DNA of 64,000 bases from Cyanophora paradoxa CCMP329 (GCA_004431415.1 QPMI01000176.1:1-64000), one strand, 5' to 3'; counted from the first letter of the stretch, positions 1 through 64,000 are shown. Notes: generated by a model from the sequence alone, not told the origin. Program-made: numbers and translations.

Positions 1-3000
1 CGTCTCGTCGCGCTCGGTCCGCGGCGGCGGCGGCGGCGATGACGACGACCTCGTGCTCGCCCTGAAGCGGCGGGGCCAGCCGGCGGCGGCGCCCTCGGGG
101 GGCCCCGGGGCGGCCCTCGCCTCGGTGCTGGCGGCGGCCGGCGTGCCCCTCTCCAACTGCGACCTGAGCGGGGCGCGCCTCGCGGGGGCGGACCTCTCCG
201 GGGCGATCATGGAGGGGACGCTCCTGCGGGGGGCCGACCTCTCGCGGGCCTGCCTCGCGGCCGCGTGCCTGCAGCGGGCGGACCTGCGGGAGGCCAAGCT
301 GGAGGGGGCCGAGCTCGGCGAGCGCCTCCCCGTCACCGTCGAGGGCCCCCCTTCCTCCGCCTCGCCCTCGCCCGCGACGCCCCGGTACCCTCCCGCCCCG
401 CCGCTGCCCCCGCGCCCCGCCGCGAGCCCCGCCGAGCGAGCGCGCGCGCGTGCGCAGGTGATGGCGCTGGCGTGCGCGGACGGGAGCGTGACCGTCGCGG
501 ACGCGGCGACGGGCCGCACCGTCCGCTCCCTCGTCGTCTGCCCGCCCCCGACGAGTACGGCCAGTCGCCATCGAGGCCCGCCGCCCCTCCCCCTCCCTGC
601 GCCCCGCCCGCGCTCGCGCTGACGCTGCGGCGGCGGCAGGCCCCGCCGGGGGCCCCCGTGGTGACGTCGGTGGCGATCTCGGCGGACGGGCGCGCCGTGG
701 CGGCGGGGTGCGAGGACGGCACCCTCCGCGTCTGGGACGTCCAGAGCGTGCGCCGCCCCCGCCCCCGCCTCGGCCTCCCCTCCACCCCGCCTGACGCTCG
801 GGCAGGGGCGGGAGGTGGCGACGCTGGCGGGGCACCCGATGTCCCCCGTGCACGCCCTCCGCCTCTCCGACGACGGCGCCGCCCTCCTCTCCGGTGCCCC
901 GCGCCCCCGCCCCTCCCCCCCGCACCGCCCGCGCCCGCTCACGCGGCGGGGCGGGCAGGGTCGTACGACAACACGGTGCGGCTCTCGCACGTGGCGGGCC
1001 CGCACGCCGGCCGTTCCGCCGTCTTCGGGCGGGAGGACCTCGGGGGCGAGGCCTGGGTGCGCCCCGCCCCGCCCCTCCCCTCCTCGAAGCGGGCGGGGCG
1101 GGGCCGACGGGGCGGGCGGGCAGGTGTCGGGGGTGGACGCCTCGCGGGACATGGGCGTGCTCGTCTCCGCCGCCGGCGACGAGCGCCGCGCCCTCGTCTG
1201 GGACCCCGCCTCCCCCGCCCCCCGCGCCGCCCTCGCCGGTGCCCCCGCCCCGCCCATCCGCCCCGCTCCCCGCCCCGCGCCTGCTCAGCCTCCCGGCAGG
1301 GTTCCACGAGGCGCCCGTGGGCGGCGCCGGCGTCTCCCCCGACGGGCGCTTCGCCATCACCGTCGCCGGGGACGGCTCCTGGGCCCTCTGGAACGTGCGC
1401 TTCGCCCCCCGAAGAAGGAAGCGTCCCCGAGGATCGCCGCGCCCTGACTCTCGCCCGCCCGGCGCGCCCCGCCCCCGGCAGGCCCTCTCGGGCGAATTCC
1501 TGCACGGCAACCGCGGCGGCTCGCGCGTCCGTGGGCCCCTGCCCCCGCCCGCCCCGCGCCGCTCCCCGGGGCCCGGCGGCCCCGACGCCGAGGAGGGTCC
1601 GCCCGCCCCCGATCCCCTCCCGCTCCTGCCGCGCCCGACGCGGCTGCAGCGGACCCGGCGATGGAGCGGGCGGCGGCGACGCGGCGCGCGTGGGCCGTCT
1701 CCTGGCGCGGCGGCCTCATCCTCGTCGCCGGTGCGCATGCCGCGCCGCTGCCGGACCTGCGGGGTCGGCAGCGGGGCCTGACGGGGCCCCCGTGCAGACG
1801 GGAGAGCGTGGTGCTCTTCGACCTGAACTCGGGGGCGGCGGTGGGGCGCGTGGCGACGGGCGCGCCGCCCCTCTCCCTCGCCTGCTCCGAGGACGGCCGC
1901 CTCTTCTTTGCCGCCCTCGCCGCCGATCCCGGCGACGCCCCGCCCCGCCCCCGCGCCGCGGCGCCCGCCGCGGCGCCCGCAGCGTGCGCCCCCGCCCCGC
2001 CCCGCCCCGCCCGCCCCGCCCCGCCCCGCCGCTCCCGAGCTGAAGCCGGCGGCAGGTGCCGGCGGGGCGGACGGTGCTGGTGGGGGAGCTGGGCGGGAGG
2101 CGGCGCGGGCCTCGAGCGGCTTCGGGGCGGCCTGCGGCGCCGCCGCCGAGAAGCGCCAGCTCCTCTGCATCGGCGACGAGGTCCCGCCCCCCCCCCCCCC
2201 CCCCCCCCCGCCCGCCCGCCCCGGCGGCGCCGGGCTGAGACGCGGGGCGGCAGAGGGGCGAGCTGCGGCTCATCTCGCTGGCGTCGGGGCGGACGGCGCG
2301 GGCGCTGCGGCCGCCCCCGAGATGGCGGGGGCGCCGACGGCGGTGGACCGGCCGGCCTCGGGGCGCGCGGGGCGTGCGGGCGGTCTGCTGGTCGGCCGAC
2401 GAGTCGAGCGTCGCCGCCGCGTACGACTCGGGCGGCATCGTCGTGCGCCCGCCCCGCGCCCCTGCCGGCCCCGCCCTCCGCCCTCCCCTCACGGCGCCGC
2501 GGCGCGCAGCTGTACGACGTGGAGTCCGGGGCGGCCTTCAGCCTGGTGCAGTCGCCCGTGCCGCCGGCCTCGATCTGCTTCGCGGGCCCGGCGCCCGCTG
2601 CCTCGTGGCCTGCGGGCGGCCCGACCCGCTCACCGGCGCCAGCCTCACGTGCGCGCGCGTCGCGGCCCCGCCCGCCCCGCCCTCTCCGCGCTGAGCGCCG
2701 GCGCGCGCAGCGTGCACGACGTCGGCTCCAGCAGCGGGCGCCCCGTCTCGGGCCCCGGCGCCGACGGCGCCCGCTCGCGCCCGTCCTCGCGATCGCCGCC
2801 TGCCCGCCCCTGCCCGGCCAGCCGCGCTGGTGCCGCCCAACGCCCTCCCCGTCGCCGCCGGTCCGCCCCGCCCCGCCCCGCCACCGCGCCCCGCGGCGAG
2901 GCGCGCGGGCGACGCGGGGCGCAGCGTGCGGGGACGGGACGGTGGAGCTGGTGGACGCGCGGACGTCGGGGCGGCTGCGGACGCTCTCGGCGCACGGGGC

Positions 3001-5085
3001 GGCCGCCGCCTGCGTCGCCTTCGCCCCGGACGGCCGCTTCCTCGCCTCGGGCGGCCTCGACGCCACCGTGCGCCCGCCCCGCCCGCCCGCCCCGCCCCGC
3101 CCCAGGCCGGGAGCCCGAGCCGGGGACGGCGGGCAGGTGTGCGTCTGGTCGCTGGCGAACGACTGCGAGCTCCTCCACGTCCTCCTCGTCCGCCCCCTCC
3201 GCCCGCCCTCCCCCGTCGCCAAGACCCGCCCCGCTCACCGGGGGGCGCGCAGGGGCACACGGGCCCCGTGCGGGCGGTGGCGTTCAGCGCGGACGGGGGC
3301 GCGGCGAGCCACGCCGGGGGCCCCTCGTGCTGCTCTCGGGCGGGGAGGACCGGGCGGCGCGCCTCTGGGACGCCGTCGACGGCTCCGAGCTCTGCTGCCT
3401 CGCCCGCCACCACCGCGGGTCCGCCCCGCCCCGCCCCGCCCCGCCCCGCCCCGCCCCGCTCGTCCTCGCCGGCGAGCGCGCGGGCGCAGGCGCTGCACAC
3501 GCTGCACCTCTCGCGGACGCGGGCGGTGCTGGTGACGGCGGCCGCCGACGACGTGGTGCGGGGCTACGACTGGGTGCCCCCCGCCGGCGGCCGCAAGTCC
3601 TCCCTCGCCCGCTTCTTCTCCCCCTCGGCCGTCAGCGCCGCCGCCGGCTCCGTGGTGGACGCCTCGGCGGGGGGCGGCGTGGGCCTGCCCCCCGAGAAGG
3701 CGGGGCTCGGCGGGGCGGCCTCGCGCCGCCTCTCGGGGCTGGCGCCGCCGCGCGCCAAGAAGGGCTTCCTCCGCAAGCTCGGCGCCTCCTGCTCCTGCTC
3801 CTGGATCCCCGACGGCTGCCTCCAGGCCCGCCCCTGCGGCTGCTGCACCGAGGTCCGCCCCTCTCTTAAGCTTCCCCGCCCGAGGCCTCCCTCCCGCCCA
3901 CGCGCCCCCTCAGATGACGGTGAGCAACTTCCTGGACGACGTCGTCGGCATCGACGGCGTCGCCACCGGCGCCCCCGCCTACGGCGAGGCCAAGGTCCGC
4001 CCGCGCCGCGCGCTGGGGCGGGGCGGCGGGCTGGCCGGGGCCGACGGGGCGGGGGCGGCAGGTGATGCCGGCGCCGGACGGGATGCTGCCGCGCGCCTCG
4101 GCGGGGCCCGAGGGAGCGCGATGGCCGCCGCCGCCGCCGCCGCGCCCAGCGAGCCGCGCCCCGTGCGGGCCGCCCCCGCGGGGAACGCCGCCGAGCGGGA
4201 GGCGGCGGCGCACGAGTTCGGGCTCCGCTGGCGCGCGGGGCGGCCCCGGCTCGAGGCCGAGGGGGCCCAGATCGACCCCAGCGCCCTCCAGCGGCCCCTC
4301 GCCCTCTCCGCCCTCGGCCCCGCCGCGGGGGCGGCGCCCCTGCAACTCGCGCAGCGCGGCTCCTTCTCGGGCCCCGGGAGGGCCGCGCCCGCCCGGGCTC
4401 CTTCTCGGGCCCCGCCGGCCTCCCCGCGCCGGGCTCGCGCCACGGGTCCGTCTCGGGCCCCTCGGGCCTCGCCGCGCCCCCCGCGCCGGGCTCCCGCCAC
4501 GGCTCCCGCCACGGCTCCCTCTCCCAGCCGCCGGGCCTCGCCGCCCCGCCCTTCCTCTCCGGCTCCCGCCACGGCTCCCTCTCGGGGCCCCCCGCGCCCC
4601 CGTACGGCGGCCCGGGCGGGGCCTACCCGGGACCGGCCTTCCCGCCCCCGCCGGGGATCAGCAGCTCGCGGCAGGGGTCGCGGCAGGGGTCGCGGCAGCC
4701 GTCGCGGCAGGGGTCCTTCTCGGCACCCTTCGCGCCAGGCGTCCCCGAGCACCGGCCCTCCTTCGACGGATACCCGGCGCCCCCGCCCGACGCCGCCTAC
4801 CGCCCCTCCCTCGACCGCCAGCGCCTCGCCCCGCACCCCCAGCAGAACGGCTACGGCGGCGACCCGTACTCGCAGCAGCAGAACGGGTTTCCCCAGCAGA
4901 ACGGCTACGGAGGCAGCTCCTACGCGCAGCAGGGCGGGTACCCCCAGCCGCCGGCGTCGCAGGGGTACGCCCCAGAGGGGTACGGTGAACCGGGCTCATA
5001 CGCGGACCCGTACGCCGCGGCGTCCGCCGGGGGGTACGCCCCTTCCGATCCGTACGGACAGCAGCAGGCGGGGTACGGCTACTGA
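1..5085 (+). CDS. Pentapeptide-repeat + multi-WD40 protein (probable NACHT/STAND-WD40 type), 5'-partial, many introns, Tyr/Gly/Pro/Gln-rich C-terminus
   Basis: Pentapeptide repeats LSNCDLSGARLAGADLSGAIMEGTLLRGADL. Spliced WD40 units follow: VTSVAISADGRAVAAGCEDGTLRVWD, GFHEAPV..VSPDGRFAITVAGDGSWALWN, AHGAAAACVAFAPDGRFLASGGLDAT|VCVWS, GHTGPVRAVAFS..SGGEDRAARLWD. The last exon reads ..YGQQQAGYGY* with TGA at 5083-5085. Confidence 0.8.
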
Positions 5086-5731
5086 ACAGCCGTGCCGGAC
5101 CTCCAATCAGCCATGATTCCTGCTAGCAGCTAGCTTAAATTCTCGTGCGACTTCACTCCATTTAGCTTATTTATGTGCATGTGGTTGACATGAGTTAACC
5201 GGTTTGCTTTTTTCCTTAACTTATCGCATATGCATCCTCCTGCCGCCAGTGCCGCAGTGCGGCCAGCTGGCTTGTAGCCGTAGCTCGACAGTGCACTTTT
5301 AGCTGGGTTATAGATAGCCGACCTGCATGCGCAATCAGCAATCAACGAATTCGAAAGCCGTACTCGCTGCATGTTATCGTCGTACCGCGCGATCGCTCGA
5401 ATACATTAATATGTTTCATGCCAACAATACACGATATTAATAAGCGCAGACCACAGGCGTGATGCTAGCTAGACCACAGAGTTCTTCGAAGAGGAGAGGA
5501 GGGGGAGTTGGGAGGAGATCTAGAGGGAGCAATATCACTCGGAGCATCCCAGCCGCAAAGCTGGCGCCTACCAAAGGGACGGAAGACATGCGCAGGAGCC
5601 ACCAGGGTTCTTCGGCACTTCCAGCAGGGGGGTGCGCCTGAGGGGCGGGGGTATGAAGGGCTTCGGATCGTTTCTGCGGCGGGGCGCGGTCAGGGGCTGG
5701 GGGCGGGCGCGGCGCCCGAGCTGTAGCTTAC

Positions 5732-6884
5732 TCACTGAGAAGGCGCCTTGTCCTGCGTCTTGCGGTACCTTTCGGCGTACCACCCGCCGAGCAGCGTGAG
5801 CGGCCCCCTGCGCGGCGCCCCGGCCCCGGTCAACAGAGGGCCCCGGGCGGCTCTCAGGCAGCGCTGCGGGGTGCCTGGCGAAGAGGTTGTAGAAGAACGA
5901 CGTATCCCGGCTCTTCATGGCCTTCTTGAGCGGGTCGTCGCCCTTGCCTGGGGCGGGGGCGCGCCGTCGGCCGGCGCTCGGGCGCGGGAGCGGCCGGGCC
6001 TGCCCGGGGGGTACGGGGGCGCACTGAGCCACTGGTCGCGGTGGAGGACGATCCACTGGCCGGTCCCGTCCAGCTCGAGGGTCGTCAACACCTTCACCGC
6101 GAAGGGCTCCTGTCGATTTGGGGGAGGTACGCGTCACGGGGGCGCGCGAGGGCTGGCGGCCTGTGCCTGCCTGCTTGCCGGGCCTGTAGTAATCCTGGTC
6201 GTTCTCGCACACGATCACCGTCGCCTGGGGCCTGAGGAGGCAGCATCAGCAGCGAGGCGAGTGGCTCGGAAGCACGCCGCGACGCATCGGGGGCAGGGAT
6301 TAGCGCTGAAGACGCAAAGCGCAGCTAGCCCCCAGACCGCCAGTCCGCCAATCGCTTAGATGGAGTCCCGGAAAAAAAGTTTGGGCTGGCACTGCGCTTG
6401 CTACGAGACGGGGCTCGGAGTGTTCAGCAGCAAACGCACTTCTGAAGCTGAATGGTGTAGGCCTTCGTTTCCCTGAACTCGACGCGCGTGAAGAACTTCA
6501 ACAGCAGCGTGAACGCTGAGCGCCGGCCGTCAGTTCGCTCGGCGGGCGCGACGCGAGGTTCGAAGGCGAGGCAGGCGGCACGCGGATCCCGGAAAGCCGC
6601 CGCAGGATGCAGGAGGCTCACCGTTCTCAATTTCCCTGTAACCCTTGCATCTGCCCGCGCCCAAGTGGTGAGTGCACGTGCTGCTCGCCTAAAAGGCGCA
6701 GGGGCGCGCGCGCGGGGCATGGGCGAGGTGCGCACGTCGATAGCGGGTCGATGAACTTGCCCTGGTCGCTGAAAATGCTGCGGATGGGGCTGATGTCCGG
6801 CTTCCCGCCCTCGGGATAGATGTACATGCGTTTAACTGTTTCAAGCAGCTGCCGGTGGTGCGCACTCAGAGGCTGCTGTGCCAT
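5732..6884 (-). CDS. Small NTF2/SnoaL-like fold protein (spliced)
   Basis: Exons MAQQPLSAHHRQLLETVKRMYIYPEGGKPDISPIRSIFSDQGKFIDPLST, AFTLLLKFFTRVEFRETKAYTIQLQK, VIVCENDQDYYR, VKVLTTLELDGTGQWIVLHRDQW and ..RKTQDKAPSQ*. The F.DP..., LELD..G..I..HRD.W pattern is typical of SnoaL-like domains. Confidence 0.55.
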
Positions 6885-7153
6885 TGCTTTCCGCACTTCT
6901 TCGTGTGTGTGGGGGGGCGTTGTATCGCTGTACCCCGTTTCGACCGACGTGATGGCGCCGTCTGCAACCCGGCCGTGGTGACCTGATCATGAGGACCTCG
7001 GAGAGCTAGCTCGCGTGACACGCGCCCAGCCGAGTCATGGGGCCAGATAGGAGCCTGAGATAGCCTAGTCGGTTGTATGGAGCTCAGTCTACGGTTTTGC
7101 CCCGCGTGCGTTAGCGTTAGCGTTATCGCCTCTACCTGACCTGAACTGAGCAT

Positions 7154-7543
7154 ATGCGTCTTTGCGCGCGCTTAGATCGGTCGTGCGGCGTGCAGTGCGT
7201 GTTCGGCGGCAGCAAAATGCATATGATGCGCAGGCTCATCGCTCGGGCCCTTGGATCCGGAGCTCAGGAGCGGGTCCGGGGGCAGCTGCCGAGGCGGAGG
7301 CACTGCCAGGCGCCGGCGACGCGTCGACGTCTGGAAGCGCCAGCAGCAACGTTCGCGGCGTAATCTCTATGTGCGCCCCTCGCATGCGTGTGCCCCGCAA
7401 GTTGCTTGAGTAACTTTAGTTCCGGGATATCAATCTGCTTTCTAGATCTGCGCATGCCACTGACGATGCGCGTTCTGCACGTGCACCTCGGATCCTTGTC
7501 GACGTCATTTGCTCTCAGTCTTGACATAAGCGGTGCGCCCCCT

Positions 7544-7574
<31 letters not shown>

Positions 7575-10500
7575 CCGTGCTGTCCCCGGAGGCTAGCGCT
7601 GCTCGTGATTGCCGTTAACGTTCTCCGTGCCCTGACTCCGACCACGCGGACCCCTGCTGCCTACAGGCTTCACCGGTGCATGCGCACTCGCCCAGCCTGA
7701 ATTAAAGACGGTAGCTAAAGATGACGCCGGGCGGGCGCTGCGCGCGCGCAGGGCTGTGCGAGAAGGCGGCGACGAACGATCGGCTGATCGAAGAGCTGTG
7801 CAAGATCATCAACGGCGCCTTCAGGCTAGTACCACCGCGTACCCCTGCTGAACCCTTCGCGTACCCCCTGCTGCGCCCATCGCATTGCTGCTGATCGAGC
7901 GCCCCGCACCGGTACCCCAGCAAGGAGATCGAGGTCGTCGAGAAGCACGGGGGGGAGGTCCTCTGCTTCCTGGTACCCCCTCCCCCATCACACCCCGGCC
8001 TGCTGTACATGTCACATCCCGCGCTGATCCGCGTCCGCAGGGCGACGGTGACTCTATATATGGCCGCGCCGAGGCAGTGATGCGCCAGCGCCCGCGCGGC
8101 TGATCATGAGCGCCTCCGCTTCAGGCCTGCTCGTTTTCTGGCCGGACCTGGCGCCCCCCGGGAGCGACGCGCCGGCCTCCGAAGGGGCCGAGGGGAAGGG
8201 CCGGGGGGCGCCGGCGCTCGGATCCCCGCCGACCAGCAGCAGGGCCGTGCCGCCGGGCCCCCGGTGCGCGCCTTCCGAGCCCGGAGGCTTTGAGCGTGGC
8301 CGGGGCCCCTCGCTGACCGGCGGCGCGGGCCCCGCGCCCCCGCCCCGCATGCGCAGGCCGGGCAGCCCCGAGGCGCCGGGCGAGGCGGGGGCCGCGCGGA
8401 TGGCGGCGCGCGTCGCGGCGGCCGTCCTCTGCGCCCTCGAGATCCAGGAGGCGGGCGCCGCGGCCCGGCCCCCGCTCCCGCCGCCTCGCCGGCCCCTCAG
8501 GCGGCGCCCCGCGCGCGCAGGTCTTCTCGGAGGCGTGCGTCGGGATGGGCTCCGACATGCGCCTCCGCGTTGCCGTCGCCGGTGCGGCGAGCGGGGGCGC
8601 GGCCGCGGCCGGGGCGCCCCGGGGCGATGACGCGCGCGGGGCCGCAGCGGGCGAGTTCGCGGAGTACTTCTGCGGCATCGGGGGCGCGACGAGCGGCGGG
8701 GGTGGGGCCGGGGCCGGGGCGGGGCCGGCGGCCCCCGCCGAGAGCGCCCTCGTCTACAACGCCGGCCGGCCCGTCCCGGGGTGCGGCCCCGACGCAGCGC
8801 GCCGCGCGCCGCCCGACGCGGGCCGGCGCCGCCTGCGGGGCAGGCGCATGGTCCACTTCATCGCGGGGCCGGCCATCGCGGAGGCCGGCGGTGCGCCCCC
8901 TCTCCGAGGCTCCCGCTCGGCGGCCCCGCGCGGCGGCCCACTGCGGCGCCGGCGTCGCGCAGAGGCGCTGGCGGCGGTGAAGGCGGGGAGGTGGCGGTCT
9001 GCGGGTCGGCGCGGCGGCACCTCCCGCCCTCCCTGCTCGGCCCGCCGCCGGCGTCGCTCGCGCCCGCCAGCCGAGCATCTCCCCCGCGCCGGGCGCGCCC
9101 AGCACCCCTTCGCGCAGGGGAAGCGCTAGCGCTGGACTCTCGGTGCCGGGGGCCGTGCCGGAGCGCGAGGGGTGGGGCAGCCCCGCCGCCCCCGAGGGGC
9201 CCGCCGCCGCCCTCCTCAGCGCCCCCGTCGCCCAGGTCTGCGCATGAAGCCCCGTATCCCCCACCCCTGTTCCCCCGCGCCCTGTGCCGCGTGTCGGCTT
9301 TCATGTAACGCGCATGCCCCCCACCACCGCACCGCACCGCCGCACCGCAGCCGCTGTCGCGGGTGGTCGGCCTCGTCGCTGATGCGCCGCGGTGCGTCCC
9401 CCTCCCGCCTCCCTTCCCGCCCGCATCTGAGCCGGCGGGGCGCCCCGGCAGGCCCGGCGGGGAAGCGGCGGGGGGGCACGCGGTGGCGCCCCCCTCCGCC
9501 CGCCCCCTCCTCGAGCGCTGGGCCCGCCGCCTCCCCCAGCCGCCACGCGTGCGCCGGCAGCCTTGCGCGCGCCCTGCGCCCTCGCGCTGAATCCGAAGCG
9601 GCGCATGGGTGCCGGCAGGGCCTCCGGACCCGGCCGAGCTGGGCCCCGACGGGCAGGACGCCGTGGCTCTCTACGTGTACGCCCCGCGCCCCTTCCTGCG
9701 CCGCCCTCCGCCGTGGCGCGCGGCGGCCCCCGAGCGACCCCCGCGCCGGCGGCCCTGCGGATCTGCGCAGGCCGTACACGGTTCGGGCGCGCTTCGAGGA
9801 CATGCGCGAGTGGGCCGCGCTCTCCGGAGTGCGAGACTTCGACCCGTGCGGAATCCACCTACCCCCCTCCCCTCCCCCGGCGGAATCTCACGTATCCCCA
9901 GAACGCGGTTCCTGAGTGAGTTCCGCGTCGTCTCTGTCCTGGTACCCGGCTTTTCGCACCCCCCCCCCCGGCCCCCCCTCTTCGAGGTCTCTCTTCCGAG
10001 CCAGGGTACAGTTCATGAAGCTTGAGGGGCTGGATCCGTCCCACGCCAGCGTTCAGCGGACCGTCAGTACCCTGCAGGCCCGCCCCCGGTCCCTCGATCC
10101 ATCCGTGCCCCGCGGGCCTGATCGGAGCGAGGTGTACCCCAGGCGACGCTGTACAGCTACGAGGGCTCCCTGCGCCAGATCGTCTTCGATGGCGCGTAAC
10201 CCCGCGGCCATCCCCGCATCCCGCACCCCCCAACACCCCATCCCTCACCCCCTCTTCTCGCTTATCTCCTCCGCCCCGCCCCCCCGGTCGGCGGCTCGTC
10301 TCTCACGAGCCCGGGGCCGCGGCTCGCAGACAAGGGGGTGGTCTTCATCGCCGTCTTCGGCCTCTGGCCCTTCGGTGCGCCCTTCGGGACGCGGCGCTCT
10401 CCCTCCCCTCCTGCACTCCGACCCTCCCCTGACACCCGCCGGCGGCGCAGCGCACGAGGACGACCCGGCGCGGGCCGTCGCCTGCGGTGCCCCCGGCCGG

Positions 10501-13500
10501 GACCCGCGCCCTCGCCCCGCTCACGGGCGCCCTCGGGGCCGGCAGCGGCGGACATGCAGGCCTCGATGCGCGCGATGGGCGTCCGCGCCCACGTCGGGTG
10601 CGCCGCCCGCACGGGCCCTCCCCCGCGCCCCGCTCTCGCGTCCGAGGGCCTGGACGCCGCGGCTGGGCAGGATCACCACCGGCCTCGTCTTCTGCACGTT
10701 CGGTCCGCCCCGCCCCCCCGCACTCTTCCCCCCCGCTCCGCATGGGCCCATCGCGACGCCCGCTGCCCTGCAGTCGGGAGCTCGAGCCGCAGCGAGTTCA
10801 GCGTCTTCGGCACCGGTCCGCGTCCCCTCCGATTCCCCATCTCTTCCCGTCGTCCCTTCTCCTGCTTCCGCTCACGGCCTCGCGCAGTTGTCAACCGCGC
10901 CGGCACGCCCCTCCGGGCCCCTCCCCTCGCCCCCCTCCCGTGTTGCGAGCGCGGGGCGGGGCGGCGGCGCAGCGCGGCTGATGGCGCTGGCGGAGGGCGG
11001 CATCCTCGTCGACGGGAAAACAAGCGACGCCTGCCAGGGCCAGGCGCGAGCCCCGCCGCCCGCGCGGAGCGGGCGGGGCCGGCAGGTGACGGGCACGGGG
11101 GCGCCCCGCTGTGCGCAGATCGGCATGGAGCTCGTCGGCGCGTTCAAGCTCAAGGGCATCGACGAGAAGGCGCGCGCCCCCGCGCGGCGGGTCAGCTGGC
11201 GCGAGCGCCGCCGCTGACAGCGGCCACGGCCGCCGCCGCCGCCCGCAGATGCCCGTGTACCGGCCCCTGCTGCGACGCGGCTCCGGCGCGTGCTCGCCGT
11301 CGGAGAGGCCGGGCGCGGACGACCCCGCAGCCGACTCGAGCTCCTCGGTGCGGGCCCCCTCTCCCATGAGGCCTAGCTCGGCCACCGTCGGCTGCCGCGG
11401 GCTCGCGACGGCCCCCGCAGGGCGCCTTTGTGGCGCGGGCAGCGGAGACGGCGCGCATCGAGGCGCTCCTCGCCGCCGCCGCCTCCGCCCCGGCCGCGCC
11501 CGCCCGCCTCTTCCCGCGCGGAGGCGCCGCGGCCGGGGGCGGGGCCGAGCAGGCGGCGGGGGCAGAGGGGGCCGGCGAGCCGGAGGAGCCGTCGCCGCCG
11601 GCGTTCGTCCTCTACGAGGGGCCGAGCGGCTCGGGTGCCCGGCCCCCACCCCTCGTCGCGCCTGCCCCCCCGACGCCGCCCCCTCCCCCTGTCCCCCGCA
11701 GGCAAGAGCACACTCTGCGCGTACGCCGCGCGGGTCGCCGCCGGCCTCGGCATGACGGTGCGCACGCGCCGGCGCTGCCGATCACGTGCGAGCCGCCCGA
11801 TCGGAGCCGGGGGGACGCGGGGCGGCAGACGGTGGCGGGGGCGGGCCGCTCGAACCGGGCGCGCCAGCCGTGGTTCCTATGGCGGGCCGTCCTCCGCCAG
11901 CTCTTCCCCCTCGGGTCCGCCCCGCGCCCCGGCCCGGCCTCGATCACGACGGGCGGGGGCGGGGGCAGGGCGCTGGACATGGGCCCGCTACTCGACGAGG
12001 AGGACTTCGAGCTGCTCGGGCCCCTCGCCCAGGCCCGCCCTCCCCCCCTCCCTCTCTCTAAATCTCTGAACTCAAGCCGCGGCCGGGGCGTGCGCGCAGG
12101 CGCTGCAGCTGGATGCGGCTGCGGGCCCCGCGGGGGCCAGCGAGGCACTGCCCCTCGCCTCTCACTTCGCCTCCCGCCACCCCCACAGCGTCCGCGTGCA
12201 AAGGTTGGCGCCTCCCCAGCCCTAGTCCGCACGGCAGGCGCACTCAAAGGCTGGGATCGTGGGCAGGAGCCCGCCCATCTCGCCCGCACCCTTGGACCCG
12301 GAGGAAAGGGCTCCCGCGCCGCTTCCCGACAGCGCGGCCGCCCCCAAGCGTCGCGTCGGCGTTCGCAAAAGCAGCATCACGTGCCGTCCTCTGCCATCGC
12401 CCGCCGGCGCATGCCGCCGGCCTGGGCCCCGGCTGACGCGCCGGCCGCGGGGCGCCGCAGGTGGGTGACCGCTGAGGCCCTGATGGGGGAGGAGCACGCG
12501 CCGCCCTCGCCGCACGCCGGCGCCCCCGCCGGCCGCTCCGCGAGCGCGTCCTTGGGCCCGCGATCGTCGCCTCCGCACCACCCGCAGGCCCGGGCGAGGC
12601 GCCGGCGGGGCGGGCCGGGACGGGGGGCGGGCCTCCATGGCCACCCCGCAGCCCCTCCGCGGAGCTCTCGGACGAGGAGCGGTGCGCGCCGCAGCTTCTT
12701 GCGCTCGGCGGGAGCCGCAGAGCGCCGCCGCCGACGCGTACGCCCGCGCGCGCGCCCAGCGACGCGAAGGGCGGAGCGGGCGGAGGCGGGGGCGGGCCGG
12801 AGGCGGCCAGCGTCGCAGTGGGGCCCCCTGTGCGCTTTCCCGCCGTCCCGCGGGCCCTCCGGGGGAGGGCGCCGCCGCCCCGGGCCCCCGCGCCGGCCTC
12901 GGCTCCGAAGCGCGCCCGCGCCGCGATCGAACCCTCTAACCGTGGCCCGCGGCAGAGAGGCGGCTTTTACGCGTGGGTAGAGGCGGAGGCCCCCGCGGGC
13001 GGAAGCGGCCCTCCCCCGAGGCCGGCGCCCCGCAGCGCGCGGAGGCGGCGTCGGGGCGTCGCCGCGGGCCGGGCCGGCTCGAGCTCCCCCAAGCTCCCGC
13101 GGAGGAGGCAGCTCGAGGCCGCGTCGGTCTCCTTCGGGAGCAGGGGGGTGTCCAAGGGGAGGGCAGGTGGCCGGCGCTCGGTCCCCCTTGCCGGCCTCGC
13201 TGGGGCGCGCCACGCACCGCCCCCGCGCCGCCCCGACTCGGCCGCCTCCGAGCGCGATCGCGATCCGAGCGGGGCGCCGGCGACGTCGCCCGCGGGCACT
13301 CCGTGCCGGCCGGCCCCGCCGCCCCGCCCCGCCCGAGCGGTGCCGGCCCCGCGCGCCCCGCGGCCCCGGGCGGAGCGCGGCGGCTCACGCCGGGGCGGCG
13401 GGGCAGGCGAGCTGAACGGGGAGTACCTGACGAGCGGGATCCGCGGCCTCGTCGCGAAGCTCGTCACGCGGCGCGCCGCCGCCGGCCGCCCCTCCTCCTC

Positions 13501-16500
13501 CTCCTCGAAGGTCCCTCCGCCCGCCCCGATCGCGCGCCTCGTCGTGGGGCGCCGCCGCCGCGCGCCCCTCACCCTTCTCGTCGGCGGGGCGCGCAGACAT
13601 GCAGCACGCCGACAGCCAGTCGTGGGCGGTCGTGGGAGCCTCCTGGAGGCCCTCGCCGGGGCCCCGCGGCGCGCGCCCGCCTCGCGGTCGTCGTCACGCT
13701 CCGGCCGCGGCGGCCGGCGAGGCGGCGGTCGGCCTCTCGCGGCGCCTACGGGAGGCGGGGCCGGCTGCCGTCCAGCGCGTCGAGCTGGGGCCCCTCTCCG
13801 AAGGTCCCCGCCCCGCCCCGCCCGCATTCGCCGCTCGGGAGCTCTCGGGCGAGCGCTGGCGATCGCCGCGGGCGCAGGCGACCTGGAGGCGCTCGTGCTG
13901 GCGGCCATCGGGGCGCAGCGCCTCCCCCGCGCCCTCCAGGCCTTCATCGCAGCCCAGGTGCGCCCCGCCGCCACGCTGCGCCCCGGGCCCCCGCCCCTGC
14001 ATCCTCGCGTTCGAAGGCGCGGGGCCGGGGCCGGGGGCGGGGCAGACGGAGGGCCTGCCGATCCTGGTGGAGGACCTCGCGCGCTCCCTCGTCAAGGACG
14101 GCACCCTGGAGGTCCGCGCCCGGCCCTCGCCGCCGACGCCCACGACCCTCGCCTCGCAAGCCAATGTTGCGCAGGTGGACGCGTACGGCGAGGTCATCGT
14201 GAAGAAAGCCCTGCGGCGCCTGAAGCCGACCGTGCGCCCTGTCTCCCGCCGCGCCGGCCGGGAGGAAGCTGGCGGGCGGGCGGCTGAGCGGGGCGGGGCG
14301 GGGCGGGCAGGACGGGGCGCGCTCCGCCCTCGTGGGGAGCCTCGACCGCCTCACCCCCTCCCAGGCCTGCCCGTCCCGTCTCAAGCTTGGCCCTGCCCCA
14401 CCTTTCCTCGGGATCGACGCCGCCAGCGCAGGCCATGACGCTGAAGCTGGCCTCCGTGGCCGGCGTGCGCTTCTCGGCGACAGAGATCGTGGCGTGCCGC
14501 GCGGGCACCGGCCTCGGCCCTGCCTTCGGCGCCGCCGCAGAGGCCGGGCCAGGGGCCTCCGAGAGCTCGAGGAGCTGGGGGAGGCGTTCGAGCGCGCCGC
14601 TGGCCTCGAGCGAGCGCGAGTCCGAGGCGCGCCGGCGCCCGAGCAGCGCCCGTGTCGAGCCCGGCGTCCGAGCCGGGCCCTTCTTCTCATGCGCCTCCCT
14701 CCTGTTTGCGGCGCAGGGCGGGGTGGGTGCGGGTGCGGGGCCGGGGGCGGTGGCGGAGGCCGTCGCGCGCGACCTCGCCGCCCTCGTCCGCCTCCGCATG
14801 CTCGTGCGCCCCCCGGCCGCCCCGGCCCGGCCGCCCGCCCCGGCCCGGCCCCCCTTCCCTTCCAGCGCCCGCTCCGAAAGAGGCGAGAGCGCTCCGAGCT
14901 CGCTGAGGGCTCGCGCCCCTCGGCGGGCGGGCGCAGGCGGAGGCGGGGGCGGGGGAGGGCGGGCCGGACCGCGTCCTGGGGGCCGGGGAGGAGGCGGGAG
15001 GCACCCTGGGCCCCGACCTGCACCTGGAGCGGGAGTACGAGTTCGTGCAGCCGCTCCTGCAGGCCCGCCCGCCCCGCGCGCGCCCCGCGCGCCCTCTCTC
15101 CTGCCCCGCAACCTCGAACGGGGCGCTCGCCGGCGTCGCAGGAGGTGGTGTACACGCTGCTGCCGCCGGCGGAGCGGCGGGCGCTGCACCGCGAGCTCGC
15201 CCTCCACCACGAGGAGCGCCTCGCTGCTCGCGGCGGCGGCGTGCCCGCACGTGCGCCCCACCGCCCCCGCTCCGCACCGCCCCGCACCCGCCCCTCGAGA
15301 GCCGGCGGGGCGCGCAGGCCTGCGTCGAAGGAGCACGACGATCGCGAGGCCGACCTCGACCTCGTCACGGTGCGCTCGCCGGCCCTCCGCGCCGCGCCGG
15401 GCCCGGCCCTCACGCCCCGGCCCCGCGGCAGGTGCTGGCGCACCACTACCAGCTGGCGGGAGACGAGGAGCGCGCCTGCGTCTACGTCGAGCGGCGCGCG
15501 CCGGCGCCCCTCTCTCCGCCCCCCCTCGCGCCGCGCCGCCCCTCACGCTCGCCCCGCCGCGGCCAGGTGCGCGAGGGTCGCCCACAAGCAGTACGCCAAC
15601 CTCGAGGTGCGCGCCCCGCGCCCCCTGCCGCGAGCTCCGGCGCCGGCCCACGCGGCAGTGGGGTGCGGGGGGCAGGCGGTGCGGCTGTACGAGGACCTGC
15701 TAGGGATGGGCGGGGCGCGGGCGCCCCGGCTCGCCCTCGTCCGCTGGCTCCGCTGCCACGGCGAGGCCCTCGCCCGCATGGAGTGCGCCCCCGGCCCCGG
15801 CCCCCGGCCCCGCCCGCCTCGCCTTCCGAGAGCGCCCGGCACCGCAGCCTCAACGTGGAGGCGTGCGGCTCCTTCCTGCGCGCGCTGGAGGCCCTGGGCC
15901 TCCCCGCGCCCCGCTCCAGCCTCCTCCGCTCCGCCGCCACCGCCCTCAACGCCCTCCGCGCCCTCGCCCGCCGCCCCCCGCCCCTCCACGACTACCTCCG
16001 CCGCGCCGCCGCCCGGCCCCTTTCCCCCGACGAGCTCGCAGAGGTTCGCCCCCCGCCCCCCCGCGACCCCCGCGCCCTCCCCTCACCCGCGGGGGCAGCA
16101 ACACGAGGCGACGCTGGTCATGTCCGGCGCGACAATGGCCGCCTACAGCTGCAGCCAGGTGCGCGCGCGGCCGCCGGTGTGAAACATCAGTGATCGCAAG
16201 GCGGCGCGGGTGTGAGAATTCGAAATTGAAGCGTGCGCGTCGCTCTCACCCAGATGAACTTGAACAAGTACCTTATCTCCAAGGCGGTGATCCCGTTTCC
16301 TTTGATCGACCCTTACTATTCTGCATTCGCGACGGCTGGCGCACCCGCCGACATCTGACGCGACTTCTCTGCAGGCCTGGCTGGGGGCGTCTCGCGTGGA
16401 GGTCCGCTTCTCATTATCCCCCCGCCACCGATCGCGAGTCGCTCGCCCGACGGCGGCTGCTGAAGGCGGCGGGGGCGGGGCGCGGGGCGGGCGCTGCAGG

Positions 16501-18507
16501 TGGGCCCGATGGCGGCGATGTGCCTGGCGCGCCTCGCCCAGTTCTCCGTCTTCGCCGGCCGCCGCGACGCCGCCGTCCAGTGGTGCCCCACGCCCCCGCC
16601 TCACGCCAGCGCTCGAGCTCGCCCTCGAGCCGCCAGGCTCACGGGCGCCCCGGCGGGGTGGGGGTGGCGGGGCAGGGCGGAGCTGGCGTGGGCGGTGGCG
16701 CGCGAGGTCGACTCGCGCGACGTCTGGGCCTCCATCGCCATCCCCGTCTCCCACGCCCTCCTCGTCTCCCTCGGCGCGCCCCGGCCCCGCGCCCGGCCGC
16801 CGGCGGGGCGCCTCACGGGCGCGGGCGGGGCGCTCGCGCAGAGCACGCCTCGGCGGGGTCCGTCACCGCCTTCTTCGCCGACAGCGCCTTCTTCCACAAG
16901 TGCGCCCCGGCCCCTCCCCCGGCTCCGCGGCGCGCGCGGGGGCGGCCGAGGCGGCGGGCGCGCAGGGACGTCTTCCTGCTGGCCGTGATGAACGCCCTAC
17001 GGGCAACGCTGGGCATGCGGGGCGACATCCGCACCGCCTTCTCCGCCGGCTTCGCCAGCCTCCGCGCCGACATCCAGGCGCCCGCCCCGCGCCCCGCCGC
17101 CTCGTCCTGCGGCCGGCTGACGGGGGCGGGGCCGCGCGGCGCGCAGGTCGTGCTCGAGAGCGCCAGCAGACAGCCCGACCTGGTCAGCGACTTCTTCGTC
17201 GTGCGCCGCCCGGGGGCGTGTGGGGGTGGGGGAGTGCACGTGGGCGAGGCGGGCCGGGGCGGGGCGGGGGCGCAGATGGTGAACCAGGGCGTGCTGGCGC
17301 TCTTCGAGGCGATGGGGCGCCCCGCCGCCGCCCTCGACGCCCTCGAGGCCTTCCTCGCCTCCCGCGCCAGCAACGCCAACGTCCACATCCGCACCCAGGC
17401 CCGCCCCCGCCCGGATGCGTTAGCTTCGAATCGCCTCTGAGCCCCGGCCGGGCCCCTCGCGCAGGTCCTCGCCGCCGGCGCCCACGCGGAGGCGAGCCCT
17501 CCGCCTCGCCTTCCAGCATGCATTGCAGCCGAGAGCTGCGGAGAATGCTTGCGGCGCCGGCTCTCACGTGTTTTGCGGGGGCACCCGCAGGCGCTGTGGC
17601 GGGCGCGGGGGACGCGGGGTCGGGCGCGGGACGGGCGCTGCCTCGCTCGGGTGGCCGTGGAGGGCTGCGAGTTCGCGTGGCAGGCGCGCCTGAGCGACAT
17701 CCCCGGCCGCCTCGCCGAGTTCGCGGTCCGTGCACGTGCCGCGCCGCGCGCCGCCGGGCCAGCGCGCGCCACGCTCACCGGGGCGGCCCGCGCTCAGGAC
17801 GCCGCGTGGGGCTCCCTCTTCGCCGCGTATCTGTGCACCCTCCAGCGCGACGCCGACCGCGCGGCCGCGGAGGGCGCGGGGGAGGCGCCGCGCCGGGGGC
17901 GCCCCGGCGCTGCAGCTGCCGGCCGCCGTGCTGGTGCCCCATCTGGAGACCCCGCCGGCGCCCGCCGGAACCCCGCAGGCGCCGTCGCCGCGGAGGGGCT
18001 CGCTGGGTCGCTCGACCTGCAAGCCGACGGCAGCGGGGGCGCCCCGGCGGCGCCGACGGATGCCGAGCTCCAGGCCGCCGTCCTCAAGGGCTCCCGCTTC
18101 TTCGCCGGCCCATGGTCCGCGGCGCCGCTGCCCCGCCTGCGCCGCCGCCTGCCCCGCTGAATCCCGGCCGCGGGGCGCAGTCCCGCGTGCACATGGTCAG
18201 AGCGCTGGCGGCGGTCGCGGACGGTGTGGCGCACTCGGCGGCCGGCCGCCACGCGCGGGCGCGGCGCTGCTTCGCGGCGGCGGCCGGCGTGGCGCGCGGG
18301 GCGGGGCAGCCGCTGGACGCGGCGCGGGCGCTCCTGCTGCAGGCGGCGCACACGGAGGAGGGCGGGGCGCGGGGCGCCCTCGCCGCCGCCGCCGCCGCCG
18401 CCGCGTCGCGGGCGGGGGACGAGGTCCTCGCGGGGCTGGCGCTGCGTGTGGCCGCCGCCTGCCCCGCCCCCGCAGGCGCCAGCCCCGCGTCTGCCCGCCC
18501 AGGCTAG
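7154..18507 (+). CDS. Soluble adenylyl/guanylyl cyclase, ADCY10 (sAC)-like: two class III cyclase domains + P-loop NTPase + helical/TPR-like C-terminus; start codon not resolved
   Basis: C1 spliced as RGVISI|LDISG|FT|GLCEK..EELCKIINGAF..VEKHGGEVLCFL|GD|GLLVFWP..MRLRVAVAGA. C2 reads EFRVVSVL..FMKLEGL..YEGSLRQIVFD|DKGVVFIAVFGL..HEDDPARAV..GITTGLVFC..SRSEFSVFG..VN.AARLM. Walker A is YEGPSGS|GKSTL, followed by EGLPILVEDLARSL and SLDRLTPSQ. Stop TAG at 18505-18507. Confidence 0.88.
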
Positions 18508-19488
18508 CTATAAATATTGATATATAGTTATAATTATAATTATATTAACTACAAGACACCCGCTCACGCGGGGAAGGCCCCCCCCCCCCCCCCACCCCTT
18601 CCCACCCGTCCACATTCGTTCGATTAGTTTAGATCGAAGGGAAAGGACATTGCATTTGATTTAAATCAGTACACGGTAGATTAATTAAGGCCTAGGCGAG
18701 AGTTTTGAGGAGATCTAGAGATCATCGGATGTGCACATGCACTGAGAGGGCCGGGCCGGGGCGGGGTTCTCGTGGTCACCGGGTCAGGCGCATGTACAGA
18801 GCCTCGGAGCATGCGAATCGCTTAAACAGAATCTCGAATGCATAAAGTATTGATCTGCCGCAGTGCTGGCCTAGGGCTGCGGAGGCGAGGGCGGGCGCGG
18901 CGGAAAGATATTGATGTGCAGCTGCATGCAGCAGGTCTCTGCAGGATCGAATTTTTGGCGTCGGCTGAGTTTTCGTGCTCTGTCCCGGCCTGGGGGGTCT
19001 GGGGGGGGGGATTCCTTCCTGAGGGCACGGGGGGGAGGATTCCTTCCTGAGGGCACGCACGCGACACGGACAGGGCACCGATTGGTCACCGATAGCGGGT
19101 AACTGGACCGAGCGTGCGCTAGTGGTCGAGCCGGGTTGAAGATATATGCATATGATGATATATGAGAGGGGAAGGGGGCGACACCGACCAATCACCGAGC
19201 GGGCACCGATAGGGCACGGTGCGGGCACGTTGGGGGCAGCGTTGAGGGGAGGTTCGTCGGGTGGGTGCCCTCATGATCAGGATAAATTCGGACGCGCACC
19301 TGGGAAAAAATTATGGGGGGGGCCCAACAGCTAGTACTAAGTTAAGACCTTTCCTCTCAGACGTTAAGACCTTTCTTCTTAGATAAGTCCGACGGTCGAC
19401 CAATTATATATAACTTCGTAAGGTGGGGCGAACTTTGAAGTTTGAACCGCCGTAGCTCCCGTAGGCAGTAGTTATAAGAACTGTAAAA

Positions 19489-20060
19489 CTAGTTTGTTGC
19501 AAGGGGGAAAGGATTCCCCCTTGCTTCCCGTTCCCTCGCTTCAGCCAAAAGTTTTCTACGAGGCCATTTCCGAGGGCCAGTATGCAACACGGGAAAAAAA
19601 TGGGACTTATTCGCGTTCCGATTGGCTCGGTGGACCGGTCAGCCTCCGATTGGCTCGGCCGAGGGGAAAACCAACTTCGCGCTCATGATCACTGGCCTTT
19701 TCTTTGTTTTTTAATCTTAATCTGTGTTTATCTTTACACTCCAACCTCCCGCGCGCACTGGGCCGGGGTCGATCTGCCGCACGCATGTGCGTCCCACTAC
19801 GACTCTTTCATGATCATTAGATCCCGGTTCCCCCCTTGAACCCCCGGCGCGACAAACGCGGCCGGGCCACTAGTACTAGCAGTGACCTTCAGGTCTGTTG
19901 GGAGCTTCAAGTGACTTTTCACAGATCGGCCTTGGGGGAAGGAAGACACATAGGTCGGCTCGAGCTCCGGTCCTGGCGCCGGCATAGAGGCCATTTTCGG
20001 CCTCTGGGATCCCGAAGAAAATAATCGGCCTGATTTTGTCTAATATTAATTATACACAGA
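19489..20060 (-). mobile_element. Non-autonomous Helitron-like element (~570 bp)
   Basis: Minus-strand 3' end has an 11-bp perfect stem (GCAAGGGGGAA/TTCCCCCTTGC), a 6-nt spacer, then CTAG followed by T. The candidate 5' end is A|TCTGTGTATAATT at 20060. There is no TSD, consistent with A|T insertion. The 5' boundary is less certain. Confidence 0.55.
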
Positions 20061-20435
20061 TATAGAATCATGATCATGATCGATAGATATCACTTGCATG
20101 CGCAAGAGGCGCTGCGCGCCGAAATTAAATCCGGCTTTTGTATAATTAGCCGCGATAATTATAAGCTGTCGGGGCTTCATGATCGGCGGCTTTTATGATC
20201 AAAGAGCGTTCTCCAACAAATCAAAGCGCATTGCGGCAAATCGCATTGGGCGCTGACTCGCGATCGAACCCGGCGAGTGTGCAAATGTAAGAACACGACT
20301 TCGCAGCAGAGACAACGTGGAATGCTATGTAGCTACTTTAATATTTTTAGAAATAATTCTTACCGGCGGGGCCTCGAAGCTCGGGGCGGCGCAGGGGGCT
20401 CTAGCGGGCGGGCTGCCGCGCCGGGGCCTCTGCGG

Positions 20436-23400
20436 CTAGTAGGCGTCGGTGGGGCGGCGGGTGGTCTGGGCGAGGGCCTTGGAGGCAGCGGCGAGGACCC
20501 CCTCCGAGCGCGCCAGGATCAGCGCCTCGCCCTCCTCCCCCGGCACGTACGAGACCAGCTGCCCCCGCCCCGCGCCCCGCCCCTCAGCCCGCGCGGCGCA
20601 GGTTGGGGCCGGGTGGCGCACCGTCCGCTCCAGGATGCTCGCGCCAGTCTCCAGGCGATCCATGTCCTGGGGTTGGGCTCAGGGGTGCGGCGCGAGGCGA
20701 AAGGGTACGGCAAACGGACCTTGGCGTGCGCGGAGAGGAAGAGGTCGGCGACGGGGGTGGAGGCGACGGGGGGTACCCTGCTCTTGGAGGGGCCGGGGGA
20801 GGGGTCCCGCTCGTCGGGGGAGGAGTGCTGGGGGGTGAGGGCGCGCCCGCGGCGCGGGGCGGGGCGCCGGCGTGGTGCGGCCCGCCGGCGGGTGCGGCGA
20901 GGGCGGGTGCGGCAGGGCGGGCTTGCAGACGAGGCGGGGGCGGCGGGGGCGGCGGGGCGGCGGGGAAGCCGAGGGTCGCCCACACGTCGAACTTGGCGAT
21001 TCCGTCGGGGCCCCCGGCGGGGAGGAGGAGGAGGCCGCCGGCGCCGCCGCCACCGGCGAGCCCCCGGCGCCGGTGACCTGCGCCGCAGCCGGCCGCTCAG
21101 CGGGGCGACAAGGAGGGGCGGGGAGGGGCGGGGCGGGCGCCTGGATGTGGGGCGAGTCGACGCCGGAGGGCCCCGAGACGGAGGGGCGGGAGCGGCGCGA
21201 GGAGCCGGAGGCCCCCGACGACCCCGCGTGCGCCTGCCCGCAGCGTCGGGCCCCGGCCCGAGGCGGGGCCGGCCGGCGGGCGGGGCGGCGGCGCACGGAG
21301 TGGAGGATGGCGGCGGCGACGGCGCCGCTGCCGCGCGGGCTCAGCTCGACGGGCAGCTCCCTGCAGGGCGGCGGCGCTCAGGCGGCCCGGCCCGGCGGGG
21401 AGAGGCGGGGCGGAGCGACGGGCCGGGCGAGGGGGCACCCGACGTCCGGGGAGAGCTTGAGGGCGGTGAGGTTGGGGAGGCGCGGGGAGCGGCGCGCCCG
21501 CCCGGGCCCAGGGCGGGGAGGACTGGCCCACGCCCCGGCCTCGGCCTCCGAGGCCCGCCGGGGGCGCGGGGCGGCGTGCTCGAGCGGCGCCCGCGGCGAG
21601 GCGGCGGCCGCGGGGCCCAGCTGGAGGAAGGTGGGCGAGGCCGCGTCGGGGCCGTGCACCCGCGGCGAACGCCCGCCCGGGCGGCGGGGCCCAGCGGGGG
21701 GGACGCGTGGCTCCGCACCGGCAGCGCCGGGCCGGTGCGGGGCTGGCCGGCGGGCGCGGACTCGGATCGCCGACGGAGGGGCGGCGGGGGGAGAGGTCAG
21801 GGCCCGGCTGGGAGGCGCGCCGCGGGGAGGGCACGGGGGCGGGGGCTCCCGCCGGGGAGCCCCGGCGCGGGGAGAGGTCCTCTGGCATGGAGGCCCGCCG
21901 CCCCGCCAGCGCGTGGACCTGCGCCGCCCCCGCTCGGCCGCCGCAGGCGGGGCTAGGCGGGGGGGCGAGGGTCGGTGGCGTACCCCTCCGCGGGGGTTGG
22001 CGGCGTGCAGCGGAGGAACCAGCGCCGCGAACTGGCCCCGCGGCGTCGGGAAAACCGAAACGGGCGAACGTTTCGAAGAGGGCGCACCCCGGAGCCTCGG
22101 CGGGTCGAGGCGCGGGAGGGCAGCGGGGGTACGGCGTCCGGCGCCTCGGCGGCATGGTCGTCGGTGTACCCCTCCTCGCCCTCGTCCTCCTCGTCCTCGT
22201 CCTCGTCGCCCTCGCCGTCCCCTGCGGGGGCCCCCTTCGGCCGCGGGCCGCCCCGGGAAGAGGTCGCCCGCCAGAAGGCCGACGAGCCTGGCGCCGGGAG
22301 TGAGGCGAAGAGCCTTAAAAGGCGGGGGCGGGGGAGGCGCACGGCGCTGCATGTTGGCGGAGAAGGTGAAGGGGAGCTCGGAGGAGCCGAGCCTGCGCGG
22401 GGCCGGGCCGGTCAGAGCCCGCGAGGCGCAGGGGCGGGGCGGGGCGGGGCGGGCCGGGTGGAGCCGTCGGGCCCCGTGTCGAAGTCGATGCAGGCGCTGA
22501 AGAGGCCGCCCCCGAAGAGCGCGTGCTCCGGCGAGATGAAGAGCTGCCCCGCGTCGGCCCGGCGCAGGGCGGGGCGGGGCCGGCCGGGCCGGGCGGGCGC
22601 CGCACCTTCGGGTTCGTCCGCGAGTCGAGGGCCCACACGTGGTGGTCCGCGCAGGGGTACGGGTTGTCCCGGGGCTGCAGGCGCGGGCGCCGGCCCCGGA
22701 GTCGGCGGGGGCCGCTGCGGGGCCGGCGGGCGGGCGGGGCGGACGGAGATGTAGGCGACGGCGCCGGCGCCGGAGGGCGTCGTGACGGCGACGAGGTTCA
22801 CGACGAGCACCTGCGCCGATGTCAGGCAGGCAGGCAGGCAGGCGGGGCGCCGCGACGGCACCTGCGTCTCCTGCCGCGAGCGCGTCTGCCAGGGGCGCCG
22901 GGTCAGAGACGGGGGGAGGGGCGCGGGGGCGGGGCGCAGGAGCGCCTCGAAGGAGACGTAGTGGGGCCCGCGGGTGGGGGACACGGTCTCCTGGAACCCG
23001 ATCCCGCTGCCCCGCCGTCGGGGGCCGCGGCCGGGGGCGCAGCGCGAGGGGGGTGCGCGGGGGGGGCGCACCTGAGGTACTTGAGGGCGTTGATGCGCTC
23101 GCAGGTCGCCTCCACCGTGAGCTGGCCCCCGCCGTGAGGGCCCGGCGGGTTGGGAGGGGCGGGGGCCGGCTGCCTCGCACCGAGCACCCGCCGAAGGCCC
23201 CGGAGACGGTGGGGTACACCCCGATGTGGAGCTCCTGTGGGCGGGGGCGTGAGGCGGGATCCCTTCGCGCCGCGCGCCGCGGGGCCGGGGCCGAGGGGCG
23301 CGCCTGGTCCATGGGGCCGAACTCGTTGGCGGGGATGGTGAAGTGCAGGGGCCGGTTCGGCGCCACCTCGCCCAGCAGCCACCGGTGGTGCTCCTGGCCC

Positions 23401-24492
23401 CGGCGTGAGCGGCGGGGGCGGCGGCGGCGGCGGGGCGGGGCGGGGCGGGGGCGGGGCGCCTTGGAGGGCTTCTTGACGTGGAAGGCGGCGTAGGCGAGGG
23501 CGGCGCCCGAGGCGGAGCGGATGCGCAGGACGATGGGCGAGCTCGTCGTGCCCTTCTTGAGGCGGAACAGGCGCTCCTCGGCGACGTCCAGGCTTAGCGG
23601 CGTCCCGCTGACGAGGTCCACGTGGCCCGTGTGCGCGTACCCCGCGTCCGCGATCTTCGCCTCGATCTCCTGCAGGATACTCTTGAAGGACTGGTTCGCC
23701 TTCTTCAGCCGCGAGCGGTAGCTCCGCGACGCCGGCCGCGAGGGCGGGCCGCTCCCGGCCCCGCCCCCGCCCTCCGGGGCGGCCTCGCCGCGGCGCGGGG
23801 AGGGGTGGGGGCCCCTCTCGTGCGGCCCCTCCTCGCCGAAGTGCGCGTGGGCGCCCCGGTGGCCGTGGGCGTGGCCGTGGCGTGGGCGAGCGCGTGGGGG
23901 GCCGCCCCGTGGGCGCGGACGACGTCGGCCTCCTCCTCCTCCTCCCCGCGGTCCCCGTCCGCGTCCGCGTCGTCCAGGTGCACCAGCAGGTCCGCGTGCA
24001 GCGACGGGATCTTGAACCGGCTGCACGCGCGTCGGCCCGCGCGGGGCGGCGCGGGGCGGGGCGGGGCCCGCGGCGCGTGGCGGGGCGCGCACATCGTCGC
24101 CGAGCCCTCCGCCTCTGCGCGGAACTCCAGGGCAGTCGCTTGCGAAATCGAGCTGTCGCTCTGCGGCAGCGCAGGCGGCGCGCGGATCAGGCGCGGCCGC
24201 TACGGCGCCGCGCGGGACGGACCTGCGGCAGAACGGAGGGACGCCGGCGCTCGATCCTCACGCGGGGAGCGGCCGAGCCCTCCAGGACGTCAGACCCGCC
24301 CCGTTTCTTCTTCCACGCGTGGTACGTGTCGCCCACCAGCGCCTTGAGCTCTGCGTGCGGGCCGGCGGGCACGATCGGAACCTCGGCCGCGGGCGGCTCC
24401 CCCAGGCCCAACCAGCCGAGCGCGAAACTTAGCTATCACGCACCGTCGATTTTCCTCGCCGAGACGTCGCTGTGGCCCAGCGTCCCCTCCAT
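20436..24492 (-). CDS. Hypothetical protein, multi-exon, beta-rich central region and long Pro/Ser-rich disordered C-terminal half
   Basis: MEGTLGHSDVSARKID|ELKALVGDTYHAWKKKR splices in frame. Further exons are KKANQSFKSILQEIEAKIADAGY..IVLRIRSASGAALAYAAFHVKKPSK, ELHIGVYPTV, VLVVNLVAV and GQLFISPEHALFGGGLFSACIDF. It has an acidic DEDEDEEDEGEE tract and ends PTDAY*. No family recognised. Confidence 0.6.
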
Positions 24493-24923
24493 CCCACGAA
24501 GCGGCCAGCGAGTCCTGTCAGCTCGTGGACGCTCCTTGAGTGCTTGCAATCGAATCGGAGACTCGGCGGATATAACGTGGAGGCTGCTGCGGGGCCAAGG
24601 CGGCGCTGGCGCCAACTTGCCTCAACCTTGCGAGGACTGTCTGCAGCGCTAGCTAGATCAAGCTCCTGCTTGAGAGCTCAGATGCGCACCAGCAGTCGGC
24701 CCAGAGGCTTTCCCGCTCCGCTCACTGCGGCGCTCAGGCAACGATTTGCACGTACCCCCTTCCACGAAGCGATTCAAGCGAAGGGAGCTTAGGGAGCTCA
24801 GGGAGCTTAGCGCTGCAGCATACAGAGTCCACGGCCGACCAGTCCGCCAGACCGCCGCCCGACCAGCTTGACGGCTAGCTCGAGTTTGCGACGCCGCTGC
24901 AGCTGCAGAGGCGATCAGCTGCC

Positions 24924-26487
24924 ATGGGCGGCGCATTACTCAACGACGACGGCGGCGACGGCGAGAAGATCCCTCGCGCGCGCGTGCTGACCGCTGACAT
25001 CCTGGCGGGCTACATTGGCGGCAGCGCAAAGTACATCCTCTTCCACCCGTTCGAGTGCGCCGCATCCGAATCCAATTACGCGTTAGCGCGCCGCAAGCCG
25101 CGACCAACGGCGCCGTCGCCGCGCAGCACGCTCTCGACGATCCTCGAGGCAGACCGGGGCGCCACGAGCCTGCCGCGGGCGCTCTCGCGCCTCGTGTCGG
25201 ACGGTGGCGTCCAGGCGCTCTTCGCGGGGGTGCGCAAGCGCAAGCGCGTCCGCTCCGCCGCTCGACGCGCACGCGCGCAGCTCCCGACGACCTTGGCGCT
25301 GGGTTTTCCCTACGCCGCGATCTACCACTCCGTCTTCGCGACGGTCTGTCCGCCGCGCTCCCGCGCGGGCGCTCTAGATCTCTCTCCGCCCACGCCCGCG
25401 GCGCGGCAGGTGCGGGACGCGGCCAGCTCCTCCGACGCCATGCGCGGCGGGGCCGCCTCCGCCGTCGCCGCCGCGAGCGCCGCCGCCGCCGGCGCAATCA
25501 TCGGCGTCCCCTCCGAGTGCCTCAAGCACAGGTGCCCTCGCACTGCGCGACCCTGTGCCGGGGCGCCGCTCACCCCGCGGGGGCGGCCGGGCGGCAGGCT
25601 GCAGGTGGGGCAGTACGGGAGCGTGGGGGAGGCGCTGGGGCGGACGCTGGGGAGGCGGGGCTCGTGGCGGGAGCTGTACGCCGGCTTCGCCTCCACCCTC
25701 CTCCGCAACGTCCCCTACAACGCCATCCAGTTCGGTCCGCGCCGCCCCCTCCCGGAGGGAGTCCTCGCCCCCCCACCCGCCTCGGGCGCCGAGCCGGCGG
25801 GGGGGGCGGGGGCCAGGGACCTTCGCGGGGCTGCAGCGGGGCTGGAGCGCGGCGCGGGGGCGGCCGACGACGGGCGCCGAGGACGCGGCCATCGGCTCCG
25901 CCGCCGGCCTCCTGACCGCCATCGGCACCAACCCCATCGACGTCGGCGCGCCCCGCCCCTCCCCAGCTCCCCCCGGTCCCGCTCCTGCCCTCGCGAGCCC
26001 CTCGCGCAGTCAACACGCGGCTCCAGGTGTATCCCTCCACCGCCGACGGCGCCGGCTCGGGGGTGCGCGCCCCGGCGGCGACGCCTCTCGCCGACCGCTC
26101 ACCGCGCCCCAGGCCGCCTACCGGGGGGTACGCGACGCCTTCGGGCGGATCGTGCGGGAGGAGGGGGCCCCCGCCCTCTTCAAGGTACGCCCGCACGCCC
26201 GGCCCCGGCGCGGCGCCGCCGGGCGCCTGAGGCGTGCGGGCAGGGGGTGGTGCCCGGGTGGCGGCCTGGGCCCCTCCGGCGCCGTCTTCTTCGCCGTCTA
26301 CGAGCGCGTCCGGCGGAGGATCCTGCGCGCGGGGCGCCCGCCCGCCCCAGCCGCCTCCGCCGCCGCGAGGCGAGCCGCCGGCGGGGGGCCTGCGCCTGCG
26401 CCGAAGGGCCGACCGCAGAGGGCCGCGCACGCGCACGCGCAGCCCCTCTTCCTCGCCGCCCCCGCCGCTTTTCGGATCCGCTCGTAG
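24924..26487 (+). CDS. Mitochondrial carrier family protein (S-adenosylmethionine-carrier-like)
   Basis: Three Px[D/E]xx[K/R]-like signatures: HPFxTLST (degenerate, split by an intron), VPSECLKHRLQ and NPIDVVNTRLQ. Also LYAGFASTLLRNVPYNAIQF, YRGVRDAFGRIVREEGAPALFKG and GAVFFAVYE. There is an apparent 2-base loss in C-runs near 26250-26270. Confidence 0.88.
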
Positions 26488-26776
26488 GCGGCCCAAGTGC
26501 ACATTGCACCCGCTGCTCTTCGACGTGCCGTATGCTCGCTTCGAATTCGACGCTTGCACGAGAACGCGGATTTGAAAATTCGCTCAAAATTACCTAACGG
26601 TGCGAAAATCGGTAATGAGAAAGACGAGGGTGCCGGGCCAACATAAAGAGCGTTGAACTACGACTCTACATCTAAGCGTACGGCATCGATCTATCGAAAG
26701 GGCCGCGGGGCGCCCGCGGGAAATTAAAGCCGGCCTCTAGCGAAACTCTCGGGGAGGGCTGGACGGGGGGTAAAGC

Positions 26777-28147
26777 TCAGCGGGAGGCCGGGGCGGCGGG
26801 ATCGGAGGCCGCGGAGAAGGCGAGGCCGGCGTCGGGCTGCCACTGCCGCGTGAACGGCTCCTGCGGGCCGCGTGACGTCACGCCCCGGGAGGCGGCGCGG
26901 GGGGGAGAGGGCGGGCGGGCACCAGGTAGCTCGTGAGACTCGACCCGCTGATGTTCTCGACCTCGTGCGAGGTGACTGCGGGGAACAGGTCGGGGGTACG
27001 CGGCGGGAGAGGGGGTAGGGGGAGACGCGGACCAAGCCCTTCGGGGCTGCGGCGGGGTCGCAGGGGCGAAGCAGAGTCAGATACAAAACGGCGGTGCCCG
27101 CAGAAACGGGACGGCGGCGCGGGGCGGCGCTCACTCGATCGTGTACGTCGAGAAGCTGCGCAGAAACGGGGCAAGCGAGCGTCGGCGGGGCGCGGCGCGC
27201 GGGGTAGGCATGGAGGCGGCGGGCGGACCCGTCGTAGAAGAACTCATCCCCTCCCGTGCGGGGCACGCCGCGCATCGTCCAGCGCACCTGCCGCGCGCGG
27301 GGCGTCGGAGGCCGGGGCGCCGCGGCGCCCCGCGCGGAATCCGATCGCACCTTGACGGTGTCGTTCGTCGGCTGCGTGATGCGCAGCACGTCCAGGTGCA
27401 TGTGGCTGAAGATCATGTTGCCGTGGAACCGCAGCGCCCACCTGCGCGCGCGTCGGCCCGGCGGCGGGCGGCGAACAGGCCGCAGCGCCTGCGGACATGA
27501 TCGTCTGGTAGGCGTTCTTGCCGTGCGTCCGGACGAGGCCGTCGTGGAATTCAATGTCGTCATGGTAGATATCGTAGCTGAGCCCCTAAACAAGAACTGT
27601 GTCATCGGCAGCGCGGCGACGGCTGGGCACGCGCAGAGTCAATTGCATGCGCAGACCCGCTCAAAGAAGTTCGGCAGCTCATCGCGGAGGCGGTCGAGCG
27701 TCTTGCCAATGTTACAGAGCTTCTCCTGCTGCTTCTTCAGCCTGCGATCAAAAGGCGGGGATCATCAGGCGAGGCGAGCCCGCGGACGGCTTGGCCTTCG
27801 CACGCGCGCTGGACGCCGTCGCGGCGCCGGCGTACGTCGCGCAAATGACATCTAAAGTGGACGCACTGCTCGGCAGCATGCGGATCGGTGGGCTTTTCGT
27901 CGGCCGAACAGCGGACGGAGTGCGAAGTATGCGTCCTCGCGGTCCTTTCAAACCTCGCGGCCCCAGTCCGTCCAAGCCAATGGACGCGGACGTCTGAGCG
28001 GAGCGGCGAGCGCTGTGCCGGCTGCCGTGGGGTCCAGCCCGGAACTGCGGAACACAATTGCCTTGCAACTGAGCAGATCGGGAGTCTGCCCATCGCGCGG
28101 GCTGGCAATGAGGAGGGCGAGACGAAGAGCGTTGGCGCTGAAAGCAT
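26777..28147 (-). CDS. DUF2358 / C6orf136-like NTF2-fold protein with probable organellar transit peptide
   Basis: Exons LDRLRDELPNFF, SYDIYHDDIEFHD..GKNAYQTI, WALRFHGNMIFSHMHLDVLRITQP, VRWTMRGVPR..YDG, FSTYTI and HEVENI. The Ser/Arg-rich N-terminus is MLSAPTLFVSPSS. Confidence 0.78.
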
Positions 28148-28669
28148 GCTGCTGCTGCTGCTTTGGAGAAGTTCGGCTGTCAAGGTGGGGTACGTGCTGT
28201 CAGGGGACTTCAACTGCGGCACGCGCACGTGCGGCATGCGCATGCTAGCCAGCTAGCGCTGCAGGGACAGGCACAGCCGCACAGGCACCCGGCGCCGGCG
28301 TCACTTGCGGCGAGGATCCGGAGTTACAAAGCCTAGCTTGAAATTTAAAGTGCAGCTATATTATGACAGTCAACACACAAGTGCAGTGGCGTGTCAACAC
28401 ACTTTCTGCAATCTTATTAACGTCTCTAGAGTCTCAGAGACTGTAAGGATCAAGCGACTCCGACTAAGTCTGCCTGCAAGGCTATACAAACATTATCTAG
28501 TCTAGATCTGGTGTCTAGCTCAACACAAACGTCGAAAAGACGAAAACAAATCAAACAAGGCCCCGAGGGTCGTCTGTAACTGTCATGAATGAAGATGTCA
28601 CTGCCTCTGTACTAGCGTGTACGAATGCAAATACCAGAGCGAAGTCAAACGAAAGGCAGCCCTCCGGGA

Positions 28670-30567
28670 CTAGGCGGGCGGGGCCCGGGGGCCGGGGCGG
28701 GGCCGGGCGGCGAGGGCGGCGCGCATGCGGGCGAGGGCGGCGGGGGAGAGGGCGGGGCACTCGAGGAGGTCGGCCTCCCGGAGGGAGGGGGCGGCCCCCG
28801 CCGCGATGGCCAGCGGGAAGGCGTCCGTCAGGCACGCCAGGCGCTGCACCGCCAGCGAGCGCAGGCGCGGCAGGCCGCACACGGCGCGCAGCAGCGCAGC
28901 CTCGCCGGCGCAGCCCGGCGGGGCGGGGTGGAGGAGGAGGAGGAAGAGGGAGCGGAGGAGGGGGCAGTGGCGGGGGAGGGCCTCGCAGAGGGCGGGGGTG
29001 AGGGCCCCCACGCTGATCGCCAGCTCCGAGAGGCCCCGAAGAGGGGCGCCAGGGCGGCCGCCGCGTGCGGGGCCGGGCAGCAGAGGGAGAGGGCGCGGGG
29101 CGGGGGCCGGGGGCGGGGCCGGGGCCGGGGCGCGGGGCGAGGGCGGCGCGGAGGGCGGCGGGGGCGCGGGGGTCGGCGAAGTCGACGTCGGCGACGGCGG
29201 CCTTGCGGAAGGCGACGGGCACCGCCGCCAGCGCCTCCAGCTCGGCCAGCCCGCTGCACGCGATCTGGCGGGGAGCCGTCGGCGCCGGTCCGACGGCGGG
29301 GCCGGCCGGCGGAGCGGGGCGGGAGCGGACCTTGCCGACGCGGGCGAGGCGGGGCAGGGCGGCGCGGAGGCGGGGCAGGGCGGAGATGGGGACGGTGCCG
29401 GCGGCGAGGCTCTCGAGGTGCGGGGAGAGGGGGAGGGAGCCGACGTCCGGGGCCGCCGAGGCCGCCCCGTGGCAGCGCAGCGAGGCGAGGACCGGGCACA
29501 GCCGCGCCGCCGGCTCCAGCATCCGCCGCCGCACTGCCGCCCCCCGGCGTGAGGGGCGGGGGGGGGGGGGGGGGGGGGGGGGAGGGGGGGGAGAGGGAGG
29601 GGTACAGTGCGGACCGGCGAGGCGGCACTCGGCGCGAATGGAGGGGTCGTAGAGGCGCAGATCCACGGAAAGGCGCTCCAGGCCGCCCCCGCACACGCGC
29701 AGCACCTGCCGCAGCACGCCTGCCGCGCCGCGCTCAGCGGGGCGGGGGGCGCGGGGCGGGGGGCCGGGGCGGGGCGCACTGGCGACGCGGGGGGTGCCCG
29801 CGTGGCCGAAGTCGGAGAGGGAGAAGAAGACGACGGCGAGGCGGAGGGAGCGGAGGCGCGAGAAGCGCGGCTGCGCGAGGCTCCGGCAGGCCTGGCGGAG
29901 CGCCGGCGCCGTCCCGTACCGCCGCTGCGTCTCCGGCGCCTGCCGCCGCAGCCCGACGGCGATCCGCACGGACGCCTCGCGCCCTGCGCGAGCCGAACTC
30001 AGCGCGGCGCAATGCCTCCTCGCGGGCGGAATCGCGAAAGACGAACACGGGGCGTCCGGGCTGCTGAGCAGCTCGCGCCAGCGGCGGCAGACGAGCATAG
30101 CCGCGCACTTCTCGCCGTTCGTCAGATACGAGAAGACGAGCTGTGCGAGCTCGTCCGGGAGGGACGCGCATGGCGGCTGCGGCTGCGGCTGCTGGGGCGG
30201 ATCAAATTCCACCTCGGCCGCGGAGAACGGGCTAGGGGATCCCGGCGCGGTGTCGGGGATCGACGACGTATCATCTGATGATGCGTGGTGCGAGGAGGGC
30301 GACGGCAGAATGCAGGGTCTCTCTTCGTCAAGGTCGATTGCGAGGCGGAGGAGGGGCCGGGCGCGAACGTGGCGAGAACTGAAAGAATGAGAATGAGCCG
30401 GGACAACGTGCGCCGGCTTGCATAGTGGCGTGGAGAAGGGTTGCGAACCGCGCGTCGCTGCTGTGGACGGCGGCAGAGTTCCTCTTCGGGGGTCGGCCCG
30501 AGAGCGCGGAATCCTTCATCTTAGCCGCGTCAAAGCCGCGTGAGCGGCTGGCGGGTGGCTCAGGCAT
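28670..30567 (-). CDS. F-box/LRR protein (5' end uncertain)
   Basis: F-box SLPDELAQLVFSYLTNGEKCAAMLVCRRWRELL. LRR-like units are FSRLRSLRL, LCPVLASLRC, CPLLRSLFL, LPRLRSLAV and APSLREADLLECPAL. Stop at 28670-28672. Confidence 0.8.
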
Positions 30568-31020
30568 GAAACTACGGTGCCGACGAAGATGGGGGGCGTC
30601 CGACGTCGACCTCGCGCCGCGCGGCGCCGGCTCTGTTGCGGCAGGCCGGTCGCAATTGTCGCTTAATTCGACGGCTGACGACGTCTACAGACGACCTCAA
30701 ACGACGGGCGGAGCCGTTGCGGGGGAGGCCCGGTAAGCCCAAGTTCGGCAAGCCGCGCTTCTCCCAAGGCGTCGGATGGCTTGTTGACGTTGGCGAAAAA
30801 CGTCCCCGCGCGGCTCCTCCGCCTGGGGCGCTTCCCCCCGCGAGCCTTACCGAACCACCCCTTCGGCGCCGTACCCCTATGTCGCGAAAAGAAAAAACTC
30901 CGCAGCCCTGCAGCGTGCGTCGCGCGCGGCGCACCATGAGCCGGGCGCGGCGGCCGCACCGCAAACAAGCAAGCTGCCGCAAACAGCGCTAGCCGCGCAC
31001 ACGCGAAGCGAACAATTGCT

Positions 31021-34000
31021 ATGCAGCCGCCGTCCGGCGGCCGCAGCAGCGGTAGCGGCCCTGGAGGGGCCGCGCCCGACGCGGTCCCGAAAGGCCCCAG
31101 AGGAGCCCTCGCGCTGGGGCGCAGCCTCAGCTTTCGCAGTGCGCATGCGTCCCCACGCGACGCCCCCGGGCGCCCCGCGGCAGCTCCGCCGCGTACACAC
31201 CTAGCCCTTAGCGTCGTCATCGGAAGCCGTCGCCCGTCACCTGGCGGGCGCCGGGCGCCCCGGCACCCCCGCGCGCACCGCCGCGGTCATATCTAAGCCG
31301 CGCGCCGCCACGCGCCGCCCTCCTAGCCAGGAGGATTGCACGTGAATCGCTTGCCTAACGATCTCGTTGCGCCGCAGCCCTCTTCCTGCCGAGAGCGCCG
31401 GCGGCGACGGCGCGAGCGGCGGCGGCCGGCACAACCTCCGTGCGCCTGACGGCCGCCTCGACGATCCAGGCGGCCTTCCGCCGCTACCGGCTCCGGCGCG
31501 CTCTCCTCCGCTACGCGCTGCAGCTCGTCGCCAAGGAAGGGCGCGACTCCAGGCGCGCACCCGCCCCGCCCCGCCCCGCCCCGCCCCGCCGCCCCCCGCC
31601 GCCCCCCGCGGGGAGCGAACCGGGCGGCTGGCTCAGATACTCGTGGGAGCGTGTGAAGGCGCGGGCGGCGGGCGGGTGGCGGACGCTGATGACGACGATC
31701 GGGGCGGCGCGGAGGGAGCGCGAGGCGGAGCGGGCGGGGCTCGTCGGGAGCCTCGCCGCCGCCGCCGCCGCGCCCTCCCCGGAGGACCAGGTCAACGCCC
31801 TCTCCCGCCTCCTCGAGAGCGCCTCCGACCGTGCGCGTACCCCCGCCGCCCCCCGCGCCGTACCCCCGCGAATCCGAGCGCCGCGTCGCGCCCCGCCGGC
31901 GCAGCGTTCAGCAAGGGGGCGTTCGTGAGGGAGGGGGCGGTGCCGCTGCTGCTCGGGGTCGCGCGCGCGCCGCGCTCCCCGCAGGCCCGCATCAAGGCCC
32001 TCCGCGCCCTCGCCGAGCGTGCGCCGCCCCCTCCGCCGCCCCCGCCCCCGCCCCCCGCCCCTGACGGCCCCTCCTCTCGCCCCCCTCAGTCTGCCGCGAC
32101 TGCGGTGCGCCGCCGCGCGCCGGGCCTCGGTCCGAATCCCAGTATTCACGTACCCCCCGCAGCCCCGGCGGCCTTGGAGCTGGCGAAGGAGGCCAGCCTG
32201 GCCGACCTTCTCGCCTTCGTGGTGCGCGCGGCGCCGTACCCCCCGCCGGCGCCCCGGGCGCCGCGCGGGTTCGAGGCGGTACCCCCCCAGCGGGGCGAGT
32301 CGGACTTGGAGGGGCACGTGGCGGTCTTCGACCTGCTCGCCGCCGCCTCTGCGACCCGTGCGCCCCGCGCCGCCCCAGCCCGGCCCGGGATCGCGGGGGA
32401 GGCCGACGAGGGGCGCAGGCGGGGTGAACCTGCGCTGGACGTTCCACGAGGGCCTGGCGGAGGCGCTGGTGCGCTCCCTGAACGACCCCTTCCACAACAA
32501 CGAGTTCCGCGCCGGCGCCGCCGCCTGCCTCCGCAACTGCACCCGGGCGAGCCCGCGCCACCCCCCGGCCCCCCGCCGCCGGCCCCGCTGAGGTCCCCTC
32601 TGCAGTACCGGCCGACGTTCGAGGCGCTGGAGCGGGCGGGGGCCCTCCGCGCCGTCCGCGACCTCTGCGCCCACCCGCACCCCGACCTCTCCGTCCGCCC
32701 CGGCCCCGCCCTTCCCTCGCTTTCATCGGCGCCGACGCGCCCGGCCCGGCCCCGCAGCTCATCGGGCTGGAGGCCCTCCACAACCTCTCCGCCGACCGTG
32801 CCCGCCCCGCCCGCCCCGCCCGCCCTCCCGCCCGACCCCGCGGGGGGCCGCCCGCCGAGCCCCGCTGGGGGACGCGCAGTGGACGCGTGCCGCATGCTGG
32901 CGGAGCTCGGCATCCTCCGCGTCCTCGGGCCCCTCCTCGCCGTCCGCCCCCGGCCCCGGCCCCGCCCTCCGGCGCCGCCCGCCGGCGCCGGCCGACGCGG
33001 CTGCCGGGGCAGGAGGCGGGGGGCGCGGGGAGGGGCCCCTCCTACGCTGCCCTGGGGAGGCTCGCCCGCGTCCGTGCGTCCCCCGGCCGCGAGGGAGGGA
33101 ACGAGGGGGCCCAGCGCTCACCTCGCCCCCCGCCTTTCCTCCCCCGCAGCCGCGCTGCACGAGCATCTGCTCGAGTGGTGCCGCGCCCCGCGCCGGCCCA
33201 TCCCCTCCTCCCTCATCCCTCGTGCCTCACGGGGCGGGGCAGGTGCCCGCGGCTGGCGAGCGCGTGCTTCAGCGACGAGCCGGAGGTCCGGCGCGGCGCG
33301 GGGCTCGCCCTCGCCGCCCTCGCCGCCTCCCGTCCGCCCCGACCCCCGCCGCCCCCCCCCCCTCCCCCGCCTCACTCCTGTACCCCAGCGGCGTACCGGG
33401 AGGAGGTGCTGGCGGACCCGCAGAACGGGTACGCCCTCGTCCCCTTCACCACCGAGGTTCGCAGTCCCCCCCTTCCCCCCTGGAAAGCGCCGCCGGGGCC
33501 CCTGACGCCCGCCGCGCGCAGGAGTTCGGGGAGGAGGCGGAGGCGGCGGACCGCGAGCTCCACGCCGCCGCCGTCCGCGTGCGCCCGCAGCGCCGCCCCG
33601 CGCCCGCACCGGCGCACGCACTCTGAGGCGCCCGGCCCCGCCCCGCAGGCCCTCTACCCGGACCGGGAGCGGGAGCTGGCGCTGCGCGCCCTCACGGTCT
33701 GGTCCGGCCTCGCCAGCGCCGACGCCCGCCTCGTCCGCCCCTGCCCCGGCCCCGCCCCGCCGCGCCGCCGGGGGGCCCACCGAGGGCCCCGCGGCGCGCA
33801 GGTGGCGGAGGCGGAGGAGCGGGCGGACCTCGAGCGCCGAATGCAGGAGACCGGCCGCGCCCTGCCCCGCGTCCGGCCCCCGCCCCGCCTCCTTCTTGAT
33901 GTGTGGGGCGCCCCTCTGACGGCGGCGCGCGCAGATCCCGCCCCGCATGCGCTGGCGCCGCGCCCTCCGCATCCTCAAGGCGCGAGCCGCCGACGGGCCC

Positions 34001-37000
34001 TCGCGCCGGCCCCGCCGGGCCCGCCCCTGACCGCGAGGCGCGCCCCCGCAGGAGCGCAAGGCGGCCGAGCGCCTCAAGCGGCCCCTGCAGCTTCCGCCCG
34101 GGGCGGCGCCGGCGCGGCCCAGCTCCTCCCGCCCCGTCGCCGGCCCGCTAACACGGCGCGGGCGCAGGAGACGGCGAGGAGCCCCGCGCTGACCGAGCGG
34201 GAGGCGGCGGCCCCGGTGCGTCCCTCCCTGCCGCTGCCGCTGCCGCCCCGGCGCCCGGCGAGCCGACCGGGGCGCGCAGGGCTCCCTGCGGCGCTTCAAC
34301 AAGGAGCCGCCCGCCTCCTCCTCGGGCAGGTCCACCCCCACCGACGCCCGCGCCGCCGTCCGCCCTCCCCGCTCCCCCTTCCTCCTCCCCGCCCGGCCGC
34401 GCGCGCGCTCACGGGCGGGCTTCGGCAGCGGGCGGCGGCGCTGGGCTGGGGCGGGGCCGAGTCGCCCGGGGGCGCCCGCGCGCTCTCCCCGTCGCCCTCG
34501 TTCGCGCGCTCGCGCCTCTCGCAGCTGCAGGGCAGCCTCCGCTCCTCCTTCAAGAAGCCACCCGCCGCCTCCTCCGCATCGCCCTCCCCGGGGCTGGGGC
34601 CCTCGCGGCGAGACTCGTCGGCGGCGGGGGCGGGGGCGGAGGCCCCTCGCGACCCCTCCGTCTCCGCCCCGCCGGCCCCGCGCCCGCCGGCCTCGGTGCC
34701 GCCCGCCGCCGCTCCGCGGAGACCGGGCCGGCTGCGCCCCCCGCGCCCCGGCGGGCGCCCGAGGGCGACGGGGCGGAGCCGTGGGCCTCGCCGGCGGCGC
34801 GGCGGGGCGGGGCGGCGGGCGAGGGCGGCGGCGGGCAGCCGCGCAAGCTCTCCAAGTCGGAGCGGGCCCCGCCGCGGCGCGCGGCGGCGAGCGAGGCCGG
34901 CCCCGCCGCCTCGGGCCCGGAGGTGGCGGGGGCGAGCGGGGAGACGCCGCCGCGGCGGCCCTCGAAGTCCCTCGCGGCGGCGGGGGGGGCGCGGAAGGGG
35001 ACGGAGGCGCGGGAGAACCCCTTCGTCCTCAACTTCTTCCAGGTCTCTCTCTCCCCCCTCCCCCCCCCCCCCCCCCCCCCCCGCCCCTCTCCCCCGCTTT
35101 TTTTGCTTTGCTTTGCCCCCGCCCCCTCGAGCCTTGGGGCGCAGGAGCTGCGGCTGCGGGCGGTCGCCGAGGGCCTCGTGCCCCGCCACGGCGCCCCCGC
35201 CGCCGCCGCCGCCGCCCCCTCGGAGGACGCCGACGTCGAGTACGCCCCCGGGGGGACGAGGCGGCCCCTGCGAGGGCCGGCGGGGGTACAGCCCTGTCCA
35301 CCATCCCGTCGCTCGCGGGGCCGGCGGGCGGCGCCCTCTCGAGCCTGGGCTCCCTCCTCGCCCCCGGGAGCCCCCTCGCCTCCCTCTCCTCCGCGCCTCT
35401 CCAGGCGCCCCTCGGCGGCCCCCGCGCCCCGCTCGCCTCCCTCGCCGGCCCTCCCCCGGCCCCAGCCCCTTCGGCGCCGCCCTTGGGGCCGCCCTCGGCG
35501 CCCTCGGCGCGCGCGCGCCGCTCGCGTCGTTCGCCGGCCCGTCCCTCCTCGCGCCGGCGGCGGCGGCGGGGCCGCCCGGGCCCCCTCGACGCTGCAGCGG
35601 TGGTCGGGGCCGCCCGGGCAGGCGAGCCTCGGCCACTGGTCGGCCCTCTCGTTCCTCCAGGCCCCCTCGGGGCCCGCCCCGCTCGCCCCCGCCGCCTCCG
35701 CGCCCCCCGCCCTCGCCGCCCGCCCCGGCCCCGCCGCTTTCGACGCCATCCCGTGGGCCATCCAGGCCGGCCCGCCCAGGGTCCTCCCGATGGGGCCCGG
35801 GGAGGCAGAGGGGGCGGCGGGCTCTGGCTCGGGCCCCCCCTCGCCGACCTTCGAATACGCAGCGACGCCCCTGACCATGAGTGTCCGCGCCGAGGAGTGG
35901 AGCCCTGGTGCGCACGTCCCTCGCCCCTCCCCGCCCCGCCCCGCCCGGCGCCGTCGGAGACGGGTTGGCAGGGCCCTCGAAGGCGCCGACGCTGGCGGGC
36001 CGCGCGCCGCGCGCGCCTCGCCGGCCGCGGAGGTCGCCGGCCGCCTCGCCTCGGGGGCGCCTTCGTGCCCCCCCCCGCTCCGACCCCGCCCTCCAGGCCC
36101 GCGCAGCTCCCCCCGTGCCCGGCTGTACCCCTCCGCTTCCTGGCTTCCTGACTGGCTGTACCCCCGCAGCTGCCGCAGTTCTCGGCGGAGGCGCTGGCGA
36201 CGCGGGCCTTGGGGGCGCCGGCCCCGGCGGGGGCCCCCTCGCCCTCCTCCCGCCCCGGGCCCCGACCCCGCCTCCATCCTCTCCTCCCTCCTCGCCGCCG
36301 TCCTCCCCGCCCCGGACCCCGCCCCGGCCCCGCCGCCCGCCCCCGCCGCCCCACCTACCCCTGCCCTCGGCGCCCTGGCCCCGGCCCCGGCCCCGGCGCC
36401 GCTCGCCTTCTCCGCCGCCCCGCGGCGGCCGAGCACGGCGGCCGGCACGCTCGCGCCCCCGCTCCGCGACGCGCGCTCCCTCTCGCCCCGCCCGCACGCG
36501 CCGCCGCCGCGGGCTCCCCACGGCCCCCCCACGCCGCGCCCTCCCTCCCCGCCCTCCCCAACGCCCGCCCCTTCTCCCCCGTCGTCGCCCCCGAGCACCT
36601 CGCCACCCCGCCCCGGCTCCGGCCCCGGCCACCGCAGCCCTTCGGCGCCTACGCCGTGCTCCGATCCGCCGTGCGCCCCCCACCCTCCGCCTCCTCCTCG
36701 CGAGGCGCGCCGGCCTCTGACGCCGTACCCGACAGGGGCTTCCGGGCGCTGCGGAGGCTGCCGGGGGCACGCCGCGGGCGCGCCCCGCCTCGCTGCTCTC
36801 CGTCGCGCCCGCCGCCGCCGACCGCAGCCCGTCGCCCCGCGCCCTCCTGCGCCCCCTGCACAGGGCCCCGGCGAGCCGGCCCCGCCCGCCTCGGCCCCGC
36901 GCCTTGAGGCCGGCGGGGCCTCGAGCTCGCCGCTGGCCGTCGCCCAGCAGCGCCCCTCGCCCGTGCACCGCGCCGGCTCGGGGCTCGTGCGGAGGGACCC

Positions 37001-37204
37001 GCCCGGCTTCTTTGGCGCCTCTCGCATCGAAGGCATCAAGTCCAGGGTGCGGATCGACCGCAGCTGCTGCCCCCCTCCCCGCCCTTGGGCGCTCGCAACT
37101 CACAGGGCGGCGTGCCCCAGGCGCGGGACGAGTACCAGCTGCGGAGGAGCGAGGAGGTCTCCGCCGCGCCCCTCTCGCGCCGCCTCACGGGCCCGGGCCG
37201 ATGA
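31021..37204 (+). CDS. IQ-motif + Armadillo-repeat protein with long Pro/Ser-rich C-terminal region
   Basis: The exon from ATG 31021 splices in frame to the IQ motif AASTIQAAFRRYRLRR. ARM-like exons are AFVREGAVPLLLGVA..ARIKALRALAEL, GLAEALVRSL..FRAGAAACLRNC, LERAGALRAVRDLC..GLEALHNLS and CRMLAELGILRVLGPLL. The likely last exon is ARDEYQLRRSEE..GPGR*. Confidence 0.7.
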
Positions 37205-37992
37205 CCGCCGCGCCGCCCGAGGCGCCCGTCTCCGCCCTCCGCCCCCGTGATGCCGTGAGCTTATTATTCTGAGCTATTTCCAAGGACGCTATTTCAGGAA
37301 CCGCCCGCACGGAACTTGGGGAATGTAATTATAACGGGGTGGGTCATGACTCTTGAGACTCGGGGGACGCGGCCGCCGCAGCGCCCGCGCCGCGGGGCGG
37401 AAGCGCATGCAATGTTCCCGGATTCAATAGTTCAACTTTAATTAAGCTTCGAATTCAGTCGAATTTCTAGCGGGGCGAAGCGAGTGATTGGCGCGAAACT
37501 GAGCACGCCTGAAGTGGAGTTCAGACCTAGAGCTGCACAGAGGCTTGCTTTGCGCAGGCAGAAGTTCTGCCAACTTCTCCAGCCCTCGACAGGGCATGCC
37601 GCAGTGCGCAGAAGCCATTCTAATTGATCATGATTCAGAAGAGCTCTCAGAGTCTCTACCTAATGCCGACGTCATGATCATGGATTCGACTTGGCACACG
37701 TTTCGAAAAATTCAGATCTAGATGTGTTCGTTTCGATATTCGATGATTGGCTTCGCTTTTTATTTCTGATACTCTTGCGCATGCCGTGGTGCATCTTTTT
37801 TTTTTTGAGAGACTACGGTGGGGCGAACCCCCCGTAGGTAGTGATATTAAAGACAACAAAGCAATCACAAATCAAAGATACAGTAAACTAGCACAAAATA
37901 TATACAGAATCAAGAGGGAGCACGAGAAGGGACACGATCAGAAGAACGCAAAAGATAAGGAGAACGAGCACGAGGAGAAGGAGTAGAAGAGC

Positions 37993-39412
37993 TCAAGGGC
38001 GTCCGACGGTCGACACAGAAGTACTAGTCACACTAGAACGACGAGGAGCACGGGGACGCAGCAAATAAGGAGAACGAGCACGAGGAACTACAGTCGAAGA
38101 CGAAGATCTAGACGAAGACGACAAGACAGAGCTAACAGCAGAACTAGAAGACGTAGTCGCAGGAGGCAAAGGCGGTAGAACAGTAGGAGAAGCGAAACGG
38201 AGGACACCACTAGAGGGGAAAGTCGAAGCTGGCGGAGTGTCTAAACGGAATCGAGATTGTAGAGTTGGTAAAACAATGGACGGCTGAAGACTAATCTGAG
38301 GAACTGGGGACGACACGAGGAAAGGGGCAGAGCTCGGGTGCAGACTCGGAATCGGCAGTATAAGAGGAGGGGCGAAACGCAAGCCAGTAGTGACAGGGAA
38401 AGCAGACGATGGGGCTGAACCAGGCGGGAGAGGCAAATATAGCGAAGTAGAAGAGAGAGAAGGGTACACACGAGGAACGTCACCATACACAAAATACTCG
38501 CTGCCAAAAACTATACGGTCTGACGGTCGCTGAAGATAAAGAGGCGGAACTGCCTGAGGGCTAACAGTGAGAGATGGAGGAGGAAGAGGCAGAGCTAACG
38601 ACAAAGGGAACGGAATCAAAGGTACAGGGAAGGCATGGAATACACGAGGAACTGGAAGGTGGAGGGGGCCAGTGCTCCTAACTAACATCGATGAAGCATC
38701 TGATGGAGGTGACGGCAAAACAACTGAGGGTAAACTAAGTTGAGGTGAAGCGAAGATTGATACAAGACTATCATGAATCAAAGGGGGCCATGCAGGAACC
38801 GGCGGGCAAGGTGGATCTGGCGGGACAGCCAGAGGGGAAGCCGAAGGTACAGGAGAGGAAAGCCGCAGGCGCCGAGACACATGGACAAGGGACGGATCGG
38901 CATCGGGAGGCAAGGTTGAATTCGACGGAGACCGGGGGCGGCGGATTCGTGAAACGGAAGGTATCAGAGAAGGACTAGGGGGGGGCAGGGAAGTACGGAG
39001 CCGCTGAGCAGGTGGCGACGGTGAGGGTGCAGGGGAGCGAATCCGTCGCAAAGTCGGAACAGGCTGACGGGGCTCGGCATATGTAGCCGCAGCTGCAGGA
39101 GCTGGAGCAAGCACTGGGGGTGCCGGATCCGGAGACTGGAGGCGGGGGCGCTGGGCAGGAGGCACAGGATCTGGAGGATTCTCTGAACTAGAGGGGGTTC
39201 GAGGTCGGCGAACGCCACGGGCGTTAGCAGGATGTTTATCAGCCCGAACATGACGGTCACGATCAGCAGAAGACTGAAAGTTCTTCCCACAAATAGGGCA
39301 TATTAATGTGGAGGCAGAAGCGGCGCTAGCGCTAGCATCGGCAGACGAGCTCAAACGAGAACTCGAGGGAGCCGGGACCGAAGCTGTATCAGCGCTAGCA
39401 GATGGCCTCGCA
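37993..39412 (-). pseudogene. LINE ORF2, displaced C-terminal part with C2H2 zinc finger and Pro/Ser-rich tail
   Basis: Zinc finger CPICGKNFQSSADRDRHVRADKH. The frame joins ..VNPQVQHIA|RPSASADT.. when 39413-51060 is removed. The ORF lacks its own ATG. Confidence 0.8.
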
Positions 39413-39429
39413 CACTGGGAGACACGAGT

Positions 39430-39533
39430 TGTTGTTACCCCGGGGTAAACTTGAACATGTTACCCCGGGGCAAAAGAATGCCGTTTGTATTGCCCCGGGG
39501 CAACAAGTTCAAGTTTACCCCGGGGTAACAACA
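39430..39533. repeat. Subterminal nested palindrome: four TT(A/G)CCCCGGGG(T/C)AA motifs forming a ~100-bp inverted repeat
   Basis: GTTGTTACCCCGGGGTAAACTTGAAC...GTTCAAGTTTACCCCGGGGTAACAAC. Related motifs occur at 50684-50712 and 50966-51036. Confidence 0.9.
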
Positions 39534-39779
39534 TCGTCAGCCAATCAGATTCGTTTGCTCCAGGGCTCTGACTGGTTGTTTTTTTCCCTTTTTTTCCCAA
39601 AATGCGATTGATGTTTTTTTGGGATCTGTCAATCGTGTTCTTCTTATTGAAAAACAAGCCAATCACAGAGCTAGCTAGCCACATACAACTAGCTAACTAG
39701 CCATTCCGCTAGCCATTGTAGCCAAGTACATAGCTAGCTATAGCTAGTAGCTAGTAGCTACTAGCTACTATAGCTAGTA

Positions 39780-40700
39780 GGGGCGCGAGCACCTGTTTCC
39801 GGGCCGATGATGCTTTTGCACGCCCTGCTGGAGACGCCAAAAGCGATGGTCAGCCCCAGAGCAAGGAGCGGAAAGCGGAACCTAACATCTACAGGCCCAG
39901 CCGGCAGCCCCGCTCGCTCGCTCACCTCCGAGCAGCGGGGCCGCCAGCAGACCCCACCACTCGGTCAACTCCGAGCGGCAGGGCCAGCCGAAGTGCGCTA
40001 TCGAAAAGGAGGGGCGCGAGCACCTGTTTCCGGGCCGATGATGCTTTTGCACGCCCTGCTGGAGACGCCAAAAGCGATGGTCAGCCCCAGAGCAAGGAGC
40101 GGAAAGCGGAACCTAACACCTTCAGGCCCAGCCGGCAGCCCCGCTCGCTCGCTCACCTCCGAGCAGCGGGGCCGCCAGCAGACCCCACCACTCGGTCAAC
40201 TCCGAGCGGCAGGGCCAGCCGAAGTGCGCTATCGAAAAGGAGGGGCGCGAGCACCTGTTTCCGGGCCGATGATGCTTTTGCACGCCCTGCTGGAGACGCC
40301 AAAAGCGATGGTCAGCCCCAGAGCAAGGAGCGGAAAGCGGAACCTAACACCTTCAGGCCCAGCCGGCAGCCCCGCTCGCTCGCTCACCTCCGAGCAGCGG
40401 GGCCGCCAGCAGACCCCACCACTCGGTCAACTCCGAGCGGCAGGGCCAGCCGAAGTGCGCTATCGAAAAGGAGGGGCGCGAGCACCTGTTTCCGGGCCGA
40501 TGATGCTTATGCACGCCCTGCTGGAGACGCCAAAAGCGATGGTCAGCCCCAGAGCAAGGAGCGGAAAGCGGAACCTAACATCTACAGGCCCAGCCGGCAG
40601 CCCCGCTCGCTCGCTCACCTCCGAGCACCGGGGCCGCCAGCAGACCCCACCACTCGGTCAACTCCGAGCGGCAGGGCCAGCCGAAGTGCGCTTCCAAAAA
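39780..40700. repeat. Tandem repeat, 231-bp unit x4
   Basis: Unit GGGGCGCGAGCACCTGTTTCC... starts at 39780, 40011, 40242 and 40473; copies are near-identical. Confidence 0.95.
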
Positions 40701-41673
40701 GAAGAGGACTAGTACTGCGAACCTTGACGGCGCAAAGAATCCCTTGACGGCGCGCGAGCATTTCTGCCGCAAGAAGTAAGCAGACGAAAGAAGCAAAACC
40801 AACAGCAAGAGCGGCCGCGGAAGGGCTGGGCTAGGCACGCGCGCGGCCCCTCGCGCGCGCGTTCTGGGCGCGTGCAGCCCCGCAAGGGCTGGGGACGAAT
40901 CCAAGCAAGTTCAAAGATCTGCATGATTTGCATTAGCAAGCTGATGCAGAGCAGCAGACTATCGTGCGACGCGCGCGGCACAACGACCATCGGCAACGTT
41001 AACGCCATCGTCGCACGATAGTTGGCCGCTCGTCGCAACAGTCGGCTCAAAGGCAGTCGTAGATGCGCTGGCGCGTTGAACGCGTGGCGCTGCGCTGAGC
41101 GGCCAGTGCACTGAGAGAAAATTTGAAGTTGTAGGAGAGGAGCCGCAGGCACCACGCCAGCGGAATGCCCACGCACCTCCAGAAAGATCTTGGAACCGAG
41201 GCGTCGCCCCAGAGCGGCCGGTGACTCGCTCTAACATCCCAATGCCGCGGAGCGTGTATCCCTCGGGTCCTCCTCCCCCCCTCCGGCCGAAGCCACGCGT
41301 CGAGCCACTACCAGCTTCGGCATCGAATACCCATGATCTACGGTAGCACAGCTCCGGCCTTGCGCCGCAACAGTCGCTGCAAGGTTCGGGTGCGCCGTCG
41401 GGGCTCTAGCTGCGCGGGCTCTAACGGGCTTCTAACATGCTTCGAACAGGATTGCAAGATGCTGGAAGTGTTAGTGAATGGTCTACGTCCTCGCCTGCGC
41501 ACGATGATGACGCCGCCGCAGCAGCTGCAGACGCTCCAAGCTTCCATCCGACTAGCTGCAGAGGAAGCGCTGCGCAGCTGACGATGGGAGATTGCAGCGC
41601 CGTTCCGAAAGATAGCTGGATTGGTCACGGGCCGCGCTTCCGCTCAGGCAAAGTTCGACGTACGGCCCGTACG

Positions 41674-42840
41674 CCGCGCCCTCGCGGCGGGGGCGGCCGG
41701 GGCGCAGCGGCGGCCCTTCGCTCGCTTGGTCCGCGCTCCTCCGCCCTTCAGCGCCGCGCCTCGCGCGACGGGGCGGGCGCAGGGAGCCCGACTCGCGGCG
41801 CCCTCGCGGCGGGGGCGGCCGGGGCGCAGCGGCGGCCCTTCGCTCGCTTGGTCCGCGCTCCCCCGCCCTTCAGCGCCGCGCCTCGCGCGACGGGGCAGGC
41901 GCAGGGAGCCCGACTCGCGGCGCCCTCGCGGCGGGGGCGGCCGGGGCGCAGTGGTGGCCCTTCGCCTGCTTGGTCCGCGCTCCCCCGCCCTTCAGCGCCG
42001 CGCCTCGCGCGACGGGGCGGGCGCAGGGAGCCCGACTCGCGGCGCCCTCGCGGCGGGGGCGGCCGGGGCGCAGTGGTGGCCCTTCGCCTGCTTGGTCCGC
42101 GCTCCCCCGCCCTTCAGCGCCGCGCCTCGCGCGACGGGGCGGGCGCAGGGAGCCCGACTCGCGGCGCCCTCGCGGCGGGGCGGCCGGGGCGCAGCGGCGG
42201 CCCTTCGTTCGCTTGGTCCGCGCTCCCCCGCCCTTCAGCGCCGCGCCTCGCGCGACGGGGCGGGCGCAGGGAGCCCGACTCGCGGCGCCCTCGCGGCGGG
42301 GGCGGCCGGGGCGCAGCGGCGGCCCTTCGTTCGCTTGGTCCGCGCTCCCCCGCCCTTCAGCGCCGCGCCTCGCGCGACGGGGCGGGCGCAGGGAGCCCGA
42401 CTCGCGGCGCCCTTGCGGCAGGGGCGGCCGGGGCGCAGCGGCGGCCCTTCGCTCGCTTGGTCCGCGCTCCCCCGCCCTTCAGCGCCGCGCCTCGCGCGAC
42501 GGGGCGGGCGCAGAGAGCCCGACTCGCAGCGCCCTCGCGGCGGGGGCGGCCGGGGCGCAGCGGCGGCCCTTCGCCCGCTTGGTCCGCGCTCCCCCGCCCT
42601 TCAGCGCCGCGCCTCGCGCGACGGGGCGGGCGCAGGGAGCCCGACTCGCGGCGCCCTCGCGGCGGGGGCGGCCGGGGCGCAGCGGCGGCCCTTCGCTCGC
42701 TTGGTCCGCGCTCCCCCGCCCTTCAGCGCCGCGCCTCGCGCGACGGGGCAGGCGCAGGGAGCCCGACTCGCGGCGCCCTCGCGGCGGGGGCGGCCGGGGC
42801 GCAGCGGCGGCCCTTCGCCCGCTTGTTCCGCGCCTCCCCG
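41674..42840. repeat. GC-rich tandem repeat, 122-bp unit x ~9.5
   Basis: CCCT(C/T)GCGGC.. at 41679, 41801, 41923, 42045, 42167, 42288, 42410, 42532, 42654 and 42776. Confidence 0.95.
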
Positions 42841-42867
42841 CCCCTCGGCCCGGCGGCACCGCGCATT

Positions 42868-44160
42868 GAATTGTAGCCCCAGCTGGGAAGTACCCGCAAA
42901 GATATGGCTCCTTTTCCAGCAAGCTTGGCTACAACCAGTGTGGGAAACAATGCCGAGCTCTGCCTAGGGCTTTGCAGTCACGATTCTGGGCATATAAAAA
43001 GCTAAGTTAGGTACACAGGACCCCTGCGGCCTTGAGAGCCAGGCCTGAGCTGCTGTAGGGCGGATTTTGGCGTGATCGCGATTGCTCGTGAGCAGCCTTG
43101 CTGGAGCACCTCCAGCAACGTTTCTGGAATCGGTGGCGCTGCATGCTCAGCGAACATGCACAAAAGCTCAAGGCTATTCTCAAAGTCGTAAATCTGTGAA
43201 CACATATGATATAAGGCCTTGTTTTGCTCCTTTCCGTGTGACTGAAGGCACCACGTCACTCATTCAGTAACTCAGGGTATCAACCTGACAGGAGCTTTGA
43301 GCCACTGGAACCGAACTTGACCTGCATCAAGCGAAATGATAAGGGAATGCAAGAGCTGAATTGCAGCCCCAGCTGGGAAGTACCCGCAAAGATATGGCTC
43401 CTTTTCCAGCAAGCTTGGCTACAACCAGTGTGGGAAACAATGCCGAGCTCTGCCTAGGGCTTTGCAGTCACGATTCTGGGCATATAAAAAGCTAAGTTAG
43501 ATACACAGGACCCCTGCGGCCTTGAGAGCCAGGCCTGAGCTGCTGTAGGGCGGATTTTGGCGTGATCGTGATTGCTCGTAAGCAGCCTTGCTCGAGCTCC
43601 TCCAGCAACGTTTCTGGAATCGGTGGCGCTGCATGCTCAGCGAACATGCACAAAAGCTCAAGGCAATTCTCAAAGGCGTAAATCTGTGAACACATATGAT
43701 ATAAGGCCTTGTTTTGCTCCTTTCCGTGTGACTGAAGGCACCACGTCACTCATTCAGTAACTCAGGCCTAGGGTATCAACCTGACAGGAGCTTTGAGCCA
43801 CTGGAACCGAACTTGACCTGCATCAAGCGAAATGATAAGGGAATGCAAGAGCTGAATTGCAGCCCCAGCTGGAAAGTACCCGCAAAGATATGGCTCCTTT
43901 TCCAGCAAGCTTGGCTACAACCAGTGTGGGAAACAATGCCGAGCTCTGCCTAGGGCTTTGCAGTCATGATTCTGGGCATATAAAAAGCTAAGTTAGGTAC
44001 ACAGGACCCCTGCGGCCTTGAGAGCCAGGCCTGAGCTGCTGTAGGGCGGATTTTGGCGTGATCGCGATTGCTCGTAAGCAGCCTTGCTGGAGCTCCTCCA
44101 AAAACGTTTCTGGACTCGGTGGCGCTGCATGCTCAGCAAACATGCACACAAACTCAAGGT
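42868..44160. repeat. Tandem array A, 490-bp unit x ~2.6
   Basis: GAATTG(T/C)AGCCCCAGCTGG at 42868, 43358 and 43854 (spacing 490 and 496). Confidence 0.95.
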
Positions 44161-45780
44161 GATACTCTAAGAGGTAAATTTGGAATCCCGGTTTCATAAT
44201 CAGTTCTCCATGGCCACATCCAGCCTGCCAGAGAGATCTAAAGCAATATTAATATCTTTGCAGCTGCAGGTTGGCCCCAGCTAGCTATAGGGCTGCCGTT
44301 CAGCTCTTGCATTCCCTAGTCATCCCTCTTGATGGCGGACAAGTTAGGTTCCAGTACTAGTGGCCCAACGCTCTTGCAATCAATTGCCAGGCAGACAGCT
44401 GTTTCCGCTGGTTCCAAGAGGGGGGGGGTGGACTGACGGTGGGGTACGAGAAAATAGGCTATACTTCAGGCCATCCAGCTTGCATATGAGCAGCGCTCCA
44501 ACTGGCCAGAAGTGCTTAGCTATCAGCGAGATGCAATCTCACTGCCTGGAGCGCCCAGGAGCGCCCTTTTTCGGGGCAGCACGCAGCTGCAGCGACCGCA
44601 ATTCCGCCATGGCGGAGCTGCTTCATCGCGATCTTCGTGCTCCAGACGGGACGTAGCTAAGCAGGAGCGGTCCGCTCGAGGCTGTCTGTGGTCGGCCAGA
44701 AGGTACTTCCGCGCCTTGCTCTCCGTGGCGCCTCACGACATCATCTCACGGCTCTGCTCGCAGGGGCTCGCACAAGCCTCTCAGATGTTCTCGGCTGGTC
44801 GCGGTTGCGCCGCCGCGACGCGCCGGCCACTCGTGTCGCCGGGCGGGTGCAGGTGCAGTCGGGCCTCAGCGGCATGTCTTGTGTCACCTGCGCTTCGCCA
44901 GTTGTGATGTGTGCGGTCGCAGGACACGATGCGCTCTCGTGGTTCGGGTCACAGCCCCCCAGGAGTCGCCGCGGTGCGGGCGGGACCTTTTGCCTCCTTT
45001 GCTGAGCTCGGTTCTGATGCGTGTGCATGCAGGCATTGCGTGTGCATTGTGTTGCGCTTCGGATCGCGCGTTTCAGACCGAGAACGCCACCGCGTCCCCC
45101 TTCTGGGCCAGCTCTTGGTCCTCTCCGTCGCTCTCCGTGTCTCCCTTGGATAGTGAGTCATCGAGATAGTCATGTATGATAAATCCACGCGTTTTCCCGT
45201 CGCCCCCGCCTCAGTGGTGGGTGCCACTGCTGTGCCACTCTCGCAGAGGCGCCCTGCAGCTGCCCGCCCAGCACGCCCCGCGGCACTGGAGATGAATAAA
45301 GCCGATGTGAATTACATTGAAGCACATCAGAGCACAGTCCAATGTGTCCGCTGAGCGCGGGCAAGGGATCCAAGCCTGATCCCAAGGCCTTGCCACCACC
45401 ACCGCCAGCGACCGAACGCAGCAGGGCACCCTGCACAGCGTGCAAGCAGTGCGCAACAGAGTTAGCCTTGCGTAAGAGCGCAGCTGGCGCGGGCGTTCTG
45501 CCGGGATGCGCACCGGGAGCGACCAGCACCAGGGGCGCAGCGGCCACCAAGCCAGTCCACGCGGCGGAACCTCCCAGTGCGTCCCGCGTAAGCTGTTGAT
45601 ATAAGCAATGTGCGCGTGGGCTGCAAGCGTCGGGCGAGGTCGCGGTTGGTCGCTGGCTGCCGAGCGGGCAAGTGCAGTGGACGGACCCTCATCATCGTGC
45701 GCAGGCGAGGACGTAGACCATTCACGAACACTTCCAGCATCTTGCAATCCTGTTCGAAGCATGTTAGACCCGTGCAGCTA
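44160..45780. repeat. ~1.6-kb block directly duplicated at ~48900-50522; its first part (44277-44735) also occurs inverted at ~46034-46503
   Basis: Near-identical sequence, and paired ORFs in the track (44360/49094; 44512/49246/45978 on minus; 45342/50085). Confidence 0.92.
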
Positions 45781-46627
45781 CAGCGCCCGGGTCGCCACAC
45801 CTTCCAGAGCACGCGAAGATAAATCCCTAAACGGGCCGCCCTGCTGTATCGACACATATGATGACTAAACGGCCCGTTTGTATCTTCGGATACGCCAGCT
45901 GGTCCGCTGGCGGGCTCCTACAGCATTGTATCTTCATCAGCCGCGTGATGCAGTCGGGAGGTACGACCATACAGAGCTCAAAGCAAAGCAGCTGCTACGC
46001 AAGCTCCTGCGCAACAAGGCCCTAAGATGATGGCGTGAGGCGCCACGGAGAGCAAGGCGCGGCGGTACCTTCTGGCCGACCACAGACAGCCTCGAGCGGA
46101 CCGCTCCTGCTTAGCTACGTCCCGTCTGGAGCACGAAGATCGCGATGAAGCAGCTCCGCCATGGCGGAATTGCGGTCGCTGCAGCTGCGTGCTGCCCCGA
46201 AAAAGGGCGCTCCTGGGCGCTCCAGGCAGTGAGATTGCATCTCGCTGATAGCTAAGCACTTCTGACCAGTTGGAGGCTTGGAGCGCTGCTCACATGCAAG
46301 CTGGATGGCCTGAAGTATAGCCTATTTTCTCGTACCCCACCGTCAGTCCACCCCCCCCCTCTTGGAAACAACGGAAACAGCTGTCTGCCTGGCAATTGAT
46401 TGCAAGAGCGTTGGGCCACTAGTACTGGAACCTAACTTGTCCGCCATCAAGAGGGATGACTAGGGAATGCAAGAGCTGAACGGCAGCCCTATAGCTAGCT
46501 GGGAAGAAGAAGAAGAGTATGTATATATAAGACACGTCCAAGCTTAAGCCAGCCGTACGGTTTTGACAAAAGGCGAAGAACCCAAGGGCCCAAGGCACAA
46601 TTGAAAGTGAACCAGCTAGAAAAGGGT

Positions 46628-48900
46628 AGCTGGGAAGTACCCGCAAAGATATGGCTCCTTTTCCGAAGTTCCGATCGCGATCGAGCAAGCTTGGCTACAA
46701 CCAGTGTGGGAAACAATGCCGAGCTCTGCCTAGGGCTTTGCAGTCATGATTCTGGGCATATAAAAAGCTAAGTTAGGTACACAGGACCCCTGCGGCCTTG
46801 AGAGCCAGGCCTGAGCTGCTGTAGGGCGGATTTTGGCGTGATCGCGATTGCTCGTGAGCAGCCTTGCTGGAGCTCCTCCAGCAACGTTTCTGGAATCGGT
46901 GGTGCTGCATGCTCAGCGAACATGCACAAAAGCTCAAGGCAATTCTCAAAGGCGTAAATCTGTGAACACATATGATATAAGGCCTTGTTTTGCTCCTTTC
47001 CGTGTGACTGAAGGCACCACGTCACTCATTCAGTAACTCAGGGTATCAACCTGACAGGAGCTTTGAGCCACTGGAACCGAACTTGACCTGCATCAAGCGA
47101 AATGATAAGGGAATGCAAGAGCTGAATTGCAGCCCCAGCTGGGAAGTACCCGCAAAGATATGGCTCCTTTTCCAGCAAGCTTGGCTACAACCAGTGTGGG
47201 AAACAATGCCGAGCTCTGCCTAGGGCTTTGCAGTCATGATTCTGGGCATATAAAAAGCTAAGTTAGGTACACAGGACCCCTGCGGCCTTGAGAGCCAGGC
47301 CTGAGCTGCTGTAGGGCGGATTTTGGCGTGATCGCGATTGCTCGTGAGCAGCCTTGCTGGAGCTCCTCCAGCAACGTTTCTGGACTCGGTGGCGCTGCAT
47401 GCTCAGCGAACATGCACAAAAGCTCAAGGCAATTCTCAAAGGCGTAAATCTGTGAACACATATGATATAAGGCCTTGTTTTGCTCCTTTCCGTGTGACTG
47501 AAGGCATGCGCACCACGTCACTCATTCAGTAACTCAGGGTATCAACCTGACAGGAGCTTTGAGCCACTGGAACCGAACTTGACCTGCATCAAGCGAAATG
47601 ATAAGGGAATGCAAGAGCTGAATTGCAGCCCCAGCTGGGAAGTACCCGCAAAGATATGGCTCCTTTTCCAGCAAGCTTGGCTACAACCAGTGTGGGAAAC
47701 AATGCCGAGCTCTGCCTAGGGCTTTGCAATCATGATTCTGGGCATATAAAAAGCTAAGTTAGATACACAGGACCCCTGCGGCCTTGAGAGCCAGGCCTGA
47801 GCTGCTGTAGGGCGGATTTTGGCGTGATCGTGATTGCTCGTGAGCAGCCTTGCTGGAGCTCCTCCAGCAACGTTTCTGGACTCGGTGGCGCTGCATGCTC
47901 AGCTAACATGCACAAAAGCTCAAGGCAATTCTCAAAGGCGTAAATCTGTGAACACATATGATATAAGGCCTTGTTTTGCTCCTTTCCGTGTGACTGAAGG
48001 CACCACGTCACTCATTCAGTAACTCAGGGTATCAACCTGACAGGAGCTTTGAGCCACTGGAACCGAACTTGACCTGCATCAAGCGAAATGATAAGGGAAT
48101 GCAAGAGCTGAATTGCAGCCCCAGCTGGGAAGTACCCGCAAAGATATGGCTCCTTTTCCAGCAAGCTTGGCTACAATCAGTGTGGGAAACAATGCCGCGC
48201 TCTGCCTAGGGCTTTGCAGTCATGATTCTGGGCATATAAAAAGCTAAGTTAGGTACACAGGACCCCTGCGGCCTTGAGAGCCAGGCCTGAGCTGCTGTAG
48301 GGCGGATTTTGGCGTGATCGTGATTGCTCGTGAGCAGCCTTGCTGGAGCTCCTCCAGCAACGTTTCTGGAATCGGTGGCGCTGCATGCTCAGCGAACATG
48401 CACAAAAGCTCAAGGCAATTCTCAAAGGCGTAAATCTGTGAACACATATGATATAAGGCCTTGTTTTGCTCCTTTCCGTGTGACTGAAGGCACCACGTCA
48501 CTCATTCAGTAACTCAGGGTATCAACCTGACAGGAGCTTTGAGCCACTGGAACCGAACTTGACCTGCATCAAGCGAAATGATAAGGGAATGCAAGAGCTG
48601 AATTGCAGCCCCAGCTGGGAAGTACCCGCAAAGATATGGCTCCTTTTCCAGCAAGCTTGGCCACAACCAGTGTGGGAAACAATGCCGAGCTCTGCCTAGG
48701 GCTTTGCAGTCACGATTCTGGGCATATAAAAAGCTAAGTTAGGTACACAGGACCCCTGCGGCCTTGAGAGCCAGGCCTGAGCTGCTGTAGGGCGGATTTT
48801 GGCGTGATCGCGATTGCTCGTAAGCAGCCTTGCTGGAGCTCCTCCAGCAACGTTTCTGGACTCGGTGGCGCTGCATGCTCAGCAAACATGCACACAAACT
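46628..48900. repeat. Tandem array B, same 490-bp unit x ~4.6
   Basis: Homologous ORF ends at 46768, 47258, 47754, 48244 and 48734 (spacing 490/496/490/490). Confidence 0.95.
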
Positions 48901-51057
48901 CAAGGTGATACTCTAAGAGGTAAATTTGGAATCCCGGTTTCATAATCAGTTCTCCATGGCCACATCCAGCCTGCCAGAGAGATCTTAAGCAATATCTTTG
49001 CAGCTGCAGGTTGGCCCCAGCTAGCTATAGGGCTGCCGTTCAGCTCTTGCATTCCCTAGTCATCCCTCTTGATGGCGGACAAGTTAGGTTCCAGTGGCCC
49101 AACGCTCTTGCAATCAATTGCCAGGCAGACAGTTGTTTCCACTGGTTCCAAGAGGGGGGGGGTGGACTGACGGTGGGGTACGAGAAGATAGGCTATACTT
49201 CAGGCCATCCAGCTTGCATATGAGCAGCGCTCCAACTGGCCAGAAGTGCTTAGCTATCAGCGAGATGCAATCTCACTGCCTGGAGCGCCCAGGAGCGCCC
49301 TTTTTCGGGGCAGCACGCAGCTGCAGCGACCGCAATTCCGCCATGGCGGAGCTGCTTCATCGCGATCTTCGTGCTCCAGACGGGACGTAGCTAAGCAGGA
49401 GCGGTCCGCTCGAGGCTGTCTGTGGTCGGCCAGAAGGTACTTCCGCGCCTTGCTCTCCGTGGCGCCTCACGACATCATCTCACGGCTCTGCTCGCAGGGG
49501 CTCGCACAAGCCTCTCAGATGTTCTCGGCTGGTCGCGCGGTTGCGCCGCCGCGACGCGCCGGCCACTCGTGTCGCCGGGCGGGTGCAGGTGCAGTTGGGC
49601 CTCAACGGCATGTCTTGTGTCACCTGCGCTTCGCCAGTTGTGATGTGTGCGGTCGCAGGACGCGATGCGCTCTCGTGGTTCGGGTCACAGCCCCCCAGGA
49701 GTCGCCGCGGTGCGGGCGGGACCTTTTGCCTCCTTTGCTGAGCTCGGTTCTGATGCCGTGTGCATGCAGGCATTGCGTGTGCATTGTGTTGCGCTTCGGA
49801 TCGCGCGTTTCAGACCGAGAACGCCACCGCGTCCCCCTTCTGGGCCAGCTCTTGGTCCTCTCCGTCGCTCTCCGTGTCTCCCTTGGATAGTGAGTCATCG
49901 AGATAGTCATGTATGATAAATCCACGCGTTTTCCCGTCGCCTCCGCCTCAGTGGTGGGTGCCACTGCTGTGCCACTCTCGCAGATCTAGAGGCGCCCTGC
50001 AGCTGCCCGCCCAGCACGCCCCGCGGCACTGGAGATGAATAAAGCCGATGTGAATTACATTGAAGCACATCAGAGCACAGTCCAATGTGTCCGCTGAGCG
50101 CGGGCAAGGGATCCAAGCCTGATCCCAAGGCCTTGCCACCACCACCGCCAGCGACCGAACGCAGCAGGGCACCCTGCACAGCGTGCAAGCAGTGCGCAAC
50201 AGAGTTAGCCTTGCGTAAGAGCGCAGCTGGCGCGGGCGTTCTGCCGGGATGCGCACCGGGAGCGACCAGCACCAGGGGCGCAGCGGCCACCAAGCCAGTC
50301 CACGCGGCGGAACCTCCCAGTGCGTCCCGCGTAAGCTGTTGATATAAGCAATGTGCGCGTGGGCTGCAAGCGTCGGGCGAGGTCACGGTTGGTCGCTGGC
50401 TGCCGAGCGGGCAAGTGCAGTGGACGGACCCTCATCATCGTGCGCAGGCGAGGACGTAGACCATTCACGAACACTTCCAACATCTTGCAATCCTGTTCGA
50501 AGCATGTTAGACCCGTGCAGCTAGAGCCCGGACGGCGCACCCGAGCCTTGGAGCGACGTCAGCGATCGGCCGGCCAGCGACTCCCAGCGCATTTCCTGCA
50601 CATCTATGTGCATCACACAGCTAGATAGGCTTGAGCCACTTAGCCGGCCTGGCCCGGCGACGTCGCTGCGCTCGCCCCCGCAAAGGGGTAAACTCGAAGT
50701 CGTTACCCCGCGGGCCGGGAGCAGCGACCGTCGCTAGCTTATGTGAGCTTTTGTGTCGTAATGATCTATAGTGAGGTTTGGGCGTCTCTCCGCAGCCCGC
50801 GCGCAGCCCGGGAGCCGCGCGCGTTCAGCTGCAGGGGCGCTCGAAGCAACACAGCGGGATCTCGCCTGGGACGCAAGCAGGCCATCGGCTCGTAACGGAT
50901 TCTATCTAGATATGCAAAACATAGCATATGTACGCGCTTGCAGCGCTCCACGGCGAGGTTGTCTTAGAGGGGGTAACAACAAGGGGGTAAAATCGGCCCA
51001 AAAGGAGTAAACTCGAAGTCGTTACCCCGGGGTAACGACACTTCGTGGCTACCAGTG

Positions 51058-54000
51058 GCAATGTGCTGAACTTGAGGATTCACGCCGACGCCATTAACTG
51101 TAGCAGCAGGCCTAGGGGTAGCGACTGCAGGGGGGCCCGGGACCGCGACTGCTGGGGGGCCCGAGCGCTGTAGAGGGATAGCTCCGCGCACAGAAAAGAA
51201 GCTCGCATCAAAAATAGATTGAGGGGGGCTAGGGCGGTCACGTGACTCAGGGTTTGAACCATCGTAATCAGAGCCCTCCCCTAAATGCCGTAAACGAAGA
51301 AGCTCAATGCGCTCGACAGCAGGAGGCAACGTAATCTCGAGAATATCCAGAAAACGTTTCCACAGGTTTAGCAGAGCATTAACGGAGTACACTGGTACCC
51401 GCTCAGCAAGTAAATTATCGGGTGAGAGATATGCACGGGACAGCTGAAAAATTGCGTAAATGCCCGCCAAAATATAACCGAGATACCGAACACAGAAATC
51501 GGCATCCTCAGAAGATGTGATCAATGTCCCCGCAACACCGGGAACTTGTGGATCTAGAATAGCGGAGAACGTAATAGGAGGCAATGGTAAAGAGGGCTGC
51601 ACGTCCTCGGGCAAAGCCTCTGCTAAGGATGTGAGCTCAGCATGCATGGCCCGCCAAAAACCCTGCACCACAGGGCAATCAAAGAAAACGTGCCGCACTG
51701 AACGATGCTGCCCATCATTACAAGCGCGGCAGAAAATAGCCGCGACCGGCGGCCGTTGTAAAGATGGGAAAGCCTTATATCGGAGACGGAAGAGGACATC
51801 GAGCCACAGCATAGGAAAGGCACGAAGGGCGACGAGCTGAGACACGCGATTAAGAGGGAGGTCCAGACCCCAGTGTTCTGAAGGCATCTTAGCCCTACTC
51901 CGCACCCGCCACAGTCGCTGTACCTCGAGCTGGTAAAAGCGCCGAACAGAAAAGCCCTGAAGCGTGAGCATCTTATCGAATGTGAAAGCAAAATTGCTGT
52001 AGGAAAGCGTAGCTGTCGAACCCGTGCCAAGCGAAACCAGAATTGGACGCGAACCTCTGCGCAAAGAAATAAAATACTGGAGGAGAGCACATGAAGCGGC
52101 AAGAGGCCAGCTGGTACGCCAGGGTACAAGAGCGGATCTGGAGGGCGGCCACGGGGCCACGGGACGAAATCCAACACCCGTGGGACAATCTCACCTTCAA
52201 AAAGAGGGAAGGCCACAAAAAAGCCCGAGGGACCCCTCAGATACACATATTTATCATCTTTCGATTTATACCATAAGAAACGTTCCGGTACGGCATTAGC
52301 AGTAAGCGTTGTAAGCCAACTGGATGGCAGGGCACGACAAATTTGATCAAAGGCAGCAGTATAATCAACTAGCATTGCAGGGGAGCACGAAATCGGTGCA
52401 ACTGTACATCCCAAATGTCAGCGACGCGCTGTACACCGGCTCTCGCAAACTCAGTATGTGTCTGTGCTGCAATGTCACTAGGAAGAACATATAAAGGATT
52501 AAGAAAAATAGGCTGGGTCAAAATTTGATGCACGGTTGTAGGAGATGCAACGGCTTGACGATCTCGCCACGCCTCAAACAGCATCTGCCAAAGCGGTGGC
52601 AAATGCAATCTTGGCAAGATGGCAGACACATCAAGCCCAAAATGACATTAGCATAAGAGAATGGAGCCAACTGACGGTCTATTTGGTATTGAATATATTC
52701 CTTCCAAGGAGCTGAACAGGCCGGGTCGTTAAGGAAGGCAAGCCATTTAGATTTTAAAGCCAGCGAAAACGTAACAATATCTGGGCAATTTAATCCACCG
52801 TCTTTAAACGGAAGCGCCGTAACATATGTAGATACAGAGCCGCGTACACCCGAAAAGTTGCGGATTAAATTACTCCAAGCTTTATAACGATCACCTCCCG
52901 GTTCTAAAATATACAGCGGATAATGTAGTGATCCCACAATAGCAGCCCACGCAAGTAAAACACCAGAGCGTAGAGGCATCCGATTCCGGTTAACTGACTG
53001 TGCGCGCAGAACGAGAGCAGCAGTCTTTTTATTCCAAAACCGGTCATGCACTAGCTCCAGAGGGAACCCGAGATATTTGGCGATCTTGGCATCTGCGGAA
53101 ATCTCAGAAGGATCAACCTTCATACGCTCAAAAGGACAATCAGGTGGAAGAGATAAATTTGAGTGCATGGGTAGTATATGCGATTTTTCGAGATTAATTT
53201 TCGCCCCTGTTAACCGTTGAAATTTCTTAATGAGAGCGTCCCAAATGGGGAATTCCGCAAAGGAGGCAATAAGGGGAACAGTATCATCAGCAAACTGGAG
53301 GACCTTGCATATGGACCGCCCAGAAATTTGCACCCCGCGTATACGGGGTTCAGTATCGATTAACATGATTAATAGATGCGCACACAAATTATATAGATAT
53401 GGCGATAGAGGACCACCCTGCCGGACTCCGCACCGGATGGGAAACCGAGGCGTTGTCCAGCCATTAATATGGATCATCCCCGACAGATCAGAATACAAAA
53501 GACGGACCCAGTCAGTAAAGTAGGACCCAAATCCATATTGATTCAAGGTCCAGAAAAGAAACTCCCAATTCACCCGATCATAGGCTTTGGAGAAATCAAG
53601 GAACCCCAAACAAAGTTCCTCGAGATCGGGATTATCCCCCTCATAATACATCAATAAATATACGAGCATAAATTGATGCACCGCAGAACGTTTGGTGATA
53701 AAACCCGACTGATATTTTGATATTAAGCGGGGCATGATAGGGGTCAAGCGGTTAGATAATGCCCGCTCGACTGCTCGCTCCTCTACATTCGATAGAGCGA
53801 TAGGCCGACGGTTAGTGACCAAAGTCGCATCCGTACCAGGTTTCGGAATTGGGACAATGAGGATATCTCGTAGCGAGCCAGGGGCCGCCTTCCGATTATG
53901 CATAGCCTTAAGGTATTCCATAAAATCTGGACCAATGTCGCCCCAGAAAGTACTATAAAATTCAGGTACTAAACCATCAAGTCCAGGGGATTTTCTAAGC

Positions 54001-55525
54001 CCAGATATATCCTTAAACGATTGCAACAATTCATAGGCGGCCAGTGGGGTATCAAGATCCACGGCCTCCCGCGGAATGAGTTTATAAGGCGCATACAGTG
54101 ACGCACATTCAGCCCGTTCATCACGATGCGCCGCCACCACACTTTGAGCTTGCTGACCATCGTATAAATCAGCGAAATGAGCTGCCGACAACGTCATAAG
54201 CACAAAGGGATTATCAGAAGCATAAGAGGGATCCGGGGTGTTGGCCGGCCGGAGTTTATTCTCACATCCGGTCTCCTGCTCAGCAGTTCCGAAATAATGA
54301 GTGAAAAACTCCCGCCTCGATGTGGCCTCGTTCTGACTTGAGAATAGCGAGTCAGCTTGAACGGCAGCCCTACACACTTGAGGCATGCGCTCCCGCAGCT
54401 CTCTATAAAGAGCAGAGCGGCCACTCAAGAAACTGTCCCGTAAGATCTCGCCCTGCGAATAGGCGGTGATGAGACGTTCGAGACGTTTCATAGCAGACCA
54501 GTAAGCCGACTTATTCTTGCGCCGCTCAGTCGACTCCCACGCAGAGAGAGCAGTCTGTAGATACCGTTTAAGAGCTTCGAAGCGAAGAATAGAATCGGAT
54601 GCAGGCGAAGGCCACTCAGCACGCCACATCTGAAAAACCTTCCGAATTTCAGCGAGATACGCTGGGTTCTTCCCATAAAGGTCCCATCGCATCTTCCAGC
54701 GACCCGGCCCACGCTGATGAACTGGAGGGGACAGCGTGAGTTGAACTCCAATGTGATCAGAAAGAGGCCTATCAAGATGTCTGGAAGTGTATTTCATCCA
54801 TGGGACGAGCACTGGGTTCCATGCGAGTAGGGATTGAGAGACAAAGAAATAATCTAGACGAGATTCGACGGCCCCCGAGGCTGCCTGGGCATTAGTCCGA
54901 TAAAACGTTTTAAATCGATTAGACCGGCGCTCATCCGTACAAAGCGATGCAACATCCTGGAGTTGATATTGCGAGCAAACCGCTTCAAAGGATGCAGGGG
55001 GCAAAACCCGCCCCGAAGTACTGTTCGCGTCAGAAGGCAAAAGGTGAAAGTTAAAATCACCACATAAGATTAAATGGGACCCCACAGGAACGACCGACTC
55101 CAGAGTATGACACAATGTCTCGTAGAAGCCTAACCGTTCAGCATCCTGAACAGGTGCGTAAATGTTGCACAGGTAAATATTTACAGTTCCAGAGCGCAAC
55201 AGGAACAGCTGCAGCCGGGAACTCTGTGCAGGAGCTAGCGAGGTAATGCTAAATCGCTTATTAGGGAAGAGAGTAGCTACACCTTGACTGGCAACTTCTG
55301 GATTGAAAGCCCAGTACGAAGGGTAGCCCCCCACTTGCCTTTCAGAAAAGCAGCGTCTACTTTACTCGATACGTGAGTTTCCTGTAAACAAACTATGGAT
55401 TTGCGAGACTGTTCACGAGCACACTTAAGGAGATAATCAACGTGGTGCATACCAAGTGAAGCACAGAAGCTTGTGTCTCCTACTAATTTCCCTGCAACGT
55501 TCAGGGAGACAATATTGATGGCCAT
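51058..55525 (-). pseudogene. LINE ORF2, N-terminal part: AP endonuclease + reverse transcriptase + zf-RVT; several frameshifts
   Basis: APE motifs SLNVAG, CLQETH, NIYAP, CGDFN, SRLDYFF and SDH. RT motifs KSPGLDG, RPIALSN, QSGF, LDFSKAYDRVNW, GVRQGGPLSPYLY and QFADD. zf-RVT is CRAC..SVRHVFFDCPVVQGFW. Frame breaks occur near 55330, 52620, 52400 and 52160. Confidence 0.92.
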
Positions 55526-55606
55526 AGTATGATCACGGTGGTTTAAAGAATCCAGAGAAAACTATGTACAAGCTTAAATTGAAGAAGGGCAAAATACGAG
55601 ACGACC

Positions 55607-56140
55607 CTACTTGCCAGTGCCAGAACCGGCACCAGTGCCAGAACCGGCACCCCGAACGCGTGTTGGAATTGTACGGCCGGCGGCAGCGATCTGCATGTTC
55701 GTCATCTCCGTGGGCAGGCCAGCGGGCTGCGCTCAGAAACAAGGTGAGGGCGAGTTGAAAAAAGTAATAAGAGTGCCAATTTATGAGATGTCTATGCATC
55801 GTATTTAAACAGTAATCCAGTTTTAAAGCCCAGATCAGAACAATTGCAAGTTCAAGGTGCCGCAGCTGCAGCGCAGCCTTGGCATCATGCCGCAGCTGCA
55901 GTGCAGCTTTGGCAGTCCACAACCCCAACTGCAGCGCAGCCGGGGGGGCCACCAACTGTACACCCCTATTAGATCTGAACAAAAAGAAAGAGCTCACCGG
56001 GTCTATAGCCATGTCCGAAGGGCCGCCAGCGGAGCCAGAGGGGGCGGGAGGTGCGGCAGAGGCCTTCCCGGCCCGGGCTTGGAGAATGGCCTGAAGGGGG
56101 AAGACAATGCGGTGGGCAGGCTTGGAGAGCTGTCCGTCAG
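55607..56140 (-). pseudogene. 3' remnant of LINE ORF1, possibly containing an intron (55727-55997)
   Basis: ..HRIVFPLQAILQARAGK..DMAIDP|GTGAGC...GCGCAG|PAGLPTEMTNMQIAAAGRTIPTRVRGAGSGTGAGSGTGK*. It stops 81 nt before the ORF2 ATG. Confidence 0.45.
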
Positions 56141-56537
56141 GCCGTGGTGCATCAACTTGGCATAAATTAAATGCGTCGCTTCCACTAGTGTCCGTATTTA
56201 AAATTTCGCGCCGCTCGCCGAGTCGATCACTAGAGCTTCTAGATATCGATGGCCTATTTTTCTCCACCTGCCAGGCTGCCGCAGTGCCTTCGATTTTCCC
56301 CCATGGCCAAGCCTGGCAAGCTCGTATATCGAAATTTTGGCTGCATGCCACGCACACGCACTTCGAATACCCTGGTTTCGAAAAGGCCCCGCTGCCGAAC
56401 ATTCAATGAAATTCGATTCGTGCCTCAGAGAGTGCCGTGGAATCCGACGAGCCTGTGAATGAACGGGAGGGGCTTGATTGTGAACTGGGGGTGCTGGCGG
56501 GTCGGGCCGGCGGGGGGCACGGGCCGGCGCGGCCGGG

Positions 56538-58934
56538 CTACAGGTTGAACTTGCTCCTTGCCTGGTGCGAGGCCCGCTGCGCCTCCTGCCGCCCCCTCGC
56601 GCCCGCCGCCCGCGGCCCGCGGCCCGGGGGGCGAGCGCCCGCGCACCTGGGCGGCGTACGAGGCGAAGGCCTGGCGGCGGCGGCGGCGCCGAGTCGGGCG
56701 GGCGATCTCGAGGAGGCGAAGGGAGGGGAGGGGCGGGGCGGGGGCTCGCGCACGTCGATGAGGCCGCGGACCTGGGCGCGGCTGAGGCGGAGGATGCGCG
56801 TGTTGTCCGGCAGCACGTGCCGCCACACCGCCTCCGGCATCGGCGGGAACTGCCCACGCCCCGGCTCTCCAGGGGCGGGGGGCGGGGCGGGGGGCATGCG
56901 CGCGCGCCTCGTAGAAGGTCTGGACGTAGATCTGGGCGGGGAAGGGGCTCCGTCGCCTCCTGGGAGCTGCTGCCGCCGCCGCGGCAGGAGCGGCGGCGGC
57001 AGCAGCAGCAGCGGCGGCGGCGGCGGCGGCGGGCGCGGGGCGGCGCCCGGGGGCCGGGGCCGGGGCCGCTGGGGAGGGCCCGAGGGGCGGGCTGGAGGGC
57101 TCCGGGGGCGAGGGGGCGCCGCCGGAGGCGCCGCTGTCGCCGCTGGCGGGGGCCTGCCCCGAGGAGGCGTCCGACGACTGCGCCGACTGCGACGGTGACG
57201 TCGTCGGCCCGCGCCGCTGCCACGCCTCCGGCTCTGCGCCCCCGCCCCGTCGGCGGCCGCGGCGGCGGGGCGGGGGCGGGGGCGGCGGGCCGAGGTTGTC
57301 GCCGCCGGGGCGGGCCCCCTCGAAGACGCCGTGCAGCACGCGCTCAGTGAAATTGAACAGGAAGACCGCTGCGCCCCGGCCCGCCGCGGACGGTTGGAGT
57401 GATTGCCGTACCCCCAGGACAGGGGGTACGATGGAGAGGGCACCGGTGCGGCCGGGGACGATGCTCTGGACGGTGGGGAGGTACTGGCGCGGGAGCCCGA
57501 AGAGGCGCCTGCGGGGGGCGCGCCCTCGTCGGCCCCGGCCGCGGCGGCGGGGCGCGCGGGGGGCGGAGGGCGGCGGACCGGCGGAAGCACTCGTCGATGG
57601 TCTCCGACGTGCACCCGAAGATGACGCCCGCCGCCGGCTCCGACCGCCGGAACGGCCCCTCCCCGCTCCCGTGCCCGCCGTGGAACGCGGCGGGGGGGCC
57701 CGCGCCGCCGCCGCCGCCGCCGCCGCCGAAGCCGCTGCGCGCGAGGAGGGTTGGAGGGCAGCGGCACGGCGAGGGGCGCACGGGCACGCGCACCCTCCTC
57801 GAGCCCGGAGAGCGGGGCCGCGGCGGGGCGCGGCAGCGACAGGCCCCTCCAGCGCCGGCGGCGCTCCCGCGCGACTGCCGGCCGCGGCTGCTCCGCCGCG
57901 CGCCGCCGAGGGGCGAGCCGGCCTGGGCGGCGGCCGCGGAGAGGATGTGCTGGCCATGGGACGAACCGGCCGGCGCGGGTTGCTGCGAGGGCGCGTGCTG
58001 CACGAGCGGGATGTGGTACTGCCAGGAGCATCAGATGTCGATCAGAAGCGCGCAAAGGAGAGAGGAGAGGCCGCGCAGGCGCGCGCGCACCGGGACGTGG
58101 ACGGGGGCCCCCTGGTGCTGCATCGCGGAGGCGTCGATCGCGTACATCGCGCCCATTGGTGGCTGCAAATGATAAATATCCTCGACACGCAAGTGCGGGA
58201 GCGCCGATCGCACCGCGAGCGCAGCGTGGCTCGCTGCGATGTTGAATCCTGCGAAGGCCTGCGCCATCGGGTCCGGCAGAAAGCCGGGCATCGTAGGCCA
58301 GAGAGCTGCGGGAAAACAAGTGTTCGCGGCACATGCATACGGAGGGAGTCTAGATCTGTCGCGACGTGGAATTCGAAAGGATCGCACCGAGGTGCGACGG
58401 GTCCGGTCCCGCGCCCGACGCGGGGACGAAGAAGGACATCGGCATGTGCGCGTGCATTCCGTGCTCGGCCTCCGGAATGAACTGGTTGAAGCCTCCCGCG
58501 GAGCCGTGCCCGTTTGCGTCGTGCGTGTCGCCGCCCTGGCGCCGGCGCCGGCCACGGCATCAGCAAGCCCCAGGCGGACGACGGGAGCGCGTTCGCGCGT
58601 TCGCGCAATATGGAAAAGCGAAAGAGATTGCGCTGCGAGCGGGGCGAAGGAGTGCAGGCCACAGACGGACCCGCGGCGCCGCCTCCCAGCCAGGGAAGCG
58701 CAGAGCGTGCTCGCTGGGAAGCGGGAGGTCGGCTTCCTCTCTCGGAGAAGTCCTCATGTCGAGCTGCTCGAGTGGGCGCTCCGCGGGGCGGAGCGGGCGG
58801 ATTTGCAGCGGGCGGTACGGGCGGGGAGGACCGCGCTGCTGCGCTGCGCTCGCGGACGCCGCTTCACGCAATTCCGCATCACCACCGGCGCCGTGGGCAT
58901 CGAGCGCTAGCCCTTCGACGATCCTACCTTGCAT
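56538..58934 (-). CDS. DCD (development and cell death) domain protein; start at 58934 or 58757
   Basis: GVIFGCTSETIDECFRR|RLFGLPRQYLPTVQSIVPG..VFLFNFTERVLHGVFEGARPGGDNL|EPEAW..SPFPAQI..LRLSRAQVRGLID matches DCD hallmark motifs. It ends QARSKFNL*. Confidence 0.85.
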
Positions 58935-58970
58935 TTTGGGCGTACCCTTCAACACTGTGTTGTACCCTCC

Positions 58971-60144
58971 ATGGCCGCCTTCGTCGTGCCCGGCCTAGCG
59001 AGACCACAGGCGGCCCCGTCGACGCTGCATGCACACGAGCGCGTGTGCAGGGCACCGCCGTTGCAGCCGGAGCACCCGCAGAGCGCCCGGAGCACTTCGC
59101 GATTCGAGGCCCTCGGGGCGCGCCGGCGGGGGTTCCTCGGCTCGCGAAACGGCAGCTCGATCTTCGGTTGCCGCGTCATGCTCCGCGATCAGGCCTCCCC
59201 ATGCGGCCGCCGTGACCCCGTCGCGTACGCAACGCCCCTTTAGCTGGAGCGCGCCCCGCGCTGCCGCAGCGCGTCTCCTCACGTGACTGTGCAGGGTGAC
59301 GGCGCAGGCGGGATCCCCGCCAAGCTCCAGCGAGCCGTGCCGGATCGCGGTGCTGATCTCCGGCGGCGGGCGGTCGCTGGAGAACCTGTGCGAGCGGATC
59401 GACGACGGGAGCGTCCCGGCGGAGGTGGCGGTGGTGATCAGCAGCCGAGAGGACGCGTACGGGCTCGTGCGGGCGCAGAAGCGGAACATCCCCACGCACG
59501 TTGTCAACCGAAAGTGCGCCCCCGGGCCGGCCCCGCCGGCGGGCCCTTCGCGGCGCGTGCGAGCGGGGGGCGGGGCAGGGAGTACAAGTCGGGGGAGGAG
59601 TACAGCGAGGCGATCACGCGGCTGGTGGACGCGAGCGGCTGCAACCTCGTCGTCCTCGCCGGCTTCCTCTCCCTCTACCGCGTCCCCCGCCACCTGGAGA
59701 ACCGCGTCATCAACATCCACCCCGCCCTCATCCCCAAGTACTGCGGCAAGGGCTTCTACGGGCACCACGTCCACGAGGCCGTCCTCGCCGGCAACGAGAC
59801 CGTCCGCCCCCCGCGCCCCGCGCGCCCCGCCCCCGCGCCCTCGCCTCGCCCGGGCCCACGCCGCGCAGGTCTCGGGCTGCACGGTCCACTTCTGCGACCT
59901 CGAGTACGACAACGGGCCCATCATCCTCCGCAAGGAGGTCCGCAGCCGCCGCCGTACCCCCCCTCCGCCCCCCCCCCCCTTCCGACGGGTACCCGAGGTG
60001 CCGGTGCTGCCCGGGGACGACGCGGAGGCGCTGGCGGCGCGTGTCTTCGAGGCGGAGAAGGAGGCGCTGCCCGAGGCGGTGCGCCTCTTCGCCCTCGGCC
60101 GCCTCCGCGTCACCGGCGCCCGCGACGTCGAGATCCTCCCCTGA
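58971..60144 (+). CDS. purN: Phosphoribosylglycinamide formyltransferase (monofunctional GART), with predicted plastid transit peptide
   Basis: RIAVLISGGGRSLENL, VVLAGFL, VINIHPALIPKYCGKGFYGHHVHEAVL, VSGCTVHFCDLEYDNGPII and LAARVFEAE. The first exon MAAFVVPG.. joins in frame via intron 59225-59294. Confidence 0.95.
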
Positions 60145-60657
60145 GCCCCGCCCCGCCCCCCGCCCCGCCCCCCGCCCAGCGGGCAGCCATAGCTAGCTAG
60201 CCGAGCAGGCCGCTCCCCTCCAAGCTCGAAGCGACGCCATCGCACCGCATCGCGGGGCGCCTGCGCGGCGGCCCCTGCCGCCGGGCCACGCGCACGGGCC
60301 ACGATAGCCATCGCGTGTCAGACGGGGCTAGCACTGGATCGGCGTCACGATCGTGATCGAGCCCCGGCTATAGCCGCTACATCGGATGCAACATCAGCGG
60401 TCGCGTGCACGCGCACGTTTCTCATTGAATCAGAAGAAAGCGTTGCATTGATAAACGAAAATGTGTGTCATTAAGTCACAGATACTGATACTCCCTATAA
60501 ATCAGAGGCCGGCGCGGCGCTGGGCTGTGGCCGGCGCCATATATACATGTACATGTGTATGCCAGAGACTTCGATAAGGAAGGACTTCGAATGGATCCGT
60601 GATCTAGACATCGTATTCTCCCCGATCGCGAGACTCGGAGATCTCAAGTCGCAAATA

Positions 60658-60838
60658 GGAAGCTTGAACTACGCACTATGAATACCGATTTCAGAAACTC
60701 AGGACGCTCGCAATGAGCAGCCTTGAATTGAACTACGCACTATCATATACAGTATGGAAGCAAATTGGAAGCTTGAATTGAACTACGCACTAAGAATACC
60801 GATTTCAAACTCAGGACGCTCGCAATGAGGAGCCTTAA
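60658..60838. repeat. Local imperfect tandem duplication in intergenic DNA
   Basis: TTGAACTACGCACTA x3 and GAATACCGATTTCA..AACTCAGGACGCTCGCAATGAG x2. Confidence 0.8.
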
Positions 60839-60987
60839 TTCTTCGCAAGCTTTATAGATCTAGATAGATTACATATATGTGGAAACATCGAATTCGACTG
60901 CCGCAGTGCTACAGTCCAGTATGATAATGATACAAGATCTGGAATATTGATCACGAGGCGCTCTCAGTCTTGAAGCCACGATCAAGA

Positions 60988-63954
60988 CTAGTTGAGGGCG
61001 AGAGAGGGCGAGGCGGCGGCGGGGGCGGCGGTGGAGGGTCGGACGGCAAAGGTGACGGAGCGGCGCAGGGGCGGGAGCGGCCGCGTGCTCCGCGCCCCGC
61101 GGCCCGCCTCGGGGGCCCCCTCGGCGGCGGGGCCGGGCCTCCCGTTCGCCGCCTCCCGCTCGACGGCCGCCGGCGAGGAGCGGGCCGGGGCGAGCGAGTC
61201 CCGCACCCGATCGCCGCCCGCGGCCCGCTGCAGGCTCAGAGCCGGGGGCGGGCTCGAGCCGCCTCCGTCGCCGCCGGCCACCAGGGGCGAGACCTGCGGT
61301 CGGGGCATCGTCCTGCGGGGGGCGGGGTCAGCCTCGCCGGCGCCGGGGCGCGGAGGATCAGAGGGGGCCCCAAGCCGGGGCGCACTTGCTGCGGGGGAGG
61401 AAGCGGCCCCTGCTTGCGCTGGCGCCGGCGGTCGGGCTGGCGCCGGAGGGCGGGTCGATGGCGGGGAGGCGCGGGGTGCCCGACCGCGGGCTCCCGGACT
61501 CGGCAGAAGGCGAGAGGGGGCTCCGCGGGCCCGGCGGCGAGGTGCCCGAGGGGAGCTGCAGGCCGGGGGGCGCGCGGTGGGAGAGGCGCGCCGAGCGGGC
61601 CCCGGAGCCCGGGGCCTCCATCGGGCGCGAGAGCTCGCCGTCCAGCACAAAGTGGAGCGCGCAGCGGCCCGGCGGGGCCCCGGCCCCGGCGCCGGCCCGG
61701 CGGCGGCGGCGCAGGCGGCGGCGAGCCCGGCGCCGGGCTGGACGCGCCACCGGACGGAGACGAAGGCGCCGGCCTTGGGCAGCATGATCTGCGGCGCGGG
61801 GCGGGGCGGGGCGGGGCGGGCCCGGGGCGTCAGGCGGAGGGGGGCGAGGCGAGCGGGGCGGGGGCACCGGCGAGCCGTTGGCGGAGGCCTCGAACAGCGC
61901 GATCGAGTCGTCGGGGTACCTGCCGGTCCCGGCCCGCACCCGTGGGCGGGTGTCGGGGGCGGCCGAGCGGGGGGCGGGGGATATTTGTTCGCACGGGTCG
62001 AAGTCGGAGGCGTACACCGCGAGGCTCCACCCCGCCGGCAGCGCGCCCTCGGGCCTCTGCGGGGGCCGGGGCGGGGCGCGCCTCAGCCGCCCGCGCGAGG
62101 AGATCGGGCTCGAGGGGGGCGCGGGCGGGGGCGGACGGAGAGGGAGATGAGGACGGGGCGGGAGAAGTCGGCGTGGTGGCTGCCGACGCCCCGCGTCAGC
62201 CGAGCCGGCTCGACCCTCCCGGCAGGCCGGGGCCGGGGCGGGAAAGCTCGGGGCGCCTGGGGTTCCCGCAGACGAAGTAGCGGGCGGCCTTGGGGTCGAG
62301 GGGGAGCTCCACGTCCGCCCGCCTGCGCCCCCGCCGCCCCTCAGCGCCCCGGCCCGAGCCCCGACGCGGACCCGGCGCGGGGCCGGGCGGGGGCGCACCT
62401 GCCGAGCTCCACGGCGACCTGCGGCGCGGCGAAGGCCCTCACCTCGTACCGCAGCAGCTGGCCCGGGCCGCCACCAGCGCTGCCCGCCCGAGGCAAGTGA
62501 GCGCCGATCGCGGGCCGGGCGGGGCGCGCGCGGGGCCGGGGGCGGCGGGCACAGAAGAACAGGGGGTGATCGCGCTCGGCGGCGGGGCCGGAGGCGGCGG
62601 GGGGCACGACGAGGCGCATGGGGCCGGGGGGGGCGGCGGCGCCCTCCCCGGGGGCCTCGACGTGGAGCGACCACTCGTGGGCCCCCTGCGCGCGCGCGCG
62701 CGCGCGCGAGGGAGGGCTCGAGGGTGAGGGGGGAGTTGGAGCGGGGAGAAGAAGGTGGAGCTTTTATCGGGCGAGGGGAGCTCGAGCGGGGGGCGGCTGG
62801 CACGGGGCACCTCGCCGGGGGCCCGCGCCACGCGGCTCGCGAAGACGTCGACCGCCCCCGAGCGCACCCCGACCGTCACCACCGCCTGCCCGCATCGCAG
62901 CCGCCGTCAGATCGGCCGCCGGGCCGGGCCTGCTCGTGATTGTGCGGGGGCCGGCTGACCGAGGAGCCCGGGGGGACGATGACCGCGAAGTCGCGCCTCA
63001 TGCCGCCGGGGAGGTCCCCGCTCGCCGGCTCCTCGTGCTTCAGCACTGCCCGCGCCCCTTAGCCCACGCATCTCCGCAGGGGTCTTTCCAACAATTAGAA
63101 ATCGAAGCGAGCGTACCGGCGTGCTCGGGGTACAGTTCCTCGGGGGTCAGCGGCGCCGGGGCGGGGGCCACGCGATCGCGATCTGAGGGGCCCGCGTTCA
63201 GAACTAGAGCTCGATCGCGAGAGCGACTTCTAGATAAAATATTCGAAAGCTAGCTTAAGCTTCACGATCAAAAGCGTGGAAATCTTGAGGATCGATATCG
63301 GTTCTTGAGAGGGTCTAAGGCGAGGTTCCGCAGCTGCAGGTGGCGCCGGCGGCGCAGCAAATAAAATATTTTTTTGGAATGCGCACCCTCGCCGCCGCTC
63401 TCGTAGTCCGTGGCCGAGCCGCTGAGCCTTCCGCGGCGGAAGCTGCGCCTGTAGCTGCGGATGAAGCTGTGCCGCGCGGTGCCGGTGCCGAAGGAGGCGG
63501 CGGCCGCCGCGTCGGCCTTCGCGTTGAGGGCGGCGCGGGCCGAGGGCGGGTTGCCCGCGCCGGGGAGCGGCGAGCCGGCCGGGGAGGCGCTCGAGGCGCT
63601 CGAGTCCGGGCCGGGGTCCGCCGCGAGGCCCGCCAGCACGCCCCGCCGGAAGCTCAGGCTCGGCGCGATCCGCCCCCGAAGGCTCCCGCTCGAGCGCTCC
63701 GTCTCCGCCGCCGGCGGGGGCGTGTGCGCATGCGTGGGCGCGGCAGGCTCGGCGGCCGCGGTCGGAGGCAGCCGCGGCGAGACCGACGGCTGGGGACGGG
63801 GCAGGAACGCGGCGAGCTCGCGGTCGAGCTGCAGGTCCGGGCTCCCGCGGAGGGCCGCCCCCGGGTTGATCAGGGCGAAGCGTCCGGCCCCAGGCGTCAG
63901 GCGGCCCGTCGAAGGCGGGGCGACGAGCGCGACGGCGTCGCGCTCAGCGGGCAT
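60988..63954 (-). CDS. Hypothetical protein, multi-exon; disordered termini, beta-rich core
   Basis: GCC-ATG at 63954 (MPAERDAVALV..). Exons include VTVGVRSGAVDVFASRV, EWSLHVEAP, QLLRYEVRAF, WSLAVYASDFDPCEQ and IMLPKAGAFVSVRWRVQP, ending ..SLALN*. Flanking introns are typical. Confidence 0.55.
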
Positions 63955-64000
63955 GGCTACCGTACGCGTACGCGTCGACACGTCGGCGGCTGCCGAAGCT

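Follow-up and report, generated by a model that had tools for sequence, protein, structure and literature searches.

Every 6-bp length difference between young repeat copies in the analysed DNA of the alga Cyanophora paradoxa, whose genome is GC-rich (a single stretch of 64 kb, here called the window), obeys one rule, by which a triplet X is replaced by X-rc(X)-X, rc(X) being the reverse complement of X. These differences are probably the donor-site scars of cut-and-paste elements with a 3-bp TSD and C...G ends, which would leave their sites via flank hairpins that are then joined in register. The evidence for this origin is circumstantial, because no pair of a filled and a scarred allele came to light; among the copies within the 64-kb window there is no locus at which an element in one copy stands opposite a scar in another. 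The likeliest source would be the CACTG...CAGTG family (CACTA/CMC-like), an 11.6-kb member of which encloses the region. "Scar" is used in the following as a descriptive term for the X-rc(X)-X motif and its variants.

Insertions between young repeat copies

Pairwise and multiple alignments of the repeat copies (Table 1) recover all five of the +6 differences that had been reported from a sequence-only reading of this DNA, each at its reported position and each converting X into X-rc(X)-X. A random 6-mer satisfies this rule in about one of 4096 cases, or one of 700 if rotation of the alignment is allowed, and chance is excluded as the origin of five rule-obeying 6-bp indels out of five. The un-inserted, single-copy state of the scar sites is present in paralogous copies, and for three of the five (sites 1, 3 and 4) the polarity of the change is set by outgroup copies: at sites 1 and 4 the insertion is derived, since it is missing from the other 490-bp units, and so it is at site 3, where a single ACT stands in a diverged inverted homologue that lies within the 490-bp unit.

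Table 1. Repeat copies, putative scars and the enclosing element, in coordinates of the window
Feature	Position	Strand	Remarks
Non-autonomous CACTG...CAGTG element, 11.6 kb	39413..51057	+	encloses the whole finding; recognized by ends and TSD
2.9-kb duplicate, copy A	42867..45784	+	from alignment
2.9-kb duplicate, copy B	47619..50527	+	98% identical to copy A
Inverted 0.5-kb copy C	45999..46503	-	putative donor of gene-conversion tract into copy A (44353-44453)
Scar 1, AGG-CCT-AGG	43764..43772	.	in one 490-bp unit (43408-43903); AGG in the other 5 full units
Scar 2, AAT-ATT-AAT	44245..44253	.	paralogous site 48991 has AAT
Scar 3, AGT-ACT-AGT	44353..44361	.	paralogous site 49093 has AGT; scar also in inverted copy
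Scar 3, counterpart in inverted copy	46418..46426	.	ACT-AGT-ACT on + strand
Scar 4, GCA-TGC-GCA	47504..47512	.	in one 490-bp unit (47174-47669); GCA in the other 5
Scar 5, AGA-TCT-AGA	49982..49990	.	paralogous site 45245 has AGA
hAT-type scar, GTTGGAG-G-C-TTGGAGC	46269..46284	.	single 8-mer in copies at 44496 and 49230
Complex 19-bp insertion (46666-46684)	46661..46684	.	TTCC/AGC, uninterrupted, in other 490-bp units

The five differences had been taken as independent events; site 3, however, is common to two copies, apparently through gene conversion. The indel at this site and all three substitutions which separate copy B from copies A and C fall within 44353-44453, and this clustering points to a tract in copy A that was converted by the inverted copy C.

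Of the indel events that separate young repeat copies, about 11 in all, the +6 scars make up five, roughly one per 8–10 point substitutions. Between copies A and B alone, 32 mismatches and six indels were counted over 2.9 kb; four of the six are of the X-rc(X)-X type and the other two are of 1–2 bp. What sets these insertions apart is not their frequency relative to substitutions, as first thought, because the overall ratio of indels to substitutions (about 1:8–10) is not unusual, but the fact that one type makes up about half of all indels. Preservation of reading frame, which had also been put forward, has no bearing on the matter, the region being satellite DNA with no ORF that carries a Pfam domain. 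The 231-bp and 122-bp arrays of the resident element show zero X-rc(X)-X events and just one 1-bp indel. The young copies are useful beyond any excess of motifs, since they offer true before/after pairs and a rate.

The longer insert noticed at about 46666-46684 proved to be a real insertion of 19 bp. It contains CGA-TCG-CGA/TCG (at 46672), as had been noted, and it also holds TTC-C-GAA-G-TTC (at 46661), a copy of a second, 8-bp grammar of the form X-C-rc(X)-G-X; a 5-bp GATCG core is left over beside these two motifs and is not accounted for by them.

At 46269-46284, an 8-bp duplication with its two central bases complemented forms a further before/after pair in the alignments, a pattern which fits the Ac/Ds scars described in PMC5873905. 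As read from the aligned copies, this verified hAT-type scar shows, within the same 6 kb, that donor scars of the hairpin type are retained in this genome. Across the window such hAT-type scars are not clearly enriched (7 versus about 3.6 expected), and 46269 is the only one with a before/after pair.

Scar motifs across the window

The motif is in large excess in the window. X-rc(X)-X 9-mers with an A/T-containing X number 145, where an order-3 Markov null with the GC class matched gives 15.4 ± 3.8, and the X-rc(X)-X count is 269 against 102 ± 12 in dinucleotide shuffles; about 30% of the A/T-containing 6-mer palindromes of the window belong to an X-rc(X)-X, where about 3% would be expected. 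The inverted triplet directly adjoins X, in the manner of P nucleotides, in all five events and in the 145 window motifs. Unit length matters: motifs of the general form Y-rc(Y)-Y are enriched in the window only at |Y|=3 (138 versus 14.6) and not at |Y|=2 (131 versus 108) or |Y|=4 (2 versus 1.8). If one base is allowed on either side of the inverted triplet (X-a-rc(X)-b-X, with an A/T-containing X), the spacer pair (C,G) accounts for 17 motifs in the window and each other pair for at most 3, and the spacer-less scar and the C...G scar stand at about 9:1.

Scars occur at a density of 3–5 per kb in DNA of 55–75% GC, are rare above 75% GC and are not found within the LINE ORF; the perfect motifs alone make up about 2% of the mid-GC DNA in the window. 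The spectrum of X in the window is broad and follows background usage, which is the expectation for CACTA elements, whose 3-bp targets are variable (PMC4423477, Table 1), and the flanks of the scars in the window have no target consensus.

The resident element and a model of scar formation

The element in which the repeats reside is flanked by the 3-bp TSD GCA (39410-39412 and 51058-51060). Its ends read CACTGGGAGACACGAG... and ...TTCGTGGCTACCAGTG, with 16 of the 20 terminal bases complementary, and subterminal repeats of the TTACCCCGGGGTAA type recur in both directions near the termini, no farther than about 130 bp from the left one and about 380 bp from the right one. The cargo consists of the 231-, 122- and 490-bp satellites and the 2.9-kb segmental duplication, and none of the ORFs of at least 150 aa inside the element gives any Pfam match above threshold, so that the CMC-type DDE transposase of autonomous members is not seen. 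As it is a non-autonomous carrier of satellites, the element is classed as CACTA/CMC-like by its ends and TSD only. A search of the window for further CACTG-type ends led back to the resident element's own two termini and no others, and a generic scan of the window for a TIR plus a 3-bp TSD was swamped by GC-rich chance matches.

The sequence-only reading had offered two explanations, excision footprints of a very active element with a 3-bp TSD or a hairpin/template-switch repair pathway. Excision, in a form which includes hairpin repair, is favoured here because the scar unit, at 3 nt, is just as long as the TSD of the resident CACTG element, because the C and G of the enriched 8-bp grammar are the outermost bases of CACTG...CAGTG, and because a scar of the hAT type lies nearby; that an element was once present at the scar sites, that a hairpin was the intermediate, and which family was responsible, we infer. 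The resident element itself had been connected with the scar GCA-TGC-GCA at 47504 through its TSD, but it is ruled out as the source since it is still in place, and the two have at most a target triplet in common. With one CACTG element in the window, and hence one TSD, the comparison of TSD and X is anecdotal; TGC-C-GCA-G-TGC, which belongs to the triplet class of the resident TSD, has five occurrences in unrelated flanks.

We know of no biochemical demonstration that CACTA/CMC transposases cleave by way of flank hairpins. In the model proposed, insertion of an element would duplicate the triplet X, and at excision each flank would be sealed into a hairpin, the strand of which runs from X into rc(X). 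Host nucleases would then cut the hairpins open, a few bases away from the tip. Because the left and the right flank terminate in an identical X, their palindromic overhangs would both read rc(X) and could pair in register, so that many opening positions would converge on X-rc(X)-X as the single product. A first nick made one base inside the element would leave the terminal base in the hairpin tip and give X-C-rc(X)-G-X, the form in which some scars appear to keep bases of the element ends.

Besides the lack of a filled counterpart, other observations count against the excision model. Published CACTA scars are short and heterogeneous, unlike the uniform ones here. The common 6-bp scar, which outnumbers the C...G form, carries no element-derived base and could therefore come from another family or process, and the +3, +4 and +5 products of variable hairpin opening are not enriched in the window, which means that resolution must be unusually deterministic. 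Other routes to the scar were rejected: hairpin opening at variable positions without register predicts X-c(x3)-X (+4) and X-c(x3)c(x1)-X (+5), which are not enriched; a staggered nuclease cut with fill-in predicts X-X (+3), of which there is none among the copy differences and no corresponding excess in the window (1051 versus 931 ± 46); and abortive integration, in which reversed strand transfer leaves hairpins at the target, predicts on paper L-rc(X)-R without change in length.

Alternative origins of the scars

It is unlikely that the 6-bp spacer-less class stems from a different 3-bp-TSD family, with CACTG elements leaving only the C...G class. The two grammars are distinct and occur at 9:1 in the window, as two sources might produce them, and a single family would need two positions of the first nick. 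However, no second element with a 3-bp TSD can be seen in the window, both grammars are nested within one insertion (46661-46684), and the 3-nt unit is common to both.

Less probable still is a process independent of transposons, in which breaks, whether spontaneous or cut by a nuclease, would fold back on themselves for capping or priming (by snap-back or template-switch synthesis, e.g., with a theta-type polymerase), and repair would add the adjacent triplet twice, once inverted and once direct. Such a process would be in keeping with the lack of element-derived bases in the common 6-bp scar, with the fact that no filled site was seen in the window, with an X without sequence preference in flanks without consensus, and with a uniformity unlike that of published CACTA scars. 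Against it stands the enrichment of the 3-nt unit only, whereas fold-back synthesis is expected to yield variable lengths; neither would repair that is blind to sequence predict an 8-bp variant specific for C and G, and the unit length is that of the TSD of the very element family found at the spot.

Short-read evidence was drawn from Logan contigs of three runs of 2024 and one of 2012, all short-read runs being apparently of one strain. Scar 2 (44245) lies on gap-free contigs in three runs (X1, X7 and X14) and scar 3 (44353) on gap-free contigs spanning 44276-44579 in four runs; the un-inserted sites 48991 and 45245 are covered by gap-free contigs in X20. The confirmation in reads which the sequence-only reading had proposed is thereby at hand for scars 2 and 3 and for these two empty sites, and no listed contig bridges scars 1, 4 and 5. 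None of the contigs covers 47504, 46283 (in the hAT-type scar) or 46418 (the counterpart of scar 3), and the stretch compared with the contigs did not extend to 43764. No junction reads fell on any of the five scar sites, of which the window has no filled counterpart. An artefact of assembling or polishing the long reads is hardly credible: the short-read contigs do depart from the window by 1 bp at two positions (45686 and 49756), a sign that the assembly is not error-free, and sites 1, 4 and 5 are without a bridging contig among those listed, but scars 2 and 3 and two empty sites are found on gap-free short-read contigs from 2012 and 2024, 19 runs contain 96% of the 31-mers of a unique stretch rich in scars (3800-9799, which has over 25 motifs), and a polishing error would not obey a rule of reverse-complementing the local triplet.

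Comparison with known excision and joining systems

Flank hairpins are established for MULEs, Transib and RAG (PMC5499845) and, together with P nucleotides and microhomology joining, for Ac/Ds (PMC5873905). Like the scars of Ac/Ds and other hAT elements, of which the one at 46269-46284 is a textbook example, the scars described here have inverted flank bases centred on the position next to the element and keep both copies of the TSD, and in Ac/Ds, too, microhomology guides joining once the hairpin is opened (PMC5873905). They differ in that hAT scars, which are built around an 8-bp TSD, vary widely, with 28 types among 128 events (PMC5873905); the scars of this window have a 3-bp unit and essentially one product, or two with the C...G form.

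With the CACTA/En-Spm/Tpn1 elements, the present case has in common a 3-bp TSD at variable targets, CACT(A/G) termini (PMC4423477) and a structure built around a duplicated triplet. Published CACTA scars are short and variable: those of the Tpn1 family measure 3–5 bp (10.64898/2026.08.24.746626), Pack-CACTA elements leave multiple footprint variants in one plant (PMC6379663), and perfect CACTA footprints are rare in rice (PMC4423477). Here, in contrast, the scar is fixed at +6 or +8, contains the full inverted triplet and reaches a density of 3–5 per kb of non-coding DNA.

The P nucleotides of V(D)J coding joints, which go back to hairpins of the RAG/Transib type, are likewise palindromic additions that arise when a sealed flank hairpin is opened off centre (background cited in PMC5499845); those joints, however, have no TSD, connect unrelated ends without in-register pairing of P overhangs, and yield diverse products. 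According to the summary of PMC4561436, mPing (PIF/Harbinger) resembles the present case in that the target duplicated on both flanks provides the homology which makes repair uniform, but repair after mPing excision restores the site precisely, whereas the homology here would be between inverted copies and 6 bp are gained.

No description of X-rc(X)-X scars was found in the literature searched. In the Cyanophora genome paper, "palindrom" and "footprint" do not occur in the sense of excision, and nothing on footprints is found in PMC12312487 or PMC12810828; the uniformity of the scars is without documented precedent.

Significance

If the insertions are excision scars, a family with a 3-bp TSD inserts and leaves so often in this genome that scars arise at about one tenth of the rate of point substitutions, and transposon excision would be the source of about half the small indels in young repeats. 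Transposition would then account for a measurable share of the non-coding DNA, give rise to most of the A/T-containing 6-bp palindromes, and shape both its composition and its stock of possible protein-binding palindromes. The exact form of the scars, including the C...G variant, would constrain the cleavage chemistry of CACTA/CMC elements as well as the opening of hairpins by the host. Possible, if doubtful, is a stronger version, in which a near-deterministic hairpin pathway resolves the excisions of one transposon family in this alga and adds the full inverted 3-bp target each time; in a less likely form, the common 6-bp scar would be the product of a transposon-free, so far undescribed repair of breaks with a fixed 3-nt fold-back. 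Were the near-deterministic pathway real, the scars would be a major and countable source of non-coding DNA and of 6-bp palindromes, and they would amount to a natural, genome-wide record of CACTA/CMC cleavage through flank hairpins.

Length differences among young repeat copies

The DNA from 42.9 to 50.5 kb consists of two 490-bp satellite arrays, a 2.9-kb segment present twice (copies A and B) and a 0.5-kb inverted copy (copy C). All five 6-bp length differences picked out by the sequence-only reading conform in the alignments to the rule it had proposed, by which a triplet X becomes X-rc(X)-X (rc, reverse complement), the other copy having X; the observation is genuine and lies far outside what chance would produce. 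In a global alignment, copies A and B differ at 32 mismatched positions and by 6 indels, of which four are such scars (at 43764, 44245, 44353 and 49982) and two are short, one a CG dinucleotide and the other a lone C; in a multiple alignment of six full 490-bp units the only indels are AGG-CCT-AGG and GCA-TGC-GCA (at 47504), and the adjoining 231-bp and 122-bp arrays hold no X-rc(X)-X event. Indel events among the young copies comprise five of the +6 type, one of +8, one complex +19 and four of 1–2 bp; three scar types co-occur within 6 kb. The 2.9-kb pair shows four scars and 32 substitutions, and the 490-bp units show two scars and about 20 substitutions private to single units, for a combined rate of roughly one scar per 8–10 substitutions.

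Coordinates of the repeat copies and neighbouring elements
Feature	Position	Strand or orientation	Remarks
CACTG...CAGTG element (resident)	39413-51057		11,645 bp; encloses all five scars
2.9-kb duplicate pair (copies A and B)	42867-45784 and 47619-50527	direct	98% identical
490-bp unit with AGG-CCT-AGG indel	43408-43903		
0.5-kb copy C	45999-46503	inverted	
490-bp unit with GCA-TGC-GCA indel	47174-47669		
LINE ORF (RVT_1 + Exo_endo_phos)	52518-55334	-	46-52% GC DNA

The AGG and GCA scars are insertions by the polarity of the other 490-bp units, and the sites at 44245 and 49982 are without outgroup. For the AGT scar (44353), the 490-bp unit holds a diverged inverted homologue of the segment which aligns gap-free through the copy B site and has a single ACT there; therefore, the un-inserted state is ancestral. 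The five events had been taken as independent, which does not hold for this one, as it recurs in copy C (46418) and copy A is thus not its sole carrier. When the three copies are aligned together, copy A has no private substitutions, the 14 private to copy C all lie outside 44353-44453, and the three substitutions and one indel private to copy B all fall within that 100-bp tract. This pattern marks a tract of gene conversion from C to A; thus, the AGT scar arose once and later spread. The tract of about 100 bp (44353-44453 and 46318-46418), with which the scar was transferred, joins inverted repeat copies 1.9 kb apart.

The +8 event is found in the inverted copy only (46269-46284), where GTTGGAG-G-C-TTGGAGC stands against GTTGGAGC in copies A and B, that is, an 8-bp duplication with its two central bases complemented. 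This is the standard Ac/Ds-type scar, ascribed to flank hairpins (PMC5873905), and an element with an 8-bp target duplication (TSD) has therefore also been active inside the resident CACTG element. The longer insert at 46666-46684 does carry CGA-TCG-CGA, as had been read, and in addition TTC-C-GAA-G-TTC; once both are subtracted, 5 bp (GATCG) are left over without derivation.

Scars across the window

X-rc(X)-X 9-mers number 269 in the window versus 102 ± 12 in local dinucleotide shuffles. With G/C-only triplets excluded, 145 are found where an order-3 Markov null per GC class predicts 15.4 ± 3.8; of A/T-containing 6-bp palindromes, about 30% lie inside the motif versus about 3% expected. Density falls from 4.8 per kb at 55–65% GC to 3.2 per kb at 65–75% and 1.0 per kb where GC exceeds 75%, and the LINE ORF contains none. 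Eleven A/T-containing motifs are crowded into 530 bp of 64% GC DNA (7217-7748) between two blocks of >80% GC, those at 7441 and 7449 being directly adjacent. The triplets used as X in the window mirror how common each trinucleotide is in the background, and no consensus emerges from the flanks. In mid-GC DNA, motifs with one mismatch exceed expectation as well (233 versus 166 ± 13), hence older, decayed scars exist too.

The resident element

The resident element has CACTG...CAGTG ends, 16 of whose 20 terminal bases are complementary, subterminal repeats of the TTACCCCGGGGTAA type and GCA as its target duplication. Its ORFs of at least 150 aa gave no Pfam match above threshold, and it is therefore a non-autonomous satellite carrier. 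Within 100 bp outside both ends (39325-39399 and 51108-51116) lie the scars GCT-AGC-GCT-AGC, AGC-GCT-AGC and AGG-CCT-AGG, as would fit a neighbourhood that has been used repeatedly. A CTAG-rich low-complexity stretch (39660-39780) immediately within the left end, with overlapping TAG-CTA-TAG and CTA-TAG-CTA, looks like stacked scars.

Read support

Of the 31-mers sampled from the unique stretch 3800-9799, which contains more than 25 motifs, 96% are present in nineteen 2024 runs and 21–67% in three 2012 runs. Contigs of four runs (X1, X7, X14 and X20) were compared with 44030-50029, a stretch that leaves 43764 outside, and showed no 6-bp indel against it. Confirmation of the scars in reads is partial: gap-free contigs span the 44245 scar in X1, X7 and X14, the 44353 scar in all four runs and, in X20, both empty sites (48991 and 45245), but the bins over 47504, 46283 and 46418 are empty and no contig was shown to bridge 49982. 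Because all runs behave as one strain, they tell nothing on population polymorphism; the sample used to assemble the window may be among them. At 45686 and at 49756 the short-read contigs are one base shorter than the window, owing either to long-read assembly errors or to paralogue differences. X14 and X20 contigs link 46546 back to 46505 via 10 other letters, and loose contig ends occur at 46521-46546; other genomic copies of the resident element therefore differ structurally there.

Origin of the scars

The best explanation, and one we regard as rather likely, is that these are uniform hairpin-type excision scars of C...G-ended transposons with a 3-bp TSD. Unit length and C/G spacers speak for the footprints of a 3-bp-TSD element originally suggested, but no site both filled and scarred was found. 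Among Y-rc(Y)-Y motifs with Y of 2–4 nt only the 3-nt class is enriched (138 versus 14.6 expected), the counts being 131 versus 108 for 2 nt and 2 versus 1.8 for 4 nt; such a fixed length would be expected from a 3-bp target duplication, not from polymerase fold-back. Three 5-nt motifs (18917, 39731 and 63247; 0.3 expected) may have come from the stacking of 3-nt scars or from an element with a 5-bp TSD.

Among the sixteen X-a-rc(X)-b-X forms, (C,G) accounts for 17 motifs with A/T-containing X and every other pair for at most three, including (G,C), (C,C) and (G,G), whose composition equals that of (C,G). CACTG...CAGTG elements begin with C and end with G. Five of the 17 are TGC-C-GCA-G-TGC (5250, 18856, 37597, 56277 and 60899) in unrelated flanks; the process leaving C...G scars may prefer the triplet that is the TSD of the resident element, although the shared triplet class is suggestive only, the window offering a single TSD. 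For the shorter products X-X, X-c(x3)-X and X-c(x3)c(x1)-X the window shows no enrichment.

Assuming a donor structure L-X-[C...G]-X-R, the flanks would be sealed as hairpins, the left strand reading L-X-rc(X)-rc(L) and the right, in top-strand sense, rc(X)-X-R. Since X terminates the left and the right flank alike, the overhangs after off-centre opening would be the same rc(X) read twice, and any two openings that bring their overhangs together in register, touching or overlapping, would yield L-X-rc(X)-X-R; that the common 6-bp scar contains no element-derived base speaks against this reading. Were the first nick shifted by one base into the element, a C would be kept at the hairpin tip on each flank strand and the in-register product would be L-X-C-rc(X)-G-X-R; a shift of one base the other way, into the flank, would by the same logic give the hAT-type scar at 46269.

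To our knowledge, flank hairpins have not been demonstrated in CACTA elements. They have been for hAT, Transib/RAG and a MULE (PMC5499845), and P nucleotides together with microhomology-guided joining are documented at Ac/Ds donor sites (PMC5873905). Our literature search found nothing on X-rc(X)-X scars, nor are they mentioned in the paper on the Cyanophora paradoxa genome (about 100 Mb, 67.6% GC, PacBio assembly with Illumina correction; PMC6704402). Tpn12 (CACTA) leaves scars of 3–5 bp (10.64898/2026.08.24.746626), Pack-CACTA several scar variants in one plant (PMC6379663), and in rice CACTA perfect footprints are rare (PMC4423477). Published CACTA scars are thus short and variable, which also speaks against the reading; the uniformity of those in this window is therefore new and demands near-deterministic resolution.
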